This document shows positions 1 through 64,000 of a stretch of 64,000 nt of DNA, piece by piece. Origin of the DNA: a virus (taxonomy: Duplodnaviria > Heunggongvirae > Uroviricota > Caudoviricetes). The stretch lies in the IMG/VR virus record IMGVR_UViG_2909314774_000001; one strand, given 5' to 3'. Within the stretch, counting starts at the first letter, position 1, and the number at the start of each line of letters is the position of its first letter. The position numbers and the translations under genes were made by a program. The notes under the pieces were generated by a model. The model worked only from the letters and a program-made list of their open reading frames with translations. It had not been told where the DNA came from and did not search any database.

Positions 1-50
1 AAAACCCCGTAGTTCTCATTCACAAGCGTGAGAACCACGACTCCTATGCG

Positions 51-485
51 GTGGCGATCACCAATGGGAGTCACGATTATTACGATGGTCTGCTAATGGC
101 CTCAGTGTCGCCTGATGAGGCAGACAACTCTTTTGCCGTCTTCGCTATGGTTGGTTACTACATGGCTGCCGAAATTGAGAAGTTGCGGGCGCAGAGAGAC
201 GCATTAGCGGCGGAGAATGCAGCCCTGAAAGAATCTGAGCGAGCATTCGATGAGATGTGTGCCGACGAACACGGAGATAATTGGGTTAGCGAATTAACGG
301 AGACTCCAGCCACCGATGCTTTTCTGGCTGAAGTACGTGCGCAAGGCGTGGATATGGCTCGTAACGCGATGATTGATTTTGTTGATGGTGAAGTTGGGCC
401 AAACAAGAACGTTCCGGGGCTGATTAGAGGCGCAGAGATATGCGTAAGTATTGCTGAACAGCTTCGTAAAGGAGTCGAAGAGTGA
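51..485 (+). CDS. hypothetical protein; reading frame is open to the window start, so probably 5'-partial
   Basis: 144-aa ORF in track; no in-frame stop between position 3 and 51; stop overlaps next start (ATGA-type coupling at 482-485). Confidence 0.45.
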   Translation: MAITNGSHDYYDGLLMASVSPDEADNSFAVFAMVGYYMAAEIEKLRAQRDALAAENAALKESERAFDEMCADEHGDNWVSELTETPATDAFLAEVRAQGVDMARNAMIDFVDGEVGPNKNVPGLIRGAEICVSIAEQLRKGVEE

Positions 486-703
486 ATAAAGCAGAGTTAT
501 TTCAGAAAATATCGGCTCTCGCGACTGAATGCCACGCTATAGCATCTGAGTTTGATGTTGGCGATGAACGAACCGAGATGTTCGAAATATACAGTGTGCT
601 GCGCAATCTCTGTCGGCGTGGCTACGCCACTCAAGTAGGGCGAATGACTAACCCACTACTCTCATCCTGTGATGAGGATGACTCGGATGAGGATGACGAA
701 TGA
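482..703 (+). CDS. hypothetical small protein with acidic C-terminal tail (DEDDSDEDDE)
   Basis: 73-aa ORF translationally coupled to flanking ORFs. Confidence 0.45.
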   Translation: MNKAELFQKISALATECHAIASEFDVGDERTEMFEIYSVLRNLCRRGYATQVGRMTNPLLSSCDEDDSDEDDE

Positions 704-1365
704 TGCATAAATCAGTAGCCGGTGAGTTTCAGAAGGAAGTCGATAATACCACTGATCTATTGGACGATATTTTAAGCATTCTCGCGCTGCTTGAGGCTGG
801 CGATTGGTCAGAACATTGCACTAAAACAGAGCTAGGCGGTCGGCTTGAAAGAGAGATTACACGACTTATTGGTGATGCGCAGGAAGCTACAGTCACTAGT
901 TATGAGTTAATCGCTGAAGCCTGGCGTTTGATGGATGGACAAGATCCTAAAACCAGCGATTGGCATAGCAAGGCTTCGAAGTATTTAAATTCCGATAGGG
1001 TAGAAAAAGTTGATGATGTGAAACCGAAGCCAGTAGACCACGGTTTCCGCGATAACTGCGAATGCTCTAGTTGCCAGACCACGGCCCGTATTTGTTCCGA
1101 ATTGACAGATAAGTCCAGCCTAATCTACGAAGTTAATGTAGGCGGTAATACATGGGTCGAATGCACAAGAGCTGCATACGTAAGAGCAAAAGACAAGGGT
1201 GAATTAACCAGAGTTGTTACCAATCACCCAAATAATGAGCTTAAAGAGCACCAGATTCGAGAACTGGTGAACGAGTTGAGAGATATTGCGGTTCAGTACC
1301 ACGGAACGCAGCAATTGCGGGAGAAGATTGCCAGAGCAGTGAACAACTCAGTCCGTAAAAAATAA
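700..1365 (+). CDS. hypothetical protein (221 aa), Cys-containing
   Basis: ORF overlapping upstream stop; inverted repeat AGGCCCCAT/ATGGGGCCT right after the stop (1382-1405). Confidence 0.5.
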   Translation: MMHKSVAGEFQKEVDNTTDLLDDILSILALLEAGDWSEHCTKTELGGRLEREITRLIGDAQEATVTSYELIAEAWRLMDGQDPKTSDWHSKASKYLNSDRVEKVDDVKPKPVDHGFRDNCECSSCQTTARICSELTDKSSLIYEVNVGGNTWVECTRAAYVRAKDKGELTRVVTNHPNNELKEHQIRELVNELRDIAVQYHGTQQLREKIARAVNNSVRKK

Positions 1366-1804
1366 GCAATAGTACGATAAAGAGGCCCCATGCTCTTGAT
1401 GGGGCCTGTAGCAACTAGCGTTATGGACGCTGGTTTACGTACTCAATGATCGCTTTGATAATCGCGAACATCGGCGGCACGATTTTGAACAGTAAGTTAA
1501 CCATAACAGGCCTCACTTAGTTTTATCGCGCCTAGCTGCAAATACCTTTGGGCTTGCCTTTGCAGTTGCAATATCTGTAGTCGCCAGATACTTACGGCAC
1601 GATTTCGAGTTAAGGTAAGGTTTTAGAGTCACCAAAAACCTGGACTTAAATCTTCTTTGAGAACAACGATGTTTAGTAAATGGTCATTATTACCTGGTAT
1701 GACCACTCAACGTTTCTTGATGAATCCAGTACATTCGGTTAATCTTAATTCAGTCGCCAGATACTTATGGCTCAGGAACAGAGCCGCAAACTCTGTTTCC
1801 TTTT

Positions 1805-1836
1805 AAAAAGCCCAGCCTAGTCAACTGGGCTTTTTA
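1805..1836. terminator. intrinsic terminator-like hairpin (AGCCCAG / CTGGGCT followed by TTTTT, A-run upstream)
   Basis: GC stem with flanking A and T runs, potentially bidirectional. Confidence 0.55.
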
Positions 1837-2130
1837 ATGTCTATTTTTAACCCAATGAACCTTCAATACCGCAACATCAGTGTCTTGCGAATTAAGATAG
1901 TGTGAATAGATTTTTCATGCAAGTGCATAAGCCTGTGGATAACTCAGGAAGGAAAAAGTAGCTTCCGCGCAATTTAGGCCAGACAAGGCTTTCGCAAAAG
2001 TCAATGGGAAGTAAAAATTTGTTAAAAATAACGTTTGTTGGAATTGTATATATTTATGCCTTTCAATAGTTAGCATCTTATTAACATCTTTTTTAAGAGA
2101 TAGAGTTCAAAAATATATAGCTTCAACATA

Positions 2131-2150
2131 TACTGTATGTATATACAGTA
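2131..2150. promoter_or_regulatory. LexA (SOS) box TACTGTATGTATATACAGTA
   Basis: perfect CTGT-N8-ACAG palindrome 17 bp upstream of the umuD-like start. Confidence 0.8.
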
Positions 2151-2166
2151 TTAAGAGGCGAGTATT

Positions 2167-2556
2167 ATGGGCTTCCCTTCTCCTGCGGCGGATTATGCTG
2201 AGAGCCGTATTTCTCTTGATCAGCAGATAATTAGACATCCTTCAGCGACCTACTTCATGAGGGCAGCTGATAGTCATCATCGTGAGGGAATATTACAGGG
2301 TGCATTGCTGGTGGTCGATTCCTCACTTACCCCGGTTGATGGTTCTCTGCTTGTATGCGCTCTGGATGGGGAATATCGCGTAAAAAGATACCGGAAGTAT
2401 CCACGTCAGCATCTGGAGGATTTAAGAACCGGTAAGAAGGAAGCATTGCCAAAGGATGACGATGGATGCACGGGCAGCAATGCCGTGTTTGGTGTGATCA
2501 CTCACATTATCAACGACGCAAGAAGTGGCGAGTTTGATGATTGTCCCGTGATGTAG
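2167..2556 (+). CDS. UmuD-like S24 peptidase (UmuD'-length; begins at the GFPSPAADY segment that follows the UmuD self-cleavage site)
   Basis: translation aligns by eye to E. coli UmuD (GFPSPAADY..RI.L.Q..I.HPSATYF; conserved DS and VK(K/R) catalytic positions; VFGV(V/I)(I/T)H(V/I) near C-terminus); no umuC partner downstream. Confidence 0.75.
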   Translation: MGFPSPAADYAESRISLDQQIIRHPSATYFMRAADSHHREGILQGALLVVDSSLTPVDGSLLVCALDGEYRVKRYRKYPRQHLEDLRTGKKEALPKDDDGCTGSNAVFGVITHIINDARSGEFDDCPVM

Positions 2557-2567
2557 GAGAACTGATT

Positions 2568-2593
2568 AGGCGGTGCAATGCACCGCCTTTTTA
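2568..2593 (+). terminator. intrinsic terminator (GGCGGTGCA / TGCACCGCC + TTTTT)
   Basis: GC-rich palindrome followed by T-run immediately after umuD-like stop. Confidence 0.65.
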
Positions 2594-3694
2594 TCACACT
2601 GCGCGGAATGCGATTTCGCCAGGTATTACTTCACCTTGCCAATACATTTGGGCAGCAACGCGATCTGCGAGGTCACGATAAATAGCCGTAAATTCGCTAT
2701 CTGGACGACTAATAACGGTTGGTGTTCCGTTATCCAGATCTTCACGAAGAGAGATATGAAGTGGCATTTGGCCTAACAACTGCGTGTTGTATTTCTCGGC
2801 CAGTTTCTGTGCGCCACCGGTGCCAAAAATTGGCTCGTGATGACCGCAGTTACTGCAAATATGCACACTCATGTTTTCGACGATACCCAGTACCGGCACT
2901 TCGACTTTTTCGAACATCACAATGCCTTTCTTCGCATCGATCAGCGCGATGTCTTGCGGCGTAGTTACCACAACCGCACCAGTTACAGGAATGTTCTGCG
3001 CCAGCGTCAACTGAATATCACCAGTGCCCGGCGGCATATCGAGAACGAGATAGTCCAGATCAGGCCATAGAGTTTCCTGCAACATCTGCATCAGCGCCTT
3101 GCTGGCCATCGGTCCACGCCACACCATTGCATTGTCGTCGGTGACCAGATAACCAATAGAGTTGGTTGCCAGGCCATGAGACATGATAGGTGCCATGTGA
3201 GTACCGTCAGGTGAGGTTGGACGTTGGTTTTCCGCGCCCAGCATGGTTGGAATTGATGGACCATAGATATCGGCATCCAAAATACCAACTTTCGCACCTT
3301 CAGCAGCCAACGCCAGTGCCAGGTTCACCGCCGTGGAGGATTTACCCACGCCGCCCTTGCCTGAGCTGACGGCGATAATGTTCTTAACGCCATTAATGCC
3401 TGGTTGGTTTTTGACGCGCTTAAGCGTGGCAATGTTGTACGACAGCTTCCAGTCAATAGCCTTTGCGCCAGTGATACGGAGCAGATCACCACTACATTGC
3501 TCTTTCAGGTCTTCAAAAGGCTTATTCCACACGAAAGGCATGATTAGTTCGACATGCAGTGTGTCATCCATCAACGCAACATGGTGTAACGCTTTAAGCG
3601 TAGTCAGGTTGTGTTTCAGGGTTGGGTGCTGAAAATTAGCCAGCGTACCGGCTACCATTGCTCTCAGGGCATCCGGCGATTTGGACTCGCTCAT
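2594..3694 (-). CDS. apbC: iron-sulfur cluster carrier ATPase ApbC/Mrp
   Basis: 366-aa translation near-identical to E. coli Mrp (SSGKGGVGKSS P-loop, CxxC motif); divergent from metG as in E. coli. Confidence 0.95.
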   Translation of the reverse strand: MSESKSPDALRAMVAGTLANFQHPTLKHNLTTLKALHHVALMDDTLHVELIMPFVWNKPFEDLKEQCSGDLLRITGAKAIDWKLSYNIATLKRVKNQPGINGVKNIIAVSSGKGGVGKSSTAVNLALALAAEGAKVGILDADIYGPSIPTMLGAENQRPTSPDGTHMAPIMSHGLATNSIGYLVTDDNAMVWRGPMASKALMQMLQETLWPDLDYLVLDMPPGTGDIQLTLAQNIPVTGAVVVTTPQDIALIDAKKGIVMFEKVEVPVLGIVENMSVHICSNCGHHEPIFGTGGAQKLAEKYNTQLLGQMPLHISLREDLDNGTPTVISRPDSEFTAIYRDLADRVAAQMYWQGEVIPGEIAFRAV

Positions 3695-3851
3695 CCCGTC
3701 TCCTTTATTTTAATTTGCGCAATTGTCGCCTTGTAGTGTACTCCAGCTACGACATTTAATCATTTATGAGAAATGCTGTTATCACATGGCAGACATAAGG
3801 CCATTTTGTTACTATCAAGCCCCTTTTCACTACAAAGAAGTAATGCCTACT

Positions 3852-5885
3852 ATGACCCAAGTCGCGAAGAAAATTCTGGTGACGTGCGCGCTGCCGTACG
3901 CTAACGGCTCAATCCACCTCGGCCATATGCTGGAGCACATCCAGGCTGATGTCTGGGTTCGTTACCAGCGAATGCGCGGCCACGAGGTTAATTTCATCTG
4001 TGCCGACGATGCCCACGGTACGCCGATCATGCTGAAAGCACAGCAGCTTGGTATCACACCGGAGCAGATGATTGGCGAAATGAGTCAGGAACACCAGACT
4101 GATTTCGCAGGCTTTAACATCAGCTATGACAACTATCACTCGACGCACAGCGAAGAGAACCGTCAGTTGTCTGAGCTTATCTATACTCGCCTGAAAGAGA
4201 ACGGTTTTATTAAAAACCGCACTATCTCTCAGTTGTACGACCCGGAAAAAGGCATGTTCCTGCCGGATCGTTTTGTAAAAGGCACCTGCCCGAAATGTAA
4301 AGCGCCAGATCAATACGGCGATAACTGTGAAGTCTGCGGCGCGACCTACAGCCCGACTGAACTGATTGAGCCGAAATCGGTAGTTTCTGGCGCTACGCCG
4401 GTAATGCGTGATTCTGAACACTTCTTCTTTGATCTGCCCTCTTTCAGCGAAATGTTGCAGGCATGGACCCGCAGCGGCGCGTTGCAGGAGCAGGTGGCGA
4501 ACAAAATGCAGGAATGGTTTGAATCCGGCCTGCAACAGTGGGATATCTCCCGCGATGCGCCTTACTTCGGTTTTGAAATTCCGAACGCGCCGGGCAAATA
4601 TTTCTACGTCTGGCTGGACGCGCCGATTGGCTACATGGGTTCCTTCAAGAATCTGTGCGACAAACGCGGCGATACCACCAGCTTCGATGAATACTGGAAG
4701 AAAGACTCCACCGCCGAGCTGTACCACTTCATCGGTAAAGATATTGTTTACTTCCACAGCCTGTTCTGGCCTGCCATGCTGGAAGGCAGCAACTTCCGCA
4801 AGCCGACCAACTTGTTTGTTCACGGCTATGTGACGGTGAACGGCGCGAAGATGTCCAAGTCTCGCGGCACCTTTATTAAAGCCAGCACCTGGCTGAATCA
4901 TTTTGACGCCGACAGCCTGCGTTACTACTACACTGCGAAACTCTCTTCGCGCATTGATGATATCGATCTCAACCTGGAGGATTTCGTTCAGCGCGTGAAT
5001 GCCGATATCGTGAACAAAGTGGTTAACCTGGCCTCCCGTAATGCAGGCTTTATCAACAAGCGTTTTGACGGCGTGCTGGCAAGCGAACTGGCTGACCCGC
5101 AACTGTACAAAACCTTTACTGATGCCGCTGAAGTGATTGGCGAAGCATGGGAAAGCCGCGAATTTGGTAAAGCTATCCGTGAAATCATGGCATTGGCTGA
5201 CCTGGCTAACCGCTATGTCGATGAACAGGCTCCGTGGGTGGTGGCGAAGCAGGAAGGACGCGATGCCGATCTGCAGGCGATTTGCTCTATGGGCATTAAC
5301 CTGTTCCGCGTGCTGATGACGTACCTGAAGCCGGTACTGCCGAAACTGACTGAACGTGCAGAAGCATTCCTGAATACAGAACTGACCTGGGATGGTATCC
5401 AGCAACCGCTGCTGGGCCATAAAGTGAATCCGTTCAAGGCACTGTATAACCGTATCGATATGAAGCAGGTTGAAGCACTGGTGGAAGCATCTAAAGAAGA
5501 AGTGAAAGCAGCTGCCACGCCAGTAACTGGCCCGCTGGCAGATGATCCGATTCAGGAAACCATCACCTTTGATGACTTCGCCAAAGTTGACCTGCGCGTG
5601 GCGCTGATTGAAAACGCAGAGTTTGTAGAAGGTTCTGACAAACTGCTTCGCCTGACGCTGGATCTCGGTGGTGAAAAGCGTAATGTCTTCTCAGGCATCC
5701 GTTCCGCTTATCCAGATCCACAGGCACTGATTGGTCGTCACACCATTATGGTGGCTAACCTGGCACCACGTAAAATGCGCTTCGGTATCTCTGAAGGCAT
5801 GGTGATGGCTGCTGGCCCTGGCGGGAAAGATATCTTCCTGTTAAGCCCGGATGTCGGTGCTAAACCTGGCCACCAGGTTAAGTAA
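3852..5885 (+). CDS. metG: methionyl-tRNA synthetase
   Basis: translation from [26 protein letters not shown] matches E. coli MetG almost residue for residue (HIGH and KMSKS motifs); the ORF-track start at 3723 is an upstream in-frame extension. Confidence 0.97.
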
Positions 5886-5905
5886 TTAAGCAACCATTCT
5901 TCACA

Positions 5906-5934
5906 ATGCCCAGCAATACGCTGGGCATTTTCAT
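5906..5934 (+). terminator. metG intrinsic terminator (AATGCCCAGC / GCTGGGCATT + T-run)
   Basis: GC stem-loop plus T-run 20 bp after the metG stop. Confidence 0.7.
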
Positions 5935-6046
5935 ATAGACACAACCCCTTCTGACTTTAACAAACCCTAAAACAATTTGTTTTCTACCTTTTGTTGATTG
6001 AGATAATAAGCCACATAAGAAAACAAATTGTTTCGGAGTGGTTGAA

Positions 6047-6346
6047 ATGTTGAACATTACCCAAGCCTACCAGGTGGCATTGATCAGTTCATCTCATACA
6101 TCAGAGGAAGATGCTCGCCGATTCATGATCGCAAGCAATGAGCTGGATTGGGTTTCACAAATTGACGGCGGTTGTATTGTCCACGCCGGGTTACAGGATG
6201 ATGTCTGGAAAGAGGACTTGCGTCGATATGGTATATCCGAAGGCGCAATTGCTAACATTCAGAAAGTACTTGATGTAGGCTTTGACTGTGTACATTTTGA
6301 TTGTGGTGCGCCGATCGTTGAAGGGCTTGAGTGCTGGTGTTGGTAG
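6047..6346 (+). CDS. hypothetical protein, first gene of the foreign element (Cys-rich C-terminus ..HFDCGAPIVEGLECWCW)
   Basis: ORF preceded by two copies of the class-A palindrome (5969-5984, 6019-6034); ATG at 6047 preferred over the track start at 6038. Confidence 0.5.
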   Translation: MLNITQAYQVALISSSHTSEEDARRFMIASNELDWVSQIDGGCIVHAGLQDDVWKEDLRRYGISEGAIANIQKVLDVGFDCVHFDCGAPIVEGLECWCW

Positions 6347-6477
6347 AGTGTATAAGCGGATCAATGAGTTACGGAAACAGTTAATAATGAGGAGCTTGTA
6401 ATAAGCTGTATACCCTAGAAAAGCTAGACTAGGGAATAAAATGACGTGAAACTGGGCGGGACAGTAAATAATTCCGA

Positions 6478-7707
6478 ATGATAATTGAACAAATAACCCC
6501 TTGCTCGGAGCTTGGAATGACTGATACCGCTTTTTCAAAATCGTTACAAAAAGAAGTCGATCCTGAGCAGTACTTGGCGCTAAAGAATTTAGATGACAGC
6601 TCGGTTCATGCTATTGCCCGTGACGATATCATCTGCCCCATTTGCAAAGTTGGAGGTGGTTCGTTCGTTAGAGCCACTAGGAATGGTGGCTATCACAAGA
6701 AGGCGCATTTCAGATTTACCGGTGAAGATGGTCAAGGCCATCATCCATCATGTGATTTCTATGGAGATAGATTAACATCTGAGGTGAAGCAGCACCTTGT
6801 CTCATTCACAAAAGATCGAACAAAGTATTCGCAGGTAATACGAAAGCTGGTCTGTGCCGGCATACAGGAAGGGATATTTACTCAAGAAAAAATGTGGCAG
6901 ATGAGGGAATGGTTCTTCAATAAGCGAAAGGATTCCACATTTGAAATATGGTTAGAAAGCGAGCATTTAGACTGGCTTTATTATATTAGTGGGTTACGTG
7001 ATGCATATCTAGCATGGACAACTCCTGATATTCTACCTTTCGCGCCCATTCAGGTTACTGTCCCTGGTTTTTCTTGGAGGCGTGCGATTGACAAAGAGGT
7101 GCTAAGAGTTCACATCAAGACTCTCCAGCAATTGCGTGAAATTTCAGTCTCACATAGTGACATTGCTGTAATCTTAGAACACATAAACAATAATCGTGAC
7201 CGCACAATTCTCGATCCATCGCATTTGGAGGACGAGATAAGTAAGACCTATAAGCTTACTAGTTTTGTGATGGGCAATTACATTGAGTTTCAGACAAAAA
7301 CGGTTAGCGACAGAGCATACGGGGAAGCTAAGTTTCTGGCATTTGCAGCACTTTTGTTGTTCGTGTCAGATTGGGACCTCAACATTGCTATTGGTAAGTT
7401 TTCTAAGATTGCCAGAGTGAAGGAGGTTGATGACATGCTGGCTGGTAATTTCATTGGTCTTAATCCTTACTTCCGATACGACCTGGCTAATGCAGTGAAG
7501 AGATTGCAGGATAACTGGCCGATTGAATACCAAGAGTTGGAGCATTGGAATGTTGAGAAATCCATGCGTGACGCATATGAAAAGTGGCGTGCGACAGAGC
7601 CTGAATTCGCTCCACCCCTATTGCCAGACTTGTATATTGCCAAACATGAGAAAGAAGTCGCACAAGACGAGCAAGTCAGGCAGTGGATTAAGAACGGGGA
7701 TGTTTGA
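6478..7707 (+). CDS. hypothetical protein with N-terminal Cys/His cluster (CPIC ... HH..C), function unknown
   Basis: 409-aa ORF; no recognisable catalytic motif. Confidence 0.55.
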   Translation: MIIEQITPCSELGMTDTAFSKSLQKEVDPEQYLALKNLDDSSVHAIARDDIICPICKVGGGSFVRATRNGGYHKKAHFRFTGEDGQGHHPSCDFYGDRLTSEVKQHLVSFTKDRTKYSQVIRKLVCAGIQEGIFTQEKMWQMREWFFNKRKDSTFEIWLESEHLDWLYYISGLRDAYLAWTTPDILPFAPIQVTVPGFSWRRAIDKEVLRVHIKTLQQLREISVSHSDIAVILEHINNNRDRTILDPSHLEDEISKTYKLTSFVMGNYIEFQTKTVSDRAYGEAKFLAFAALLLFVSDWDLNIAIGKFSKIARVKEVDDMLAGNFIGLNPYFRYDLANAVKRLQDNWPIEYQELEHWNVEKSMRDAYEKWRATEPEFAPPLLPDLYIAKHEKEVAQDEQVRQWIKNGDV

Positions 7708-8148
7708 GTGTAATTAGCTTAATCAATCAGTTGATAATGGCGGTCACAATTTGATTCTTTTCTATAAGAACCCGTTGATCGCCACTACTCCCATCCCATA
7801 CCAGCAATCACATCATTAAATATCAATAGGTTAACGTTGTTTATACCAATAAGAAAACAACTAAATAACAGATCAACGAAACATCAACGCTTTCTCCCGA
7901 TTTGGTCTAAAAAATTGACGTTATCACACATCACTTCTTATACCCGTAATTCTACGCAGCAGATAGCGCCACAGCGTCCAAATTTCACCACAAACGACTC
8001 AACACACTACCAACAAAAACACACGCTCAAAATCGCTCCCGTTGCGTTACACAACCATATAAACAACTTATTTTCAGGCATAACAAAACAACTAAATAAC
8101 ACATATGACATTCCCCAAAACAACCAACCTCTTTATGGCAGGCTACCG

Positions 8149-8215
8149 AAAAGACCCACCTCTTCTCCCCAGGCTACCGGACAACCAACCTAACTTTCAC
8201 AGGCAATCCGAAAAC
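8149..8215 (+). repeat. three imperfect direct repeats CAGGCTACCG-N-CCAACCT inside a G-depleted tract
   Basis: repeat units starting near 8149, 8171, 8201; the same family recurs at 12135-12210. Confidence 0.5.
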
Positions 8216-8701
8216 ATTCATACGCGCGATACCCACGACACGCCATTCCCCAAACAGCGAAGAAACACCAGAATCACTGAAACCCCAACGAAGCCTGTTA
8301 CCGCAAGGTTTCTCTCAATCCCAAAAGACACGAAACATAACAATCACGGGAAACGCCATTACCCAATACACGAATAACTACAAAAGCCCTTCACGCACTC
8401 CAGACAAACAACTCAAACACAATAACGAAAGCAATCGCCCACCTGCCATTACTCCATACACGGAGAAGAACAATCACCAAAACGACGAGAACACCCCATA
8501 GAAGAACCACCGCAAAACGAACGAAACCATTTACACCGACAGAGAGAACAACACACCCAATTCACCAACAGAAATAGTCGCCGCATAGAACGTTCTGGAA
8601 GGAGTGAGCATTAACGCCTATAGAGAGGTTGAGACAGATAAAACACGAAGAAAACACAACATGTATAGCGAACAAGCCAGGTATGTATAAGTGGGGAGGG
8701 A

Positions 8702-8726
8702 AGGAGGTGTGTCGCCTCCTTTTTCG
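8702..8726 (+). terminator. intrinsic terminator (AGGAGG tgtgtcg CCTCCT + TTTTT)
   Basis: stem-loop with T-run at the 3' edge of the G-depleted tract. Confidence 0.6.
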
Positions 8727-8810
8727 TATTTATTCAACTCCTGATTTTATCCCCCGTAACACCCCTACGGTCAGCCTTCGGTCCATACAGGGAAAAGGCT
8801 GCATCCCGCT

Positions 8811-8930
8811 ACAGAAACGGCTGGGTTGCCTTCGGGGAACGGCTGGAGGTTTTCAGGGAAACGGTCGAGTTGCCTGTGTGGATTTCGGGAAACGGCTCGA
8901 TGCCGGTTCAGGAACGGTGGCGTACCGGTA
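8811..8930 (+). repeat. five direct repeats with core G(G/A)AACGG(C/T) at roughly 21-32 bp spacing (iteron-like)
   Basis: cagaaacggctgggttgcc / ggggaacggctggagg / cagggaaacggtcgagttgcc / cgggaaacggctcgatgcc / caggaacggtggcg. Confidence 0.6.
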
Positions 8931-9300
8931 TAGCGAGAGGGAGAGTTGCGGCTACCCACCTGTAATGTGCGGGAAGAAGAGAGGCGCTCACGTGCAGGCG
9001 GACTAACTTACCGTTGGACTCCCTCTGAATGCCCAACTACAGCGTAATTGTGCCAGAGAGTCAGCGGGTCACAATCGATTTCAGTAGGTTTTCGGGGAGA
9101 AGAAAATTCTGCCCACCAGCCCTGCGGCGCGCGTAGGGCAGAATATCGTAAATACTGGTTCCGTGTCGTTCCCGGATACTCACTACCCAGCCTGGCTTTC
9201 CCGACATAAAATCCTTTTCCGCCTTTGTCTTATTGCGATAATAACACCAACAAGTAAACAACATGTTTAGACGTTATATAAACGAAGTGAGGATGAAGAG

Positions 9301-9519
9301 ATGATTAAGATGCCTGTGACGGTTGAGGTGTGGGGCGTGGATTCCCTGGCTGAGTGTCTGGATGCAGTGGGGCCGGAGTTGTACCGCAAGTTGTGGTCGT
9401 TCGTCCCGGCAGAAGGGGAATCGCCCAAAGGGAAGGATATCTGGCACCTGCTGAGTGAAGATGAAAAGCGGGAGCTGGTGTACGCGGTACACAGCGAGTT
9501 CCCGGGCGACGAAGATTAA
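9301..9519 (+). CDS. small acidic early protein (72 aa)
   Basis: class-A palindrome at 9254-9270, RBS GAGGA, hairpin 9526-9547 downstream. Confidence 0.5.
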   Translation: MIKMPVTVEVWGVDSLAECLDAVGPELYRKLWSFVPAEGESPKGKDIWHLLSEDEKRELVYAVHSEFPGDED

Positions 9520-9525
9520 GAGTGA

Positions 9526-9547
9526 GGCCACCAGCACGGTGGCTTTT
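9526..9547 (+). terminator. hairpin GGCCACC agcac GGTGGC + TTTT (member of a repeated GGCCACCA..TGGTGGCC hairpin family)
   Basis: stem-loop followed by T-run; related copies at 11621-11640 and 12094-12116. Confidence 0.55.
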
Positions 9548-9657
9548 GTCGCTATTAACCTCCGGGCAGCGCAGCACCGTAACGATATACTTTGTGGCCG
9601 TTTTCTTACTGGTATTGTTTACGCAATTCAGAAAACAACATGTTTAAGGATTGCGTT

Positions 9658-9987
9658 ATGTTTGCAAATATCGACATCAACCAAATCAAGAAAATGACTC
9701 AAAAAGAGTTTGACCAGTTTTATGAGTTAGAAGGTTGGTCTTCCACGCTGATCAATTCGCGCTGGGTGCTTGAGCTGATGACTCGTGATGACGCACCTGC
9801 TTTGATGATTTGCGACATGGGTGAAGATGCTGACTTTATGGATATGAGCGAATTTTGTGTGGACACATACAACCGCAGCCAGAAGTACTACTTCACATGC
9901 GATAGCGAAAATGACGTGATTTCTAAGGTCTATCTTCACCTCGTCCAGCATTGGGACGTTCAGGAGTTTCTTGAAGTATTCGAGTAA
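9658..9987 (+). CDS. small highly acidic early protein (about 109 aa)
   Basis: class-A palindrome 9629-9647 upstream; many more Asp/Glu than Lys/Arg; hairpin AAGCCAGCATTGCTGGCTT downstream. Confidence 0.5.
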   Translation: MFANIDINQIKKMTQKEFDQFYELEGWSSTLINSRWVLELMTRDDAPALMICDMGEDADFMDMSEFCVDTYNRSQKYYFTCDSENDVISKVYLHLVQHWDVQEFLEVFE

Positions 9988-10141
9988 CCCCAACCAAAGC
10001 CAGCATTGCTGGCTTAACTTAATCTGTAGCCGCAGGGAAGAACCTGCATATCGCTCATGCGCCTGATCAATATGCTTTGTAGCCGCTTTCTTACTGGTAT
10101 TATTTACGCCATTGAGAAAACAAGTTGTTTACGGAGTTGTG

Positions 10142-10453
10142 ATGAAAAAATCATTGGTTCTTGGTCTGGACAAAGACCAGAAGAGAAAAGAGAAGCCTGC
10201 GCTGGTTGCTCAATTAACTTTGCTGGACATCGTTGCCAATGGAACCTCTATTCGTCTGTTCCGTGAAACAGCGGTGTCTTTCGATAAAAACACCTTTACT
10301 CGTTATGTAATGAATGTTCGTCGCCAGCGTGGAAAAGGCTGGGTAGCATTTCAAAGAATGTGGCCGGAACATCAGCTCGAACTGGCTTTGATGGAAGTTA
10401 ACCGCGTGGCCCAGCAAGAAATTCAGAGAGCATCAGTGATGGCAATAGCCTGA
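10142..10453 (+). CDS. small basic early protein (about 103 aa)
   Basis: class-A palindrome 10113-10130, RBS GGAG, terminator 10489-10516. Confidence 0.5.
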   Translation: MKKSLVLGLDKDQKRKEKPALVAQLTLLDIVANGTSIRLFRETAVSFDKNTFTRYVMNVRRQRGKGWVAFQRMWPEHQLELALMEVNRVAQQEIQRASVMAIA

Positions 10454-10488
10454 TAATGTGCAAGTGGTAATTAGTCGACAGTACGACA

Positions 10489-10516
10489 GCCCCGCCATCC
10501 TTACGGGGCTTTTTTG
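10489..10516 (+). terminator. intrinsic terminator (GCCCCG ... CGGGGC + TTTTTT)
   Basis: GC stem with strong T-run. Confidence 0.7.
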
Positions 10517-10579
10517 TATTGTAAGTACATACTTACGATCATAGAATATAAAAATAACCAATACACTACGGAGAGTGAA

Positions 10580-10975
10580 ATGACCGTTAAACGCGAAAAA
10601 CTGACAGTTGATGTTTACTATGCCTCTGAAACCGCCGAAGGTAAGAATGTGGCAAAAATCACCGTTGTTACGTACAACACCGAAACTGGTGCCGAAGTCC
10701 AGGCCAGTACGATCGTGCGTAAAGGTGATGCCTCCGGCGGCGAGTACGCGACTCAATACCAGTCTATTTTCGATGCAACTGACCCGCTGCTGCTGAAAAT
10801 CGAGAACTACTTCCGCCAGGTTGATGAAGAGGTGTTTGAAACCATGATGAATATGGTTAACACCGTATTCGCCTCCAACCTGAATACCAACACTACCTGG
10901 ATTGGTCAGTACGGCCTGCGCATTACCTCCGGCATTCCTGCTGACACCTTAATCCCTGAAAGCGTATTCGCTTAA
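10580..10975 (+). CDS. hypothetical early protein (about 131 aa)
   Basis: RBS GGAGAG before ATG at 10580; class-B palindrome GTAAGTACATACTTAC at 10521-10536 upstream; terminator 10996-11020. Confidence 0.5.
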   Translation: MTVKREKLTVDVYYASETAEGKNVAKITVVTYNTETGAEVQASTIVRKGDASGGEYATQYQSIFDATDPLLLKIENYFRQVDEEVFETMMNMVNTVFASNLNTNTTWIGQYGLRITSGIPADTLIPESVFA

Positions 10976-10995
10976 TCCTCTTTAAATGGCGCGTA

Positions 10996-11020
10996 AACCG
11001 CGCCATTTTCTTATGCCCGA
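10996..11020 (+). terminator. intrinsic terminator (ATGGCGCG taaac CGCGCCAT + TTTC)
   Basis: perfect 8-bp GC stem. Confidence 0.65.
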
Positions 11021-11092
11021 TAACAATTTGTTTTCTGCCTTATCTGATTTGTGAAAATGATTTCACTGAAGCAACTTAATAAGGAAACCATC

Positions 11093-11467
11093 ATGGGACT
11101 TGATATCTATATCGAGACACAGCCTAAAAACGATCTGAATAACGAGGCATCCAGAAAGCGGGTTGCTTACTTCCGTAAGTTCAATGCGCTCGTTGGGTGG
11201 ATGGAGCGCAACGTAGGTGAAGTCGAAAATTGTGAACTTTTAGAATTAACGATGAATGACATTTGTTTTCTGAAGGCTCATTTGATGCACATAAACGAAA
11301 GTAATTGCGAAGAGTACTTGCCTACCCGGGAAGGTTTTTTCTTCGGCAGTCAGGAGTACGATGAAGGTTACTGGCATGATGTGGGGGAGTTGAAAGAGCT
11401 TGTGGAAGATCTGATTAAGAACCACGACTTTCACAATAACAGACTGACCTTCTGCGCCTGGTGGTAA
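11093..11467 (+). CDS. small acidic early protein (about 124 aa)
   Basis: class-A-like palindrome 11023-11037; RBS AAGGAAA; ORF-track start 11051 also possible. Confidence 0.45.
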   Translation: MGLDIYIETQPKNDLNNEASRKRVAYFRKFNALVGWMERNVGEVENCELLELTMNDICFLKAHLMHINESNCEEYLPTREGFFFGSQEYDEGYWHDVGELKELVEDLIKNHDFHNNRLTFCAWW

Positions 11468-11796
11468 ATATGGGCGATTTCAAGAAACGCCTGAAGGAAA
11501 GAGTCGAGATGGTCAGAAAGCAAAACGCCTCTTCTGTCATCAGATACGCAAGGCAGTTTAGTCGCAACAACAAATCAGTTGAGGAAAAGATCCTTAGCGT
11601 AATCGGGCGATAATTATTAAGGCCACCAGCATTGGTGGTCTTAAATGACTTTTAATAACCGAAGGTTAGTTTGAAACCTGGCTATCAACTTCCAGAACCT
11701 TTCTTGTGTATTCAGCCTGTATTAACTTCTTTTATGCCTTATCTACACTGCGATAATTACATCAACAAGAAAACAACATGTTTACGCAGTGAGGAT

Positions 11797-12084
11797 ATGC
11801 TCATGACTGATTTCACCATTACCCCTAAAGCACAAAATGTATTTCTTGAATCATGGCTGGACTTGCCGGAAACAGAACAGCAAGAAATGGATCATGTGGA
11901 ATATGACGAGCAGGTAAGCACGCGATTCTTCCACTTTGAGGGCTGCGTTTACGACATTGCCGACTTCATGCGAGATGACCGCTTCCCTGAATGGCACGCA
12001 AGCTATCCACTAAACGCCTTCGCCATGCTGATGATCCGTGTGGATGATTCAGGGGATACCATCGACATCGGTCTGCTCCACTAA
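11797..12084 (+). CDS. small acidic early protein (about 95 aa)
   Basis: class-A palindrome 11767-11783; RBS GTGAGGA; conserved hairpin AGGCCACCAatgcTGGTGGCCT at 12094-12116 downstream. Confidence 0.45.
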   Translation: MLMTDFTITPKAQNVFLESWLDLPETEQQEMDHVEYDEQVSTRFFHFEGCVYDIADFMRDDRFPEWHASYPLNAFAMLMIRVDDSGDTIDIGLLH

Positions 12085-12134
12085 AGAGTAAGGCCACCAA
12101 TGCTGGTGGCCTTAAATGACCATCCTGTTTCCCG

Positions 12135-12210
12135 CAGGCTAAAACACCAACCTCTTACCTCCAGGCAACCGACAAACCCACCTGTTCCCGTCCGGCTACC
12201 GCAACTTTCC
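12135..12210 (+). repeat. second cluster of CAGGCTA/CCGGCTACCG-type direct repeats in a C-rich, G-poor segment
   Basis: gcaggctaaaacaccaacct / ccaggcaaccgacaaacccacct / ccggctaccgcaactttcc. Confidence 0.45.
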
Positions 12211-12287
12211 ACTTTGACGCCTTATTCGTACAACGATAATTAACACCAACAAGAAAACAATTTGTTATTTACGATAAGGAATTAATC

Positions 12288-12770
12288 ATGAATTTTATCG
12301 CTACTGTAAACGCACCCGCACATGGCAATATCGCTGTAACGTTCTCTGACATTGAAAAACGAGTACTTGGTGCATGGCGCGACAATGAGACGGTAGAACT
12401 GTCAGCACAAGAAAAATGCATTATTGCACGCGACATCATTGGCAATCGTCGTTACTCGCGGGTATTTGAGAAAGCGTATGTGGTAAATTCTGGATTCGGA
12501 ACGTTCGTCTTTCCGGTGCGCTCCGGGCGATTCTGCCAGTCCAAGCTGATTGAGTTCGCTACGCAGATTTCTGTCTGGATTAAAACTCAATCGTCGTTCA
12601 AATTTTCCGACGATGAAGCAGTATCGCAGGGGATGCGGATCGCCAACAATGCGATTAAATGCAAAAACATTACGTATACCGCTGGCGTTGACACATGGAA
12701 ACTGTTTTGCGCTAACTTTATGCTGAATGTATACGCAAGCAACCGCATCCACATCCTTGATGGCGTGTAA
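12288..12770 (+). CDS. hypothetical protein (160 aa) flanked by both direct-repeat families
   Basis: class-A palindrome 12254-12268; RBS AAGGAA; followed by hairpin AGGGCC agaaac GGCCCT. Confidence 0.55.
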   Translation: MNFIATVNAPAHGNIAVTFSDIEKRVLGAWRDNETVELSAQEKCIIARDIIGNRRYSRVFEKAYVVNSGFGTFVFPVRSGRFCQSKLIEFATQISVWIKTQSSFKFSDDEAVSQGMRIANNAIKCKNITYTAGVDTWKLFCANFMLNVYASNRIHILDGV

Positions 12771-12780
12771 CTGAGAAGAG

Positions 12781-12905
12781 GGCCAGAAACGGCCCTTTCT
12801 CTATAGCCACCAGCTGCCGCAGGGAAATTTTCAGAAACGGCGAGGAACGCATTCATGAGCCGACGGGAAACGGCCAGGATTTTTTCGGGAAACGGCTGCA
12901 TTCGC
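12781..12905 (+). repeat. second cluster of GAAACGGC direct repeats (four copies)
   Basis: ggccagaaacggccc / cagaaacggcgagg / cgggaaacggccagg / cgggaaacggctgc. Confidence 0.55.
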
Positions 12906-13386
12906 CTTTATATAGAAAAAACATCGGGAAGCTGGTGGAATCCAACCAGCGGTTGTCGGACAGGTGAGCGGGGAAAATTATGATGACTTTCGTCGCCTGA
13001 GACATCCAGATTTCTTTCGTAGCGTAATCACATATGTGATTAAGTGGTGTGATTATGTGAAAAATCACGCGCACATAATACGCGAGCGGATACGGAACAA
13101 AACAAAATGCCGATCCGCGCCGACAATTAAACGCGGATCACATAGCAAGAATAAAAGCCAATGATTAACCATACACCATAACGCAATATAACGCGATTTA
13201 AGCGCGTTAATGCGCTAAGTAATGGGTATGTACTGGTAAGGATATAAAAGCGCGTCTATGGCGTTATTTTGGCGCTTATTTTTATGTTGTTGGAGTGAGT
13301 CAAAGACAATAAAAAAAGCGCCATCATTGGCGCGTTATGGTGGAAGTATTGGAAACGAAAAAAGCGCCCATAGTGGGCGCTCGATT

Positions 13387-13617
13387 TTATTTATGTAAAC
13401 TGATTTCAAATCCCATTTCTACAAACGCTTTTAACATTAAAAATATATCAGCGTCATTCACGTCTGCTTTTTTTCGCTCCTGGTCGCTCAATAAGTCAAT
13501 TTTGCGCGTCGTTTCATCTATAAGCTCGACTGCGCGCCCAGCGTAACCAGCGATCCCAGCGATGCGATTAACAAAATATTCATTGCGCACGTTAACGCCA
13601 GCGATAAGAATAAACAT
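13387..13617 (-). CDS. hypothetical small protein (76 aa)
   Basis: ORF bracketed by two copies of hairpin GCGCCCATAGTGGGCGC (13363-13380 and 13634-13650). Confidence 0.4.
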   Translation of the reverse strand: MFILIAGVNVRNEYFVNRIAGIAGYAGRAVELIDETTRKIDLLSDQERKKADVNDADIFLMLKAFVEMGFEISLHK

Positions 13618-13664
13618 GATTAAGCTCCTTAAAAGCGCCCATAGTGGGCGCCAGATTCCATTAA

Positions 13665-14315
13665 TTACGCTTTGAAAGCATCAGCCAGATAGTTATAGAA
13701 ATCATTTTTAATAAAGCGATATTGCTGCGTACCAGCTTTTGCGCTTCCCATTCCTTTGACTTTCTCAACAAGTCCAAGACGTTCGCAAAGATTGATAAGC
13801 TGGTTGGCTTGAGTGTATCCTGCGTCTAATTTTATTTCGTTGGCTTTTTTCGCTTCATTCATTAAATCGAAAACAGCGCCATTTGTGAACGTCTCGATCT
13901 CGTCGTTAATCATATCGATTAATGCGAATACACGAGATCCGGACATATCAGCGACGGAATAAACACACTTTCCAGCTTTAATGGATTTAACCAGATAAAC
14001 CAGTTTTTCCAGAGAATAACTATTAGTCATTGCATCACGGAAAAATACTTCTGGCGCTTGTTTGCTTGCTTTGATCGCATAGTAGAAAACAGAGCATAAT
14101 TTTTCGTCTTCTACTGCGTTTACGACGTTGTTGATGAAGTAAGCAAGTTTCGTGGTCGCAGCTTGCATGTTTGCTTTGTCTGCTTTTGTGTGCGTACCAT
14201 TTTTATAATGTTCGTTATATGTTTGAGTTGCCAGATCTGCTTTTTCGCGCAGCTCGTCGGATACAATGGCAGCAGCTTCAATGATGGATTTTTTAGAAAT
14301 GATAATGTTAGCCAT
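13665..14315 (-). CDS. hypothetical protein (216 aa) in an AT-rich segment
   Basis: long ORF with RBS-like GGAAAA upstream of the start; visibly lower GC than surrounding genes. Confidence 0.55.
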   Translation of the reverse strand: MANIIISKKSIIEAAAIVSDELREKADLATQTYNEHYKNGTHTKADKANMQAATTKLAYFINNVVNAVEDEKLCSVFYYAIKASKQAPEVFFRDAMTNSYSLEKLVYLVKSIKAGKCVYSVADMSGSRVFALIDMINDEIETFTNGAVFDLMNEAKKANEIKLDAGYTQANQLINLCERLGLVEKVKGMGSAKAGTQQYRFIKNDFYNYLADAFKA

Positions 14316-14554
14316 GATAATTTTCCTTATGTAAATTTAAAATTTATTGTCGTTAGCGTCTTCGCTTTCGACGAGTTCAATTATCGATACGTGAAAAAAG
14401 ATTGCAAGTGTTTTTTTAAAATTTTTTGCAGGGATGAAAGTCCTAGAAATAAAAGCGAGATCGTCGAAGGTGTTCCCTAAATAAATAATCGAATCCGGCT
14501 TTCGACCTTATATATATTTAGGTTATTTGATTTGTAGATATAAAGAAGTGATGT

Positions 14555-14586
14555 GAAAAATAATAACCGGACTTAGCCGGTTATTA
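14555..14586 (-). terminator. intrinsic terminator for the leftward helicase operon (AATAACCGG / CCGGTTATT, T-run on minus strand)
   Basis: stem-loop just past the 14598 stop with an A-run on the plus strand. Confidence 0.6.
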
Positions 14587-14597
14587 ACCTTATAGAT

Positions 14598-14906
14598 TTA
14601 TTGAACAGACTCTACAGCCTTACGATTGGTGTCAAATAGCGCATCAACGAACTGTGCCGATGACTTGCTAGATTCGCAATCCAACATTGCCCGTTCTTCA
14701 TTTGCCACTTTCTTACACAGTTCCACATTCTCACCTATCGCTTTTCCTGCTTTTACGGCTGCCGAAAATTGATACATGCAAACTGATACATTCTGAGACG
14801 TTGAGCACACATCATTCATCAGCGATTGAATGACAGGCTTATAGTCCATTGCATTTGCCGCAACTGAGCAAAGTAAAAATAATGGTGGTAACAATATCGA
14901 TTTCAT
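14598..14906 (-). CDS. secreted/periplasmic Cys-containing small protein (signal-peptide-like N-terminus)
   Basis: MKSILLPPLFLLCSVAANA hydrophobic leader. Confidence 0.55.
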   Translation of the reverse strand: MKSILLPPLFLLCSVAANAMDYKPVIQSLMNDVCSTSQNVSVCMYQFSAAVKAGKAIGENVELCKKVANEERAMLDCESSKSSAQFVDALFDTNRKAVESVQ

Positions 14907-14909
14907 AAC

Positions 14910-15434
14910 TCAAAAAGGCAAAATTCGTTCAACCCAATCGAACAAAACAACTATTTTTCTACCGTTCTCGACACGTAGTGTAACCTGACAAGCATCTGCG
15001 CCTGCTGACACCCCCTCAATTTCACGGCCATCCGCCATGTACACCCTTATAGATTTGTTTGCTTTGTAGGCTTGGTTGCAAATTGCAAAAAAATCGCGGC
15101 GTGATGGCCGATTATCGACATAATCAGGGTGAACTGTTAGTCGACCTTTGAAATCGTGAGCGATACTGTCAACCACACCTGATTCAATTGTACTAATGCG
15201 TTCAAGTGGGAGCCTTATACGATTTTCTTTGTCAAAAGGGGCTGGGCAAAGGTCAACTTTGTTACGAGATGGCATGAGGCCATAAACGTACATGCAAAAC
15301 GCCTGGCCATCTTCGAGAGTGACCCTTACAGGAATTTGTTCTCTGCGCCAGAACATCAGTAGTTTTTCAACGTTAGTGTAATCTCGCGGCCAGAGTTCAG
15401 CTTGGATACCGTAGGTAATATCTTTGGTTGTCAT
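14910..15434 (-). CDS. hypothetical protein (about 175 aa from the internal Met MTTKDITYG)
   Basis: ORF-track frame; start chosen to abut the upstream lipoprotein gene. Confidence 0.45.
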   Translation of the reverse strand: MTTKDITYGIQAELWPRDYTNVEKLLMFWRREQIPVRVTLEDGQAFCMYVYGLMPSRNKVDLCPAPFDKENRIRLPLERISTIESGVVDSIAHDFKGRLTVHPDYVDNRPSRRDFFAICNQAYKANKSIRVYMADGREIEGVSAGADACQVTLRVENGRKIVVLFDWVERILPF

Positions 15435-15438
15435 GTCA

Positions 15439-15861
15439 TCACAGAGTTGTTGGCAGAATGTCGATGTCACCAGAATTGCTGGTGAACACCCTGAATGCTT
15501 TTGTGTCTCCATTCTTCAGAGTCGTTTCTCGCTCTTGACGAGCGGGGTTTAGAGCACATAAACCTGCACCTTCAAGAGATGCACCCACAATTAATTCTCC
15601 GGCATTTAAATGGAAAGTCGCTTTTTCGCCTGTAGCCAGTTTTGCGACAGTTTCGCCGTTGATGAAAATGGAAGCATCACATCCAGCTCCTACAAAACCT
15701 GTGTCTCTCATTACCACCAACGTAGCTGGCGCTGCGCTTTGATACTTGAACACTTTGGCCTGCGGTGCTGGTTTGGCGTCATGGATTGATATTGGGCGTG
15801 ATTGGCACGCGGCAAGCATCAACACTGGTAACGTTAGTAGAGGGAGAAGCGAGTATTTCAT
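15439..15861 (-). CDS. putative lipoprotein (lipobox LMLAAC after a signal peptide)
   Basis: MKYSLLPLLTLPVLMLAACQS: leader plus Cys lipobox. Confidence 0.6.
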   Translation of the reverse strand: MKYSLLPLLTLPVLMLAACQSRPISIHDAKPAPQAKVFKYQSAAPATLVVMRDTGFVGAGCDASIFINGETVAKLATGEKATFHLNAGELIVGASLEGAGLCALNPARQERETTLKNGDTKAFRVFTSNSGDIDILPTTL

Positions 15862-15929
15862 GATAGTTTTAGAACAGAAAGTGAACAGTATGGGAGACTT
15901 CATCTTTGTCTCCCTAATTGATAGCGTGA

Positions 15930-16208
15930 TTATTTTAATCTGCTTAATAGCGTTTCGAGATCTTCCTTTGTCATATTAGAGTTCTCATAGATACGCATGA
16001 TTTTCTCACGAGTCTTAGCGGAAGCCCCGACAGAAGATATAACCTTGTCAAAGTCGGCCATTGTCAATTGTTCCAGAATGGTATTTATGACTTCAGCCTT
16101 AGACATTTTGATATTTTTTTCTTTTAGTTTCACTTGAAACTTTCCAAGTTTGTCATTGGCCTTATCAGACAATGCTACCTGACAGTAAGTTGTTTTCTTT
16201 TCACTCAT
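15930..16208 (-). CDS. hypothetical small protein (92 aa)
   Basis: ORF tightly packed between the helicase and lipoprotein genes. Confidence 0.5.
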   Translation of the reverse strand: MSEKKTTYCQVALSDKANDKLGKFQVKLKEKNIKMSKAEVINTILEQLTMADFDKVISSVGASAKTREKIMRIYENSNMTKEDLETLLSRLK

Positions 16209-16210
16209 AA

Positions 16211-17770
16211 CTAATCTCGTTTCAGAACTCCAAAATCGAATGCTCCATCAATAGGTAATACACCTTCTGCAAAGCCAGGTGTGGTGTCGATGATGTGTTT
16301 TCGCTCATAAGAGTGAGACAACAGGTATTTGTTGCTAATGTCAATGAAATCAGTGATAAAACACACGTTTGCCTGATTTTTTTTGGCTCGTAAGCCACGA
16401 CCGACACGCTGTCTCATTTCAACTTCTGCTTTCCCACCACCAGCAAGAATGACCGCGCCCACGCTTGGCACATCAACACCGACATCCAGAATAGTCGAGC
16501 CTATTAAAACATCTATTTCGCCAGACGCTAAACTGTTCAGCTTTGCTTGCCTTGTCGCCTGGTTCGATTCCCCATAAATGAAGTCAACTCTAAGGCCGGA
16601 CTCCTTCATCATCTCCATCAGGATTTGCCCGTGGCGTTTAAGACGAACCAGAGTCATACAATTGAGAGAATGTTGCTTATAGAGCAATGCTTCGCGCACA
16701 ATGGCCTCGTTACGTCCCAAATTATACACGATCCCCAACTGATAAGCCTTTTGGTAGGCAGTGCTCATACCTACTCTAAAATTGAGGTGTTTGTTGGCAA
16801 GTTCTGCCTTGATTCTGACCTCGTCCGGTTTGTAGGCAACTTTATGATAAAGGAAGTACGGCTTTGCCAGAATGCCTCGATCAATCAGGTACTTTTCTGT
16901 GACTTTAATTTCAATTCGCCCGGCCACCGCCATCAGGCGCATGTTGGCTTCCGTCGAATCCTTCATGAACGGCGTGGCCGTAAGCGCCAGACGATAGTCT
17001 GCGTTCACACATAATCTGGCAATGTCATAGAAATTAGAGCCTGAAGACTCATGCGCTTCTTCCAGAATAAGCAGAGACACACTTGAAAGGAAGCGTTTCA
17101 CCAACTCCCGACGTTTGAGGTGGTAGCTCTTTTTATCTGGTGTTGCATCGCGTGGTGGTTCTTCGAGGAAACTTGCAAGAGTTTGAACTGTAGCGACGTT
17201 GATATGTCGTGATACCTGGAACTCACCCGAGCCAATGACTCCAACCTTTTGGTCTTTTAACCACGGTTCGCCATTTTCGGCGCGGTAGTCGATGGATCTC
17301 TGGAAGTTTTCGGCCATTTGAAACATCAGAACAGAGCGGGTTGTTAAAAATAATGTCATTCGACCGATACGTGCAGCTGCTTTGCAGGCAACGTTAGATT
17401 TCCCGCCACCAGTAGCGATCTGCGCAATCATCATTCCCTCTCGAACCAGTGTTTCCACAGTCTGATCCTGATACGCATAATCAGGATTGTATGGGAATGG
17501 GTTAACCGCCGGATTTGGTTTACCAAGCGCCGGGGCTTTGTCTTTGCGGATATGAACACATTTGATGCCCGCCTTGTTCAAGTTCGCCGCTACAGGCTTG
17601 GCAAAGCCAGCAGGGAACGAGTTTTTACTCCAGTTGAACATCGTGCTTGTGCCCTTCCAGTCGCCAGTCTCGACTTCGTAGCTCAACATTTGCTGCACCA
17701 GTTGCTTTACCTTGTCATCTGCGCCAGAAATAAGCGCATTTACTGCGTTAGATACAATCCGAACAGTCAT
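16211..17770 (-). CDS. superfamily-2 DNA/RNA helicase (DEAH-like)
   Basis: motif I ATGGGKS, motif II LEEAHE, motif III LTATP, motif VI VGRGLR. Confidence 0.75.
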   Translation of the reverse strand: MTVRIVSNAVNALISGADDKVKQLVQQMLSYEVETGDWKGTSTMFNWSKNSFPAGFAKPVAANLNKAGIKCVHIRKDKAPALGKPNPAVNPFPYNPDYAYQDQTVETLVREGMMIAQIATGGGKSNVACKAAARIGRMTLFLTTRSVLMFQMAENFQRSIDYRAENGEPWLKDQKVGVIGSGEFQVSRHINVATVQTLASFLEEPPRDATPDKKSYHLKRRELVKRFLSSVSLLILEEAHESSGSNFYDIARLCVNADYRLALTATPFMKDSTEANMRLMAVAGRIEIKVTEKYLIDRGILAKPYFLYHKVAYKPDEVRIKAELANKHLNFRVGMSTAYQKAYQLGIVYNLGRNEAIVREALLYKQHSLNCMTLVRLKRHGQILMEMMKESGLRVDFIYGESNQATRQAKLNSLASGEIDVLIGSTILDVGVDVPSVGAVILAGGGKAEVEMRQRVGRGLRAKKNQANVCFITDFIDISNKYLLSHSYERKHIIDTTPGFAEGVLPIDGAFDFGVLKRD

Positions 17771-17852
17771 AAACCTCTTTCCTTAGTGCCTTTTGTATGT
17801 TATTTGGCTATTATAATAAGTAAGTGATTACTTAGTGGATTGTAGCAATAAA

Positions 17853-18533
17853 ATGGATGTAAAAATCACGATTTTGCAGGTTGATGTTGCCAACCTTCGC
17901 CCGAATACCTGGAACACCAATTCGGTTGGTGCGCAGAATTTTGAAAAACTGAAAGGTTCTATCGAAAAATTGGGCTTTTTTAAGCCAATTTTGGCTCGTG
18001 AACTTGAAGATGGATTTTTTGAAATCCTCGGCGGCGAACATCGCTGGCGTGCTGCTATTGAGCAAGGAATTTCAACGGTTCCGGTGCTTTCTGTGGGCAA
18101 AATTAGCGATGTCGTAGCTAAACAGATGTCACTGGTGGACAACGAGCGATACGGTGAAGACGACCAAATCGCATTGCAACGCTTCATTGAAGAAATTCAG
18201 TCAGAACTTGACTATCAACTGTCTGAAATCGCCCCGTATGACGACGAAATCTCGATGGTTTTAGCAAAAGAGGCGGCAATCGACCTTGAAGCACTGGAGG
18301 CGTTGTCTCGTGGTAGTGATGAGCCTGTCGATACCGACAAACGAGAGAAAACCGAACGTGTGGGGGCGGAACATCAGACCATGCGCTTCAAAGTAACTTT
18401 CGATGCGTCAGATCGTGTTGCAGAAACCATAAAAAACATCATCAAAGAGCAGGCTATTAACACCGGTAATGAAATGGAGAACGCTGGTGAGGCTCTGGTG
18501 TGGCTGGTCGACTACTACAAGGAGCGTATGTAA
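17853..18533 (+). CDS. ParB/Srx-fold (ParB N-terminal-like) protein 1
   Basis: GGEHRWRAA motif resembling the ParB GERRWRA box; start at MDVKITIL preferred over the track start. Confidence 0.6.
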   Translation: MDVKITILQVDVANLRPNTWNTNSVGAQNFEKLKGSIEKLGFFKPILARELEDGFFEILGGEHRWRAAIEQGISTVPVLSVGKISDVVAKQMSLVDNERYGEDDQIALQRFIEEIQSELDYQLSEIAPYDDEISMVLAKEAAIDLEALEALSRGSDEPVDTDKREKTERVGAEHQTMRFKVTFDASDRVAETIKNIIKEQAINTGNEMENAGEALVWLVDYYKERM

Positions 18534-19201
18534 TGACCAAAAAGTTTGAAATCGTATATCGCGACCCGGCAGATCTTATTCCCTATGAGATGAATGCCAA
18601 AAAGCATGATGAACAGCAGATCCGAGATCTGGCCGCAGCCATTAAAAAGCGCGGATTTGACCAGCCAATTACGGTCGATAAGAACGACGTAATTATTACT
18701 GGCCACGGCCGCCGTGAGGCTGCAATTTTTGCTGGACTTGAGCGCGTGCCGGTTATTGTTCGCGATGATCTGAGTGATGACGAGGTACGTGCAAAGCGCC
18801 TTGAAGATAACCGACTTGCCAGCATTGATTACGATGCAATTAAGCTACAGAAAGAGCTTGAGTCGCTTGTTCTGGACGATATCGAGGTTTTCGGCTTCGA
18901 AGAGCGTGAGTTGAACGTTCTCGTTGGCAGTATGACAGAAGAAATGGACACCGACTCGCTAGTTATCGATCTTGGCGAAGAAACTAAACGACAGAAGGAT
19001 GAACACACCGAGATCAGTCGTGAAGTTGCAGCGGAAGAAGTACGTGTTGTCGACGTATTGGGCTTTAAAACGCTCCCTGCTGGCTCTGCCATTGTTGTTG
19101 GTGATTTGCTTGCCCATATGGAAGAAATGACGGGAGAAAGCGGGGTAGACGCATTTGTGGCATATGCGGAGAAGATCTCTTCCGGGGAGATGGCTGCATG
19201 A
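18533..19201 (+). CDS. ParB/Srx-fold (ParB N-terminal-like) protein 2
   Basis: ITGHGRREAA motif; start overlaps the previous stop (TAATG). Confidence 0.6.
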   Translation: MTKKFEIVYRDPADLIPYEMNAKKHDEQQIRDLAAAIKKRGFDQPITVDKNDVIITGHGRREAAIFAGLERVPVIVRDDLSDDEVRAKRLEDNRLASIDYDAIKLQKELESLVLDDIEVFGFEERELNVLVGSMTEEMDTDSLVIDLGEETKRQKDEHTEISREVAAEEVRVVDVLGFKTLPAGSAIVVGDLLAHMEEMTGESGVDAFVAYAEKISSGEMAA

Positions 19202-19863
19202 GCAAATACATCATCAACGTATCGTTTCAGACACGCGTAAATAAAACCACGCGCACGTTGGAAATCGCTGAGTCGTTCGGGCTTGGCCTGGACGAAAAAG
19301 AGTGGACGCTTTACGACAATCTGGAGCTGGAAGTGAAGCAGGGCGATGTGGTGTACATCACCGGCCAATCCGGTTCCGGCAAATCCGTTGTGCTGCGCGA
19401 GTTGCAACGACAGATGAAGGATGAAGGGCTGTCTGTAGCCTCCATCGATGATTTTACCTTCGATAATGAGGTTAACGTCATCGATCAGTTGGGCAAAACG
19501 ACCAGTGATGCGCTTGGGTTGTTATCTATGGCTGGTCTGAACGATGCATATCTGTTTGTTCGCAAGCCTTCTGAAATGTCAGACGGCCAGAAATATCGTC
19601 TCAAGATTGCCAAACTGATTGAGTCAGGCGCTAAAGTATGGGCTGCTGACGAGTTCGGCGCTGTTCTCGACCGTGTAACCGCTCAGGTTGTGGCGTCTAA
19701 CCTCCAGCGTGCCGCTCGAAAGGTTGGTGCGACGGTAATGGTGGCGACGACTCACGAAGACCTGAAGAACGCGCTGCGCCCTGATATGCAGATCACCAAG
19801 CACTACAAAGAACGCGTGAAGGTGGAATATCACAATGGTAGTCATGATGAGGTCCATTCATGA
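19198..19863 (+). CDS. soluble ABC-type ATPase
   Basis: Walker A GQSGSGKS, signature-like MSDGQ, Walker B VWAADEF, H-loop TTHE; translationally coupled to neighbours. Confidence 0.65.
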   Translation: MSKYIINVSFQTRVNKTTRTLEIAESFGLGLDEKEWTLYDNLELEVKQGDVVYITGQSGSGKSVVLRELQRQMKDEGLSVASIDDFTFDNEVNVIDQLGKTTSDALGLLSMAGLNDAYLFVRKPSEMSDGQKYRLKIAKLIESGAKVWAADEFGAVLDRVTAQVVASNLQRAARKVGATVMVATTHEDLKNALRPDMQITKHYKERVKVEYHNGSHDEVHS

Positions 19864-20750
19864 CGGACATCATCATTAAACGCTACCGCCCTGAAGAGTT
19901 TCCGCGTCATCTGGACTTTCTGGAGCGAATGACTGTTACAAAGGGAACTGTAGAGGACTGGCACGCTCTTAAGTCGCTTCACTACAAAACAGACGGCAAA
20001 CCTTTCGCGCCAACTTACTATCGCTGCGAACTTGATGACCGTCTGGTGGGCGTCGTGGTTATGGCTTACCCGAAACTACTGTTGGCACCTCGCCACCGCA
20101 TGTTTCCTAAGTTGAAACCAACCACTAATACCACCGTGGCTAACCAGTACTGGGGTCGGTACGTGAATAACAACTTTGCGGTGATCAGTCGCTCAGTTGT
20201 GGATACTCAGTATCGTGGCGTAGGCGTCTCTTATCGAATGATTAACCTGGTTAGCAGGATGCATGACCGGCCAATCATTGAGATCCAGTCCTCGATGAGC
20301 AAATACAATCCCTTCGCCATGAAAGCAGGGTTTAAGTTCATCCGCCCTGAGCGACCGAAGAGCTATGAAAGTGCACTGCGTGTATTCCAGCGCCATTTCC
20401 GTTCCGACCCGGGTGATAACGAGGCGATCGTCAAAGAGTTGTTCGCAATGAGCGAGTCTCGTCGTCGCCGTGCACTGCGTGATCTGGTAGCGGACTACCA
20501 CAAGAACAGTTCCCTGGCAAAAGCTGGGCGGAATCGTGGCACGACGATTCAGGACATTGCCGACAGTCTGGTGGACGAGGCCAGCATTGTGAAGCTGCTC
20601 AAGGACATTCACACCCTGAGCTTTACGTCTCCGTTGTATGGTGTGTACCGAAACCCTGACTTTGGTCGTCGGCTGCCTGACACGCTGCCACTGCTGGCAT
20701 TCGACAAACAACCTTTGGATAAACCGTTAGAAATTGCTTTACCGGCATAA
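19860..20750 (+). CDS. GNAT-like acyltransferase-fold protein with C-terminal extension
   Basis: motif-A-like VDTQYRGVGVSYRM and NPFAMKAGFKFI. Confidence 0.45.
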   Translation: MTDIIIKRYRPEEFPRHLDFLERMTVTKGTVEDWHALKSLHYKTDGKPFAPTYYRCELDDRLVGVVVMAYPKLLLAPRHRMFPKLKPTTNTTVANQYWGRYVNNNFAVISRSVVDTQYRGVGVSYRMINLVSRMHDRPIIEIQSSMSKYNPFAMKAGFKFIRPERPKSYESALRVFQRHFRSDPGDNEAIVKELFAMSESRRRRALRDLVADYHKNSSLAKAGRNRGTTIQDIADSLVDEASIVKLLKDIHTLSFTSPLYGVYRNPDFGRRLPDTLPLLAFDKQPLDKPLEIALPA

Positions 20751-20759
20751 GGATTTGCC

Positions 20760-21026
20760 ATGACGTTAACCGATAAACAAAAGGACATCATCAAAACGCT
20801 CAATCTCGGTTATGAGCGAGGTCATCTACTTGACCTGGACGAATTGCTTGAAGTTTTGCCGTACAAGACAACCAAGCAAAGTATCCAGTTCTCAATTCGC
20901 GCTCTGATAAAAAAGGGGCTGGTGGAGAAAGGGCATACGCGCCAACGCAGTGACAATCGCTATCACCGCCGAACTCTTGGGTTAACCACTTTAGGTCGAG
21001 CCAAAGCGAAGTTACTGGTGATGTAA
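20760..21026 (+). CDS. small basic protein, possible winged-helix DNA-binding
   Basis: 88-aa ORF, Lys/Arg-rich C-terminus. Confidence 0.4.
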   Translation: MTLTDKQKDIIKTLNLGYERGHLLDLDELLEVLPYKTTKQSIQFSIRALIKKGLVEKGHTRQRSDNRYHRRTLGLTTLGRAKAKLLVM

Positions 21027-21048
21027 TCGGTCTGGGAGCTTATTTAAA

Positions 21049-21106
21049 GACCTGCTTCTGTATATATAAATAATAAGTAACTTATTAAATATATACAGAA
21101 GCAGGC
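21049..21106. repeat. large near-perfect palindrome (CCTGCTTCTGTATATAT ... ATATATACAGAAGCAGG) with AATAAGTAACTTATT core
   Basis: 17-bp arms are exact reverse complements; a diverged second copy lies at 55941-56000. Confidence 0.8.
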
Positions 21107-21222
21107 TTAATAAGACATGCCCAGACCTAATTAAACACCCCAGAAAACAAGTTGGTTAGCAGATTCAGTAAACAAGTTGTTTTAGAGCGCATGGACGCGC
21201 TCTGTGTGTTTTAGAGGGATCT

Positions 21223-21855
21223 ATGACGGTCGAAAAAGACGAGGTAAAAACTCGCCTGACACCAGCGGAGTGGGCCGAAGCTGAAGCCAAATGGACGTCA
21301 GGCGAATATACACTCTCAAAGCTGGAGGAAGAGTACGGCATTCGTCGTGAAACACTCTCCAGACATTTCAAAAAGCGAGGATTAGAGAAAGGCGCGGACT
21401 CTGTTGGGAAGATGGTTCGTGAGTCTCTTAAATCTGACGCAGAGCTTCGCGCTAAAGCCCGTGCGGAAAAGATAGAAGAACGTCGTACACGTTATGACGG
21501 CTGGGCGTATGCGTTGGGGCAGATGGTGATGGTCGAAGTCACTACGGCCAAACGTGAGGGTAAGCCTTTAGGGGCGATTGAGGATTCTCTCAAGAGCTTA
21601 CAGAGAGCCAGTAATACCCTTGCAAAATGCTTTGAAGTTTCGTCCAAAGCATTGGGCATGGATCATGCGGAAAATGACGAGGAAGAAATTCCGAACCTGG
21701 TATTTGGTGAGCTTACGCCTTCCCAGGTGGCGAAATTACGTCAGGAAGACGACGAGCCTGAAATCATCGATGACGAATTGCTTGAGACGTTGGAAGAAGA
21801 AGCTCTAAGCGAATTTGATGCGACAGATGATGGAAGTGAAGGGGAGGACGAATAA
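21223..21855 (+). CDS. terminase small subunit (putative)
   Basis: position directly upstream of the large terminase, HTH-like N-terminus, acidic C-terminus; two class-A palindromes upstream. Confidence 0.55.
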   Translation: MTVEKDEVKTRLTPAEWAEAEAKWTSGEYTLSKLEEEYGIRRETLSRHFKKRGLEKGADSVGKMVRESLKSDAELRAKARAEKIEERRTRYDGWAYALGQMVMVEVTTAKREGKPLGAIEDSLKSLQRASNTLAKCFEVSSKALGMDHAENDEEEIPNLVFGELTPSQVAKLRQEDDEPEIIDDELLETLEEEALSEFDATDDGSEGEDE

Positions 21856-23111
21856 TGGCAATCCCGTCCTCGCTCAGTCTTGTGCAACTGCATTCTGGAC
21901 AGATGAAAGTCTTCCAGTCTCCGCATCGATTTAAAGTTGTTTGTGCTGGTCGACGCTGGGGAAAATCCCGGTTGTCGATCTCCACTATTATTCGTGCGGC
22001 GGCAAAGGAAAAAAAGCAAAGAGTCTGGTATGTCGCTCCTACTTACCAGATGGCTCGCCAGATTTTGTGGGACGATCTACAGGAAGTTCTGCCTCGTAAG
22101 TGGGTTAGGAAAAAGAACGACACCACGATGACAATCGTGTTGAAGAACGGTTCGGAGATCGCCCTCAAAGGTGCTGATAAGCCTGACACTCTGCGCGGCG
22201 TAGCGTTGCATTTTGTAGTGCTTGATGAATTTCAGGATATGAAGGCTGACACCTGGTACAAGGTGTTACGACCTACTCTTTCATCGACACGCGGCGGTGC
22301 ACTGATCATTGGTACGCCAAAAGGCTTCTCGGAATTTCACAAACTGTGGACTATAGGCCAGAACGTAGAGCTGCAAAGAAAGGGACAGTGGAAGAGCTGG
22401 CAGTTTGTAACTGCCGATTCTCCGTTTGTACCTACGGCGGAAATTGAAGCTGCTAAGAACGATATGGACCCGAAATCGTTCGCTCAGGAGTACCTGGCGA
22501 GCTTTGAGAACATGTCCGGGCGCGTTTACTACCCGTTCGATCGTAACGTGCATGTAAAACCGCTTCAGTTCAACCCTCGGTTGCCTATATGGGTAGGGCA
22601 GGACTTCAACATTGACCCGATGTCTTCAGTAATTTTGCAACCTCAGCCAAATGGTGAGCTATGGGCAATTGATGAATTGGTGCTCTTTTCCTCTAACACG
22701 GCAGAGGTTTGTGATGAGCTTGAGAGACGCTTCTGGCGCTGGAAATCACAGATAACGGTATTTCCAGATCCGGCAGGTGCTTATCGCCAACATGCTCGCG
22801 GGGAGTCTGACGTCGACATATTCAAAGAGAAGGGATTCTTACGTGTCGATTATTCGAAAAAGCACCCGCCAATTGCGGATCGTGTTAATGCTGTTAACCG
22901 AATGCTGATGACCGCATCTGGAGATATCCGGCTGTATATCGATCCGAAGTGCAAGCATTTGATTGATTCACTGGAAAAAGTCATCTACAAGCCTGGAACA
23001 CGAGATATGGATAAGACAGGTGGCATTGAGCATAGTGCAGACGCATTGGGCTATCCAGTACATCGTAGGTATCCAGTCAAAAACCGTGTTATTCTTGGTG
23101 GTTCTCGATAG
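21855..23111 (+). CDS. terminase large subunit
   Basis: Walker A CAGRRWGKS, Walker B VVLDEFQD, nuclease-domain-like C-terminal half. Confidence 0.85.
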   Translation: MAIPSSLSLVQLHSGQMKVFQSPHRFKVVCAGRRWGKSRLSISTIIRAAAKEKKQRVWYVAPTYQMARQILWDDLQEVLPRKWVRKKNDTTMTIVLKNGSEIALKGADKPDTLRGVALHFVVLDEFQDMKADTWYKVLRPTLSSTRGGALIIGTPKGFSEFHKLWTIGQNVELQRKGQWKSWQFVTADSPFVPTAEIEAAKNDMDPKSFAQEYLASFENMSGRVYYPFDRNVHVKPLQFNPRLPIWVGQDFNIDPMSSVILQPQPNGELWAIDELVLFSSNTAEVCDELERRFWRWKSQITVFPDPAGAYRQHARGESDVDIFKEKGFLRVDYSKKHPPIADRVNAVNRMLMTASGDIRLYIDPKCKHLIDSLEKVIYKPGTRDMDKTGGIEHSADALGYPVHRRYPVKNRVILGGSR

Positions 23112-23137
23112 GTAAGTAATTATCTAAGGTTATTCAA

Positions 23138-24712
23138 ATGGAATTGAACGACAAACAAATTAAGGATCTGGTGGCGCGACGCCACCCGGAATACGAAAAG
23201 AAAAAAGAACATTGGGACTTCCTCGCCAGCACTTACGCTGGCGGGCGTGGTTGGTTTACAGACAATATCTTTCGTTACTTTAAAGAGGGAGATCAGGAGT
23301 TTAAGGAGCGAGTTGAACGTGCTTATCGCTTCAACCACACTCGTGAGGTGGTAAACCTCATCAACAAATATCTCTTTAAAGAAGACATTCATAGAAATAT
23401 CGAAGAGGCACCAGAGCAGATCCGCAATTTCTGGAAACGTGCGACTCGCCAGAATGCCTCTATTGACTCATTTATGGCCGCTATTGATTTGCAGTCGTCT
23501 ATTTACGGTCGCATATGGGTTGTTGTCGATAGCACGATGAGTGGTGATGTTGAGTCAGTAGCTGACGAGAAAAAGAAAGATGCTCGCGCCTACGCCTACT
23601 GGATTTCACCTCAGCAAATGCTGGATGTGGCATGGGACGACGACGGGAATATGTTGTGGGCGTTAATTGTGGAAGTCGCTCGTGATGACGCAGATCCTTT
23701 TACTTCTACAGGTCAGGAATACCAACGTTATCGTCTGTGGACACAAAACGAGTGGTATCTGTTCCGTGAGGAAGTGAAGAAGGGCGCTGGTGGAGCAGGT
23801 CGCCGTCAGGCAAAAGTTATTTTAGAGGATAGCGGTGAGCATAATCTCGGCGTAGTTCCTGTGTTTCCTGTTGATTGTATTGGAGAAAGTGAATCACCGT
23901 ATTTCAGCCCATCGTTGATCGATGATATCGCTTATCTTGATCGTGCGGTTGCAAACTATCTGTCAAACCTTGATGCCATTATTCAGGATCAGACATTTAG
24001 CCAGTTGGCTATACCGGTACAGTCGCTTTTACCTGGTGATGAAAACCACACTAAAGTGCTTGAAATGGGCACAAAGCGAGTCTTCACCTACGATTCTGAA
24101 GGTGGAAACCAGCCGTTTTATCTGTCACCAGACCCGAAACAAGCTCAGATGATCATCACTACGATTAAGACGGTGATTAACGAAATCTACCATTCAGTTG
24201 GTGTAGCTGGTGAGCGAACGAAGCAGGACAACGCACAGGGAATCGATAATTCATCTGGTGCCGCAAAAATGTATGACTTCCAGCGTGTAAATAGCTTGCT
24301 TGTCACAAAAGCAGAGCGTCTGGAAAGGGCTGAACGCCAAATCATGCTACTGGTTGCGAAATGGATGGGGGTAGATCTGGACGAAGACCACTCTTTAATT
24401 GCATATCCAGAAAGTTTCGATATTCGTGGCCTTACTGATGAATTTTCTGTTGCCGAGAAACTGTCATTACTTCAGGCACCGGACTCTGTACGTCGTCACC
24501 AGATGGAAATGCTTATTGAGAAGATTTTCCCGAACATTACTGAGGCGATGAAAAAGGAATTTGATAAAGATCTCTTGAATTTTCCTCCAAAAAATGATCT
24601 AAATACCCTTGAAAATAAGTCAGTACTTACTTATGATCGTGGTGCAGCCCAAGAAAGCGGGCAAGATCAACCCCGAGGGAATGGGGACTCATCTACTCAA
24701 GAGAACGAGTGA
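23138..24712 (+). CDS. portal protein (putative)
   Basis: 524-aa ORF directly after the large terminase. Confidence 0.65.
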   Translation: MELNDKQIKDLVARRHPEYEKKKEHWDFLASTYAGGRGWFTDNIFRYFKEGDQEFKERVERAYRFNHTREVVNLINKYLFKEDIHRNIEEAPEQIRNFWKRATRQNASIDSFMAAIDLQSSIYGRIWVVVDSTMSGDVESVADEKKKDARAYAYWISPQQMLDVAWDDDGNMLWALIVEVARDDADPFTSTGQEYQRYRLWTQNEWYLFREEVKKGAGGAGRRQAKVILEDSGEHNLGVVPVFPVDCIGESESPYFSPSLIDDIAYLDRAVANYLSNLDAIIQDQTFSQLAIPVQSLLPGDENHTKVLEMGTKRVFTYDSEGGNQPFYLSPDPKQAQMIITTIKTVINEIYHSVGVAGERTKQDNAQGIDNSSGAAKMYDFQRVNSLLVTKAERLERAERQIMLLVAKWMGVDLDEDHSLIAYPESFDIRGLTDEFSVAEKLSLLQAPDSVRRHQMEMLIEKIFPNITEAMKKEFDKDLLNFPPKNDLNTLENKSVLTYDRGAAQESGQDQPRGNGDSSTQENE

Positions 24713-24733
24713 TAAGTAACAAAAGGAATTTTT

Positions 24734-25621
24734 ATGAATCTGTGGCAAATGCTTTTGGCCCGTCGTGGTCTGATGGATGTCGCTGAAGCGCATGAGCGTG
24801 GAGGCGCTGGCGGTGTAGCTGCTGATAATGAGCAGAGTACACAAGATCCTGACAAACAGGGTGAACAAAAAGAGCAGCCGAAGGGCGATGACGAATACGC
24901 TGGCATGACTCAGGAAGAGTTACTGGCCGAACTTCGTAAAACCAAGAAAGCTGGTGCTGAACTGCTGAAGGAGAACATGAAGCGCAAAGAGAAAGAGCGC
25001 ACATTGGCCGATCAGCTTGCTCAGTACGGTGATATCGATCCGGCTCGTGCTCGCCAGCTTTTAGAAGCTGAACAGGCCGCAGAAAACGCACGTCGTGAGG
25101 CGGAGCAAGCTGAACTGGAGCGTCGTGGTGAGTTCGATGCTGTTAAAAAACAGATGATCGAAGCACACCAGGCAGAGCTGGCACAGCGTGACGAACGTTA
25201 TGCAGCACTGGAAAGTGAAAACGCATCACTGAAATCTCAATTAGTCGAGATGACCGTGGGCGCTTCCTTCAGTAACTCTCTCTTCCTACGTGACAAAGTT
25301 CTGATGACCCCGGCAAAAGCCCGCGTGATCTACGGTTCTCATTTTGAAGTGGGTGAAGACGGTAGCGTAGTGGGTTATGACAAACCGGCAGGTCACAAAG
25401 AACGAGCTGTTCTGGTTGACGGTGAAGGTAAGCCGTTGCCGTTTGAATCCGCGATTGAACGCATTGTGCGGGCAGATCCGGAAGCTGACGCATTGATGCG
25501 TAGCGAAGCCAAGCAGGGTGTAGGCTCACATTCCAAATCGACCTACACAATATCCCAACCGAAGAACAAGTCGACTATGGATAAGTTGGCCTCCGGTCTG
25601 GGGAAAATTGGACTTAAGTAA
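24734..25621 (+). CDS. scaffolding protein (putative)
   Basis: charged, coiled-coil-like, between portal and capsid genes. Confidence 0.5.
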   Translation: MNLWQMLLARRGLMDVAEAHERGGAGGVAADNEQSTQDPDKQGEQKEQPKGDDEYAGMTQEELLAELRKTKKAGAELLKENMKRKEKERTLADQLAQYGDIDPARARQLLEAEQAAENARREAEQAELERRGEFDAVKKQMIEAHQAELAQRDERYAALESENASLKSQLVEMTVGASFSNSLFLRDKVLMTPAKARVIYGSHFEVGEDGSVVGYDKPAGHKERAVLVDGEGKPLPFESAIERIVRADPEADALMRSEAKQGVGSHSKSTYTISQPKNKSTMDKLASGLGKIGLK

Positions 25622-25646
25622 CATCTAAATCAAAGGGAATTGATAG

Positions 25647-26522
25647 ATGCCATTACTGCGTGAAGAAGCTGAAAAGCTGTCTAACAACGAACTTGAACAG
25701 GGTGTGATCGAAACTATCATCGATCGCGATGACCTGTTTGCCATCCTGCCTTTTATGAAAATTAATTCAAAGGCATATCTGTACAACCGTGAAAAAACGC
25801 TGAGTGAAGCTACCTTCATCGACGTTAACGACACCATCCCTGAAGGTGCAGCAACCTTCGAAGAATGCGTTGCGAAACTGCGTATTCTGGCTGGTGACGT
25901 AGACGTTGATAAATTCCTGGCGACCACTATGGCCGACACCAACAACCAGTTGGCTATTCAGGTTCGTCAGAAAGTTAAAGGTCTGGCTCGTGCGTTCCGT
26001 CGCAACCTGATTTTGGGTGACTCCAGCTCCAACAACAAGGCGTTTGACGGCATTCCACGCCTGATGCACGCAGATCAGAAGATCGATATCGCCGGTGCAT
26101 CTATGACTTTCTCTATGTTCGACGAACTGGTCGATGCGGTGAAAGATCTTGGTGCTGACTGCATCATGATGCGTTCAGAGCACCTGCGTGCTTACCGTGC
26201 GCTGCTGCGTACAGTAAACGTAGGTCCGTCTGAAATCATGATGGAGAACTTCGGTCGTCCGATGCTGTGTCATAACGGCGTTCCGTTCATCATCAACGAC
26301 TTCATCCCGACCGATTCTGGCAAAGCAAGCATCTACTGCCTGCATCTGTCAGAAGAGAACGGCGTTACTGGTCTGTATGGCGGCGACAACGCAGGTATCG
26401 TTGTTGAAAACATTGGTACTGTACAGAACAAAGACGCAGTACGTACCCGTGTGAAGTGGTACTGCTCTCTGGCGAATAAGCACGATAAGGCTATCGCTGC
26501 ACTGACCAATGTAAAAATTTAA
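25647..26522 (+). CDS. major capsid protein (putative)
   Basis: gene order; terminator 26555-26584 downstream. Confidence 0.6.
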   Translation: MPLLREEAEKLSNNELEQGVIETIIDRDDLFAILPFMKINSKAYLYNREKTLSEATFIDVNDTIPEGAATFEECVAKLRILAGDVDVDKFLATTMADTNNQLAIQVRQKVKGLARAFRRNLILGDSSSNNKAFDGIPRLMHADQKIDIAGASMTFSMFDELVDAVKDLGADCIMMRSEHLRAYRALLRTVNVGPSEIMMENFGRPMLCHNGVPFIINDFIPTDSGKASIYCLHLSEENGVTGLYGGDNAGIVVENIGTVQNKDAVRTRVKWYCSLANKHDKAIAALTNVKI

Positions 26523-26554
26523 TCAGTGAAGTAGATAAGTAATTATCTATGTTA

Positions 26555-26584
26555 AAGGGTGGGCTATACGCCCACCCTTTTTGT
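26555..26584 (+). terminator. intrinsic terminator (AAGGGTGGGC tata CGCCCACCCTT + TTTT)
   Basis: strong GC stem with T-run after the capsid gene. Confidence 0.75.
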
Positions 26585-26595
26585 AGGAGCGAGAA

Positions 26596-27516
26596 ATGCC
26601 AGAACAAAAGATGAAGATTACGGAAGAGGCATTTTCGGATTTTACGGGGCATATGTGCCGTGCCGGATTTACCAATTCTATCTCCGATGAACCTTTAACC
26701 GAGCGACAACAAAGTCAGCTATCTGCTTGTTTGCAGGCGGTTCCCTTCTCCCAATCCGTAAACATAACCCCGGCTTCACCGTCAGTTTTGGTTGGGAAAA
26801 CTGTTCAACTTAGTGCAGGTATTACTATGGGTAAGAGTGCCAGTTCATTCACCTGGAAGTCAGCCAATGATCAAATTGCAACCGTCAACGGCACTGGATT
26901 AGTAACTGGCGTAGCACCAGGCAAAGTGAAAATTACCGCAACTGATCAGGAAACCCAGCTTTCCGCGTCAGTGGAAGTCACCGTAAATCCGGTAGCCGTT
27001 CAATCCGTAACGGTAACGCCAGACTCAACCTCTGTTGAGAAAGGGAAATCAGTCAGTCTGAAAGCGAATGTTCAGCCGTCAAATGCGACGAATAAGGCTG
27101 TTACCTGGTCTTCCAAAAATGAAGATAAAGCAACGGTAGACCAGAGCGGGAACGTTACTGGTGTAGAAGTTGGCACTGCGACGATTGAGATCGTTTCCAA
27201 AGATGGCAGCAAAAAGGGAACTGCAACGGTGGAAGTAACTGCGCCTGTTGTGGCTGTTACCGGCGTCGAAATCGACCCAAATAGCACAACCGTTGAGGCA
27301 AACAAAACTGTTCAGCTGACCGCAAATGTCGAGCCGGCAGGAGCAACAAATAAAACCGTTACTTGGGAATCCAAAAATACCGAGTTTGCAACGGTGGATA
27401 GCGAAACCGGTGTTGTAACTGGCGTTGCGGCTGGTACTGCCACAATCGAGGTTACTACCCAAGATGGTAGCCACAAAGCGACAGCGACCGTAGAAGTCAC
27501 TGCTGCACAGGAATAA
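26596..27516 (+). CDS. Ig-like (Big_2-type) repeat protein, probable head decoration
   Basis: three tandem repeats of the VTVTP..VEKGKSV..ATNKAVTW..D..G.VTGV..GTATIEV type. Confidence 0.7.
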   Translation: MPEQKMKITEEAFSDFTGHMCRAGFTNSISDEPLTERQQSQLSACLQAVPFSQSVNITPASPSVLVGKTVQLSAGITMGKSASSFTWKSANDQIATVNGTGLVTGVAPGKVKITATDQETQLSASVEVTVNPVAVQSVTVTPDSTSVEKGKSVSLKANVQPSNATNKAVTWSSKNEDKATVDQSGNVTGVEVGTATIEIVSKDGSKKGTATVEVTAPVVAVTGVEIDPNSTTVEANKTVQLTANVEPAGATNKTVTWESKNTEFATVDSETGVVTGVAAGTATIEVTTQDGSHKATATVEVTAAQE

Positions 27517-27560
27517 TCAATATTGGGCGGCGAAAGCCGCCCATGTAGAGAGAATGCGTT

Positions 27561-27995
27561 ATGAAACCAGCAAAAATTGTTTTATTAGAACCGCAATTTT
27601 CCGGTTATTCGGGAATGTTGTGCGGCGTTCAGTTCGAGAACGGGGTGTCCGTAGCGGAGTTGCCTTTTATCGATCAGCAAAGGATTTGTGCCTCAATGCG
27701 AGCATCAACAGTCGAGGGCAAAAATGTTTCTCCGTCTGCCGCATACAGTGATCGTGGCGAGTTGACCGCAGACCTGATTACCGAGCCAGCAGCACCTGAC
27801 ATTGTGCCAATGAAACGTGGGACACCAGATGAACCGGCCAAACAGATCCAGACTTTCACACGAGAAGAGTTGGAGTCAATTGCAGACAATGAAGGCATTG
27901 CCGGTCTACGTGTGATTGGTAATCAGGTTGGTGTCAAAGCGAAAGGAATTGTCGAGATGATTGAAGGCATCCTGAAAGCACAAGGCGGTGAGTAA
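27561..27995 (+). CDS. hypothetical head-associated protein
   Basis: ORF in the head-tail joining region. Confidence 0.4.
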   Translation: MKPAKIVLLEPQFSGYSGMLCGVQFENGVSVAELPFIDQQRICASMRASTVEGKNVSPSAAYSDRGELTADLITEPAAPDIVPMKRGTPDEPAKQIQTFTREELESIADNEGIAGLRVIGNQVGVKAKGIVEMIEGILKAQGGE

Positions 27996-28828
27996 TGGCG
28001 CAGATCGACTCGTATCGTAGCGGTGAAGCTGTTTCCCTTTCATTTGCCTTCAACGTGCTGGATATCGAATCTGCTACCTACACAGTAAAGGACAGCACCG
28101 GGGCTATTCTCGTTGATGGCGAGCCGCTAGAAATTACCAGCGGTCAAATGTCGATTCCGGTTGTCGTGTCGGCTGAATATAACCAGCTCTCTGAGAAAGA
28201 ACGCGATCTGCGGTACGTCATTGTGAAGGCTGTTGCATCGGGTCTGACGCATGAAGAGCGGCAAATGTATGTTCTGCTGAATAGTTTTGAACTGTCGATA
28301 CCAGAACAGTCGTTTGCAACTGTCGCTGATGCTCAAATGCAGGCGATCGATATGCTGAATGGGGACACTTTGCTGTCGGATGGTGAAGGCTTAATGCGCA
28401 AGCGTCTCATTGAGGCTACCAGACGAATTAAAACTTTACCGTTCTCAATCCGCAAAATTCTACGTATCGACTTTGACCGATACGATCGCCCTCAAAATAT
28501 GCTGAATGTGTATGACATTCCGTGGGGAGCAGATGGAGCGTACCGGCATGATTTAGTCGATTGGGAAAAGATGACGCAGGAGAAGTTTGAAGAGTTCCCT
28601 GACTACTTCAAAGAAGCGTTGATGCTTGCCGTTGTCAACGAAGCGTGTGAGATCGCAAATGGCAATGATGTTGCCGCAGCACGAGAGGATGGCATTTTGT
28701 CAGAGTCAATCGGTGAAACAACCAACATGTACCGTACCGGTAAAGCTGCAAACGTGCATGTGGCTCGCAGTACCTGGCGCTTGCTGGTCAGTTACATCAA
28801 CAACCGTATGATTGTTCGCCGTGCGTAA
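27995..28828 (+). CDS. hypothetical head/connector protein
   Basis: translationally coupled ORF. Confidence 0.4.
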   Translation: MAQIDSYRSGEAVSLSFAFNVLDIESATYTVKDSTGAILVDGEPLEITSGQMSIPVVVSAEYNQLSEKERDLRYVIVKAVASGLTHEERQMYVLLNSFELSIPEQSFATVADAQMQAIDMLNGDTLLSDGEGLMRKRLIEATRRIKTLPFSIRKILRIDFDRYDRPQNMLNVYDIPWGADGAYRHDLVDWEKMTQEKFEEFPDYFKEALMLAVVNEACEIANGNDVAAAREDGILSESIGETTNMYRTGKAANVHVARSTWRLLVSYINNRMIVRRA

Positions 28829-29252
28829 CGCCAGTCGCATTATTTACTTTTGGTCGAAAGGGTTTTTGGCCAGTAATGAGAGCGACCGACAACAACAGAG
28901 AGAGAGCATGAATATTTCGTGGCAAACAGAAATTGCGATCTACCGCTTTGGCGCAAAGAACGTTTACGGCGAGGCGCAATTACAATTCGTCAGGAAGACG
29001 AATGTCGGCGTGGTTAAGTTCGAACAGAGTAATGAGAAATCGTCAGTTCGTGCTGATAGCTCTGGTAGTCGTGGTAAGGCGAGTCTGGAGCTGTTTGATG
29101 CTGTGTTAGTTGTCCCTTTAGAAGCGGCTGTACAACTTGATGATGTGCTGATCCTTGAAGGTCAAAAATTAAAGGTGTCCAGTGTTCATCGCCGCTGGGG
29201 GCTACGAGGAAGACCTGGGCATCTTGAAGTAGGGGCGAATATATGGGTCTGA
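28812..29252 (+). CDS. hypothetical head-tail joining protein
   Basis: ORF with overlapping start. Confidence 0.4.
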   Translation: MFAVRNASRIIYFWSKGFLASNESDRQQQRESMNISWQTEIAIYRFGAKNVYGEAQLQFVRKTNVGVVKFEQSNEKSSVRADSSGSRGKASLELFDAVLVVPLEAAVQLDDVLILEGQKLKVSSVHRRWGLRGRPGHLEVGANIWV

Positions 29253-29716
29253 AATACGATGCGCATCAGTTCAAACGTGCGGGGAATCGACTCAACAACA
29301 GCCAGAAAGCATTTAAGCGATATCTTATCCGGGACATGGAAAAGCTGGCGCGTTTGGTTGAGCGTCTCAGCCGTGCAATGGCCCCGCTGGAAACCGGATC
29401 TCTGGAGACAGCCATCTTTGCCAGGGTGATTAAAGAAGGTTATTCAGGGCTGCGTATTGAGCTTTCTGTGTCTGGAGCAAAACCACGTCAGGGGCATCCG
29501 GGCGTAGAAGTCGGTGACTATGCTAAGTACATGGAGCTGGGTAAATACCGACTCGGTTATCTTTCTCGAATGAAGAACGTGACAAACCCACCAATTGCCG
29601 GTGTTAAACCCCGTGTTGGGCCACACTTTCTGGAAAGAGCGGTGGAAATTAGCGAGAAGCAGTTCTCAGAAGCGATTCTTGAGGCTGCCAGAAAAGCCGG
29701 ATTTACGAGAGGTTAA
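29243..29716 (+). CDS. hypothetical head-tail joining protein
   Basis: ORF with overlapping start. Confidence 0.4.
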   Translation: MGLKYDAHQFKRAGNRLNNSQKAFKRYLIRDMEKLARLVERLSRAMAPLETGSLETAIFARVIKEGYSGLRIELSVSGAKPRQGHPGVEVGDYAKYMELGKYRLGYLSRMKNVTNPPIAGVKPRVGPHFLERAVEISEKQFSEAILEAARKAGFTRG

Positions 29717-29718
29717 TG

Positions 29719-30101
29719 TGTTTATTGAAGCGTTTGCAAGTTTGATGCAGAAGGCAAAGATTGGCACGGTCGGGACTGACATTTTCTGTCACTACTTGCC
29801 TGCCAATGTGAAATCTGGCGTCCTGCTTATTAACCCAAATACCGGCATCAGCATCGATCATGAGCTACAGGGCTTTTATCACGAATCATTCACAATCATT
29901 GTGCGTGGTTCGTCAATTACTACGACGGTTGAGAAAGCCCATAAAATCATTGAGATGTTTCCAGTAGAGGAAACGGAATCTGGTGGTGTTTATTTTCGAC
30001 TTGTACGACCGATGGCGATGCCAATCATTTATCCCAAAAATGATGGGGCATTAATAGAAGCAGGCATTCCTGTTGAATTTGCTGGCTATTTATTGAATTA
30101 A
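29719..30101 (+). CDS. hypothetical tail completion protein
   Basis: ORF, start inferred to follow the previous stop. Confidence 0.35.
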
Positions 30102-30175
30102 CTCAATTAGTAAGTATATACTTACTATTAGCGCAATGAATGCGTAGAATTAACGGAAAAAGGAGTTTTCCATCA

Positions 30176-30922
30176 ATGTCTAATACCCATGTAAAAAACA
30201 TCAAACTTGGTGCCTGTAAGGTGTCGTTTGGTGGTGTGGATTTGGGTTACACCAAAGGTGGTGTTCAGGTTGAAGTAGCCACTGAAACGCTGAAAGTCAC
30301 CGTCGATCAGTTGGGGCAGACCGTAATTTCCGAATTAGTTCAGGGGCGCAACATTACCATCACCGCGCCTCTGGCTGAGTCTGTACTCCAAAACATGGTT
30401 GACCTGATGCCTGGTTCTACTCTGAGCGAAGATGACAACTCTGTCACGATCACATCTGCACAGGGCGTTAACCTGATTGATGTGGCGAAGGAGCTGGTTC
30501 TGACTCCGCAGGACACCACCGACTATGTGTTGACCATCCCGAAAGCGGCAACCGCGGGCAACTTCACTATGACCTACCAGTCTGATGATGTTCGTGTGTT
30601 CTCTGTTCAGTTCAGCGCATACCCGGATGATGAAGGCGTTCTGGGCAAAATGAGCGGTCCTAAACCGGTAAAAACTGTGTCGATCTCACCGGAATCTCCA
30701 ACCGTAAAAGCTGGAGAAACTGTGCAACTGACAGCCGAAATCACTCCAGCTGATGCCGCAGACAAAACCGGTGTTTGGGAATCCGAAGACCAGGAAAAGG
30801 CCACGGTAGATCAAACGGGTCTGGTACGTGGTGTGGCGCAGGGTTCTACAAATATCTCCTTCACCAGCAATAGCGGTGGTAAGAAGGCAACTAAGTCAGT
30901 AACGATTAACCCCGCAGATTAA
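30176..30922 (+). CDS. major tail protein with C-terminal Ig-like (Big_2) domain
   Basis: RBS AAAAAGGAG; C-terminal SISPESPTVKAGETVQLTAEITPADAADKTGVWES..GVAQGST; same position and architecture as lambda gpV. Confidence 0.7.
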   Translation: MSNTHVKNIKLGACKVSFGGVDLGYTKGGVQVEVATETLKVTVDQLGQTVISELVQGRNITITAPLAESVLQNMVDLMPGSTLSEDDNSVTITSAQGVNLIDVAKELVLTPQDTTDYVLTIPKAATAGNFTMTYQSDDVRVFSVQFSAYPDDEGVLGKMSGPKPVKTVSISPESPTVKAGETVQLTAEITPADAADKTGVWESEDQEKATVDQTGLVRGVAQGSTNISFTSNSGGKKATKSVTINPAD

Positions 30923-30977
30923 TCAGTAATTAAGCAGAGGCTCAGGATGGGCCTCTCTTTTAAAAGGATTTTAACCA

Positions 30978-31295
30978 ATGACCAAATTACTCGATCTCGA
31001 TTCCATTCTGCCTCCGAAGAAAAGCATCAAATTTGGCGGTCAGGAATATCCCATCGTTGAAATGACGGTAGGTCTGTTCGTTTCCATCAAGCAGATGGAA
31101 GGCAAAGATCTCATGAACATGTCTCCTGTTGAGCAAGTGACAGCTTATGCAGATCTGGTTCGTAAGGTTATCCCTTCAGTACCTGACGAAGTTCTTGAAA
31201 AACTGACTGTTCCGCAACTCCAGCAGATCTTCACCTTCGCTATGGAAGTGATTGATGAAGAAAACGAAAAAGCGGCTGGCGAAGGGGCAAAGTAA
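30978..31295 (+). CDS. tail assembly chaperone (gpG-like)
   Basis: small acidic ORF directly upstream of the tape measure gene. Confidence 0.6.
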   Translation: MTKLLDLDSILPPKKSIKFGGQEYPIVEMTVGLFVSIKQMEGKDLMNMSPVEQVTAYADLVRKVIPSVPDEVLEKLTVPQLQQIFTFAMEVIDEENEKAAGEGAK

Positions 31296-31645
31296 TTTCC
31301 CGCGATGAATCCGGGACAAGGACCGTCTCAATAGATCTCGGATTCTATTTCAGTCGTGTAGTTGCTCACTACGCCGTGTCGCCATTAGAGCTACTGAACG
31401 TTCCTCTCACGATGTTCTGGATGCTCAGTCGCAATATAGACCGTCTGCGTGCGGAAGAGGATGTCCGCAACTTACAAGTCGCTCGTGCGTCCCAGGCGGA
31501 TGGCGAGGCTGTGAAGGCGTTCATGGAGGGTTTGCAACTCAGGATTGGAAGACCAGTCGTAACAGATAAAGTCTACGATCCAAGCCAGGATAAGGCAGAC
31601 CCTGACGCCAAAGAGCAACTGATGCAAATATTTGGCAGAGGATGA
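31259..31645 (+). CDS. tail assembly chaperone -1 frameshift extension (gpGT-like T segment)
   Basis: the -1 frame is open from about 31259 through 31645, overlapping the end of the G-like gene and ending at the tape measure start; A-rich slippery stretch near 31266-31272. Confidence 0.45.
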   Translation, partial: RKRKSGWRRGKVISRDESGTRTVSIDLGFYFSRVVAHYAVSPLELLNVPLTMFWMLSRNIDRLRAEEDVRNLQVARASQADGEAVKAFMEGLQLRIGRPVVTDKVYDPSQDKADPDAKEQLMQIFGRG

Positions 31646-31652
31646 CAAGGGA

Positions 31653-34600
31653 ATGTCACAAAACGTAGAGTTTATCCTGTCGCTGGAAGACAAACAGTTT
31701 ACAGCGTCAATCGATCGTGCGGGGAAACTGCTTACTCGATTTGGTGAGCAGGTAACAAAGCCTGCTCAAAAAATCCAAACCTTTGAACGCTCTTTGGGTT
31801 CGGTCGCCCGTATCATTGGCGTTCTGGAAAGCAAGCTCGATTCTACGGCAGATAAACTACAGGATGTAGCTGCCGGTTTTGAGCTTGCTTCAGATGCTAC
31901 GCGTAAAATGCGTGGCAACATCACCAGCCTCAATTCTGGTCTTAAAGCCCTGATTGAGCGCGTCGATACGACAACTTCTTCAGTAGATAAACTCACCGCG
32001 TCATTACGTAAAGTGCAATCAGAGCTAAATGATTTCTCTGATTGGGCGACCTATGCAAGCAAAAGCGCAAGCCGCTTTGGTACGGAGGTCAAAGAAGCCT
32101 CTGCGTCCGTGAGTGGCATGAATACGCGCCTTAATACCACGACGAAGCGACTCAGTAATTGGGGTGTCACAACGAGTCAGGCTGCCGAGGGACTGAAAAA
32201 GGTTCGTGAGCAGATGGACGAAGTTATCGGACGTCAGCAACTGATTAGCAAGCCGGTACGCGTTCGTACATCTGGAAGTGGCGATGGTGGTAGCGGGCGG
32301 CGTAGCGGCGCTTCTGGCCATAGCGGTAAAAGTAACGAAGGAGGTATGTTCTCTGGCCTTCGTGGCAACATTTTCCTGCTTGGCGAGATCGGAGATGCAG
32401 CCAGAACGGTTACTGACATCATGTTTGGATGGCAGAAGCCTATTGTTGAAGCTGCGGCCGAAATGGAACGTATGCGGGTGATGCTTCGTGGGTTGAATAA
32501 GGAGAAGTCTAACCCTGGCCAGGCTGCCGCCGATGACATGAAGTACATCGTAGACATGGCTCAAAATGCGCCGTTCGCGATGCAGGCGTTAACAGATTCC
32601 TTCGTGAAGTTTCGTTCTGCTGGCTTAGATCCAACCGATGGCTCTCTGAAGGCGCTGGTGGACTCCGTTGCTCGTTTTGGTGGTGATAGTGAGCTGTTGA
32701 AACGTGCGGCTGTGGCCGTTCAGCAGATGTCCGGTAAGGGCGTCGTGTCAATGGAAGAGCTACGTCAGCAATTAGGTGAAGCCGTTCCTAACGCGATGCA
32801 GGCAATGGCAGACGCCGCAGGCATCACTATGGGGGAACTGACTAAAGCCGTTGCCAGCGGTACGGTTGAGGCAAAACAGGCGTTGTCTCTGATGTTTGTT
32901 GGTCTGCGTGCGGAGAATGAGAACGCAGCGAAAGACATGATGCAAACCTACACAGGTGCGCTGGCGCAACTTCAGACGTCATTCACGTTATTTGCTGATC
33001 GGGTTGGTCAGGCCGGATATCTGGATTCTCTATCGAAGGGGATGAAAGAACTGGCTTCAATCATGAATAGCGCCGAAGGGATTTCGTTTGCCAATTCTTT
33101 AGGTTCGGGGTTAACAACGGCAATCGATGGGTTGCGTCAGCTTGCTCAATGGTTAGCAAAGAACCAAGAGCTGGTAATTAATCTCGGTAAGGTCGTGGCC
33201 GCGATGGTTGCGTTCAAACTGATGCGAGCAGGGATCATGGGGGTAGTTGGCGCTGGGAGCCAGATGGTTAGCACCTTTGCCACGATGGCGACCGCCATAC
33301 AGACTCCATTTAACCTCGGCGCTACAGCAGTAACTCGATTCAATCGTGCGGCACGTATGGGGCTGGCTCCGATCCCCTCTCTTATTTTCGCCATCCGTGG
33401 GGCGATTACGGGGCTTAAAGGCGCTTTTGCTGGATTAACGGCGTTCATTGCAGCAAACCCTATAGGGGCAGCATTTACAGTTGCCACTGTAGCTGTTGCT
33501 GGCCTAATCACGTACATGACCATGCTCCGCAGCGAAACTTCAAAGGTCGTTGACGAGATTAGGAAAATACCAGAAGCGATGACAGCGGCCAAACGTGCAC
33601 AAATGGCCGACCGCGCAGAAAAGCTCGAAAAGCAGATTCTTGCTGATCAACGAGCATTAAAAACTGGTGAGGGTGTTAATTACGTATCTAACTCTGCCGG
33701 TGTTATTACTCACAAAGAGTCGAAGGCTGACATCGAAGCACGCCTGAAAAAAAATCAGGAGGAGTATCAAAAGATAACCGGCACGATAGCTCTTGGTGAC
33801 GGCGCTGTAGCAAAGCGTTTGGCTAAAGAGGCTGCCGAATCTCAGATTGAGAAAATTCGAGCGGAAAACCAGATTTTCGCGGCAACATTCGTGAAAGCCC
33901 GGCAAGAGGCTCTGGATAAGATCCAGAAAATCAATGATGACGGTTCACTTTCAGATGACGAAAAGAACAAGCTATTGGCACCGTTACGTGAAACGGTAAA
34001 CAAAAGCTATCTGGAGCCTGCGCAAAAACTGGTTGATTCACTTTCTTCTCGTAAGAATGCGACCGAGAAGCAAATTGCGACTCTTAATGATCAGCTTGAA
34101 AAAGCCAAAAAGGATGGAAATACCGAGCAGATCCAGAAACTGCAAGGCAGTATTCGTGGTTATCAGGAGCATTTGGAAGCCGTTGCTCAGGAGCTGACTC
34201 AGGCAGAGTTCGAGAGAGATAACGCGGCCAAAACTGGTAAGGGCGTAATGTCAAACCAGGGGACTGTTCTTGGGTTAGGTACAACTGATAAAGCTGCTCA
34301 GAAGGCGCTGGCGCAATATATGCGAAACCAGATGGATTCTGCGACTTATCAACGTACTTTGCCTGACGGCACTCCGATGATGGACTTCGAAGGTAAGCCG
34401 ATTATTGGGCCTAAACAACTCAAGACGCAGCTTAATTTGCAGAAAGCATCCAGCGCCAGCTCTCTGGAGAAAATGAGCGATGAAGAGCGTGCCGCAGCCA
34501 TTGCTGCACTGACTAAAGCTCGTGAACAGGATGCCGCAGCCGCCGAGAAAGCAGCCCAACGATCAGCTAACGCCTCGCAGCGTGCGGCCAAGAAGGAACA

Positions 34601-36224
34601 GGCAGCGCAACAGAAACTGGCAGCCGGATACCAGAAGGCTCTGGACAAAGCCGATCAGCTTATGGGGCAAATGGGTGAAAGCTCTAAGGCTACGGTATCG
34701 TTTGATCAGTCTCTTCGCGATACAACGAAATCGCTGACAGATTTGGCTAATGCGGTTCCTAACGAGTTCATCACTCAAGAGATGATCGACAAGGCGAAAA
34801 AACGTCTTGAAGACCTCAAAAATGCGACACCTGAATATCGCGAGATGTTTAATCGCCGCAATGTTGAGCAGATGATCTCCACCTGGGCACCGGAGGCGGA
34901 TTCCATTATTAGTGCTGGCTATACGCCGTCTCGCGAAGAGAAAGTTGCTGATTTCGAAGACACCTACAACCGCAATCTCAAAGCGTTGATAGAACTTCGT
35001 GATAAGGCGTCTGATCCTAAAGTTGTGGCGCTTTATACAAAGAAAATCAATCAACTGATTGCTGCTGGCAATACCGCGCTTATTAAAGAGACGGGGATTG
35101 CGACGCAGAAGTTGGCACTGGAATACGAAAACCTGGCAGAGCAGATCGAAAGCACCTGGACTGATTTGTTTAGTGGCTTAACTGATGTCCTGACTGATTT
35201 CGTTATTAACGGGAAGATGAGCTTCTCCAGCCTATCTCAGTCCATTTTGAAAGACATCACCAATATGGTCGTGAAGTCGCAGATCACGCTGCCTCTAATG
35301 AACATGTTGGGGATGGGAACCACCGCAGCTGGTAGTTCACAGAGTGGTAATTTGCTGACCGGGGTTGCTTCCGCCGTTGCCAATCAAGGGGTACGAATGG
35401 GCAACACTGTTAACGGCGACAAGTCGGTAGGAGAAGCCACGAAGGAGACGTCCAGTTCGGTAACTGGATTGGGGCAAACGACACAGCAGACCACCAGCGC
35501 AATTGGCACAGCAACAAATGCGATTGGTAGCTGGGTATCAGGGCTATTTGATAGCACCGAAGCCAAAGATGCTGAGACAAAAGCAGTGAAGGATTCCATC
35601 TTCTCGATGCAGAACCTCAGCTCTGTTACCGGTGCTCTGTCTGCCGCGTTTGCAATGCTTGGAGCTAATGCTTCCGGCTCTGGTAATAAGTGGTTGAATT
35701 TCGGCGCGACAGTTGCATCTGGGTTGGTTTCAGTATGGGCTGGTGGTGGATTCGATGGATTGATGTCCGGTTCTTCTGGCTCAACTTCCGGGTTCAACAA
35801 TCTGACCAGTTCTGCTGCCGATGGCACGAATGGTATTCCTGCAATTCCGAAGTTTGCAAATGGTGGCATATTCGGAAAAGACGGCGTGATCCCGCTCCGG
35901 GCATACCAGAAAGGCGGTATCGCCAACTCACCTCAATTGGCGTTGTTTGGGGAAGGCGATATGAATGAGGCGTATGTTCCATTGCCTGATGGTCGAACAA
36001 TCCCTGTAACGCTCAGTACCGATGGTATGAGTGGAGGAGGAAATGTTCTTTCTCCGGTATCAATTGAGATCAACGTCCATAGTGACGGTAGCACAACTGA
36101 ATCCGGCGATACAGAAAGCATATGGAACAATGCCGCTCAACGGATGAAAGCAATCGCGCTTGAGACTATCGCTCAAGAGAAACGCCCTGGCGGATCACTC
36201 AACCCAAACACTCAACGTAACTAA
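31653..36224 (+). CDS. tail tape measure protein
   Basis: about 1520 aa, helical and low-complexity, after G/GT; RBS before ATG 31653. Confidence 0.85.
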   Translation: MSQNVEFILSLEDKQFTASIDRAGKLLTRFGEQVTKPAQKIQTFERSLGSVARIIGVLESKLDSTADKLQDVAAGFELASDATRKMRGNITSLNSGLKALIERVDTTTSSVDKLTASLRKVQSELNDFSDWATYASKSASRFGTEVKEASASVSGMNTRLNTTTKRLSNWGVTTSQAAEGLKKVREQMDEVIGRQQLISKPVRVRTSGSGDGGSGRRSGASGHSGKSNEGGMFSGLRGNIFLLGEIGDAARTVTDIMFGWQKPIVEAAAEMERMRVMLRGLNKEKSNPGQAAADDMKYIVDMAQNAPFAMQALTDSFVKFRSAGLDPTDGSLKALVDSVARFGGDSELLKRAAVAVQQMSGKGVVSMEELRQQLGEAVPNAMQAMADAAGITMGELTKAVASGTVEAKQALSLMFVGLRAENENAAKDMMQTYTGALAQLQTSFTLFADRVGQAGYLDSLSKGMKELASIMNSAEGISFANSLGSGLTTAIDGLRQLAQWLAKNQELVINLGKVVAAMVAFKLMRAGIMGVVGAGSQMVSTFATMATAIQTPFNLGATAVTRFNRAARMGLAPIPSLIFAIRGAITGLKGAFAGLTAFIAANPIGAAFTVATVAVAGLITYMTMLRSETSKVVDEIRKIPEAMTAAKRAQMADRAEKLEKQILADQRALKTGEGVNYVSNSAGVITHKESKADIEARLKKNQEEYQKITGTIALGDGAVAKRLAKEAAESQIEKIRAENQIFAATFVKARQEALDKIQKINDDGSLSDDEKNKLLAPLRETVNKSYLEPAQKLVDSLSSRKNATEKQIATLNDQLEKAKKDGNTEQIQKLQGSIRGYQEHLEAVAQELTQAEFERDNAAKTGKGVMSNQGTVLGLGTTDKAAQKALAQYMRNQMDSATYQRTLPDGTPMMDFEGKPIIGPKQLKTQLNLQKASSASSLEKMSDEERAAAIAALTKAREQDAAAAEKAAQRSANASQRAAKKEQAAQQKLAAGYQKALDKADQLMGQMGESSKATVSFDQSLRDTTKSLTDLANAVPNEFITQEMIDKAKKRLEDLKNATPEYREMFNRRNVEQMISTWAPEADSIISAGYTPSREEKVADFEDTYNRNLKALIELRDKASDPKVVALYTKKINQLIAAGNTALIKETGIATQKLALEYENLAEQIESTWTDLFSGLTDVLTDFVINGKMSFSSLSQSILKDITNMVVKSQITLPLMNMLGMGTTAAGSSQSGNLLTGVASAVANQGVRMGNTVNGDKSVGEATKETSSSVTGLGQTTQQTTSAIGTATNAIGSWVSGLFDSTEAKDAETKAVKDSIFSMQNLSSVTGALSAAFAMLGANASGSGNKWLNFGATVASGLVSVWAGGGFDGLMSGSSGSTSGFNNLTSSAADGTNGIPAIPKFANGGIFGKDGVIPLRAYQKGGIANSPQLALFGEGDMNEAYVPLPDGRTIPVTLSTDGMSGGGNVLSPVSIEINVHSDGSTTESGDTESIWNNAAQRMKAIALETIAQEKRPGGSLNPNTQRN

Positions 36225-36266
36225 CTATCGACTGCCCCGACCGGGGCAGTCTCACAAGGATGTGAG

Positions 36267-36602
36267 ATGGAAAGACAAACGTTTAATTGGTATCCAGATT
36301 ACGAATCTGAAAAAAGCGTAAAACCGAATGTAACGATACTTAATTTTGGTGATGACTACGAGCAGCGACAGGCTCAAGGTCTTAATCGTATTAAAGAAGA
36401 ATGGTCGTTAACCTTTACCAGATCATACAACGAAATTAATGCAATCGATGACTTCCTGACTGAGCGAGCAGGCGTTGAGTCGTTCTATTGGGTTAATCCA
36501 AGAGGAAAACGGATTGTAGTTGTATGTGACAGTCATACGGTCAAGCGATATCAGGGGTACTGTGTCTTAACTGCTACATTCAGACAAGTATTTGAGGCTT
36601 AA
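36267..36602 (+). CDS. minor tail protein (gpM-like)
   Basis: 111-aa ORF following the tape measure gene. Confidence 0.6.
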   Translation: MERQTFNWYPDYESEKSVKPNVTILNFGDDYEQRQAQGLNRIKEEWSLTFTRSYNEINAIDDFLTERAGVESFYWVNPRGKRIVVVCDSHTVKRYQGYCVLTATFRQVFEA

Positions 36603-36651
36603 GTATCTGGATAAGTAAGTACTAATTTACTATCATTGTGGCGCTGACAGG

Positions 36652-37383
36652 ATGTTAGCGCCTACTTATTTCAAGGATGAAACAATGGGAATTAAAGCTG
36701 ATATTCAGAGCTTATCTCCCTCTGCACTCATTGAGTTGTTCGTACTGGATATGTCGAACACAACTTCAGGGGGGAAGCTATTCTTCCACGCCGGAACAAA
36801 CGAACTGATGCAACCGGTCGTCTGGCAAGGAGTGACATACGAGCCGTGGCCAATCAAAGCATCAGGCTTTGACAAAACTGGCCAGGGAACGTTGCCACGT
36901 CCAAAAATTCAGGTATCGAACTTTGCCGGAACTGTCTCTGCGGAAGTTCAGGCAAACGACGATCTTGTTGGCTGCCGCATTATTCGCAAGATGACACTGG
37001 CTCGCTTCCTCGATGCCGTTAATTTTAAAGACGGCAACCCAACAGCAGATCCAAACCAACATTTCCCGGATGAAATGTGGTTTATCGAACAGAAAACTCT
37101 CGAAACTCATCAGGTTGTCGAGTTTGAATTGTCCAGTGTGTTCGATTTGATGGGGGTGCAACTGCCGTATCGTCAGATCATTAAAAACACCTGCCCGTGG
37201 AAATACCGAGGGCCAGAATGCGGCTATACCGGTCCATATTTCGACAAAAATAACCAGCAGACGTCTATGTCTGGTGCGGATTACTGCACAAAACGTTATG
37301 ACGCCTGTAATGCGCGTCGGAATTATTTTGCCGACGGTGTGATCCATTTTGGCGGATTTATTGGAGCTACGCGGTATGGGTAA
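36652..37383 (+). CDS. minor tail protein (gpL-like)
   Basis: 243-aa Cys-containing ORF in the M-L-K-I-J order. Confidence 0.65.
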   Translation: MLAPTYFKDETMGIKADIQSLSPSALIELFVLDMSNTTSGGKLFFHAGTNELMQPVVWQGVTYEPWPIKASGFDKTGQGTLPRPKIQVSNFAGTVSAEVQANDDLVGCRIIRKMTLARFLDAVNFKDGNPTADPNQHFPDEMWFIEQKTLETHQVVEFELSSVFDLMGVQLPYRQIIKNTCPWKYRGPECGYTGPYFDKNNQQTSMSGADYCTKRYDACNARRNYFADGVIHFGGFIGATRYG

Positions 37384-38173
37384 TAAAGCAATCCCTGAGC
37401 TTGGCTCTGACGTTATGCAGCAAATCTATCTCTGCGCCATAAATCGCTACCCTAATGAAGCGTGTGGCTTTCTGGTTAGAACTAATGGCGACAAATATCG
37501 CTTTATGGAAGCGCGGAATGTTTCGGAGAACCCGCAGAACACTTTTGTAATGCACGTTGACGACATTATGGCGGCAGAGGATGCGGGTGATGTTATCGCA
37601 ATCTGGCATTCACATACTGATGAATCAGCAGAAGCATCTGATGCCGATCGTGCAGGCTGCGAAGCGACGGAAGTTCCGTGGATGATTCTGGCTATTCGCA
37701 AGAATGTTGAGGGAGATGCCCCTTTCCATTTTAGCGAGATGAATGTGATCACACCTGATGGTTTCGAAATGCCATACCTGGGCAGACCGTATGTATTTGG
37801 CGTATTCGATTGCTGGATGTTGTGTCGGGACTATTTGAAGCGTGAGTTTAACGTCGAACTAAACCCGAACGCACACCTGCATATTCCATCGTGGTACACC
37901 GGCGATAACGACATTCTCGATCAGAACTACCGTAACGAGGGATTGGTGCGTCTTGCGCCCGGAACAGAGCCTCAACGTGGGGACATCTTCTTTATCCAAT
38001 ACGGGAAAATGCCTGACCACTGCGCGGTTTATATCGGCGATGGAATGATTCTTCATCACCAGATCGACCGCCTTAGTTGTCGTGCTTATTACGGCGGAAT
38101 GTATCAGAAACATACGACGCATCACTTGCGTCACAGAGACTTGCTCAAGGGAGATGAGACGTGTCTGAGTTAG
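37349..38173 (+). CDS. tail assembly protein (gpK-like; JAB/MPN + NlpC/P60-like)
   Basis: JAMM-type motif IAIWHSHTDESAEASDADR and Cys/His region downstream. Confidence 0.7.
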   Translation: MADLLELRGMGNKAIPELGSDVMQQIYLCAINRYPNEACGFLVRTNGDKYRFMEARNVSENPQNTFVMHVDDIMAAEDAGDVIAIWHSHTDESAEASDADRAGCEATEVPWMILAIRKNVEGDAPFHFSEMNVITPDGFEMPYLGRPYVFGVFDCWMLCRDYLKREFNVELNPNAHLHIPSWYTGDNDILDQNYRNEGLVRLAPGTEPQRGDIFFIQYGKMPDHCAVYIGDGMILHHQIDRLSCRAYYGGMYQKHTTHHLRHRDLLKGDETCLS

Positions 38174-38754
38174 TTCATGTGCAGCTTGGCGGCCCTATGG
38201 CCAAACATTTTGGCCGCCACTGGCATCTAAAGGTGCGCAATACAAAACAGGCTCTGGATTTAATTGAGGCCAACAAGCCTGGGTTTAAAGCATGGATGAA
38301 GCGCAATATCAAAACCTATGACCGTTACCACATCCAGATCACCAATAAACAGGGCCACAAGTGGTCTGTTGACGAAAGTGAATATCAGATGATGGGGCAG
38401 TCTGACAACATTGCCAAAATCCGCATTACACCTGTTCCGCGAGGAAGCGGTGGATCTGCTTTTGGGTGGTTTCAGACGGTAGTAGGGGCCGCTTTGTTGG
38501 TTGTATCGGCGGTAGTGATGCCTGCTTTAGCACCTATCGGTTTGTCACTGATGATGGGCGGCATATCACAAATCATATCGCCGCAAGCCACTAACGAAAG
38601 TGTGAGACAGGCAGATAACTCGAACTCTTATTATTTCGACGGCCCTCAAAATACAGAAAACCAGGGCAACCCAGTACAACTTATCTATGGCGAGGAAATT
38701 CTGGTTGGCTCACAGGTTGTGAGTTCTTCAATCACGATTGACCAGCTAATGTAA
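38161..38754 (+). CDS. tail assembly protein (gpI-like)
   Basis: 197-aa ORF with hydrophobic central segment. Confidence 0.6.
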   Translation: MSELVHVQLGGPMAKHFGRHWHLKVRNTKQALDLIEANKPGFKAWMKRNIKTYDRYHIQITNKQGHKWSVDESEYQMMGQSDNIAKIRITPVPRGSGGSAFGWFQTVVGAALLVVSAVVMPALAPIGLSLMMGGISQIISPQATNESVRQADNSNSYYFDGPQNTENQGNPVQLIYGEEILVGSQVVSSSITIDQLM

Positions 38755-38766
38755 ACAAGGATTTTT

Positions 38767-41700
38767 TTGAACATGGAACAGTTCAAGAAGAAAAAGTTAC
38801 CGCTGTTTATTGCAGGTGCGGGTGGTAAAAAAAGCAGCAAAAGCTCTAGCCGTACACCGGTTGAAGCCGACGATACCGTAAATTCTCGTGCAATGGCCGC
38901 TATCCTCGATCTTCTTGGGGAAGGTGTAATTGGCGGCTTGGTAAATGGCGCAAGATCTATTTTTGTCGACGATCTGCCGATTGTAAATGAAGACGGTTCC
39001 TCCAACTTCAGCGGAATCACATGGGATTTTCGCGACGGTTCGCAAGACCAGACTCCAATGTCTGGCTTTGATTTCGTTGAAACGCCTAAATCCGTCAATA
39101 TCCAGTTAAAAAAAACACATTATGTAACGGTTTCAATCGATAACGATGAAGCTGATCGGGTTCGTGTCATCATGAAGTTTCCTTCTTTGCGAAGCATAGA
39201 TAAAAAAACTGGTGACACGAACGGTACAACCGTTGAGTACAAGTTCCAGATAGCAAATGGCGACTCAACATTTGTAGATGTGGTCGCAGAAGGTGAAAAA
39301 AGCGTTGGCATTAAGCTAACAGCAAAGAAGACAGGTGTTTATTACCGTAGCTATGAGCTGAAGCTGCCTAAGCCTGGACGCGCGTACAAGGTTCGTGTAG
39401 TCCGTATTACCGATGATAACAGCAGCCAGTATCTCTATAACGATACATGGGTGGACTCAATAGGTGAGATTGTAGATACACCGATGAACTACCCAAACTC
39501 TGTGCTGGTGGGTCTGAAGGTTAATTCTGAGCAGTTTGGTAGCACCATGCCATCTCGTTCGTATTTGGTACGTGGATTAAAAATTCGCGTGCCGTCAAAC
39601 TACAACGAGGCCAGCAACACTTATGATGGTGTATGGGATGGCACTTTTAAGCTGTTGTCTTCTTCAAACCCCGCGTGGATTCTCTTTGATTTGCTTACCA
39701 ATGCTCGATATGGCCTTGGTCAGTATGTGTCGGAATCTATGATTGACCTCGGCCAGCTATACCAGATCGGTCGATATTGTGACGAAGAGGTTGATGATGG
39801 CTTTGGTGGTAAAGAGAAACGCTTTGCAATCAATACGCAGATCACCAGTCGACAGGACGCATACCGATTAATTCAGGATATTGCCGGTGCATTCCGCGGT
39901 ATGGTGTTTTGGGCTGGTGGCATGGTTAACATCATGCAGGATAGCCCATCAGATCCGGTAATGATGTTTACCAACTCTAACGTCAAAGATGGATTGTTTA
40001 CCTATAAAGGTTCTGCGCGTAAAGATCGCCCATCCGTTGCGCTCGTAACCTACAACAACAAGGAGGACGGTTATAAGCAAAACATCGAGTACGTTGAAGA
40101 TCAGGACGCAATGCGCCGTTATGGTGAGCGTAAGACAGAAGTCGTAGCATTTGGCTGTACAAGCCGAGGGCAGGCTCACCGAGTTGGTTTGTGGCTTTTA
40201 TATACCGCCAGAATGGAGTCGGATGTAATTACATTTACTGCCGGCTTAGACGCGTCATTTCTGATGCCTGGTGAAACCGTTCTGATTCAGAACAAATATC
40301 GCGCAGGCAAACGTAACTCAGGTCGAATTGTGGCGTTTACCAAAAACAGCGTCACACTCGATGCGCCGGTGTCGTTAGCCAAAGGCGGCTGCTTTATTCG
40401 AATACTGAATCAGGAAGGCAAAATCGTTGAACGCGATGTTCTTGAAACTGGCGAAAATATAACAAAAGTTACGTTTTCAAAATCCCTGTCTTCGGCTGAA
40501 ACGCCTGTTTTGAACGGCGTCTGGACTATTACAGAACCAGACCTCGAACCTATGCGCGTTCGCATCGTTAACATCGCGCAGGGGGAAACGCCGGGTAGCT
40601 TTGACATCACCGCTGTTGAGAACAATCCGTCTAAATATGAGGCAATCGACAATGGTGCAACGCTGATCCCGCAGAATACGACGGTATTGGACCCAACTTA
40701 CTCCAAGCCATCTAATCTGCAAATCACTGAAGGGACTTATCTCTCAAGCCCGGGCAACCTGTCAGTAAAACTGACTGCAACATGGGAAGGGAAATCTCCA
40801 GAGTATTGGATCAGTTGGCGACGTTCTGATGAAAACAATGTATCGAACTGGCAATCGGCGCGTGTAACCGAAGAGCAATACGAAATCGTTAATGTCGCGG
40901 AGAATGGACGCTACGACTTCCAACTGTATGCGGTTTCATTCAACGGTAAAAAAACAGAAATTATCAGTACCGTTTATCAGGTGCTGGGCACAATGACACC
41001 GCCGGATGCACCAACGTCATTAACGGCCGTTGGAGACTATCGTAATGTGATACTGAATTGGGTTAATCCAGATTCGGTGGACCTTGATCACATTAATGTT
41101 TACGCATCCCAGACCAACAATCTGGATACGGCGAAACTGATCGCAGAGTCTGCAAGCACCACCTTTACACATGCTGGTCTTGGGGATAGCGAAACGTGGT
41201 ATTACTGGGTTCGAGCATCGAACAAGCGAGGTATGTTAAGTCCTCCGAACTCAAACTTGGGTACAGAGGCGACAACTCGCGATGTACTGTCGTTCCTGAC
41301 TGGCAAAATTACATCTTCCGAGCTTGGTCAGGCTCTGCTTGAGGACATCAACAGCAAAGCCTCTCAAGAAGCAGTTGACGAGTTAAATGAGCATATCAAC
41401 CAGAGCGTCGAATCTTTGGAGGGGGCGGTAAACGACGTTAAGGAAGATATAGCTGAATTAGATAAGCAGTTCAGCGATAACCTCGCGGATTTTGAAATAA
41501 AATTCAACGAGCGTAGCGATGCTTTGGAGAACGCACAAACCGAGCTTAAAGGTGAGGTTTCGGCAACGATTGACAAGGTCAATGAAGCGTTTGAAAAAAT
41601 TGATGCTACTGATGCTGCAATTGTTGAAATCGAAAACACCGTATCTGAACACGATAAAGCTCTCGCTAATACAGTCGAGGCAATAAAGGCTGCAAGAGAT

Positions 41701-42048
41701 GAAGCGGCGGCTCTTATTGCTAAGGAAAGCGAGGCTCGTGTTGAAGGCGATGCTGCAAACGCTAAACAACTGGAAGTGTTGCAGTCAACGGTAGAGGAAA
41801 GCTCCGCTGCCGTTGAAGAAATGAAAAAGACGGTTGCAGAGGTCGATCGTGCCAGTGCAGAACTGACTACGAACATTGAGGCGTTAGCCAAAACAAATAT
41901 TGACCTGGCTCTTCGTCAAGATGAAGACCAGCACAAGCAGATGGTCAATAACGCGAAGATCGCAACAACACAGAAAACCTTTGCTGATGATATGTCTGCA
42001 ATGGCCACGAAGGTTGAGGAAATTCGGGTAATGACTCCAACTTACTGA
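38767..42048 (+). pseudogene. central tail fibre / host specificity protein (gpJ-like), N-terminal part truncated by IS1
   Basis: reading frame runs into the IS1 left end at 42027 and stops 7 codons inside the IS; coiled-coil region begins before the junction. Confidence 0.8.
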
Positions 42049-42545
42049 TAGTGTTTTATGTTCAGATAATGCCCGATGACTTTGTCATGCAGCTCCACCG
42101 ATTTTGAGAACGACAGTGACTTCCGTCCCAGCCTTGCCAGATGTTGTCTCAGATTCAGGTTATGTCGCTCAATGCGCTGAGTGTAACGCTTGCTGATTAC
42201 GTGCAGCTTTCCCTTCAGGCGGGATTCATACAGCGGCCAGCCATCCGTCATCCATACCACGACCTCAAAGGCCGACAGCAGGCTCAGAAGACGCTCCAGT
42301 GTGGCCAGAGTGCGTTCACCGAAGACGTGCGCCACAACCGTCCTCCGTATCCTGTCATACGCGTAAAACAGCCAGCGCTGACGTGATTTAGCACCGACGT
42401 AGCCCCACTGTTCGTCCATTTCAGCGCAGACAATCACATCACTGCCCGGCTGTATGCGCGAGGTTACCGACTGCGGCCTGAGTTTTTTAAGTGACGTAAA
42501 ATCGTGTTGAGGCCAACGCCCATAATGCGGGCGGTTGCCCGGCAT
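42042..42545 (-). CDS. insB: IS1 InsB (expressed as InsAB' by -1 frameshift)
   Basis: translation matches the IS1 InsB frame; overlaps insA in the -1 frame. Confidence 0.9.
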
Positions 42546-42739
42546 CCAACACCATTCATGGCCATATCAATGATTTTCTGGTGTGTACCGGGTTGAGAAG
42601 CGGTGTAAGTGAACTGCAGTTGCCATGTTTTACGGCAGTGAGAGCAGAGATAGCGCTGATGTCCGGCAGTACTTTTACCGTTACGCACCACGCCTTCAGT
42701 AGCTGAGCAGGAGGGACAACTGATGGAGATGGAAGCCAC
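42464..42739 (-). CDS. insA: IS1 InsA
   Basis: [40 protein letters not shown] matches IS1 InsA. Confidence 0.95.
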
Positions 42740-42794
42740 GGGAGCACCTCAAAAACACCATCATACACTAAATCAGTAAGTTGGCACCATTACC

Positions 42795-44276
42795 GAAATT
42801 CGCGTAGAAATTGGCGAAGACATTAAGGCCAGTATTCTGGAAGAGTCCACCGCTCGTGCCGATGGCGATGAAGCGTTGGCAAAGCGTGTCACTCAGCTGC
42901 AATCTAAGTTTGAAGGAGATATCAGCGCGGCGATTAGTACAGAGCAGGAGGCTCGTACATCTGCCGATGAAGCTCTGACGACACAGATCACTCAGCTTGA
43001 GTCGAAAGTAAGCAACGATATCGTCGCAGCTATTAAGGAAGAGCAAGAAGCCCGAGCAACGGAAGATTCGGCTCTGGCAAGCCAGATCACCCAACTTCAG
43101 GCAAAGGTTGATGATGATATTTCTGCTGCAATACGTAGTGAGCAGGAGGCTCGAGCAAGCGGGGACTCTGCGTTAGCCAAACAAATAAACCAGCTTCAGT
43201 CAAAGGTTGACGGTGATATATCCGCTGCCATCACTCAGGAGCAGGAGGCCAGGGCAAGTGCTGACCAGGCGCTCTCACGAGAAATTAACAGCCTGCGAGC
43301 ACAAACCGGAACTGATATTGCCGCAGCGGTTGCTGTAGAGACAAAAGCAAGGACTGATGCCGATAGTGCATTGTCTACCCAGATTACGTCTCTTACAGCA
43401 AAAGCTAATGATCTCGAGGCGTCTCTTGCCAGAGAAACAACGGCTCGTGCAGATGGTGATACCGCTTTAACAAAAGAGGTTTCAAGTTTAAAAGCACAGA
43501 CAGCGAAAGATATTAGTGCGGCCGTTGCAGTTGAAACGCAGGCTCGAACTGATGCTGACTCGGCGTTGTCGTCTCAGATCACCAAGCTGACCTCTCAATA
43601 CAAAGAGGATATTAAAGCGGCTGTAGCAACCGAAACGAAAACGCGTACAGAGCAAGATGCTGCATTGGCGACTCAAATCACAAACTTAGAGTCTCAAACG
43701 GCAGCCAACATTTCCGCGGCGGTAACAACTGAAACGACAGCGAGAACGCAGGCAGATAATGCTTTGAGTGGGCGAATCGATACTCTGAAAGCAGAGGTGG
43801 ATGGAAATACCGCGACAATTCAACAGCAGGCAACAGCTATTGCTGATACCAACAAAAAAGTGTCAACCGCGTGGACGTTGAAAATGGAAACTTCAACGAG
43901 CGGAGGGCAGAAGTATGTTGCTGGTATTGCGCTTGGTATCGACACCACTGGCCTTTCTCAGTTTTTGGTGCAGGCTGACAGGTTTGGTTTGGTCAACTCT
44001 GTTAACGGGAAGATCACAACGCCATTTGTTATCGAAAACAGTATCGCCTATATGAATGGAGCGTATATCAAGGATGGCACAATCACCAATGCAAAAGTAG
44101 GCGATCTGCAATCTACCAATTTTGTTAGCGGTAGATCTGGATGGCGGTTCGGCAAAAATGGAACGCTTGAGATCAACGGTAATAGCGGCGGCAATGGGCG
44201 ATTGGTTATAAATGGTCAGCGGATTGACGTTTATGACGATAACAACGTCTTACGAGTAAGAATTGGCCGTCTGTGA
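42795..44276 (+). pseudogene. gpJ-like host specificity protein, C-terminal part downstream of IS1
   Basis: frame is continuous with 38767 once IS1 and one TSD copy are removed (..KVEEIR|VEIGEDIKAS..); about eleven tandem 30-36 aa repeats of the SAAI..EQEARA..D.AL..QI..L type. Confidence 0.8.
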
Positions 44277-44369
44277 TGGTGGAAAAAAAATTTTATATCG
44301 GTAAAAATAGGTAAGTATTTACTTAATGGCGGGCAAGGATAGCCCGCCAAATCAAGGAGCATATTCAAC

Positions 44370-47300
44370 ATGTGGTACAGGGAAGGTACTATCACATTTA
44401 CACAGGGTAGCAATACTCTGGTTGGGGCAGGGACAGCCTGGAACGTAACAGCTAATGGTGTGTTGCCGGGGATGATCGTCATTGGCCCCGACAATAAGCT
44501 GTATGAGATCAAGCGCGTAACCAGTGATACGAACATTGTTCTCTCAGAACCTTATACCGGCGAAACTCAGTCTGAAGTTCCGTGCCGAATCATTACGACC
44601 TATGAAGGCGACTTAACACAGTTTAGCGCGCGCTTTACAGCACTAATGTCGCGTATGTCGGCTGATTCCAAGTCCATGCGCAGTTGGTTGACTGCTCTGG
44701 ATGAGGTGACAATCGAGCGTGAAGACGGTACAGAAGTGACCGTTAAGCCGCTAATGCAGATCGTCAACGAGCACAACGAAAACGTTGAGTGGTATAAAAA
44801 TAACACTGACGCGATTGATGCTGCTGGCGACAAAGCTCGTGAGGCGGCGGCCAGTGCTGCCGCAGCAGCAGAAAGCGCCAATATCGCTGGAGAAAAAGCC
44901 TCTCAAGCGTCTCAAAGTGCATCCGCTGCGGCATCCTCACAAAGTGCCGCAAGTGCGAGTGCAACTGCTGCGAAAAAATCTGAAACGAATGCTGCAGCGT
45001 CACAAAAATCTGCAGCCACTTCTGCATCCACCGCGACCACGAAAGCGTCAGAAGCTGCCACCTCAGCCAGAGATGCGTCGGCTTCAAAAGAGGCGGCAAA
45101 ATCATCAGAAACGAGCGCAGCCTCCTCGGCAACAGCGGCAGGCAATTCCGCGAAGGCGGCAAAAACGTCCGAGACGAACGCCAGGTCTTCTGAAACGGCA
45201 GCGGGACAGAGTGCCTCAGCTGCGGCAGGCTCAAAAACAGCGGCTGCGTCGTCTGCCAGTGCCGCGTCAACAAGTGCCGGGCAGGCCTCATCCAGTGCCA
45301 CCGCCGCCGGAAAATCGGCAGAAAGTGCCGCATCGTCTGCTTCAACAGCCACAACGAAGGCTGGCGAAGCCACTGAACAGGCCAGCGCAGCAGCGAGGTC
45401 TGCTTCCGCAGCGAAGACATCCGAAACGAACGCGAAAGCGTCGGAAACCCGTGCAGAATCCTCAAAAACGGCAGCCGCATCGTCCGCCAGTTCGGCAGCG
45501 TCATCGGCATCATCTGCGTCTGCTTCAAAAGATGAGGCGACCAGACAGGCGTCAGCAGCGAAGGGCAGCGCCACGACGGCATCCACGAAAGCAACAGAGG
45601 CGGCAGGCAGTGCGACGGCAGCATCTCAGAGCAAAACTGCTGCTGAATCCGCTGCGACCCGTGCGGAAGCTGCTGCTGATCGTGCTGAAGAGATTGCCGG
45701 TGCAGTTGCGATGGAAGACGCAAGCCTTACAACTAAAGGTGTTGTGAAACTTAGCAGTGCTGTCGATAGCACCAGCGAATCACTGGCTGCAACTCCAAAG
45801 GCAGTTAAAGCTGCGAATGACAATGCGAATAGCCGATTGGCGAAGAATCAGAATGGCGCTGATATCCCAGACAAGGGCCGCTTCCTGAGTAACATTAATG
45901 TTTACAGCAAAGGTGAAGTGGATAAGAAAAAGGGGATGCGAAAATACACTTTCTCTGCTCCTGCAAATGCAGTAAGCGGTAAGTGGTATCCTGTAGTCTT
46001 TCGCCGAACTGGTGGTGGCACAGATGAATTAGCCTCACGAGTGGTTATCACCACTTATTCCTCAGCTGGCGGATACGCCATGAATAATTGTGAATTTAAT
46101 GGGTTTGTTATGCCTGGCGGTTGGTCTGATCGCGGTTCATATGCGGCTGGTTTTTTCTCAATATATTCTACTGCTGAGCGAGCTATACACTCGATTATCG
46201 CAAGCGTGAAAGATGATGATTTGTGTAGTGTATTTTACGTTGAGACAAGAGCATTCCCTATCCAGATTTTTGCTGAGGAAGGATTAAATGTGATTGTTCC
46301 AACGGCTGATTATGCAGTTGGTCAAACCACTTATAAGTGGGGGGCAACTGATCCTTTATCAGAAAGTACGAATGCACAGATAATTTTGGACTTTAAAAAT
46401 GGACGAGGTTATTACTGTTCACATCCATTTATTTCAAGTCTTTCAGGAAATGCTGCTACAGCCACGAAATTGCAGACGGCAAGATCTATCGGTGGAGTTG
46501 TTTTCGACGGTTCTGCAAATATTAACCTTCCAGGTGTAAACACTACGGGTAATCAGAACACCACTGGTAATGCTGCAACTGCTACAAAACTTCAGACTGC
46601 AAGAAAAATATCCGGTGTTCCATTTGATGGTTCTACTGATATCACTTTAACCGCCGCGCATGTTGCCGCTTTCGCAAGAAGAGCAACAGGGTCATATGCT
46701 GATGCTGATGGCGGCGTGCCGTGGAATGCTGAATCTGGTGCTTATAATGTAACTAGAACGGGCGACAGTTATATTCTTGCCAACTTTTATACTGGTGTAG
46801 GTAGTTGCCGTACGCTTCAAATTAAGGCTAACTATAAAAATGGTGGGTTGTTTTATCGTTCATCTCGCGATGGCTATGGTTTTGAAAGTGGTTGGGAGCA
46901 GGTTTACACGACTGGATTTAGACCTCAGCCGGCTGATATAAACGCACCAACCGCTGCCGACGGATGGTTAAATAGTGGTAACGGAACAGCATTTACGACT
47001 GCTCAGTTTATAACGTGGCTAAATAATCAGGGTGCATTTTCAAACAAATATTGGATTGCACGGTGCTCATGGTATTACGCCAACAATAATTATATAGACG
47101 ACACTGGTTGCGGTAGGATCGATCTATCTGGTTCCGTGATTGAGGTGTTTAGTAATAAGACAACAAGCAATTACACTATTCGTGTTACAACGACAACAAC
47201 ATCGGGTCATGGTGGCGTTAATAATGCGGAATTTATTTATGTGTACAATGGCAGTGATTACTCGCCAGGCTGGCGTCGTTCTTATAATACTAGAAACAAA

Positions 47301-49655
47301 CCAACAGCTTCTGATGTAGGAGCATTATCGCTTTCTGGAGGAGCGTTAACTGGCGGATTAACTGCTGCTGGCGAGATTATTTCAAAATCGGCGAATGGTC
47401 TGCGCATTGCCTACGGAAACTACGGATTCTTTATCCGAAACGATGGTTCAAGCACATACTTCATGTTGACCGATTCGGGTAACAGCCTGGGAACCTATAA
47501 TAGTTTAAGGCCGCTTATCATTAACAATGCCAATGGTGCTGTTAGGATCGGTAATGGACTCAATGTTACTGGCGGCATCAATGGTAGTTTGAACGGTAAT
47601 GCTTCAACAGCTACGAAGTTGCAAACAGCGAGAAACATCAATGGTGTTAAGTTTGATGGTTCAGGCGATATCAATATTAATACATTGGTATCTCGTGGCC
47701 GAGTTACGGCGTTAAGCGGCTCTACTCAAGGCACTGCTGGCATTCAAATGTATGAGGCGTACAACAATAGCTACCCGACCACGTATGGCAACGTATTGCA
47801 CATGAAAGGTGCGAGTGCTGCTGGTGAGGGCGAGTTGCTTATTGGCTGGAGCGGAACGGATGGTGCTCATGCACCGGTTTATGTTCGTTCACGCCGTGAT
47901 ACTTCGACAGCGAATTGGTCTGGTTGGGCGCAGGTCTATACCACTGCTCATAAACCCACAGCGAAAGATGTTGGGGCTGCACAGACGTTTAGCGCGTCAT
48001 ACAGTACTGGGGCTGGCAACTGGACTACCGCTGAATTTATCGCATGGCTGAAGGAGCGTGGTGCTTTCGCCGTACCGTATTGGATGATGAAAGGCTCTTG
48101 GTCATATGCCGACAATAAAATTATCACTGATACAGGTGTCGGCAATATTTGTCTTGCTGGTGCGGTTATCGAGGTTTTAGGTCACGAAGGCGCAATGACC
48201 ATCCGAGTTACTACGCCTACAACGACAACCGGAGGTGGTATTGCCAGTGCTCAGTTCACCTATATTAATCACGGTAGCGCGTATGCCCCTGCCTGGCGCA
48301 GAGATTACAACACGACTCTCAAACCAACTGCGGCTGATGTTGGTGCGTTGCCGAGCGGTGGCGGCACACTTTCCGGCGCACTCACATTATCTATGGTTGC
48401 GCCGAGTGTTCAATTACGAGGGCAAGGTACTGATACCAGGCAGTACATCATGGCTTACAGAACCGATGGTGCTACATCATGGTATGTAGGTAAGGCTAAC
48501 AACGGCTCTGATAGCGCGATGCTCTGGAACTATACGGGGGCAAACGGAGTCGAGTTGGCTGCCGATGGCAATGTGCGCATTAATGCGAAGGGTAAGCAGT
48601 TTACGTTCGCAAACAACGGCAATTTGGGGCTTGTCGCTTCGTTGGATCAAAGTTCTGTTCCACAGGGCATTTACCATCAAGTTGCTATGAACTCTGGAAC
48701 CAGAGGTGCTAAATCCTATCTTCGTAAGTTCAGGGGTGGGAACGCAGATACCGTCTGGCATGAAACCGTTCAAGACGGAAATTACCGACTTGCTACTGGT
48801 GACACTGATTCTCAGGGTGAAATGTACCTTTCGACTTCGGGTTGGGTTCGTTTCCGTGGTGAAGTTGTTTCAGAATCGGCCAATGGTTTGCGAGCCGCAT
48901 TCGGTAACTTCGGTTTCTTTATCCGAAATGATGGAACGAACACTTATTTCCTTTTGACAGCTTCAGGTGACAAGTACGGTTCTTGGAATGGTTTGCGGCC
49001 TCTGACTATCAACAATGTCAGTGGCGCAGTGTCAATGAGCAACGGACTAACTGTTGCTGGTGGACTTAATGTAACGAGCGGAAACCTGAAAATCTCGACG
49101 TCCAGCACATCGTGGATCGACATGAGAGCAGGCGTAGCCCTTTCGAACTCTTCAGCTGTTTCGACGTCATCCGCTTCGGCGATAGTCCGTCAAGAACACG
49201 CCGATCGCCATTTCATTCTTGGCGGTTTGGGTAACTCGCAGTTCGGGATTTACATGATTAACAAATCTCGAACTGCGAACGGCACTGACGCTGCCGCTTA
49301 TCTCCAGAACGACGGCACTTGGGTTTGCGCAGGCAACGGTAGTTTTAATGACGTTTACATCCGTTCCGACCGCCGTAGTAAGCGCAATATTCGCAAAATT
49401 GAGCGGGCGCTCGACAAGCTGGAGCAGATCGAAGGTGTTCTCTACGAGATTCAGGTCTGTGGCCGTTATGAGCAGTCTGGTGGCCTCATCGCTCAGGATG
49501 TCCAGAATGTTCAGCCTGAACTGGTAACGGTCGACCATAACGATCAGTCAGGAGAGCCTCGTCTGCGTCTTAACTACAACGGCGTTATCGGCATGTTGGT
49601 TGAGGCTGTCAAAGAGCTGCGCGAGGAAGTGCGCGAACTGAAGGCAAAAATGTAA
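44370..49655 (+). CDS. long tail fibre protein with C-terminal intramolecular chaperone-like domain
   Basis: 1761 aa; Ala/Ser-rich N-terminal repeat region; three ATATKLQTAR motifs; internal duplicated domains; C-terminal SDRRSK...coiled-coil resembling self-cleaving chaperone domains. Confidence 0.8.
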   Translation: MWYREGTITFTQGSNTLVGAGTAWNVTANGVLPGMIVIGPDNKLYEIKRVTSDTNIVLSEPYTGETQSEVPCRIITTYEGDLTQFSARFTALMSRMSADSKSMRSWLTALDEVTIEREDGTEVTVKPLMQIVNEHNENVEWYKNNTDAIDAAGDKAREAAASAAAAAESANIAGEKASQASQSASAAASSQSAASASATAAKKSETNAAASQKSAATSASTATTKASEAATSARDASASKEAAKSSETSAASSATAAGNSAKAAKTSETNARSSETAAGQSASAAAGSKTAAASSASAASTSAGQASSSATAAGKSAESAASSASTATTKAGEATEQASAAARSASAAKTSETNAKASETRAESSKTAAASSASSAASSASSASASKDEATRQASAAKGSATTASTKATEAAGSATAASQSKTAAESAATRAEAAADRAEEIAGAVAMEDASLTTKGVVKLSSAVDSTSESLAATPKAVKAANDNANSRLAKNQNGADIPDKGRFLSNINVYSKGEVDKKKGMRKYTFSAPANAVSGKWYPVVFRRTGGGTDELASRVVITTYSSAGGYAMNNCEFNGFVMPGGWSDRGSYAAGFFSIYSTAERAIHSIIASVKDDDLCSVFYVETRAFPIQIFAEEGLNVIVPTADYAVGQTTYKWGATDPLSESTNAQIILDFKNGRGYYCSHPFISSLSGNAATATKLQTARSIGGVVFDGSANINLPGVNTTGNQNTTGNAATATKLQTARKISGVPFDGSTDITLTAAHVAAFARRATGSYADADGGVPWNAESGAYNVTRTGDSYILANFYTGVGSCRTLQIKANYKNGGLFYRSSRDGYGFESGWEQVYTTGFRPQPADINAPTAADGWLNSGNGTAFTTAQFITWLNNQGAFSNKYWIARCSWYYANNNYIDDTGCGRIDLSGSVIEVFSNKTTSNYTIRVTTTTTSGHGGVNNAEFIYVYNGSDYSPGWRRSYNTRNKPTASDVGALSLSGGALTGGLTAAGEIISKSANGLRIAYGNYGFFIRNDGSSTYFMLTDSGNSLGTYNSLRPLIINNANGAVRIGNGLNVTGGINGSLNGNASTATKLQTARNINGVKFDGSGDININTLVSRGRVTALSGSTQGTAGIQMYEAYNNSYPTTYGNVLHMKGASAAGEGELLIGWSGTDGAHAPVYVRSRRDTSTANWSGWAQVYTTAHKPTAKDVGAAQTFSASYSTGAGNWTTAEFIAWLKERGAFAVPYWMMKGSWSYADNKIITDTGVGNICLAGAVIEVLGHEGAMTIRVTTPTTTTGGGIASAQFTYINHGSAYAPAWRRDYNTTLKPTAADVGALPSGGGTLSGALTLSMVAPSVQLRGQGTDTRQYIMAYRTDGATSWYVGKANNGSDSAMLWNYTGANGVELAADGNVRINAKGKQFTFANNGNLGLVASLDQSSVPQGIYHQVAMNSGTRGAKSYLRKFRGGNADTVWHETVQDGNYRLATGDTDSQGEMYLSTSGWVRFRGEVVSESANGLRAAFGNFGFFIRNDGTNTYFLLTASGDKYGSWNGLRPLTINNVSGAVSMSNGLTVAGGLNVTSGNLKISTSSTSWIDMRAGVALSNSSAVSTSSASAIVRQEHADRHFILGGLGNSQFGIYMINKSRTANGTDAAAYLQNDGTWVCAGNGSFNDVYIRSDRRSKRNIRKIERALDKLEQIEGVLYEIQVCGRYEQSGGLIAQDVQNVQPELVTVDHNDQSGEPRLRLNYNGVIGMLVEAVKELREEVRELKAKM

Positions 49656-49721
49656 TCAAGGTGAATGGTGAGGGGCCACCCTCACCAATTCAGGATATTC
49701 ACATCAAAAAGGAGATTAGAT

Positions 49722-50504
49722 GTGCCAATTGTCGGTGTTCCCGGTTGGATTGGGTCTTCGGCTGTCAGTGTGACAGGCCAGAGATGGATGAGTGCGGCTC
49801 GAACGGCGGTGCAACTGCCAGCGGCTGGTTCAATGTCTCAAATGGCCGGGCGATCTAAAGAAGTTCAGTACAGCATCGGTGCGAATCATAACTACAACAA
49901 AGACACACTGATCAACTATTTAAAATCCCAGGGGGCGACGCCAGTCGTTGTTACCATTACAGGGGATCTGGTGTCGTCCAGTAGCGGCGTGCCATGTTTA
50001 GATTTCCCGAGTTCACTTACCAACTCTTATATCAGCCTTGTAATCAACGCAGGTGTGACTGTCTATGGACGCGGTGGCAATGGTGGTAGTAACGCTGCCG
50101 GTGCTGCTGGTGGTAACGCAATTAATAATGGCATCGGTACACGCTTGCGTATTACGAATAATGGTGCAATCGCTGGAGGTGGCGGCGGCGGTGGCGGCGG
50201 TAACAGGGGTAAACTAATATTTGGTGGTGGCGGTGGTCGCCCATTCGGTGCTGGTGGGTCTTCCTCTCATATGAGTTCCGGTGCAACTGCTGGTACTATT
50301 TCCGCTCCTGGTAAAGGATCTGTTGGTGAGGGGTCTCTTAGTGCATATACAGGCGGTTCGGGTGGTAATGTCGGTGCTGCTGGAGGAAGATGTAATACTC
50401 AAGGTAACGGTACAGAATATAACGGCGGAGCAGCTGGTAAAGCCGTAACTGGCAACGCGCCTACATGGACTAAAGCTGGGGCAATTTACGGCGCTCATGT
50501 GTAA
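49722..50504 (+). CDS. glycine-rich tail-fibre-associated protein (possible adhesin or assembly factor)
   Basis: poly-Gly tracts (GGGGGGGGGN, GGGGGRPFGAGG); GTG start at 49722 after RBS AAAAAGGAG. Confidence 0.5.
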   Translation: MPIVGVPGWIGSSAVSVTGQRWMSAARTAVQLPAAGSMSQMAGRSKEVQYSIGANHNYNKDTLINYLKSQGATPVVVTITGDLVSSSSGVPCLDFPSSLTNSYISLVINAGVTVYGRGGNGGSNAAGAAGGNAINNGIGTRLRITNNGAIAGGGGGGGGGNRGKLIFGGGGGRPFGAGGSSSHMSSGATAGTISAPGKGSVGEGSLSAYTGGSGGNVGAAGGRCNTQGNGTEYNGGAAGKAVTGNAPTWTKAGAIYGAHV

Positions 50505-50566
50505 GTACTTACCTACCAAGTGTGGGCGTTTTATGATATAAAACCGCCATCCCGATTTGACGATTC

Positions 50567-50902
50567 ATGGAGGAAATAATGTCGAACGAGATGGCAGGCG
50601 TAACGCCAGAGCAGGTAGAGCGCATTGCCGCTATCGTTGCGCGTGAAGTTGTCGGCAAATTAGGTAAGGAGTTGCGTGAGGAAATTGGCCAGGAGGTCAA
50701 CGACCAGCTCAAAACCTACTTTGGCGATATGACGCCTTCGCAACACAGCATTCAGCACTCCAACCTGGACAAACTACTTAATCGGCTAGACGCCATCTCC
50801 AGCGGGTTCTTTGGCGGCATTATCTCAAAGATAACGTCGTTCCTGATTACCGCGCTGCTGCTGGGTCTGGCCGCTTATGGCGTGAAGAATGGACTGCAAT
50901 AA
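50567..50902 (+). CDS. small membrane protein, possible holin/antiholin
   Basis: single C-terminal hydrophobic helix; first gene of the lysis region. Confidence 0.4.
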   Translation: MEEIMSNEMAGVTPEQVERIAAIVAREVVGKLGKELREEIGQEVNDQLKTYFGDMTPSQHSIQHSNLDKLLNRLDAISSGFFGGIISKITSFLITALLLGLAAYGVKNGLQ

Positions 50903-51608
50903 CAGGAGATCAAGGATGAAAACTCCGAGAGGCATTCGTAATAACAACCCTGGCAACCTCGACAAAGGTTCGCCGTGGCAGGGGCTAATCGACAACCCTG
51001 CCGAACCGCGCTTTTGCACGTTTAAAGACCCTGTTTGGGGGATTCGTGCGCTGGCGGTGACTCTAATTACCTACCACGATAAACGTCGCGCAAAAGACGG
51101 CACAAGTATCGATACCATTCGTGAAGTTATTGAACGTTGGGCACCGCCGAATGAAAACAACACTGACGCCTACATTAATGAGGTGTCTAAAGCCGTTGGT
51201 GTAACCGCAGACATGATCATCGATCTGCATGATTACGACATTCTTCGACCTTTGGTTGAGGCAATCATTCGCCATGAGAATGGGCGAGGTCCGCTAAAAA
51301 CGCTGAACACCTGGTATGCGGCAGAAGTTATTGAGGAAGGTCTGCGTCGAGCTGGCGTCGTTAAGCCGGTGAAAACCGTGAAGGCTGTTCCTGTAACTAA
51401 AGAAACTGCAGGCGCAACTGTTACAGCAGGTATTGGTCTGGCGCAGCTGGCCGATGTTATGCCGCAGGTTTCCGCTGCTATGGATAAAGCACAAGGTCAT
51501 ATCTCTAGCGGGGATACAGTACGCATCATCTTCGGTATTGCCACTATTGTTGTGGCAGGATTCATTGCCTGGTCGCAGGTAAGAAAACACCAGAAAGGGA
51601 TGGTCTAA
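50889..51608 (+). CDS. putative lysis protein / cell-wall hydrolase with C-terminal membrane anchor
   Basis: conserved-looking N-terminal RNNNPGNL segment, C-terminal hydrophobic helix, position before spanin-like genes; hydrolase assignment is tentative. Confidence 0.35.
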   Translation: MDCNNRRSRMKTPRGIRNNNPGNLDKGSPWQGLIDNPAEPRFCTFKDPVWGIRALAVTLITYHDKRRAKDGTSIDTIREVIERWAPPNENNTDAYINEVSKAVGVTADMIIDLHDYDILRPLVEAIIRHENGRGPLKTLNTWYAAEVIEEGLRRAGVVKPVKTVKAVPVTKETAGATVTAGIGLAQLADVMPQVSAAMDKAQGHISSGDTVRIIFGIATIVVAGFIAWSQVRKHQKGMV

Positions 51609-51609
51609 T

Positions 51610-51861
51610 ATGCTAGGCAGCCTGATGACAAAGCTAAAAGTTGCTTTGATTACGCTGGCTGCCGTTCTTTTCGTTCTTGTCGGCGCTTACACGATGGGCG
51701 GGAATGCGGCGCGACGAGCAATGGAAGAGAAGGCAAAACAGGAAGACAGAAAACGACTTCAAAACACAGTGAAAGTGGTGAATGAGACGAGCAGTAAAAT
51801 ACGTCAGAAAGATGCTTCTGCCGTTCATCGTGAGTTGTATGATAAGTGGGTGCGTCATTAA
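51610..51861 (+). CDS. i-spanin-like (Rz-like) protein
   Basis: N-terminal TM helix then charged helical region. Confidence 0.5.
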   Translation: MLGSLMTKLKVALITLAAVLFVLVGAYTMGGNAARRAMEEKAKQEDRKRLQNTVKVVNETSSKIRQKDASAVHRELYDKWVRH

Positions 51862-51997
51862 ACCACAAACAGCCAGCGTGTTGTTCTGCGATGGGGCTGA
51901 GCCTATCTATATCAGCAATAATGATGTAATGACTGAAGAAACCGAACGCCAAATCCTTTTTCACAATACGATGGGAGAGAGGGTTTGTGGTTGGTGA
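51782..51997 (+). CDS. o-spanin-like (Rz1-like) lipoprotein overlapping the i-spanin gene
   Basis: lipobox ISGC after a short leader; ORF starts within the Rz-like gene in another frame. Confidence 0.5.
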   Translation: MRRAVKYVRKMLLPFIVSCMISGCVIKPQTASVLFCDGAEPIYISNNDVMTEETERQILFHNTMGERVCGW

Positions 51998-52029
51998 TGT
52001 CGAAGTTCCCCTCAAATGAGGGGAACACA

Positions 52030-52551
52030 TTATTCTTCGAACAATTTTTCGATAGATTTTGTAGGATAGAACAAAGAACGCTCGTTGTTACCAACCAGCT
52101 GGATAAAGCCTAAACTTTTATAAAACGCCTTGGCTTTGTCATTTAACGCCTCAACGAAAAGTCCATGAATGCCTACAGCAAGAGATGCATTGTACACAAC
52201 GCGCATTGCATGTGTTACAAGCATTGAGCCAAATCCTTGACCTTGAAGGGACTTGTCCAAAGCCAGCCTACCCAAAGTAACACTTGGAACATTCCGATAA
52301 GGAACCTTCTTTTGTTTGCTTCTTGAAGGTAAGGACTCCTTTTCAAAACAACTACCTGACAAAGTGTAATATCCTAACACTTTTGGCCTTTCTTCTTGAG
52401 TGCAAAGCACATAAGCACGAAGAATTTTTCCCTCATGCTGCCTTTTTAAGTGGTTGGCTAAAAAGGCGTTTAGTGACTCTTCGCCGCAATCAAAACCGTT
52501 TAGATCATAATCTTTCTCTCCAGAGAAAATCTCTATCGTTGTATTGCTCAC
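52030..52551 (-). CDS. GNAT-family acetyltransferase toxin (TacT/AtaT/KacT-like)
   Basis: GNAT motif LQGQGFGSMLV; immediately downstream of a DUF1778-type antitoxin-like gene. Confidence 0.75.
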   Translation of the reverse strand: MSNTTIEIFSGEKDYDLNGFDCGEESLNAFLANHLKRQHEGKILRAYVLCTQEERPKVLGYYTLSGSCFEKESLPSRSKQKKVPYRNVPSVTLGRLALDKSLQGQGFGSMLVTHAMRVVYNASLAVGIHGLFVEALNDKAKAFYKSLGFIQLVGNNERSLFYPTKSIEKLFEE

Positions 52552-52558
52552 GAGTAAA

Positions 52559-52828
52559 CTACTCCATGCTTTTCAGACGATCAGCAGCTCGTTTCAGCTT
52601 GTCGTTCGGTGCCGGAGGATTGCTTATAGCGTCCATAACCAGATTCCAGGATTCTTCATTCAGAACTAGTCTACGGTGTTGCTCTATAACTTTCACGGCA
52701 CGTTCAGATGCACTGCTAACCATAAACTGAGTAATGCTCTGGTTAGACATTGCGGCAGCTTCCTCGATGATGCTTTTATCGTCATCGGTTAATCTCAAAT
52801 CGATGCGCTGCTTTTTTAGTGCTGACAT
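52559..52828 (-). CDS. DUF1778-type RHH antitoxin (TacA/AtaR/KacA-like)
   Basis: about 90-aa ORF (start MSALKKQRIDLRL) 8 bp upstream of the GNAT gene. Confidence 0.7.
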   Translation of the reverse strand: MSALKKQRIDLRLTDDDKSIIEEAAAMSNQSITQFMVSSASERAVKVIEQHRRLVLNEESWNLVMDAISNPPAPNDKLKRAADRLKSME

Positions 52829-53146
52829 GTATTCCTCCTGATGGCCGTGATGTAGGAAGGCCATCAATCTCCTCTGTTCAAACTGAGTTTTCGACTCAAA
52901 AATTACTTTAAAAGGCTATAGCCCATTACGTGTGCATTATCAAATTGTGTACGGCATATCACCGTACTTGTAATATAGAGGTCATTGTTACTTTTTTCAA
53001 CAGACAAATACAAGCTATGATTGCCAATTGTTAATCACAACCTACCATTTAACCTTTACACCGCAGCCGTAGGCATTTAGGCTATATCACATATAAGAAA
53101 ACAAGTTGTTTCAGACGATAATTATATACGCAAAGGGAACTCTCCA

Positions 53147-53815
53147 ATGACCAAGATCTTTGTGGTTGGCGGCACAAAGGGCGGGCCTGGCAAATCCACC
53201 GTTGCCCAGCAAATTGCCGTTTGCCTGAAAGTCAAAAAGAAGAAGAAGGTTTATATTACCGATATAGATATTCAGCGCACGACAACGAGCTGGTGTGAAG
53301 ACCGTCGACAGAACGAAGACCTTGAGCTGATTCCTTTTGCATACGTTCAGGATGACATCATTAAGCACCTAAAATCGCTTCAGGGTAGAGCTGAGTTTGT
53401 AGTGGTAGATGCCGGTGGCTTTGACTCCGAAATTCAGCGACAAGCGATGCTGATGGCTGACGTTATCATTATCCCGCTTCGTCCTAAGCGTCGTGATTTG
53501 AAATCTCTGCGTGACATTGATCCTATTATCGACAATGTTCGTAATGTAAACGATAAAGTGAAGGTCCGCGCGGTCATGAACCAGTGCCCGGCTTTGCCAT
53601 CACAAGTGTCTCGCATTCTGGCGGCTAAAGAGATTGTCGAGACGTTTGGCATCGAGTCTGCGCCAGTCAATCTATATAACCGCAACGTCTATGATGATGC
53701 GGAAGAGTCTGGTCGTTCTATCTTTGAAATGACCGGTAGCGAGCGCGACAAAAAGGCGGAAGCCGAGTTTGAAGAATTTGTAGATTATCTGTTGAGTCTG
53801 GAGGAAGAAGAATAA
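53147..53815 (+). CDS. ParA-type partition ATPase (small type Ib, ParF-like)
   Basis: deviant Walker A GGTKGGPGKST; 222 aa; class-A palindrome 53096-53112 upstream. Confidence 0.8.
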   Translation: MTKIFVVGGTKGGPGKSTVAQQIAVCLKVKKKKKVYITDIDIQRTTTSWCEDRRQNEDLELIPFAYVQDDIIKHLKSLQGRAEFVVVDAGGFDSEIQRQAMLMADVIIIPLRPKRRDLKSLRDIDPIIDNVRNVNDKVKVRAVMNQCPALPSQVSRILAAKEIVETFGIESAPVNLYNRNVYDDAEESGRSIFEMTGSERDKKAEAEFEEFVDYLLSLEEEE

Positions 53816-54174
53816 TGTCCATGAAAATGGGTGACCTAGCAAAGCGCAAAGAGCCTGATGCACCGGCTAAGAACACAACTCCTTTGCGCCAACCAGTCAG
53901 ACCACAGGGACGCCCGACTCGTGGCAAAGAGAAAATTAAAAGCCGCACAATGTCACTGGAGGACGAATACTTCGAACTGCTGGAGATGATGAAGTTCATC
54001 CCTCGCTTCGAGAAATTCACCCGCTCTGATGTGATTCGTGCTGCTATTTTCCATCTTGCGGAGAAGACACCGCAGGAAATCGAGGACATCGTGAAACTTA
54101 ACGAGGCGATCACAGCTGCCGATGTCACGATGCGTACCGATGAAATTAAACGCGAGTTGATGAAGAAAGGGTGA
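53815..54174 (+). CDS. ParG-like small DNA-binding partner (putative RHH)
   Basis: 119-aa ORF translationally coupled to parA-like gene; basic N-terminal tail. Confidence 0.5.
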   Translation: MSMKMGDLAKRKEPDAPAKNTTPLRQPVRPQGRPTRGKEKIKSRTMSLEDEYFELLEMMKFIPRFEKFTRSDVIRAAIFHLAEKTPQEIEDIVKLNEAITAADVTMRTDEIKRELMKKG

Positions 54175-54177
54175 TTA

Positions 54178-54200
54178 TATTGGGCGTTTGTTACGCCCAA
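54178..54200. terminator. hairpin ATTGGGCG tttgtta CGCCCAAT
   Basis: perfect 8-bp stem between the partition genes and the KAP gene; no clear T-run. Confidence 0.45.
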
Positions 54201-54225
54201 TATATGAGTTGAAGGATAGACACCA

Positions 54226-55932
54226 ATGGAATCGATAGAAGTATTTTTAAAAAATTTTTTGGACTCAGATCATCGGGTTGCTGTCATAAAAGGAAATTGG
54301 GGAGTAGGTAAAACGCATTATTGGAATAGCTTTTATACTAAACATTCTAAAAAATTAGATTTTAATGCATATTCATATGTTTCTTTGTTTGGAATAAATT
54401 CTATTGGAGACATTAAAAAAGCTCTTTATCATTGTGCCACACCAATTAATGAAAAGAAATATAAAGAACTGATTTTATCTGAAACGGATCGAACTATGAT
54501 TCGTTATAGAAATGGGTTTTGGGGATGGTTGAAATACAACTCCTTGTCAAAATTTTTAATACATTTTGGAAAGAACGATTTTTTTGGGTTCAAAACTGAT
54601 AATCTGCTGTCATCTCTTGAGTATAAATTTGTTAATAATTATTTGGTTTGCATTGATGATATTGAACGAAAAGGTAGTGCGCTAGAAATTAAAGAGATTA
54701 TGGGGGTAATTGATGAGTTGGCAAGAAGAAAAAATTGCAAGGTTGTTCTAATATTAAATGAAGATAACTTACATGAAGAAACTGCACAACAACAGTTTTT
54801 AGAGTATAGAGAAAAAATAATTGATGTGGAAATAAAATACGATCCCACGCCTGAGAAAAACTTAAGAAAAGTTTTTTATGAGACTGACCCTGATTTTCTT
54901 TTGTTAAAAAACCTAGTAAATGATTTAAACATCAAAAACATTAGAATATTAAATAAAATAAAATCATCTCTAGTTATATTTAGAGATGTGCTAAAGTTAG
55001 CAGAGGATAAGGTTAGAGAAAGTTTTATTAATAGATTGGTCTTATTTTCAGTGGTTTACTATTTTGGTGTTCCTAGCGTTGATTATGCTTCATTTAAGGA
55101 GTCAATCAAAAATATACATGCATTCGACTATATGTTAGATGATAAAGATGAAAAGGAAGAAGTTAACTCTGTATATTCATTTGTTAATAGCCTTGATGTT
55201 ATTTATGAACGAGCAGAAAGTGCTTTCGATGATGATATAGATTTTTACCTTAAGAACGGTTATGTTTCTTCTGAAAGCAATATTCTAAATATAATAAAAG
55301 AAAAAAATGAACAATATAGAGATAATAGGGTTTTATGTGAGGTTTATAAAATTTGGGATGTTTTTAGAAACTCTTTTAAAGATAATGAATCAGAGTTTAT
55401 TTTTCAAATTGAGCGCGTAATTAACGATAGTCTGTTGCGTATACCAATTGGACAGTTCGTAGGTTTAATAAATGTCCTAATTAAATTGGATAGAGATTGT
55501 AATAATATTATAGAGGCATATGCAGATGCTTTTGTTAATAAAGAAAATGCGTATGCTACATTTAATTCTTTGCGAGTAGAGATCTTCGGAAATGAAGAAT
55601 TAGGTTTCAGAATTGAAAAAAAATTGAAAGATAGAAATCCAGATGACTATAACTTAGATAAAATTATAAAAAAAATAGCTGGTGGAAGATTTAACCATAG
55701 TGATGTGAATATTCTTAACAGTTTTTCTAAAGATGATTACGTAAACTGGATATTATCCTGTGATCAGGATGCTTTGAATTTAGTAGAAGAGACTATGCTC
55801 AAGTTCAAGGGTATGCAACACCCGACAGACGAACAGAAGAGCATCACTGATAAAGCAATAGAAGCTTTGGAGGAAGTTGCTTCAAAATCAACACTTAATA
55901 AGCTGCGTGTTAATAAAATACTCAATCATTAA
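54226..55932 (+). CDS. KAP-family P-loop NTPase
   Basis: Walker A GNWGVGKTHYW (the G.WG.GK(S/T) form typical of KAP NTPases), Walker B LVCIDDIER; strongly AT-rich gene. Confidence 0.75.
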   Translation: MESIEVFLKNFLDSDHRVAVIKGNWGVGKTHYWNSFYTKHSKKLDFNAYSYVSLFGINSIGDIKKALYHCATPINEKKYKELILSETDRTMIRYRNGFWGWLKYNSLSKFLIHFGKNDFFGFKTDNLLSSLEYKFVNNYLVCIDDIERKGSALEIKEIMGVIDELARRKNCKVVLILNEDNLHEETAQQQFLEYREKIIDVEIKYDPTPEKNLRKVFYETDPDFLLLKNLVNDLNIKNIRILNKIKSSLVIFRDVLKLAEDKVRESFINRLVLFSVVYYFGVPSVDYASFKESIKNIHAFDYMLDDKDEKEEVNSVYSFVNSLDVIYERAESAFDDDIDFYLKNGYVSSESNILNIIKEKNEQYRDNRVLCEVYKIWDVFRNSFKDNESEFIFQIERVINDSLLRIPIGQFVGLINVLIKLDRDCNNIIEAYADAFVNKENAYATFNSLRVEIFGNEELGFRIEKKLKDRNPDDYNLDKIIKKIAGGRFNHSDVNILNSFSKDDYVNWILSCDQDALNLVEETMLKFKGMQHPTDEQKSITDKAIEALEEVASKSTLNKLRVNKILNH

Positions 55933-55940
55933 TAGATTAT

Positions 55941-56000
55941 GACCTGCTTCCGTATGTATTTAATAAGTTACTTATTATTTGTATATACAGAAGCAGGTCT
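55941..56000. repeat. second copy of the large palindrome (GACCTGCTTCcGTATgTA ... AATAAGTTACTTATT ... TATATACAGAAGCAGGTC)
   Basis: shares arms and core with 21049-21106; followed by TTTTAAAG. Confidence 0.75.
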
Positions 56001-56104
56001 TTTAAAGACACCCACCAGAACAAGTCCCTTCCGTTTCCACTTCCAAAAACTGCCACCAGTCGCTATCATCCGCTCATTGTGATAAGTAAGTAACTACCTA
56101 CCAG

Positions 56105-56854
56105 GTGAGCCACATGAGCCAAATCTTTTTCGATACCATCGACAACGACCAGTACGACTTCATGACAGAGTGGAATACCGCTGTTATGGACAAGTGGGTT
56201 GCTGAAAACATTGGTTTGTCGCGCTGCAAAGACGAGGCTGAACTGTTTGAGACGAAGTGGTTTGATTACCGCGATATGCATCCTCTCATGGCCACCTGTC
56301 TGTTTACGGAGGCATACAAACGTCAGTACTCAAATATCATGCTGACGCACGGTCGTGAACACTTTGAAACAGCTCCGTTCACCACCGGGTTAAAACGCTT
56401 GCCTTATCAGGAGTTGTCGACTGCTAATAAAACGTCGCTATGGAAAGCACGCCAGTTTGCGGATCGCTATTGCTGCTCATACGACTACTTTATCTCCACT
56501 GTTCTTTCCGCAGCTGCACGACGTCTGTGGGACAAGCTGCCTCGCCCACAGCATTTGTGGCAGCCAGAACTGATTGAGATATTTGAAGAGAAATTAGCCA
56601 GACGCGCAACAACCCGTCTGGATGACTCTCTGGTTAGCTTTAAGCATATGGGAGACATGCAGTTCAACCCGATTCAGGAAAGCTATTTTGAGTGGATTCT
56701 GGAGCGTTTGCGCACCATCCCTCGCAGCAAGCGCATACGCGCAATTTTCTCCGCTATCTGGCTAATGGAAATCGTTCCAGAGCGCCTTATTTCCGACCAC
56801 TTTCCAGAAGAACTGGAAGAAGCACGGCGGTTTATTGATCCCCTATCTAATTAA
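56105..56854 (+). CDS. hypothetical protein (possible replication accessory or loader)
   Basis: 249-aa ORF directly upstream of the helicase gene. Confidence 0.45.
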   Translation: MSHMSQIFFDTIDNDQYDFMTEWNTAVMDKWVAENIGLSRCKDEAELFETKWFDYRDMHPLMATCLFTEAYKRQYSNIMLTHGREHFETAPFTTGLKRLPYQELSTANKTSLWKARQFADRYCCSYDYFISTVLSAAARRLWDKLPRPQHLWQPELIEIFEEKLARRATTRLDDSLVSFKHMGDMQFNPIQESYFEWILERLRTIPRSKRIRAIFSAIWLMEIVPERLISDHFPEELEEARRFIDPLSN

Positions 56855-56897
56855 CTAATACTAGAAAACAATTTGTTTAAAAAACAAAGGAAAGCAC

Positions 56898-58238
56898 ATG
56901 ACCGAACTTTGCCATACAGGACGCGGGCTGTCCGAAGAGTTTGATGAAGATTTCCAGAACAGACTGACGGCATATTTTTGTCGTGATCACGAGTTTCTTA
57001 CTCGTGCGGGAGATCTGGTTGTGCCTAGCCAGTTTGCCAATGCGGCCAATGCCATATTGGTTAATATGGTTTCGGGCTATTACCGTATGTACAAGAGCGC
57101 GCCCTCTTCATCTGCAATTCTGGATATGCTTAAGCGTGCGAAACGCGATAAGACTATCCGTGAGGAACTATTCGCCGATGTTGTTGCTGCGTTTAAGCGC
57201 ATTCTTGCAGAAAAATTGTCCGATACCTCGTACATGGTTGACCAGGTATCAACCTTCGCAAAAAGTGTAGCGTTTGATGATGCTCTGATTAAGGCTGCTG
57301 AACTGAAAGAGAAAGGCGACTTTCAGGGGGCGATGGCAATCATGGCCAAGGTTCAGCAGATTGGATCGAACGAAGCGACCGGAATCTATGACTACTACAC
57401 CTCCGCAAGTGAGCGATTGAAAGCGCGTGAATATGAGGCTTCAGAGGAGTATGTACCAAACAGTATTACAACTGGACTCCCTCTTCTCGATAGGTTGCTG
57501 TACCAAAAAGGCTGGGCAAAGCGCGAAATGGTGCTCTTCATGGGGTTCGCTAAATCCGGTAAATCGACCGCAATGGGTGAGTTTTCCATAAACGCAACGC
57601 TTGCTGGCTACAATGTTCTGTATCTCTCGCTGGAGGTTCACACCACCATTTTATCCGACCGTTTTGATGCAAGATTGTCGGAGACAGAAATGTCCAAGCT
57701 GGTGGAACGGCGCGATGAGGTTCATCGTAAGTTGGCAGAGTTGGGAGCCACGAAGGGGATTGGTAGTTTGTGGGTGGTTGAGCGTCCGTCAGGAAGTATG
57801 TCACCGGCAGATCTGGACCGTATGCTTAACAGCATGAAAGCCAACGGCATGGTACCTGACATGGTTGTTGTCGACTACGCAGATTTGATGCGTGCCAGTT
57901 ATGACCTTCGTGATGATCGCGCCAACATTCGTAGTATCTACACCGATTTACGTGCTCTTTATGACAAGCATAACGTTGCTGGGATCACGGCATCGCAGAC
58001 AAACCGTGAAGGTGGAGCGTCAGAAGTTGCCACAATGATGCACGCTGCCGACAACATCGAAAAAGTACGTATTGCTGACCTGGTAATAACGATCAACAAA
58101 ACCGAAGAAGAAGAAGCGAAAGGAGAGGCTCGTCTCTACTTTGCTGGTTCACGTAACCAGCAGGGAGGGATCAGCATTCGCGTTAAACAAAACCTCGAAC
58201 AAATGCGCTTCATTGAGCGAATCTTAGACGTTACCTAA
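56898..58238 (+). CDS. DnaB-like replicative helicase
   Basis: Walker A GFAKSGKST, Walker B VVVDYADLM, SQTNREG arginine-finger region. Confidence 0.7.
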   Translation: MTELCHTGRGLSEEFDEDFQNRLTAYFCRDHEFLTRAGDLVVPSQFANAANAILVNMVSGYYRMYKSAPSSSAILDMLKRAKRDKTIREELFADVVAAFKRILAEKLSDTSYMVDQVSTFAKSVAFDDALIKAAELKEKGDFQGAMAIMAKVQQIGSNEATGIYDYYTSASERLKAREYEASEEYVPNSITTGLPLLDRLLYQKGWAKREMVLFMGFAKSGKSTAMGEFSINATLAGYNVLYLSLEVHTTILSDRFDARLSETEMSKLVERRDEVHRKLAELGATKGIGSLWVVERPSGSMSPADLDRMLNSMKANGMVPDMVVVDYADLMRASYDLRDDRANIRSIYTDLRALYDKHNVAGITASQTNREGGASEVATMMHAADNIEKVRIADLVITINKTEEEEAKGEARLYFAGSRNQQGGISIRVKQNLEQMRFIERILDVT

Positions 58239-58385
58239 AAAATAAGCGTGGAGAACACCTCCACGCTTGATTCATTGGTGAAACAACTTTTCTTTTGCCA
58301 AACCACAAAAGAAAAACACATGAGCCTTTATGTTATATCAACATTTAGGTTGGTCACAATATTGCCTGTTAAAAGTGGAATTATC

Positions 58386-59498
58386 GTGAGCGAGCTGAAA
58401 GAGCTAATTACCGAATTAGATTTTGAACAATGGTTGGATACTGAAGGTATCGTTTATCGACGTGGAGGCGTGAGTGCTCGCGGTCGTGAAGTGAATATCA
58501 AGGAATGTCCGGTATGCGGCAGCTCCAACTGGAAGGTATATTTCAATCTGACCAGTGGCGTCGGCAAATGCTTTGCTGGTGATCATCCCGAAGAGATTCA
58601 GTTCAATAAGCTGGTCTTCCTCAAGCACTACAGCGGCAAATCACGACGACAGTTCGAGGAATATGTGCAGAACGCCCTTCTTTCCCAGGGGTGGGCACCA
58701 AAGAAAGAAGAGATAGTGCTTGCAAGCACAGTCGAGTTAGAGGGACCACTTGCACTCCCTCGTCATTACGAACTTCCTATAGATGGCCGTCTTCCAGACT
58801 ATCTGGTTGAACGAAACATATCGCCTGAAATGGCAAAGTATTTTGACCTACGATACTGCGTCGAAGGCAAGCACGCCTATGTAGATCCGTATACAGATCA
58901 GGTTAAAGGACAGATATTCGATATGCGAATACTGATACCGGTTTACGATCTGGATGGGGTAATGAAGACATTTCAGGGACGAGACATTACCGGTACAGCA
59001 GAACGCCGCTACCTCTTTCCTATGCAGCTTCCAGCTTCAGGTAAGTTTCTCTACAACGGCCATAATGCAGTCGGCAAACAGACTGTAGTTGTCTGTGAGG
59101 GGGCGTTCGATGTTATGGGGGTTAAACGAGCTATTTTTGACGAAGAAACATTACGTGATTACGTGGAACCAATAGGAACGTTCGGGATGCATCTATCTGG
59201 TAACACCACTCAGGATGCAGAAGATCAGTTAGGCGCGTTCCTGACGCTCAAGGCGCGTGGGTTACGTAATGTGATCATGATGTGGGATAGTGAAAAGCAA
59301 GCTATACGTAATACGATGGCCGCAGCCAGGCGACTGACCAGTATTGGTCTTAATGTCAAAGTGGCGTGTTTGGGCGAGGAAGGACTCGACCCGGGCGATG
59401 CAACGCCAGAGCAAATCATCAAAGCCTATTATCGGGCAAAACCGTATACCAAGCAGTTGGAGTTACAAAGCAAGGTTTTGGGCATTAAGGCTCTATGA
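58386..59498 (+). CDS. DNA primase (zinc-ribbon + TOPRIM-like)
   Basis: CPVCGSS..(n)..KCFAGDH zinc-binding segment then acidic TOPRIM-like region; GTG start after SD-like AAAGTGGA; track start 58248 lies inside an upstream hairpin. Confidence 0.6.
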   Translation: MSELKELITELDFEQWLDTEGIVYRRGGVSARGREVNIKECPVCGSSNWKVYFNLTSGVGKCFAGDHPEEIQFNKLVFLKHYSGKSRRQFEEYVQNALLSQGWAPKKEEIVLASTVELEGPLALPRHYELPIDGRLPDYLVERNISPEMAKYFDLRYCVEGKHAYVDPYTDQVKGQIFDMRILIPVYDLDGVMKTFQGRDITGTAERRYLFPMQLPASGKFLYNGHNAVGKQTVVVCEGAFDVMGVKRAIFDEETLRDYVEPIGTFGMHLSGNTTQDAEDQLGAFLTLKARGLRNVIMMWDSEKQAIRNTMAAARRLTSIGLNVKVACLGEEGLDPGDATPEQIIKAYYRAKPYTKQLELQSKVLGIKAL

Positions 59499-59576
59499 TA
59501 ACAATCACCTTTAAAATAAGTAGATGATTACTTATCTTTCTGTGAGAATACTTTCATCTGTTAGCTAGGAGTTGGT

Positions 59577-64000: not shown

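Follow-up and report, generated by a model that had tools for sequence, protein, structure and literature searches.

The window, by which we mean the whole 64,000-nucleotide stretch of DNA analysed, carries a dispersed family of 18-20 bp palindromes (here class B), with about a dozen copies per 64 kb between lytic genes. With moderate confidence, we read these palindromes as double-stranded DNA operators at which a symmetric protein of the element itself, probably a dimer, would bind; for this protein, candidates can be put forward. The window is 98-99% identical to phages CMS-2020a and Cyrano and represents an E. coli SSU5-like phage-plasmid. Occupancy of the palindromes by such a binder would block RNA polymerase at many points simultaneously, and the lytic programme would stay silent while the element lives as a plasmid. 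We know of no mechanism for the silencing of the approximately 70 lytic genes of SSU5-like elements in the plasmid state, for which the motif would supply the missing cis-element. Literature searches covering SSU5, pLM21S1, SlmA with phage-plasmids, and the motif strings did not return a description of the motif. Judging from sequence, we rate the class-B family as dispersed phage operators, a known kind of system, with the motif itself being undescribed in the literature searched.

Definition, enrichment, and location of the palindromes

The motif model was built by aligning the copies on their palindrome centers; a one-pass expectation-maximisation search of intergenic DNA was given up, as it smeared together motif copies shifted by 4 bp. 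In the common register, the class-B palindromes read (A)TA(G/A)GTAAG-YR-CTTAC(C/T)TA(T) (Table 1). Comparison of the arms showed two-fold symmetry. At the degenerate R/Y positions the two arms vary independently, and the central tetranucleotides found were GTAC, GTGC, GCAC, and GCGC.

An earlier note on this DNA had listed 14 such strings, all of which were found again with shifts of at most 1 nt (TAGATAAGTAATTATCTA begins at 26532, not 26533), and the downstream genes it named match the annotation of phage Cyrano. Of the strings it described as perfect or near-perfect palindromes, those at 23109, 36610, 56081, and 59514 are clearly asymmetric, and the string at 60388-60400 is a half-site only. 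The strings at 21075-21090 and 55961-55976 are the tips of the two copies of a 63-nt palindrome (94% complementary); they have a related core with a 1-nt spacing and form a special case. One member, within the 3' end of the portal gene, had been missed. The extension CCTACCA(A/G)GTG said to be common to the sites at 50501 and 56081 is indeed present.

The palindromes are enriched, with 12-13 matching loci in the window compared with 0.15-1.6 by chance. When up to three mismatches were allowed, GTAAGTANNTACTTAC gave 18 matches (about 11 loci) where 1.6 were expected, a count reached in 0 of 100 shuffles, and TAAGTRAGYRCTYACTTA gave nine matches where 0.15 were expected; RTAAGTA occurs 31 times in the window compared with 10 expected. 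SSU5 has 42 pattern matches (about 1.6 expected). An origin in AT-rich intergenic background, which would have undone the earlier proposal, does not fit these counts, as shuffles yield close to zero and the Sinorhizobium plasmid pLM21S1 (59% GC) has about 21 sites in 50 kb compared with none in shuffles. A search of 596 Gb of genome contigs with the exact 18-mer gave, among the matches listed, isolated hits dispersed over unrelated taxa, about as many as chance would produce.

The sites are concentrated between genes: 13 of 16 pattern matches in the window are intergenic, where intergenic DNA makes up 10% of the sequence (p = 6e-11), as are 21 of 27 in SSU5 (p = 4e-15). They lie 0-40 nt past the preceding stop codon and typically 33-63 nt ahead of the next start codon. 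The genes behind them are lytic only, both early (replication, nucleotide metabolism) and late (head, tail, lysis), and a scan of the window found no sites in the minus-strand gene block at 12.8-17.8 kb or upstream of parA and the toxin-antitoxin genes. In total, the element has about 25-40 sites, and the density here is about one per 5-7 kb.

Table 1 Class-B palindromes of the window and genes of candidate binding proteins
Position	Strand	Feature	Context	Remarks	SSU5 orthologue
10521-10536		Site GTAAGTA-CA-TACTTAC (arms GTAAG-N6-CTTAC)	Directly past a terminator-like hairpin	Exact match in the GTAAGTANNTACTTAC search; within sigma-70-like TTGTAA-17-TAGAAT (10519-10547)	93166
17817-17834		Site TAAGTAAGTGATTACTTA	Divergent region, helicase gene (-) and ParB-like gene (+)	One mismatch to the 18-mer	
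17853-19201	+	ParB1 (17853-18533) and ParB2 (18533-19201)	First genes of the site-flanked operon	Candidate binders	
20760-21026	+	88-aa winged-helix protein	Last operon gene, directly before the terS palindrome	Candidate binder	
21043-21105		Long palindrome, core ATAAGT-A-ACTTAT at tip	Upstream of terS	63 nt; -28.9 kcal/mol as RNA	
23109-23126		Site TAGGTAAGTAATTATCTA	TerL-portal junction	Contains the TerL stop codon	
24616-24633		Site TAAGTCAGTACTTACTTA	Portal gene, within its 3' end		
26532-26549		Site TAGATAAGTAATTATCTA	Past the major capsid gene	Strong terminator hairpin downstream (26557-26580)	
30108-30127		Perfect 20-bp palindrome TAGTAAGTATATACTTACTA	Ahead of the major tail gene	Site originally flagged	
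36612-36629		Degenerate site TAAGTAAGTACTAATTTA	Upstream of the tail L gene	Hairpin downstream (36640-36662)	
44308-44325		Site TAGGTAAGTATTTACTTA	Upstream of the tail fibre gene	GC hairpin downstream (-17 kcal/mol)	21938
50498-50515		Site with core GTAAGTACTTAC (50501-50512)	Ahead of the holin gene		
55943-56005		Long palindrome, second copy	Past the KAP NTPase gene, ahead of the replication module	Followed by TCTTTT; -23.1 kcal/mol	
56083-56100		Site TAAGTAAGTAACTACCTA	13 nt 5' of the first gene of the replication module		33601
59517-59534		Variant site TAAGTAGATGATTACTTA		Outer arms only kept	38179
60388-60400	+	Half-site only TAGGTAAGTACAA		Weak family member	
62870-62887		Site TAAGTATTTACTTACTTA	3' of gene 62568-62858, ahead of the tRNA region		41774

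Conservation and replacement of the motif among relatives

Salmonella and Klebsiella relatives retain the motif at the orthologous junctions between genes. At such junctions the motif is invariant and its flanks are variable; this includes the site inside the portal coding sequence, around which a 35-nt block is invariant in about 40 sequence variants while adjacent codons vary. At the major tail gene, the core GTAAGTATATACTTA is kept in almost all of 41 sequence variants, three of which have a single change in the left arm. Sites orthologous to that at 17817, ahead of ParB1, were found in SSU5 (99799), pLM21S1 (73543), and the relative L142 (6663), and the SSU5 orthologue of the holin site (27475) is a perfect 28-bp palindrome. 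The TerL-portal junction carries perfect palindromes (AGATAGGTAAGTACTTACCTA) in relatives, flanked by variable untranslated sequence. At the terS position, distant relatives have a standard site inside a long palindrome (L103 9105, L120 8536, L142 11280), the outer arms of which differ in sequence and still pair.

The same 18-mer, TAAGTAAG-NN-CTTACTTA, is present in relatives with 25-57% protein identity and no nucleotide similarity, the distant carriers being plasmids of Sinorhizobium, Rhizobium, Methylobacterium, and Shinella. The motif had been thought specific to this element; it instead marks the whole SSU5/pLM21S1 supergroup, in gamma- and alphaproteobacterial hosts. No class-B site was found in the first 50 kb of RHEph10; the corresponding junctions carry a different palindrome that is built alike, (T)CAGTCAATATTGACTGA. 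RHEph10 proteins are 40-81% identical to those of pLM21S1 for the syntenic genes that were compared (TerL, 66%). The supergroup contains a TAAGTAAG type and a TCAGTCAA type of motif. Since the same motif is found in distant relatives and is replaced in RHEph10, it co-evolves with the element, which argues for an element-encoded factor. Among motif-bearing contigs without SSU5-like proteins (L087 and L116), only terminase genes and one helix-turn-helix gene were found.

Relation of the sites to promoters and terminators

Four of the approximately 12 sites in the window overlap a sigma-70-like promoter hit. The portal site occupies the 17-bp spacer of TTGAAA-17-TATGAT (24609-24637), which matches 10 of 12 consensus positions; the major tail site covers the -10 element of TTGAAT-18-TATACT (30093-30122); the site at 10521 covers a -35 element and spacer; and that at 36612 overlaps TGGATA-17-TATCAT (36608-36636). 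A further overlap was found in SSU5 at about 55690-55718 (TTGAAA-17-TATCAT). The site at 59517 lies directly 5' of TGTGAGAAT, which, as read from the sequence, resembles an extended -10 promoter element. No plausible -10 element was found at the TerL-portal and tail fibre sites. Overlap at differing promoter positions, as seen at the four sites, fits a repressor operator.

The palindromes could instead be activator sites or promoter elements. An element protein, either sigma-like or an activator resembling P2 Ogr, P1 Lpa, or Mu Mor/C, would then recruit the host RNA polymerase, and a transcription unit would begin at each site. Several features point in this direction: the clustering of site-to-start-codon distances at 33-63 nt is typical of leader lengths, sites lie after terminators (10521) or at the starts of gene modules, and the hairpin ahead of the major tail gene starts 7-8 nt past the central TATACT in all variants, as it would for a transcript 5' end. 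RHEph10 and some motif-bearing contigs also encode a sigma-70 region-2 protein; the RHEph10 protein (gp045) was rejected as the cognate factor, having no homologue in SSU5 or the window. We nevertheless consider activation unlikely. The -10-like element is at no fixed distance, the part of the promoter under the site (-35 element, spacer, or -10 element) changing from one promoter to the next, and P1-type late promoters, with their palindrome at about -22 from the -10 element, are not matched here, where the position varies and the -10 element is often absent. GC-rich relatives have no conserved element 3' of the site. The best promoters near sites are already near consensus, and such promoters need no activator. 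In addition, a motif shared by early and late genes is unusual for an activator of a single temporal class, and a palindrome would fire both ways. We tentatively infer repression rather than activation; antitermination would be a third conceivable effect.

Several sites are located directly 5' of terminators or hairpins, an adjacency that a simple operator model does not require. The hairpin downstream of the 26532 site (-20.5 kcal/mol) has an equivalent arrangement in SSU5 (5472) and pLM21S1 (83970), and the arms of the hairpin 3' of the major tail site change together in relatives. A general module of site plus downstream hairpin was tried and rejected: it holds for some junctions (26532, 30108, 36612, and 44308), but in none of the window, SSU5, and pLM21S1 did the downstream sequence fold with lower energy than random 40-mers. 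The sites themselves do not resemble intrinsic terminators, being A/T-rich and without a T run, and separate terminators follow some of them (26557, 36640, 50512).

Weak folding of the palindromes as RNA

The earlier note had also proposed an RNA processing signal, with the palindromes as RNase III substrates. Action in RNA could take the form of RNase III or RNase E sites or of a target for an RNA-binding protein, for example a FljA-like one. The location of sites within polycistronic clusters, often over a stop codon or ribosome-binding region and often beside hairpins, is compatible with this idea, and FljA, a repressor that acts on flagellin mRNA, has a homologue in the element (14910-15512, PF03614, E = 2.5e-84). 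We find the idea very unlikely. The stems comprise 7-8 A/U-rich pairs with energies of -0.2 to -8.3 kcal/mol, short of the double-stranded stem of about two helical turns expected of RNase III sites, and two good DNA sites were unfolded. Arm mismatches show no excess of G:U (21, compared with 31 A:C), nor does the variable pair (10 G:U, compared with 28 A:C), and variants with A:C mismatches are retained in whole lineages. Downstream hairpins, as described above, are not general. With no G:U bias and only weak RNA hairpins, an RNA processing signal is not supported. The FljA-like protein was also discarded as an RNA-level binder because pLM21S1 shares the motif yet has no homologue of this protein at the syntenic position. 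The other suggestion of the earlier note, a global regulator site, gains support, given a dispersed, strongly conserved, symmetric DNA element at lytic-gene junctions that lies partly over promoters.

Candidate binding proteins

The candidate binders, an 88-aa winged-helix protein and two ParB-like proteins, are encoded in the operon just 5' of terS, which is itself flanked by sites, and both kinds of protein are conserved across the supergroup. The predicted structure of the 88-aa protein (pLDDT about 86 over residues 1-55) has a helix-strand-helix-helix-wing arrangement, with the LexA DNA-binding domain, HrcA, DtxR/IdeR, and MecI as best structural matches. This protein is conserved in pLM21S1 and is the most diverged of the operon between pLM21S1 and RHEph10 (41%). 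Its recognition helix shows only moderate conservation between the E. coli and Rhizobium elements, though the motif is identical.

ParB1 and ParB2 have a Pfam ParB_N domain and match the structures of Spo0J, Noc, and KorB; they are conserved in pLM21S1 with 38% identity. The sites might, on this basis, be parS-type loading sites from which ParB-like proteins with a CTPase-fold domain spread along the entire genome for partition, packaging compaction, or KorB-like long-range silencing. Every lineage has a pair of ParB_N genes immediately behind a site, ParB-family proteins bind palindromes of 13-16 bp (the Noc site is an example), and the best family matches are Noc and ParB, with KorB among the structural relatives. 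Several points make this quite unlikely. Pfam and profile searches revealed neither a helix-turn-helix nor any other DNA-binding domain in ParB1 and ParB2, and the profile of the ParB1 C-terminal domain had no match in the PDB; an AlphaFold model of ParB1 built from close homologues only was unusable (pLDDT 39). The element has a separate parA cassette, the promoter of which bears the class A motif, not class B, and 30-40 loading sites would be unprecedented. The winged-helix protein and the ParB-like proteins are the best candidates for a protein that would occupy the putative operators.

Comparison with known dispersed operators

Among the closest parallels to the proposed operators are systems in which one repressor acts at many operators scattered over a large temperate genome. 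Phage P1 has at least 17 C1 operators, and phiC31 has about 18 conserved inverted repeats (CIR), palindromes of 17 bp, many of them at promoters. The class-B sites share with both systems many enriched copies at or near lytic-gene promoters, and P1 is also a phage-plasmid; the sequences are unrelated, and P1 operators are asymmetric. Moreover, P1 late genes are under separate Lpa control, whereas one motif precedes early and late genes here. The stoperators of mycobacteriophages L5 and Bxb1, which are reportedly bound by the gp71/gp69 repressor, are likewise present in the tens in short intergenic gaps of early and late lytic genes, with genome-wide silencing having been proposed. They differ in being asymmetric 13-bp sites that act one way as roadblocks, whereas the sites found here are palindromic, without a single orientation, and some lie over core promoters. 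KorB operators (OB) of IncP plasmids and the sopC centromere sites of N15 are dispersed palindromes bound by ParB-family proteins with a plasmid-wide effect on transcription, and ParB-like genes adjoin a site here. However, KorB has 12 sites and N15 four, compared with about 25-40 here, and the parA cassette is elsewhere, with another motif.

Clinical E. coli, Klebsiella, and Salmonella commonly carry SSU5-like phage-plasmids, pHCM2 and pLF82/Cyrano among them. With the motif in hand, the regulator can be sought, transcription units can be mapped, and the supergroup can be spotted in metagenomes from DNA alone. The replacement in RHEph10 amounts to a natural specificity swap, usable for identifying the binder by covariation.

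Resemblance to SlmA-binding sites

The palindromes could also be SlmA-binding sites (SBS), bound by the host nucleoid-occlusion factor SlmA, a TetR-family protein, which might act as a host-supplied silencer, couple segregation to division, or block division upon lytic amplification of the sites. The SlmA 12-mer GTGAGTACTCAC requires G1, T2, A4, and G5 and accepts any purine at position 3 (G to A, Kd of about 60 nM compared with about 50 nM) and any pyrimidine at position 6 (PMC3020112). The phage core GTAAGYRCTTAC with its TAA/TTA flanks corresponds to the published SlmA site and fits this rule exactly. These TAA/TTA flanks are also part of the 20-bp SlmA consensus AAGTAAGTGAGCGCTCACTTACGT, and chromosomal SBS17 shares its right half, ATTTACTTAC, with the site at 62870 (PMC4423959). 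The SBS core GTRAGYRCTYAC with flanks TAAGTGAGCGCTCACTTA agrees with the phage consensus TAAGTAAGYRCTTACTTA at 16 of 18 positions, the two differing ones being the purine position that SlmA tolerates, and both are dispersed palindromes. The flanked pattern AAGTAA-GTGAGCGCTCAC-TTACGT is found through the TAAGTRAGYRCTYACTTA matches. Functional data on SlmA also count in favor of this reading, as its binding can repress a reporter, a multicopy SBS plasmid is toxic (PMC3573117), and SlmA activates a promoter in V. cholerae (PMC5519180).

We hold it unlikely, nonetheless, that the sites exist for SlmA. The GTRAGYRCTYAC rule has seven matches in the window (1.4 expected), but a single site, that at 50498, is an exact SlmA 12-mer, four others being one mismatch off. 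In enteric elements, the outer half-site TAGG differs from GTAAG at position 4, one of the positions that SlmA needs. A search of 2.8 Mb of element DNA found no SlmA homologue, so any bound SlmA would be that of the host. The identical motif is kept in Rhizobiales phage-plasmids, the hosts of which are not known to have SlmA, and the motif would thus not be confined to settings in which host or element supplies this protein. RHEph10 swaps the motif at the same junctions, which points to an element-encoded factor. On the strength of the Rhizobiales plasmids and the RHEph10 replacement, we rejected SlmA as a universal binder. The sites are also about 30 times denser here than SBS in the E. coli chromosome, which has 24, and almost all of them are intergenic, compared with 2 of the 24 chromosomal SBS. 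The density, the intergenic placement, the alphaproteobacterial conservation, and the RHEph10 replacement indicate that SlmA does not define the motif family.

The SlmA match is therefore most likely a coincidence of sequence, and SlmA may bind as a side effect. Binding of SlmA to the sites would be predicted in enteric hosts and would leave the family-wide conservation unexplained. It is improbable that in enterobacteria the 25-40 putative operators double as high-affinity SlmA sites and leave the element coated with SlmA. If they did, the septum could be kept off unsegregated plasmid copies, hundreds-fold lytic amplification of SlmA-activating DNA could stop FtsZ and host division without a dedicated phage inhibitor, and SlmA might compete with the element regulator at the sites, linking the lysis-lysogeny decision to the cell cycle. 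As a cheaply testable lead, the match to the SlmA site hints that a mobile element may be tied to the control of host division.

Class-B palindromes in the window

Judged by its sequence, the window comes from an E. coli phage-plasmid of the SSU5 type; identity is 99% with Escherichia phage CMS-2020a, 98% with phage Cyrano, and 81% with Salmonella phage SSU5. Cyrano is pLF82 of strain LF82; its position 135 is equivalent to 21223 (terS) of the window. The gene order in the table below was taken from the Cyrano and SSU5 annotations.

All 14 class-B strings listed in an earlier note were present at their coordinates, and the over-representation of the motif was borne out: GTAAGTANNTACTTAC at ≤3 mismatches gave 18 matches versus 1.6 expected, and RTAAGTA was found 31 times versus 10 expected. 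Alignment of the sites on their palindrome centres, SSU5 sites included, gave a common register, the 20-bp palindrome ATA(G/A)GTAAG-YR-CTTAC(C/T)TAT, which is often longer (AATGATA...TATCATT). The motif is composed of tetramers, [TAGG][TAAG]-NN-[CTTA][CCTA], and the apparent GTAAG/CTTAC spacings of N2, N6, and N10 arise because variants retain only some of the four boxes. The tetramer-register model had 9 matches in the window at ≤3 mismatches, versus 0.15 expected. In the earlier site list, 60388 is a half-site only, and 21075 and 55961 are the tips of two copies of a long palindrome; one member, at 24616-24633, was absent from it. The arms of these 63-nt palindromes are 94% complementary; distant relatives retain pairing of the outer arms despite different sequences. 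A regulated terminator, a pac-related site, or an origin-related site are possible roles.

In SSU5, 42 pattern matches (~27 loci) were found versus ~1.6 expected, and 21 of the 27 loci were intergenic, intergenic DNA making up 11.6% of the genome (p = 4e-15); the corresponding figure for the window was 13 of 16 matches (p = 6e-11). The distance from the upstream stop codon is 0-40 nt, and that to the following start codon mostly 33-63 nt; some sites include the stop codon, because TAAGTAAG has stops in two frames. The sites are located upstream of portal, scaffold, decoration, major tail, tail L, tail fibre, holin, replication, nucleotide-metabolism, and ParB-like genes. None was found in the minus-strand block or, in the window scan, before parA or toxin-antitoxin genes. 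The minus-strand block, the parA/toxin-antitoxin regions, and the small early genes have another repeat family, AAGAAAACAAnTTGTT (families D2 and D4). A second repeat family (...GATAAT...AAGAAAACAAnTTGTTT), presumably the "class A" of the earlier note, precedes small early genes, terS, parA, and dnaB, a distribution complementary to that of class B, and looks like a promoter plus the operator AAACAAnTTGTTT.

Features of the window, with gene modules in their order
Feature	Coordinates	Strand	Remark
Small early genes			first in gene order
Minus-strand block	12.8-17.8 kb	-	second; last gene is a helicase
ParB-like, ParB-like, ABC ATPase, ABC ATPase, small protein			third
terS, terL, portal, head, tail, tail fibre, lysis			fourth
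Toxin-antitoxin and parA			fifth
Replication module			sixth
TTGAAA-17-TATGAT	24609-24637	+	spacer filled by class-B site
TTGAAT-18-TATACT	30093-30122	+	class-B site covers -10 element
TGGATA-17-TATCAT	36608-36636	+	on class-B site
TTGTAA-17-TAGAAT	10519-10547		fourth sigma-70-like match on a class-B site
63-nt long palindrome, copy 1	21043-21105		upstream of terS; -28.9 kcal/mol; class-B-like core at tip (21075)
63-nt long palindrome, copy 2	55943-56005		upstream of replication module; -23.1 kcal/mol; class-B-like core at tip (55961)
Second repeat family ("class A")	5952-6037, 7837-7866, 9232-9272, 10100-10129, 11747-11787, 12237-12266, 21121-21161, 53075-53115, 56848-56877

Conservation and nature of the element

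Using the major tail protein as a query, 76 related loci were retrieved. At the site upstream of the major tail gene (30108-30127), the core GTAAGTATATACTTA was kept in nearly all 41 sequence variants, three having one left-arm change, while the adjacent untranslated bases were variable. A small hairpin (30131-30148), with orthologues in the related loci, separates this palindrome from the ribosome-binding site of the major tail gene. Its arms covary between lineages (GCGCA/TGCGT, GGCACC/GGTGCT, GTGTGTC/GACAC) and it begins 7-8 nt past the TATACT at the palindrome centre, as a stabilising hairpin at a transcript 5′ end would. The TerL/portal junction carries a perfect AGATAGGTAAGTACTTACCTA in most relatives, the right arm having decayed in the window's lineage, and the portal-internal site belongs to a block of 35 nt without variation, synonymous positions included.

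The earlier suggestion of an RNA processing signal, such as an RNase III substrate, was not supported. Folded as RNA, the sites form stems of only 7-8 A/U-rich pairs (-0.2 to -8.3 kcal/mol), and two good DNA sites form none. Stable downstream hairpins, found at some junctions, are not general. On the coding strand, mismatched arm positions were G:U in 21 cases versus A:C in 31, and the variable R/Y pair was A:C (28) more often than G:U (10); under selection for an RNA hairpin the reverse would be expected. Variants with two A:C mismatches are retained in whole lineages. Because RNA folds are weak or absent, G:U pairs are not in excess, and A:C variants are kept, the class-B element would act as double-stranded DNA, read by a symmetric protein.

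Sigma-70-like matches were rarer than expected in the structural region (11 versus 22.8), and three of the seven on its plus strand coincide with class-B sites (table). Near position 55700 of SSU5, TTGAAA-17-TATCAT surrounds a class-B site. No credible -10 element was found at other sites, nor anything conserved 3′ of the site in GC-rich relatives. Promoters close to consensus, overlapped by a protein site at varying positions, would fit repression better than activation.

Reach beyond enteric elements

The motif had been thought specific to this element, a view contradicted by a scan of viral contigs with the exact pattern: many contigs without nucleotide similarity to SSU5 have several copies. 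These contigs match plasmids of Sinorhizobium, Rhizobium, Methylobacterium, and Shinella, share the SSU5 gene order at 25-57% protein identity, and carry TAAGTAAG-NN-CTTACTTA at the same junctions as SSU5-type elements. The Sinorhizobium plasmid pLM21S1 (59% GC) has ~21 sites in 50 kb versus 0 in ten shuffles.

Rhizobium phage RHEph10, reported as a relative of pLM21S1 (PMC5537653), has 40-81% protein identity to it over the syntenic genes compared (TerL, 66%). No site of the TAAGTAAG-NN-CTTACTTA type was found in its first 50 kb. Where its relatives have that site, RHEph10 carries a separate family of intergenic palindromes, (T)CAGTCAATATTGACTGA / TCAATCAATATTGATTTACC, built as class B is, [TCAG][TCAA]-TA-[TTGA][CTGA]. 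It occurs before terS, major tail, tail L, dnaB, cobT, and cobS and at TerL/portal, often followed by a GC hairpin or terminator. Since the motif was swapped as a set at conserved positions, the factor that reads it would have to travel with the element.

Single exact 18-mer copies were also found in many Pyrinomonadaceae/Blastocatellia (Acidobacteriota) genomes, commoner there than in other taxa among the matches listed; these are possibly an unrelated regulatory palindrome.

Candidate binders

ParB1, ParB2, two ABC-type ATPases, and an 88-aa protein are conserved everywhere as one site-flanked operon. The 88-aa protein is a predicted winged helix (pLDDT ~86 over residues 1-55); in structure it best matched the DNA-binding domain of LexA and further winged-helix repressors (probability 0.99, with weak E-values). 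No other protein of the operon has diverged as far between pLM21S1 and RHEph10 (41%), and the presumed recognition helix of the 88-aa protein has one serine in all carriers of the class-B motif and isoleucine in RHEph10. ParB1 combines a ParB N-terminal domain with a conserved C-terminal strand-helix-helix segment that looks, by eye, ribbon-helix-helix-like; a profile search of this segment against the PDB gave no match. Two other candidates were rejected: pLM21S1 lacks a homologue of the FljA-like protein (PF03614) at the syntenic position, and the sigma-70 region-2 protein of RHEph10 (gp045) has no counterpart in SSU5 or the window.

In core and flanks, class B is identical to the binding site published for SlmA, the E. 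coli nucleoid-occlusion factor. The 20-bp consensus of SlmA sites reads AAGTAAGTGAGCGCTCACTTACGT; one natural site, SBS17 (PMC4423959), has the same right half as class-B site 62870. The 12-mer rule requires G1, T2, purine 3, A4, G5, and pyrimidine 6, affinity being unchanged when G3 is replaced by A (PMC3020112); the window has a single 12-mer that obeys it exactly and four others that deviate at one position. The dimer-of-dimers mode of SlmA binding (PMC4117426) would fit the tetramer-offset build. Because of the identity with its published site, SlmA would be expected to bind several class-B sites in enteric hosts. The presence of the motif in Rhizobiales elements and its replacement in RHEph10 exclude SlmA as the reason for the motif. 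That the palindromes double as high-affinity SlmA-binding sites in enterobacterial hosts is a novel reading that we consider improbable. No SlmA homologue was found in 2.8 Mb of element DNA with a query that agrees with PDB entry 3NXC.

In its mode of action, class B would resemble the dispersed operator sets of P1 (C1) and phiC31 (CIR) and the L5/Bxb1 stoperators, and perhaps KorB or N15 SopB. Each of these departs from class B in at least one of sequence, symmetry, copy number, and partner protein, and no description of the motif was found in the literature searched. Dispersed operators as such are already known; class B stands out by its unusually deep conservation and its intriguing identity with a host-factor site.

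Other features of the window

An IS1 at 42021-42800 (InsA, 91 aa; transposase, 167 aa; 29-bp terminal inverted repeats) interrupts the J-like tail tip gene (halves at 38767-42048 and 42876-44276), so this phage copy is probably unable to make infectious particles. Chi (GCTGGTGG) is strongly enriched across the whole window, with 22 copies (15 on the plus strand, 7 on the minus) versus 1.4 expected, presumably shielding the DNA from RecBCD during replication or once packaged. Between parA and the replication module, a low-GC region (54226-55932, +; 31%) encodes a 568-aa KAP/STAND-type NTPase that looks like an inserted accessory defence gene. FljA is the repressor of phase-1 flagellin mRNA; its close homologue at 14910-15512 (-) (PF03614, E = 2.5e-84) is shared with SSU5 and Cyrano and may silence host flagellin.

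Follow-up and report, generated by a model that had tools for sequence, protein, structure and literature searches.

Introduction

The gpJ protein of phage lambda (PDB 8iyk, 8xcj) combines a hub and FNIII region, a central straight fibre and an Ig-like LamB-binding domain, and its shaft, straight fibre and receptor-binding domain pass on the signal from the receptor by which the hub is opened (PMC11101478). Among the insertion sequences known to inactivate genes, the published IS1 is 768 bp long and duplicates 8 or 9 bp of its target, and genes inactivated in E. coli and Shigella carry a single intragenic copy with insA and insB', an A6C site, imperfect ends and an 8-bp duplication (PMC12428005). 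E. coli phage-plasmids similar to the element described here are ~107-108 kb in size, are of the IncFIB type and carry apbC (PMC12429562, PMC7969092). When an E. coli SSU5-like element of unstated subgroup was treated with mitomycin C, virion DNA was not obtained (PMC9600943), so the baseline activity of the lineage is uncertain.

Here, we analysed a 64,000-nucleotide stretch of viral DNA (IMG/VR record IMGVR_UViG_2909314774_000001), denoted as the window, in which one J-type tail-tip gene has been split by a simple IS1 transposition. The insertion is genuine but ordinary, and events of this kind are already well known. Compared with classic IS1 inactivation in E. coli and Shigella, it shows the same features and no difference in kind, and only its target, the J gene of a phage-plasmid, is particular.

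Results and discussion

Assignment of the host element

The preliminary description called the element a prophage, a label that had to be given up: of the 239 homologous places in complete E. coli genomes, every one is on a plasmid and none on a chromosome, and an integrated prophage was rejected on this ground. We assign the element to the SSU5 supergroup, as a probable extrachromosomal IncFIB phage-plasmid of ~110 kb. Its relatives are typed IncFIB, and ParB-like and ParA-like genes are present in the window, which covers about 60% of the element; the replication gene repA, and possibly other needed functions, lie beyond it. The element apparently belongs to the pSLy3 group, a placement that follows published accounts of comparable E. 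coli elements and not a typing tool.

The window is colinear with plasmid pF404-2 (NZ_OY754366.1) at 88-99% nucleotide identity almost throughout, with a few replaced or inserted stretches, and Escherichia phage CMS-2020a (CP053388.1) is another example of the pSLy3 group. The terminase/portal/capsid/tail array conserved in the group is present at full length, J excepted, and metG and apbC are common to the window and its pSLy3-group relatives. The copy in the window differs from these relatives by the IS1 in J, by the gene content of several variable slots and by a long fibre whose middle part has diverged. Besides metG and apbC, the cargo named for such plasmids comprises a toxin-antitoxin pair and candidate defence genes.

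IS1 and its target site

The inserted element and its borders are as follows.

42019..42026, no strand: GAAATTCG, 8-bp target-site duplicate to the left of IS1, read from the sequence
42027..42794, minus strand: IS1, 768 bp, the sole IS1 copy within the window
42042..42545, minus strand: insB reading frame of IS1, 167 aa
42464..42739, minus strand: insA of IS1, 91 aa, GTG start
42482..42490, minus strand: programmed -1 frameshift motif of IS1, TTAAAAAAC (A6C type), read from the sequence
42760..42787, minus strand: promoter-like site in the IS1 end proximal to insA, directed inward to insA, the only sigma-70-like match in 41800-44600
42795..42802, no strand: GAAATTCG, 8-bp target-site duplicate to the right of IS1, read from the sequence

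The IS1 is complete, as delimited by reading the sequence and by script, and its transposase genes are antisense to J. It starts with GGTAATGACTCC and finishes with GGCACCATTACC, and the terminal inverted repeats are imperfect, 23 of the first 30 bases agreeing and GGTAATG opening both ends. Against NCBIfam transpos_IS1, insB scored over the cut-off of 100 bits (E = 4e-43, 147.7 bits); insA, being no more than the short first frame, scored under it (E = 8e-26, 91.2 bits). Annotated IS1 copies in several E. coli genomes share 100% identity with the element across all 768 bp. A composite transposon was ruled out, considering that the window holds one IS1 copy and that the duplication borders this single copy.

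The probability of a chance 8-bp match at two fixed positions is about 1.5e-5, which, together with the empty-site alleles, excludes a chance origin of the duplication. A 9-bp duplication is the commoner outcome of IS1 transposition; it was ruled out here because the adjoining bases mismatch on either side (G versus C on the left and G versus C on the right), so that the duplication is 8 bp. In silico removal of IS1 and one repeat restored one open frame, which has 1577 codons when counted from TTG 38767 and 1575 when counted from ATG 38773, with ..KVEEIR joined to VEIGEDIKAS.. at the junction. The empty site is found in pF404-2, where GAGGAAATTCGCGTAG is present once with a single repeat copy, and the annotated J gene of this plasmid is 4728 nt, equal in length to the restored gene. 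As such, three points of the preliminary description are borne out: an intact 768-bp IS1 with insA and insB on the minus strand (coordinates, both frames and IS1-family matches agree), a perfect 8-bp duplication on both sides, and a single continuous frame of about 1570 codons.

Precise excision would give wild-type J, as the duplication has no mismatch and neither half of J is damaged. Some copies or cells may lack IS1, or excision may be frequent enough to keep the phage-plasmid functional at population level. However, precise excision of an IS across short repeats is rare, and the interrupted form alone is present in the one assembly. A copy number of about one per cell for such large phage-plasmids (PMC12429562) also speaks against a mixed population, and we regard a mixed or readily reverting population as very unlikely.

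Two fragments of J

The insertion leaves two fragments of J, both on the plus strand.

38773..42048, plus strand: N-terminal J fragment as now read, 1091 aa; residues 1-1086 match the intact register and are followed by MTPTY and a stop within IS1
42795..44276, plus strand: orphaned C-terminal J fragment, residues ~1084-1575 of the intact protein, with about ten 33-residue helical repeats and Phage_Tail_Tip (PF09327)

The gene is split after codon 1085 of 1575, within an alpha-helical shaft of ~560 residues. The N-terminal frame ends at TGA 42046-42048, 22 nt into IS1, and its product carries the FNIII-A_GpJ, Phage-tail_3 and fn3 domains plus the first 225 residues of the shaft; the distal 489 residues, made up of the array of 33-residue repeats and the terminal fibre domain, are missing from it. 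The C-terminal frame is closed upstream by a stop within IS1, and its earliest in-frame ATG, GTG or TTG is TTG 42876. The predicted pairing of the bases upstream of this TTG with the 3' end of 16S rRNA is weak, at -2.1 kcal/mol, compared with -5.2 to -8.7 kcal/mol for real gene starts in the same module. Because no possible start precedes 42876 and all internal candidates have weak Shine-Dalgarno pairing, independent translation of the C-terminal fragment was rejected, and the distal 489 residues are predicted to be untranslated for want of a start codon with a ribosome-binding site. The repeats have a period of 33 residues, with about ten copies at residues ~1090-1430, entirely 3' of IS1. Tandem Repeats Finder detected no tandem repeats at the DNA level over 38767-50000 because the repeats are too diverged there. 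The preliminary description was therefore right that the N-terminal product stops just inside IS1 and that the C-terminal part lacks a translation start of its own, and the tandem-repeat region it noted in the gene is confirmed at the protein level.

Comparison of restored J with solved tail tips

Pfam matches on restored J include FNIII-A_GpJ (E = 1.5e-29), Phage-tail_3 (E = 7e-34) and fn3, together with PF09327 (Phage_Tail_Tip, central straight fibre) at residues 1423-1557 (E = 1.4e-41), wholly in the orphaned fragment. About residues 18-861 align to lambda gpJ 3-837, covering the hub and FNIII region (E = 9.5e-124), and residues 1419-1555 align to lambda gpJ 839-971. The gene order M-L-K-I-J is also that of lambda. 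J here has a helical shaft of about 560 residues, whereas the shaft in lambda has about 50 (residues 809-861, PMC11101478). Furthermore, lambda gpJ has an Ig-like LamB-binding domain and J here has none: nothing in restored J aligns to lambda gpJ 972-1132, and the protein ends about 20 residues past the straight-fibre domain. Both NCBIfam scores were under their cut-offs (lambda_TipJ, 493 versus 1950; attach_TipJ_rel, 92.7 versus 140). We thus place restored J in the TipJ / lambda gpJ family, and do not take it as a lambda J equivalent, because of the missing alignment to lambda gpJ 972-1132.

The best solved full-length matches are PDB 9l9p_S, a putative tail fiber protein (E = 7e-132), and the F2-pyocin tail fibre PDB 25vf_A (E = 2e-154). 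They share with J here a C-terminal architecture of helical repeats followed by a terminal domain, and the terminal domain of 9l9p_S finishes with ..LRVQIGRL, that of J here with ..LRVRIGRL. Both are ~1170-1200 residues and hence have a shorter shaft than J here, and one of them is from a bacteriocin, not a phage. Where the preliminary description spoke of a C-terminal receptor-binding part, the loss of the repeat shaft and of the PF09327 fibre domain stands, and a lambda-type receptor-binding domain is not among what was lost. We infer that the lost C-terminus may nevertheless bind a receptor.

Neighbouring tail genes

J is located downstream of the tape-measure gene and after the M-, L-, K- and I-like genes, and is followed by two fibre-related genes.

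36267-36602, plus strand: M-like gene, intact, upstream of J
36685-37383, plus strand: L-like gene, intact, upstream of J
37376-38173, plus strand: K-like C40 peptidase gene, intact, upstream of J
38161-38754, plus strand: I-like gene, intact, upstream of J
44370-49655, plus strand: long tail fibre gene, 1761 aa, intact, downstream of J
49722-50504, plus strand: Gp38-type adhesin gene, intact, downstream of J

The small and large terminase, portal, capsid, tube, tape-measure and M-, L-, K- and I-like genes are full length, with 99-100% amino-acid identity to pF404-2, and the IS1 insertion appears as the sole visible lesion among the structural genes in the window. When 41800-44600 was scanned, no plus-strand promoter-like site was found between IS1 and the fibre gene. 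IS1 insertions are classically polar, so transcription of the long fibre and adhesin genes may be reduced if they are co-transcribed with J.

Intact alleles and recency of the insertion

Many E. coli plasmids carry "TipJ family tail tip" genes that have no interruption, and restored J is colinear with these at 99.4-99.6% identity. The uninterrupted junction is present in at least 121 plasmids at 99% identity or more, and the full-length gene in 161 complete E. coli genomes. If the two frames were naturally separate genes, or the IS1 junctions an assembly artefact, relatives would not be expected to carry a continuous 4728-nt gene, nor would a perfect 8-bp duplication, the signature of true transposition, surround a complete IS1. 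Moreover, RefSeq treats an analogous J split by IS100 as two pseudogene halves. We found no point in support of separate genes or an artefact, which we consider extremely improbable; the two-gene alternative in particular fails because the IS1-free relatives hold a single continuous gene, so the earlier one-gene claim stands.

Between restored J and the intact alleles, we counted 20-28 nt differences, with 19-26 changed codons synonymous, 1-2 nonsynonymous and no stop. Considering that these changes are almost all synonymous and that the other head and tail genes are full length, the sequence supports a recent insertion that is the sole visible structural lesion. The preliminary description proposed a recent domestication or inactivation; recent inactivation agrees with the near-synonymous changes in J, and domestication was dropped, as nothing indicates a benefit to the host. 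Also in line with a recent insertion, the same IS1-J junction was absent from complete E. coli genomes and PLSDB plasmids in a BLAST search of the interrupted locus, and the exact left junction was absent from GTDB species representatives and JGI metagenomes in an exact search. Many sister plasmids match only the first ~2580-2608 nt of J, about 55% of the gene, so that its 3' part is a swappable module.

Other tail-module insertions were found among close relatives. In NZ_JBWDPU010000001.1, J is split by IS100, the case annotated by RefSeq as two pseudogene halves; NZ_CP117972.1 has an IS3-family element within its tape-measure gene, and the J of this plasmid is, at 99.6%, the intact allele nearest to the one described here. 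Since the insertion sequences, positions and plasmids differ, these hits and the present one are independent, and IS hits in tail genes of sister phage-plasmids are seen to recur. With the IS1 in J described here, the independent tail-module hits number three.

Proposed outcome of the split

In the proposed course of events, IS1 would have moved into the J-type tail-tip/central-fibre gene from another site in the host genome, producing the 8-bp duplication. The 1091-residue truncated J would retain the hub and fibronectin domains, with which the tail tip is built and closed, and particles formed after induction would have tails without a functional central fibre. Such particles would be expected to fail at adsorption or at the triggering of DNA ejection, and until a loss of IS1 or a replacement of J the element would be maintained solely by vertical inheritance, as a plasmid. 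By analogy with lambda, loss of the central fibre, and hence of adsorption or triggering, is likely, rather than failure of tail assembly. The earlier term tail-defective is accordingly narrowed: the distal central fibre is expected to be lost, and the term is too broad for a predicted product that keeps everything aligned to the lambda gpJ hub and FNIII region.

The truncated protein contains every residue homologous to that region, and the downstream long fibre and Gp38-type adhesin genes are intact. A truncated J could therefore form the tip while the long side fibre and the adhesin adsorb, perhaps with an altered host range, and infectivity would be kept. However, lambda Stf side fibres merely accelerate adsorption. 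The distal part of J is under selection, given that it is full length in 161 complete E. coli genomes with changes almost all synonymous, and IS1 polarity may cut expression of the fibre genes too. In addition, a lambda-type central fibre is what relays the receptor signal to the hub (PMC11101478). We judge retained infectivity very unlikely. Taken all together, it is highly probable that a single recent IS1 hit in J of an SSU5-supergroup phage-plasmid has cost the central fibre and left particles that would be non-infectious.

Whether the recurrence of tail-module hits reflects a selected route by which E. coli phage-plasmids become plain cargo plasmids, with the present copy as a first step, is a more general proposal that we hold as doubtful. 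Because the remaining structural genes are untouched, the strain would be suited to complementation of the J repeat shaft and terminal domain. For annotation and typing, the plasmid should be labelled as a phage-plasmid with a pseudogenised J, neither as an intact prophage nor as a plain "cryptic plasmid", and it should not be presumed to spread horizontally by infection. Decay from phage-plasmid to plasmid has already been described for phage-plasmids in general (PMC10879196), and the present locus offers a clean example of its early stage.

IS1 insertion in the tail-tip gene J

Sequence analysis of 41900-42950 with a script identified an 8-bp direct repeat, GAAATTCG, at 42019-42026 and 42795-42802. 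The element between the copies is 768 bp long, with ends GGTAATGACTCC... and ...GGCACCATTACC, and carries the following features.

42739..42464, minus strand: insA, match to NCBIfam transpos_IS1
42545..42042, minus strand: insB, match to NCBIfam transpos_IS1
42490..42482, minus strand: IS1 frameshift motif TTAAAAAAC

The preliminary description of a 768-bp IS1 with insA/insB on the minus strand and a flanking 8-bp duplication was thus borne out. For IS1, a length of 768 bp and target duplications of 8 or 9 bp have been published (PMC12428005); since a 9-bp duplication does not fit at this site, the duplication is 8 bp. Several E. coli genomes contain annotated IS1 copies that are 100% identical to the element over its whole length; no second IS1 occurs in the window.

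When IS1 and one repeat copy were excised in silico, a single open frame of 1575 codons was restored from ATG 38773, with ..KVEEIR joined to VEIGEDIKAS.. across the junction, in agreement with the continuous frame proposed earlier. The restored 1000-bp junction was matched in one piece at ≥99% in at least 121 PLSDB plasmids, and 161 complete E. coli genomes matched the restored 4728-nt gene at ≥80% coverage (best identity 99.6%), so that J is one split gene, continuous in relatives. In the related plasmid pF404-2 (NZ_OY754366.1), J is one annotated 4728-nt gene, "phage tail protein", and the target GAGGAAATTCGCGTAG is present once. BLAST found no record with the same insertion in complete E. 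coli genomes or PLSDB, and an exact search for the left IS1-J junction found it absent from GTDB species representatives and JGI metagenomes.

Architecture of J

Restored J is organized as follows (J residues).

18-860: alignment to lambda gpJ 3-837
102-236: FNIII-A_GpJ (Pfam)
358-521: Phage-tail_3 (Pfam)
745-824: fn3 (Pfam)
861-1418: Ala/Glu-rich helical stretch, ~560 residues
~1090-1430: 33-residue repeat, about ten copies, second part of the helical stretch
1419-1555: alignment to lambda gpJ 839-971
1423-1557: Phage_Tail_Tip, PF09327 (Pfam)

IS1 lies after codon 1085, directly ahead of the 33-residue repeat array, which corresponds to the tandem-repeat region recognized previously. Lambda gpJ comprises hub domains, two FNIII, a short alpha-helical shaft (809-861), a beta-prism "central straight fibre" and an Ig-like receptor-binding domain (PMC11101478). 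In comparison, J has a far longer shaft and lacks the receptor-binding domain, so the lost C-terminus, earlier taken for the receptor-binding part, is not a lambda-type receptor-binding domain. PDB 9l9p_S and the F2-pyocin fibre share its C-terminal design of repeats followed by a terminal domain, which ends with ..LRVQIGRL in PDB 9l9p_S and ..LRVRIGRL in J.

Many sister plasmids have only the first ~2580-2608 nt of J in common, which puts a recombination breakpoint near residue 860 and suggests that the shaft and tip are an exchangeable specificity module. Some sister J genes in complete E. coli genomes (H135, H152) span 4629 or 4626 nt versus 4728, each aligned as two pieces. The deficit of ~99-102 nt is roughly one 33-residue repeat, suggesting that shaft repeats vary in copy number.

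Consequences of the split

As described before, the N-terminal product ends inside IS1: the upstream frame stops at 42048, giving a 1091-residue product with 489 residues missing. The frame of the C-terminal fragment is closed by a stop inside IS1 and contains no ATG, GTG or TTG before TTG 42876. At this codon the predicted anti-Shine-Dalgarno pairing is -2.1 kcal/mol, compared with -5.2 to -8.7 for real starts in the module, so the view that the fragment lacks its own start was upheld.

Lambda-type tails cannot do without their J protein, and IS1 is classically polar. Within 41800-44600, the sole promoter-like site is a minus-strand one within IS1, at the end nearest insA, and the long fibre and adhesin genes downstream of J probably rely on read-through. 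In lambda-type tails, the receptor signal travels via the fibre to the hub (PMC11101478). We infer one of two outcomes: the tails are assembled but have no functional central fibre, or they never mature. In both cases the particles should be non-infectious. The label "tail-defective" is too broad, as the defect would concern the distal central fibre and not necessarily tail assembly.

Downstream of J lie the following genes.

44370-49655, plus strand: long tail fibre, single 1761-aa open frame, with three Gp34_trimer matches, one gp37_trimer match and a Peptidase_S74 chaperone domain
49722-50504, plus strand: T-even type Gp38 adhesin (PF05268, E = 4e-70), after the long fibre

The siphovirus-like phage-plasmid thus has a T2-style fibre-tip adhesin besides its J central fibre. 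The fibre middle (~45.9-47.6 kb) has diverged from the reference. In pF404-2 (L001 14068-19104), the fibre frame is open for 1678 aa, of which RefSeq annotates only 1226 aa; an opposite-strand 'hypothetical protein' within this frame is probably a mis-annotation.

Age of the insertion

We compared every annotated pF404-2 gene in translation with the window. The small and large terminase, portal, major capsid protein, tail tube, tape measure (1523 aa) and M-, L-, K- and I-like tail-tip genes were full length with 99-100% amino acid identity. Among these structural genes J alone is split, with residues 1-1086 at 38773-42030 and 1081-1575 at 42789-44273. Comparison of restored J with two intact alleles gave 20 and 28 nt differences (19 and 26 synonymous, 1 and 2 nonsynonymous codon changes) and no stops or frameshifts in either case. 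Considering the undecayed halves, the perfect duplication and the identity of IS1 to live copies, the insertion is recent. Of the "recent domestication or inactivation" suggested earlier, recent inactivation stands, whereas domestication is not supported.

Host element

Colinearity with pF404-2, a circular IncFIB plasmid of 106 kb that is non-mobilizable, extends across the window, running from ~82.1 kb down to ~20.1 kb of that plasmid at 88-99% identity, save a few replaced or inserted stretches. All 239 J matches in complete E. coli genomes are on plasmids. None is chromosomal, which argues against an integrated prophage, the element type first assumed. Comparable elements of E. coli (~107-108 kb, IncFIB, with apbC) have been described as SSU5 supergroup phage-plasmids of the pSLy3 group (PMC7969092, PMC12429562). 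Together, these matches and published descriptions indicate that the host element is a phage-plasmid. Its further genes include the following.

2594-3694, minus strand: apbC, and ~3852-5885, plus strand: metG, housekeeping-type cargo also reported for related E. coli phage-plasmids
6337-7720: 1.4-kb stretch missing in pF404-2, containing a 409-aa ORF (6478-7707, plus strand) without a Pfam hit or any meaningful PADLOC hit
14910-15512, minus strand: match to 'Repressor of phase-1 flagellin' (FljA-like, PF03614, E = 2e-84), only 78% identical to the pF404-2 copy, which is annotated simply as transcriptional regulator
52033-52828, minus strand: DUF1778 antitoxin and GNAT acetyltransferase toxin, protein 100% identical to pF404-2 copies
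54226-55932, plus strand: 568-aa KAP-family P-loop NTPase matching PADLOC candidate defence family PDC-S49 (E = 1.6e-21), in a variable slot adjoining a parA-like gene and occupied by a different gene in pF404-2
63637-63883, plus strand: tRNA cluster (Asn-GTT, Tyr-GTA, Thr-TGT)

The predicted flagellin repressor, being plasmid-borne, could alter host motility or H antigen.

Tail-gene insertions in related elements

Two sister plasmids carry insertions in tail genes, independent of each other and of the IS1 here. In NZ_JBWDPU010000001.1 (L006 1501-8187), J is split by IS100 at about codon 796 and appears in RefSeq as two pseudogene halves, and in NZ_CP117972.1 (L005 7654-13538) the tape-measure gene contains an inserted IS3-family element. 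A large survey found ISEc9 with blaCTX-M-15 at varied SSU5-group sites, with structural genes avoided (bioRxiv 10.1101/2025.09.12.675607). Mitomycin C treatment yielded no virion DNA from one SSU5-like element of E. coli (PMC9600943). Transposase insertions are a recognised cause of gene inactivation in phage-plasmids, which can become plain plasmids through gene loss (PMC10879196). The present event is ordinary: IS1 has knocked out a gene already known, in an element of a known class. The preliminary reading was essentially right once corrected for element type, defect site, lost part and domestication. The DUF1778/GNAT toxin-antitoxin pair could stabilise the plasmid even with phage functions lost.

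What the first reader, a model, noticed from the sequence alone, without database searches (positions are those of the whole stretch)
53096..54174. Type Ib-like partition pair plus a replisome module imply a plasmid-like lifestyle, yet the element is contiguous with chromosomal metG
A small ParA with deviant Walker A (GGTKGGPGKST) and a coupled small basic partner resemble ParF/ParG-type partition systems. Together with the DnaB-like helicase, primase, ATP-dependent ligase and phage-type tRNAs this matches large temperate siphoviruses that are maintained as low-copy plasmids. Here the element starts directly after the metG terminator, and no integrase or right end is in the window. Either a phage-plasmid has integrated, or the contig is an assembly chimera.
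Basis: inference. Interest (0 to 1): 0.5.

Follow-up and report, generated by a model that had tools for sequence, protein, structure and literature searches.

The report
Known phage-plasmid; metG is its cargo
The two genes are the plasmid-partition operon of a well-known SSU5/pHCM2-type phage-plasmid of E. coli, and the neighbouring metG is a second copy carried by that plasmid, so nothing is integrated or misassembled.

Summary
A 222-aa ParA with a deviant Walker A (KGGPGKST) lies at 53147-53815. A translationally coupled 119-aa partner lies at 53815-54174. A DnaB-like helicase, a primase, an ATP-dependent ligase and three tRNAs follow.

The "phage maintained as a plasmid" reading is right. 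The window is collinear over 56 of 64 kb, at 90-98% identity, with the closed circular 111.7-kb plasmid pECOH89. It also matches phages SSU5 and Cyrano.

The puzzle dissolves. Only 2598-5886 (apbC-metG) resembles the chromosome, and phage-plasmid DNA flanks it on both sides. The same metG junction occurs in 199 complete E. coli genomes; every listed example is a ~107-114-kb plasmid. The par module occurs at 262 places in 261 genomes, all on plasmids. Phage-plasmid-borne metG is already published. So this is neither an integration nor a chimera.

ParA aligns end to end with TP228 ParF. The partner belongs to a narrow orphan family. It shows no detectable similarity to ParG, its ribbon-helix-helix fold is unproven, and no centromere repeats were found.

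Seen in passing: a 13-bp palindrome (AAACAAnTTGTTT) sits just downstream of the parA promoter and at 12 other intergenic sites in the window. It points to element-wide regulation.

The finding as stated is already known, so interest is low.

The parts
53040..53117 (+). Conserved non-coding block upstream of parA. It holds a promoter-like -35 TTTACA (53055-53060), a 17-nt spacer and a -10 TAGGCT (53078-53083), followed by the palindrome.
   Evidence: The block is 77/78 identical in SSU5 and in Klebsiella pJN2-26, although the whole module is only 86% and 80% identical. Homology to all relatives starts sharply at about 53040. I read the hexamers by eye; the consensus scan did not call this pair.
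53099..53111 (.). 13-bp palindrome AAACAAGTTGTTT. It is one copy of a dispersed promoter-proximal element and a likely operator or leader element for parAB.
   Evidence: There are 29 strand matches at 14 distinct palindromic sites with up to 2 mismatches, against 2.8 expected. Each of the 13 examined sites lies about 13-15 nt after a -10-like hexamer and before an RBS. pECOH89 has 18 sites against 0.27 expected.
53147..53815 (+). parA: a small (222 aa) deviant-Walker-A partition ATPase, ParF-like, with no N-terminal DNA-binding extension.
53815..54174 (+). Partner gene (119 aa), the presumed centromere-binding and ParA-stimulating protein. It has a basic disordered N-terminal tail with a conserved MGDLAKR motif and a helical C-terminal domain.
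   Evidence: The TAATG overlap with parA is. The partner always directly follows the ParA gene in SSU5, pJN2-26 and two divergent contigs. Conservation is, models. It matches phrog_5111, unknown function.
52030..52867 (-). GNAT-toxin/TacA-antitoxin addiction module (toxin 52030-52551, antitoxin 52559-52867). It is variable cargo on the left of the par module.
   Evidence: Pfam gives Acetyltransf_7/1 and TacA1 at E 8.6e-26. The module is annotated KacT toxin plus antitoxin in phage Cyrano. It is absent from pECOH89 (gap 51990-53039).
54226..55932 (+). KAP-family P-loop NTPase at 29% G+C. It is variable cargo on the right of the par module and a candidate anti-phage defence gene.
   Evidence: Pfam KAP_NTPase. 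PADLOC PDC-S49 at E 1.6e-21. G+C is 0.293 against 0.468 for the window. It is absent from pECOH89 (gap 54176-55935).
56898..62210 (+). Replisome module: DnaB-like helicase (56898-58238), primase (58248-59498) and ATP-dependent DNA ligase (60888-62210).
   Evidence: Pfam DnaB_C, DNAG_N/Toprim_2 and DNA_ligase_A_M. The module is collinear with pECOH89 genes annotated the same way.
63637..63883 (+). tRNA-Asn(GTT), tRNA-Tyr(GTA) and tRNA-Thr(TGT).
   Evidence: ARAGORN and Rfam.
2594..5885 (.). Captured chromosomal segment carried by the phage-plasmid: apbC/mrp (2594-3694, minus strand) and metG (true CDS 3852-5885, plus strand).
   Evidence: Homology to K-12 mrp-metG covers only 2598-5886. MetRS is 98.7% identical in protein with HLGH and KMSKS intact, and has 96 synonymous against 9 non-synonymous codon differences. 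ApbC is 94.8% identical. The segment is annotated metG/apbC on ~110-kb plasmids and in phage Cyrano.
2167..2556 (+). humD-like S24 peptidase (UmuD' type). This is phage-plasmid DNA immediately left of apbC.
   Evidence: Pfam Peptidase_S24. It is 84-86% identical to P1/P7 humD DNA. A terminator-like hairpin lies at 2568-2588.
14910..15512 (-). FljA-family protein (Flag1_repress). It is one candidate binder of the dispersed palindrome.
   Evidence: Pfam PF03614 at E 2.5e-84. phrog_1444 'transcriptional repressor'. In the phage collection, the 12 matches covering at least 80% of the protein are all SSU5-like records.
21855..36224 (+). Virion module: terminase large subunit (21855-23111), portal (23138-24712), major capsid (25647-26522) and tape measure (31632-36224).
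   Evidence: One alignment piece (13622-42030, 97.9% identical) maps onto pECOH89 genes annotated this way.

Best explanation
The window is about 58% of an SSU5/pHCM2-group phage-plasmid of E. coli, a roughly 110-kb temperate siphovirus that lives as a low-copy circular plasmid.

**The par operon.** Genes 53147-54174 are its partition operon.
- ParA is a small ParF-like Walker ATPase.
- The partner is made by coupled translation.
- Inferred mechanism: the partner binds plasmid DNA through its C-terminal domain. Its basic N-terminal tail, with the conserved MGDLAKR motif, stimulates ATP hydrolysis by ParA. ParA dimerises with ATP on the nucleoid. Plasmid copies are then moved apart before division, as in other type Ib systems.
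- The operon is transcribed from a very conserved promoter. Its early transcribed region carries a 13-bp palindrome shared with the element's other promoters, so par expression is probably tied to an element-wide regulator.

**Neighbours.** The par module sits between two swappable cargo slots. Here these hold a GNAT toxin-antitoxin pair and a KAP NTPase defence candidate.

**metG.** The apbC-metG block is a captured, intact, purifying-selected copy of a chromosomal segment. It belongs to the plasmid and is not a chromosome junction.

**Shown versus inferred.** Shown: the identity of the element, the ParA family, gene coupling, extrachromosomal location in relatives, and the cargo status of metG. 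Inferred: DNA binding and ATPase stimulation by the partner, the centromere, and the regulator.
For: **Identity of the element**
- The window is collinear with closed circular pECOH89 over 56,265 of 64,000 bases at 90-98% identity.
- It matches phages SSU5, Cyrano, CMS-2020a and PhiR41_1, and 720 plasmid records, 687 of them non-mobilizable.
- Cyrano/pLF82 has a measured copy number of 5.5 and produces siphovirus particles (PMC9928086).
- SSU5, pHCM2 and pECOH89 are classed in the SSU5 supergroup of phage-plasmids (PMC7969092).

**Location**
- The par module is at 262 places in 261 of 5,426 complete E. coli genomes, all on plasmids and none on chromosomes.

**metG as cargo**
- A single alignment piece (470-9269) spans both flanks of apbC-metG.
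- K-12 homology covers only 2598-5886.
- The whole metG junction is present in 199 genomes; the listed examples are ~110-kb plasmids.
- The gene is intact and under purifying selection.
- 'Phage-plasmid borne metG' is described in Shigella sonnei (Tam et al. 2024, medRxiv 10.1101/2024.10.27.24316207, as cited in PMC12452169; pWPMR2 in 10.1101/2025.09.12.675607).

**ParA**
-.

**Partner**
- The ParA-partner gene order is conserved down to 48% partner identity.
- The N-terminal motif and the basic tail are conserved.

**Promoter and palindrome**
-.
Against: - No repeat array of the kind that forms type Ib centromeres was found within 280 bp upstream or in the downstream intergenic DNA, either here or in a cargo-free relative.
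- The only hints of a ribbon-helix-helix fold are sub-threshold RHH_1 matches in two distant family members and a low-probability but in-register alignment to CopG.
- The window holds neither the replication initiator nor the ends of the contig, so the topology of this particular molecule is inferred from relatives.
- No partition function has been shown experimentally for this ParA/partner pair in any paper I could find.
Confidence: 0.92

Rival explanations
1. A phage-plasmid, or a prophage derived from one, has integrated into the chromosome next to metG, and the window shows its left junction.
For: apbC and metG are adjacent and divergent in the K-12 chromosome just as they are here. Integration of P1-like phage-plasmids into chromosomes has been reported (PMC10879196). 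A chromosomally integrated plasmid with the SSU5 repB/parA region is mentioned for S. Agona (10.1101/2025.09.12.675607).
Against: Chromosome-like DNA is only 3.3 kb and has phage-plasmid DNA on both sides. The chromosomal neighbours yehE and yehF are absent. The same two junctions are present in closed circular plasmids. In 5,426 complete E. coli genomes, none of the 262 par-module places is chromosomal. The metG copy is only 94.6% identical in DNA to K-12 metG.
Confidence: 0.03
2. The contig is an assembly chimera that joins a chromosomal metG contig to a plasmid contig at about 5900-6050.
For: A housekeeping gene sitting next to phage genes looks suspicious. Nearly every E. coli chromosome matches part of the region at 90-95% identity.
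Against: The junction sequence 5500-6400 is found whole in 199 independently assembled complete genomes, at up to 100% identity. A second junction on the other side of apbC (humD-terminator-apbC) is also shared with these plasmids. Phage Cyrano was annotated independently with a MetRS gene.
Confidence: 0.01
3. The 119-aa partner is not only a centromere-binding protein. It would also be the global regulator that binds the dispersed AAACAAnTTGTTT palindromes, so that these sites serve together as centromere and operators, as KorB does on RK2 or omega on pSM19035.
For: One palindrome lies in the parA promoter region, and no other centromere candidate was found. The residues of the putative DNA-binding strand (I41, R44, S47) are invariant across the family while the palindrome is also kept.
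Against: Yersinia pestis pMT1 keeps six palindromes at homologous promoters (0.17 expected). It has no ParA or partner homologue by tblastn and uses a large ParA/ParB pair instead. Other regulators are available: the FljA-family protein at 14910-15512 and a 'transcriptional regulator' next to the integrase in pECOH89.
Confidence: 0.08
4. The ParA-like ATPase has a role other than plasmid partition. It might position something in the cell like MipZ, as some automatic annotations name it, or take part in defence.
For: The top Pfam match is MipZ. Some RefSeq records call it 'division plane positioning ATPase MipZ'. Candidate defence and addiction genes flank it.
Against: The best solved relatives over the full length are the plasmid partition proteins ParF/ParA of TP228, whereas the MipZ alignment covers only residues 2-128. 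The protein is the size of type Ib ParAs, with a coupled small basic partner. It is a fixed backbone module of an element that must be inherited as a low-copy plasmid, while its neighbours vary.
Confidence: 0.04

Closest known systems
SSU5_pHCM2 group of phage-plasmids (Salmonella phage SSU5, S. Typhi pHCM2, E. coli pECOH89, Escherichia phage Cyrano/pLF82, S. sonnei pWPMR2)
   Same: The gene order is the same over 56 kb, covering the virion module, lysis genes, par module, replisome module and tRNAs. The par module is 98% identical to pECOH89 and 86% to SSU5. The E. coli and Shigella members carry the same apbC-metG cargo.
   Different: Only the cargo slots and the tail-fibre region differ from pECOH89. 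The window has a GNAT toxin-antitoxin pair, a KAP NTPase and a Gp38-type adhesin gene at places where pECOH89 has other genes.
ParF-ParG-parH of Salmonella plasmid TP228 (type Ib partition)
   Same: It has a small deviant-Walker-A ATPase that aligns over nearly its full length with the window's ParA (E 1.2e-10). A small partner gene lies immediately downstream, and that partner has a flexible basic N-terminal tail.
   Different: The window's partner is 119 aa against 76 aa for ParG and shows no detectable sequence similarity to it (hhalign probability 0.1%). No parH-like array of short repeats lies upstream.
delta-omega of pSM19035 and IncC-KorB of RK2 (partition proteins that double as global regulators with dispersed sites)
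   Same: A short repeated or palindromic site occurs at many promoters of the element, including the par promoter.
   Different: The palindrome survives in pMT1, which lacks this ParA/partner pair. The binder is therefore probably another protein.
ParA-ParB-parS of phage-plasmid P1 (type Ia)
   Same: It does the same job in the same kind of element, a temperate phage kept as a low-copy plasmid. This comparison rests on established knowledge of P1.
   Different: P1 ParA is large and has an N-terminal regulatory DNA-binding domain, and P1 ParB is a large helix-turn-helix protein. Here both proteins are small. The related pMT1 carries a large ParA/ParB pair annotated as AAA ATPase plus ParB family protein.
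Phage-plasmid-borne metG of Shigella sonnei (Tam et al. 2024, medRxiv 10.1101/2024.10.27.24316207)
   Same: It is a second methionine-tRNA ligase gene on an SSU5-type phage-plasmid.
   Different: I could not read that paper itself, so identity of the window's element with pWPMR2 was not tested.

Membership tests
Type Ib plasmid partition system | Small Walker-type ParA with a deviant Walker A (KGGxxK[ST]) and no N-terminal DNA-binding domain | tested here: met
   The protein is 222 aa with KGGPGKST starting at residue 11. It aligns full-length to ParF, which is 206 aa.
Type Ib plasmid partition system | Small partner gene directly downstream in the same operon | tested here: met
   There is a TAATG overlap preceded by GGAGGA. 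The gene order is conserved in SSU5, pJN2-26 and two divergent contigs.
Type Ib plasmid partition system | Partner is a dimeric DNA-binding protein (usually ribbon-helix-helix) with a flexible N-terminal tail that activates ParA | tested here: inconclusive
   The tail is predicted disordered and basic. For the fold there are only sub-threshold RHH_1 matches in two distant members (E 0.005 and 0.11) and a weak in-register CopG alignment. No fold match was found.
Type Ib plasmid partition system | Cis-acting centromere made of repeats next to the operon | tested here: not met
   No repeat array lies upstream or downstream. The only constrained non-coding DNA is the 78-bp promoter block. The site may lie elsewhere or may not be repetitive.
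Type Ib plasmid partition system | Stabilises an unstable replicon | not testable with these tools
   This needs a plasmid-loss assay.
ParF/ParG (TP228) subfamily | ParA homologous to ParF | tested here: met
   E 1.2e-10, residues 9-199 aligned to ParF residues 8-189.
ParF/ParG (TP228) subfamily | Partner homologous to ParG | tested here: not met
   hhalign of the family profile against ParG gives probability 0.1%. There is no Pfam or PDB-sequence match.
SSU5_pHCM2 phage-plasmid group | Collinear backbone shared with reference members, including virion genes | tested here: met
   56.3 kb is collinear with pECOH89. The window matches SSU5 and Cyrano.
SSU5_pHCM2 phage-plasmid group | Plasmid replication initiator (RepB type) on the same molecule | not tested
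   In relatives it lies outside the window (pECOH89 101-1315). The window ends about 22 kb short of it.
SSU5_pHCM2 phage-plasmid group | Extrachromosomal maintenance | tested here: met
   This is shown for relatives only. All 262 par-module places are on plasmids, and Cyrano has a copy number of 5.5. The topology of this contig itself cannot be tested.
Integrated prophage at metG | Chromosomal genes continue on the outer side of the junction | tested here: not met
   Beyond apbC lies humD and other phage-plasmid DNA, not yehE. K-12 homology stops at 2598 and 5886.
Integrated prophage at metG | Integrase and att repeats at the junction | tested here: not met
   No integrase was identified in the window. 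The junction DNA holds a hairpin and two promoter palindromes, not a repeat of a distal site.

The most novel reading that the evidence does not exclude
SSU5-type phage-plasmids may run nearly all of their transcription units through one short palindrome, AAACAAnTTGTTT. These units include parAB, the helicase-primase genes, nrdB and the terminase/virion operon.

The palindrome lies about 13-15 nt after the -10 hexamer. It would be read by an element-encoded regulator, possibly the FljA-family protein at 14910-15512. FljA's Salmonella namesake acts on an mRNA leader.

The ParA partner (phrog_5111) would then be a new family of centromere-binding protein whose centromere is not a classical repeat array.

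I found neither point described in the searchable literature.
Probability: 0.3. Interest if true: 0.5.

Novelty: already known. Interest (0 to 1): 0.15.

Why it matters
The result is mainly a caution for genome scanning. Phage-plasmids of this family carry a near-perfect copy of two housekeeping genes, so a contig can look chromosomal, integrated or chimeric when it is none of these.

The metG copy has clinical relevance. A phage-plasmid-borne metG has been linked to antimicrobial survival in epidemic Shigella sonnei (as cited in PMC12452169).

The partition operon is the device that keeps a 110-kb phage genome in a dividing population at about five copies per cell. Its partner protein and centromere are still uncharacterised, and a stability assay could fill this small gap.

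Tried and rejected
**Centromere.** I looked for repeats with seed-6 repeat searches in 52860-54230, in 55900-56900 and in a cargo-free Klebsiella relative. I also looked for k-mer matches of the upstream 107 bp to the rest of the window. I found only chance-sized pairs and the dispersed palindrome.

**Partner fold.**
- Pfam on the window protein, on 12 family members and on 6 distant members.
- phmmer and a profile hmmsearch against PDB sequences.
- Two AlphaFold models (mean pLDDT 64 and 70).
- hhalign against ParG and CopG.

Nothing was significant.

**Wider family search.** A profile search of 1.84 billion representative proteins found only 18 members.

**Partner as palindrome binder.** I set this aside because pMT1 keeps the palindromes without the partner.

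**Terminators.** I rejected the perfect 12-bp inverted repeat at 54176-54204 as a terminator. No T run follows it, the scan did not call it, and homology to pECOH89 ends at 54175. The hairpin after metG (about 5910-5931) was also not called by the terminator scan, because its T run is short.

**Other.** Rfam found only the three tRNAs. The preprint 10.64898/2026.08.19.745698 could not be opened.
Full report
**What is at the coordinates**

ORF 53147-53815 (+) encodes a 222-aa protein that begins MTKIFVVGGTKGGPGKST. The deviant Walker A, KGGPGKST, starts at residue 11. The protein matches Pfam MipZ, AAA_31 and CbiA above threshold. It also matches phrog_164 'ParA-like partition protein' at E 4e-51.

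Its best solved relatives are the TP228 partition ATPase ParF/ParA (4dzz, 5u1g) at E 1.2e-10. That alignment runs from residue 9 to 199 of the window protein and from 8 to 189 of the 206-aa ParF. MipZ aligns only over the N-terminal 128 residues.

The next ORF, 53815-54174, starts at an ATG that overlaps the parA stop codon (GAATAATG) and follows a GGAGGA Shine-Dalgarno sequence. Its first 47 residues are very basic (pI 11.4) and the rest is acidic.

So the observed objects are real.

**What the element is**

The 4 kb around the pair matches phages SSU5, Cyrano, CMS-2020a and PhiR41_1. It also matches 720 plasmid records, nearly all non-mobilizable and mostly from Klebsiella, Escherichia, Enterobacter and Salmonella.

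I assembled the closed circular plasmid pECOH89 (NC_023916.1, 111,741 bp) from three fetches and aligned the window to it. The window runs collinearly, in reverse, from pECOH89 position 87,881 to 22,855. In total 56,265 of 64,000 bases align at 90-98% identity.

The pECOH89 annotation places these genes in the aligned part: terminase, portal, major capsid, tape measure, tail genes, the par pair, helicase, primase and ligase. These genes lie just beyond the window: a site-specific integrase, DNA polymerase III alpha and a RepB-type initiator.

These elements are the SSU5 supergroup of phage-plasmids (PMC7969092). One close relative, Cyrano/pLF82, was measured at 5.5 copies per chromosome and produces siphovirus particles (PMC9928086).

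**The metG puzzle**

The first 9 kb of the window matches plasmids of roughly 110 kb (listed records 107-240 kb) annotated with metG and apbC, and phage Cyrano annotated with 'MetRS'. A single alignment piece, window 470-9269, crosses humD, apbC, metG and the genes after it in pECOH89.

Against the K-12 chromosome the only similarity is window 2598-5886. This reaches from four bases inside the apbC stop to one base past the metG stop. The chromosomal neighbours yehE and yehF are absent.

The true metG CDS is 3852-5885, because the listed TTG ORF starts too early. Its product is 98.7% identical to K-12 MetRS and keeps HLGH and KMSKS. The two genes differ at 96 synonymous but only 9 non-synonymous codons, so the copy is functional and under purifying selection. 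ApbC is 94.8% identical.

All 12 listed examples are plasmid records of about 107-114 kb. Chromosomes match only the metG part of the query.

The par module (53040-54175) occurs at 262 places in 261 of 5,426 complete E. coli genomes. Every one is on a plasmid.

A phage-plasmid-borne metG has already been described in Shigella sonnei and linked to antimicrobial survival (Tam et al. 2024, as cited in PMC12452169; pWPMR2). So the element does not 'start after metG'. metG is cargo inside it, and neither integration nor a chimera is needed.

**The partner protein**

The partner belongs to a very narrow family. The 5.8-billion-protein search found 25 proteins. A profile search of 1.84 billion cluster representatives found 18. 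All named members are 'hypothetical'. The family is phrog_5111, unknown function.

In SSU5, Klebsiella pJN2-26 and two divergent contigs the partner always follows the ParA gene directly.

Conserved features down to 25% identity are:
- an N-terminal [MF]G[DG]L-K motif;
- a basic PQGRPTRGK stretch;
- I-K-S-R-T-M-S-x-E-D-E;
- F-T-R-S-D-V-I-R-A-A.

The last two features look like the strand and second helix of CopG-type ribbon-helix-helix proteins. The evidence for that is thin:
- Sub-threshold RHH_1 matches occur in two distant members, at exactly that position (E 0.005 and 0.11).
- An in-register but low-probability alignment to CopG was found.
- Against ParG the profile shows nothing (probability 0.1%).

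The AlphaFold monomer models (mean pLDDT 64 and 70) show a disordered tail and four helices. They match no solved fold.

I conclude that the partner has the build of a type Ib centromere-binding protein but is not a demonstrable ParG relative.

**Centromere and promoter**

No repeat array was found upstream of parA, downstream of the partner, or in the longer intergenic region of a cargo-free relative.

There is instead a 78-bp block (53040-53117) that is 77/78 identical in SSU5 and pJN2-26, while the module as a whole is only 86% and 80% identical. I read it as a promoter, with TTTACA, a 17-nt spacer and TAGGCT, followed 15 nt later by the palindrome AAACAAGTTGTTT.

Even in contigs whose partner is only 48-64% identical, the -10 hexamer and the palindrome are kept, while the -35 and spacer regions change.

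**The palindrome is not private to par**

It occurs at 13 intergenic sites in the window at up to one mismatch. Counted at up to two mismatches, there are 29 strand matches against 2.8 expected. Each site lies about 13-15 nt after a -10-like hexamer and shortly before a ribosome-binding site and start codon.

Two copies lie at 5970 and 6021, directly after metG. One lies before the helicase gene, and two lie before the terminase operon. pECOH89 has 18 sites (0.27 expected). These include sites before nrdB and the cobT-like gene.

Yersinia pestis pMT1 is a relative that lacks this ParA and partner and uses a large ParA/ParB pair. It still has six palindromes at homologous places. This argues that the binder is not the partner.

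One candidate binder is the FljA-family protein at 14910-15512 (Pfam Flag1_repress, E 2.5e-84). In the phage collection, its 12 matches covering at least 80% of the protein are all SSU5-like records. Another candidate is the regulator next to the integrase in pECOH89. I found no description of this motif in the literature I could search.

**Surroundings**

The par module is a fixed backbone piece between two variable slots.
- On its left is a GNAT toxin with a TacA-type antitoxin. It is absent from pECOH89 and present in Cyrano as KacT.
- On its right is a KAP NTPase at 29% G+C that matches the PADLOC candidate defence family PDC-S49. It is also absent from pECOH89.

**Verdict**

The objects are real and the 'plasmid-like lifestyle' reading is right. 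The apparent contradiction comes from taking a plasmid-borne metG for the chromosomal one. The element, its ParA and its metG are all on record, so the finding is already known and of low interest.

What remains open is small: the partner's fold and binding site, and the element-wide palindrome.

Noticed in passing
window 5970, 6021, 8061, 9256, 9633, 10118, 11021, 11771, 12255, 21145, 21170, 53099, 56866 (each site 13 bp): A dispersed palindrome, AAACAAnTTGTTT, usually preceded by AGA. It lies about 13-15 nt after a -10-like hexamer and before an RBS at many transcription units. pECOH89 has 18 sites and pMT1 has 6, far above chance. It looks like an element-wide operator or mRNA-leader signal, and I did not find it described.
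   Followed up: partly
window 14910-15512 (-): A 200-aa protein of the FljA family (Pfam Flag1_repress, E 2.5e-84) sits in the only minus-strand gene block of the window. In the phage collection, full-length matches are all in SSU5-like records. It is a candidate regulator for the palindrome. It also has a weak sub-threshold Hfq-like match at residues 146-188.
   Followed up: partly
window 2598-5886: The captured chromosomal segment ends almost exactly at the stop codons of apbC and metG and keeps the shared intergenic promoter region. metG differs from K-12 at 96 synonymous and 9 non-synonymous codons. The donor lineage was not identified.
   Followed up: partly
window 54226-55932: A KAP-family NTPase gene at 29% G+C matches the PADLOC candidate defence family PDC-S49. 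It occupies a slot that holds other genes in pECOH89 and SSU5.
   Followed up: partly
window 52030-52867 (-): A GNAT acetyltransferase toxin with a TacA/DUF1778 antitoxin lies in the variable slot left of par. It is an addiction module that would reinforce plasmid maintenance.
   Followed up: partly
window 17835-19863: Two consecutive ParB_N-domain proteins and an ABC-type ATPase lie just upstream of the terminase operon. They are conserved in pECOH89 and pMT1. Since pMT1 has its own ParAB, they are probably not partners of the ParA studied here.
   Followed up: no
window 49665-50504: A T-even-type Gp38 tail-fibre adhesin gene (Pfam GP38, E 5e-70) follows a 1761-aa fibre gene. The region 45834-50533 is largely unmatched in pECOH89, which suggests a swapped host-range module.
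   Followed up: no
window 54176-54204: A perfect 12-bp inverted repeat (TATATTGGGCGT / ACGCCCAATATA) begins one base after homology to pECOH89 ends, which is the boundary between the par module and the KAP cargo. No T run follows it.
   Followed up: no
window 2167-2556: A humD-like S24 peptidase gene is 84-86% identical in DNA to humD of the unrelated phage-plasmids P1, P7 and D6. This suggests exchange between phage-plasmid families.
   Followed up: no
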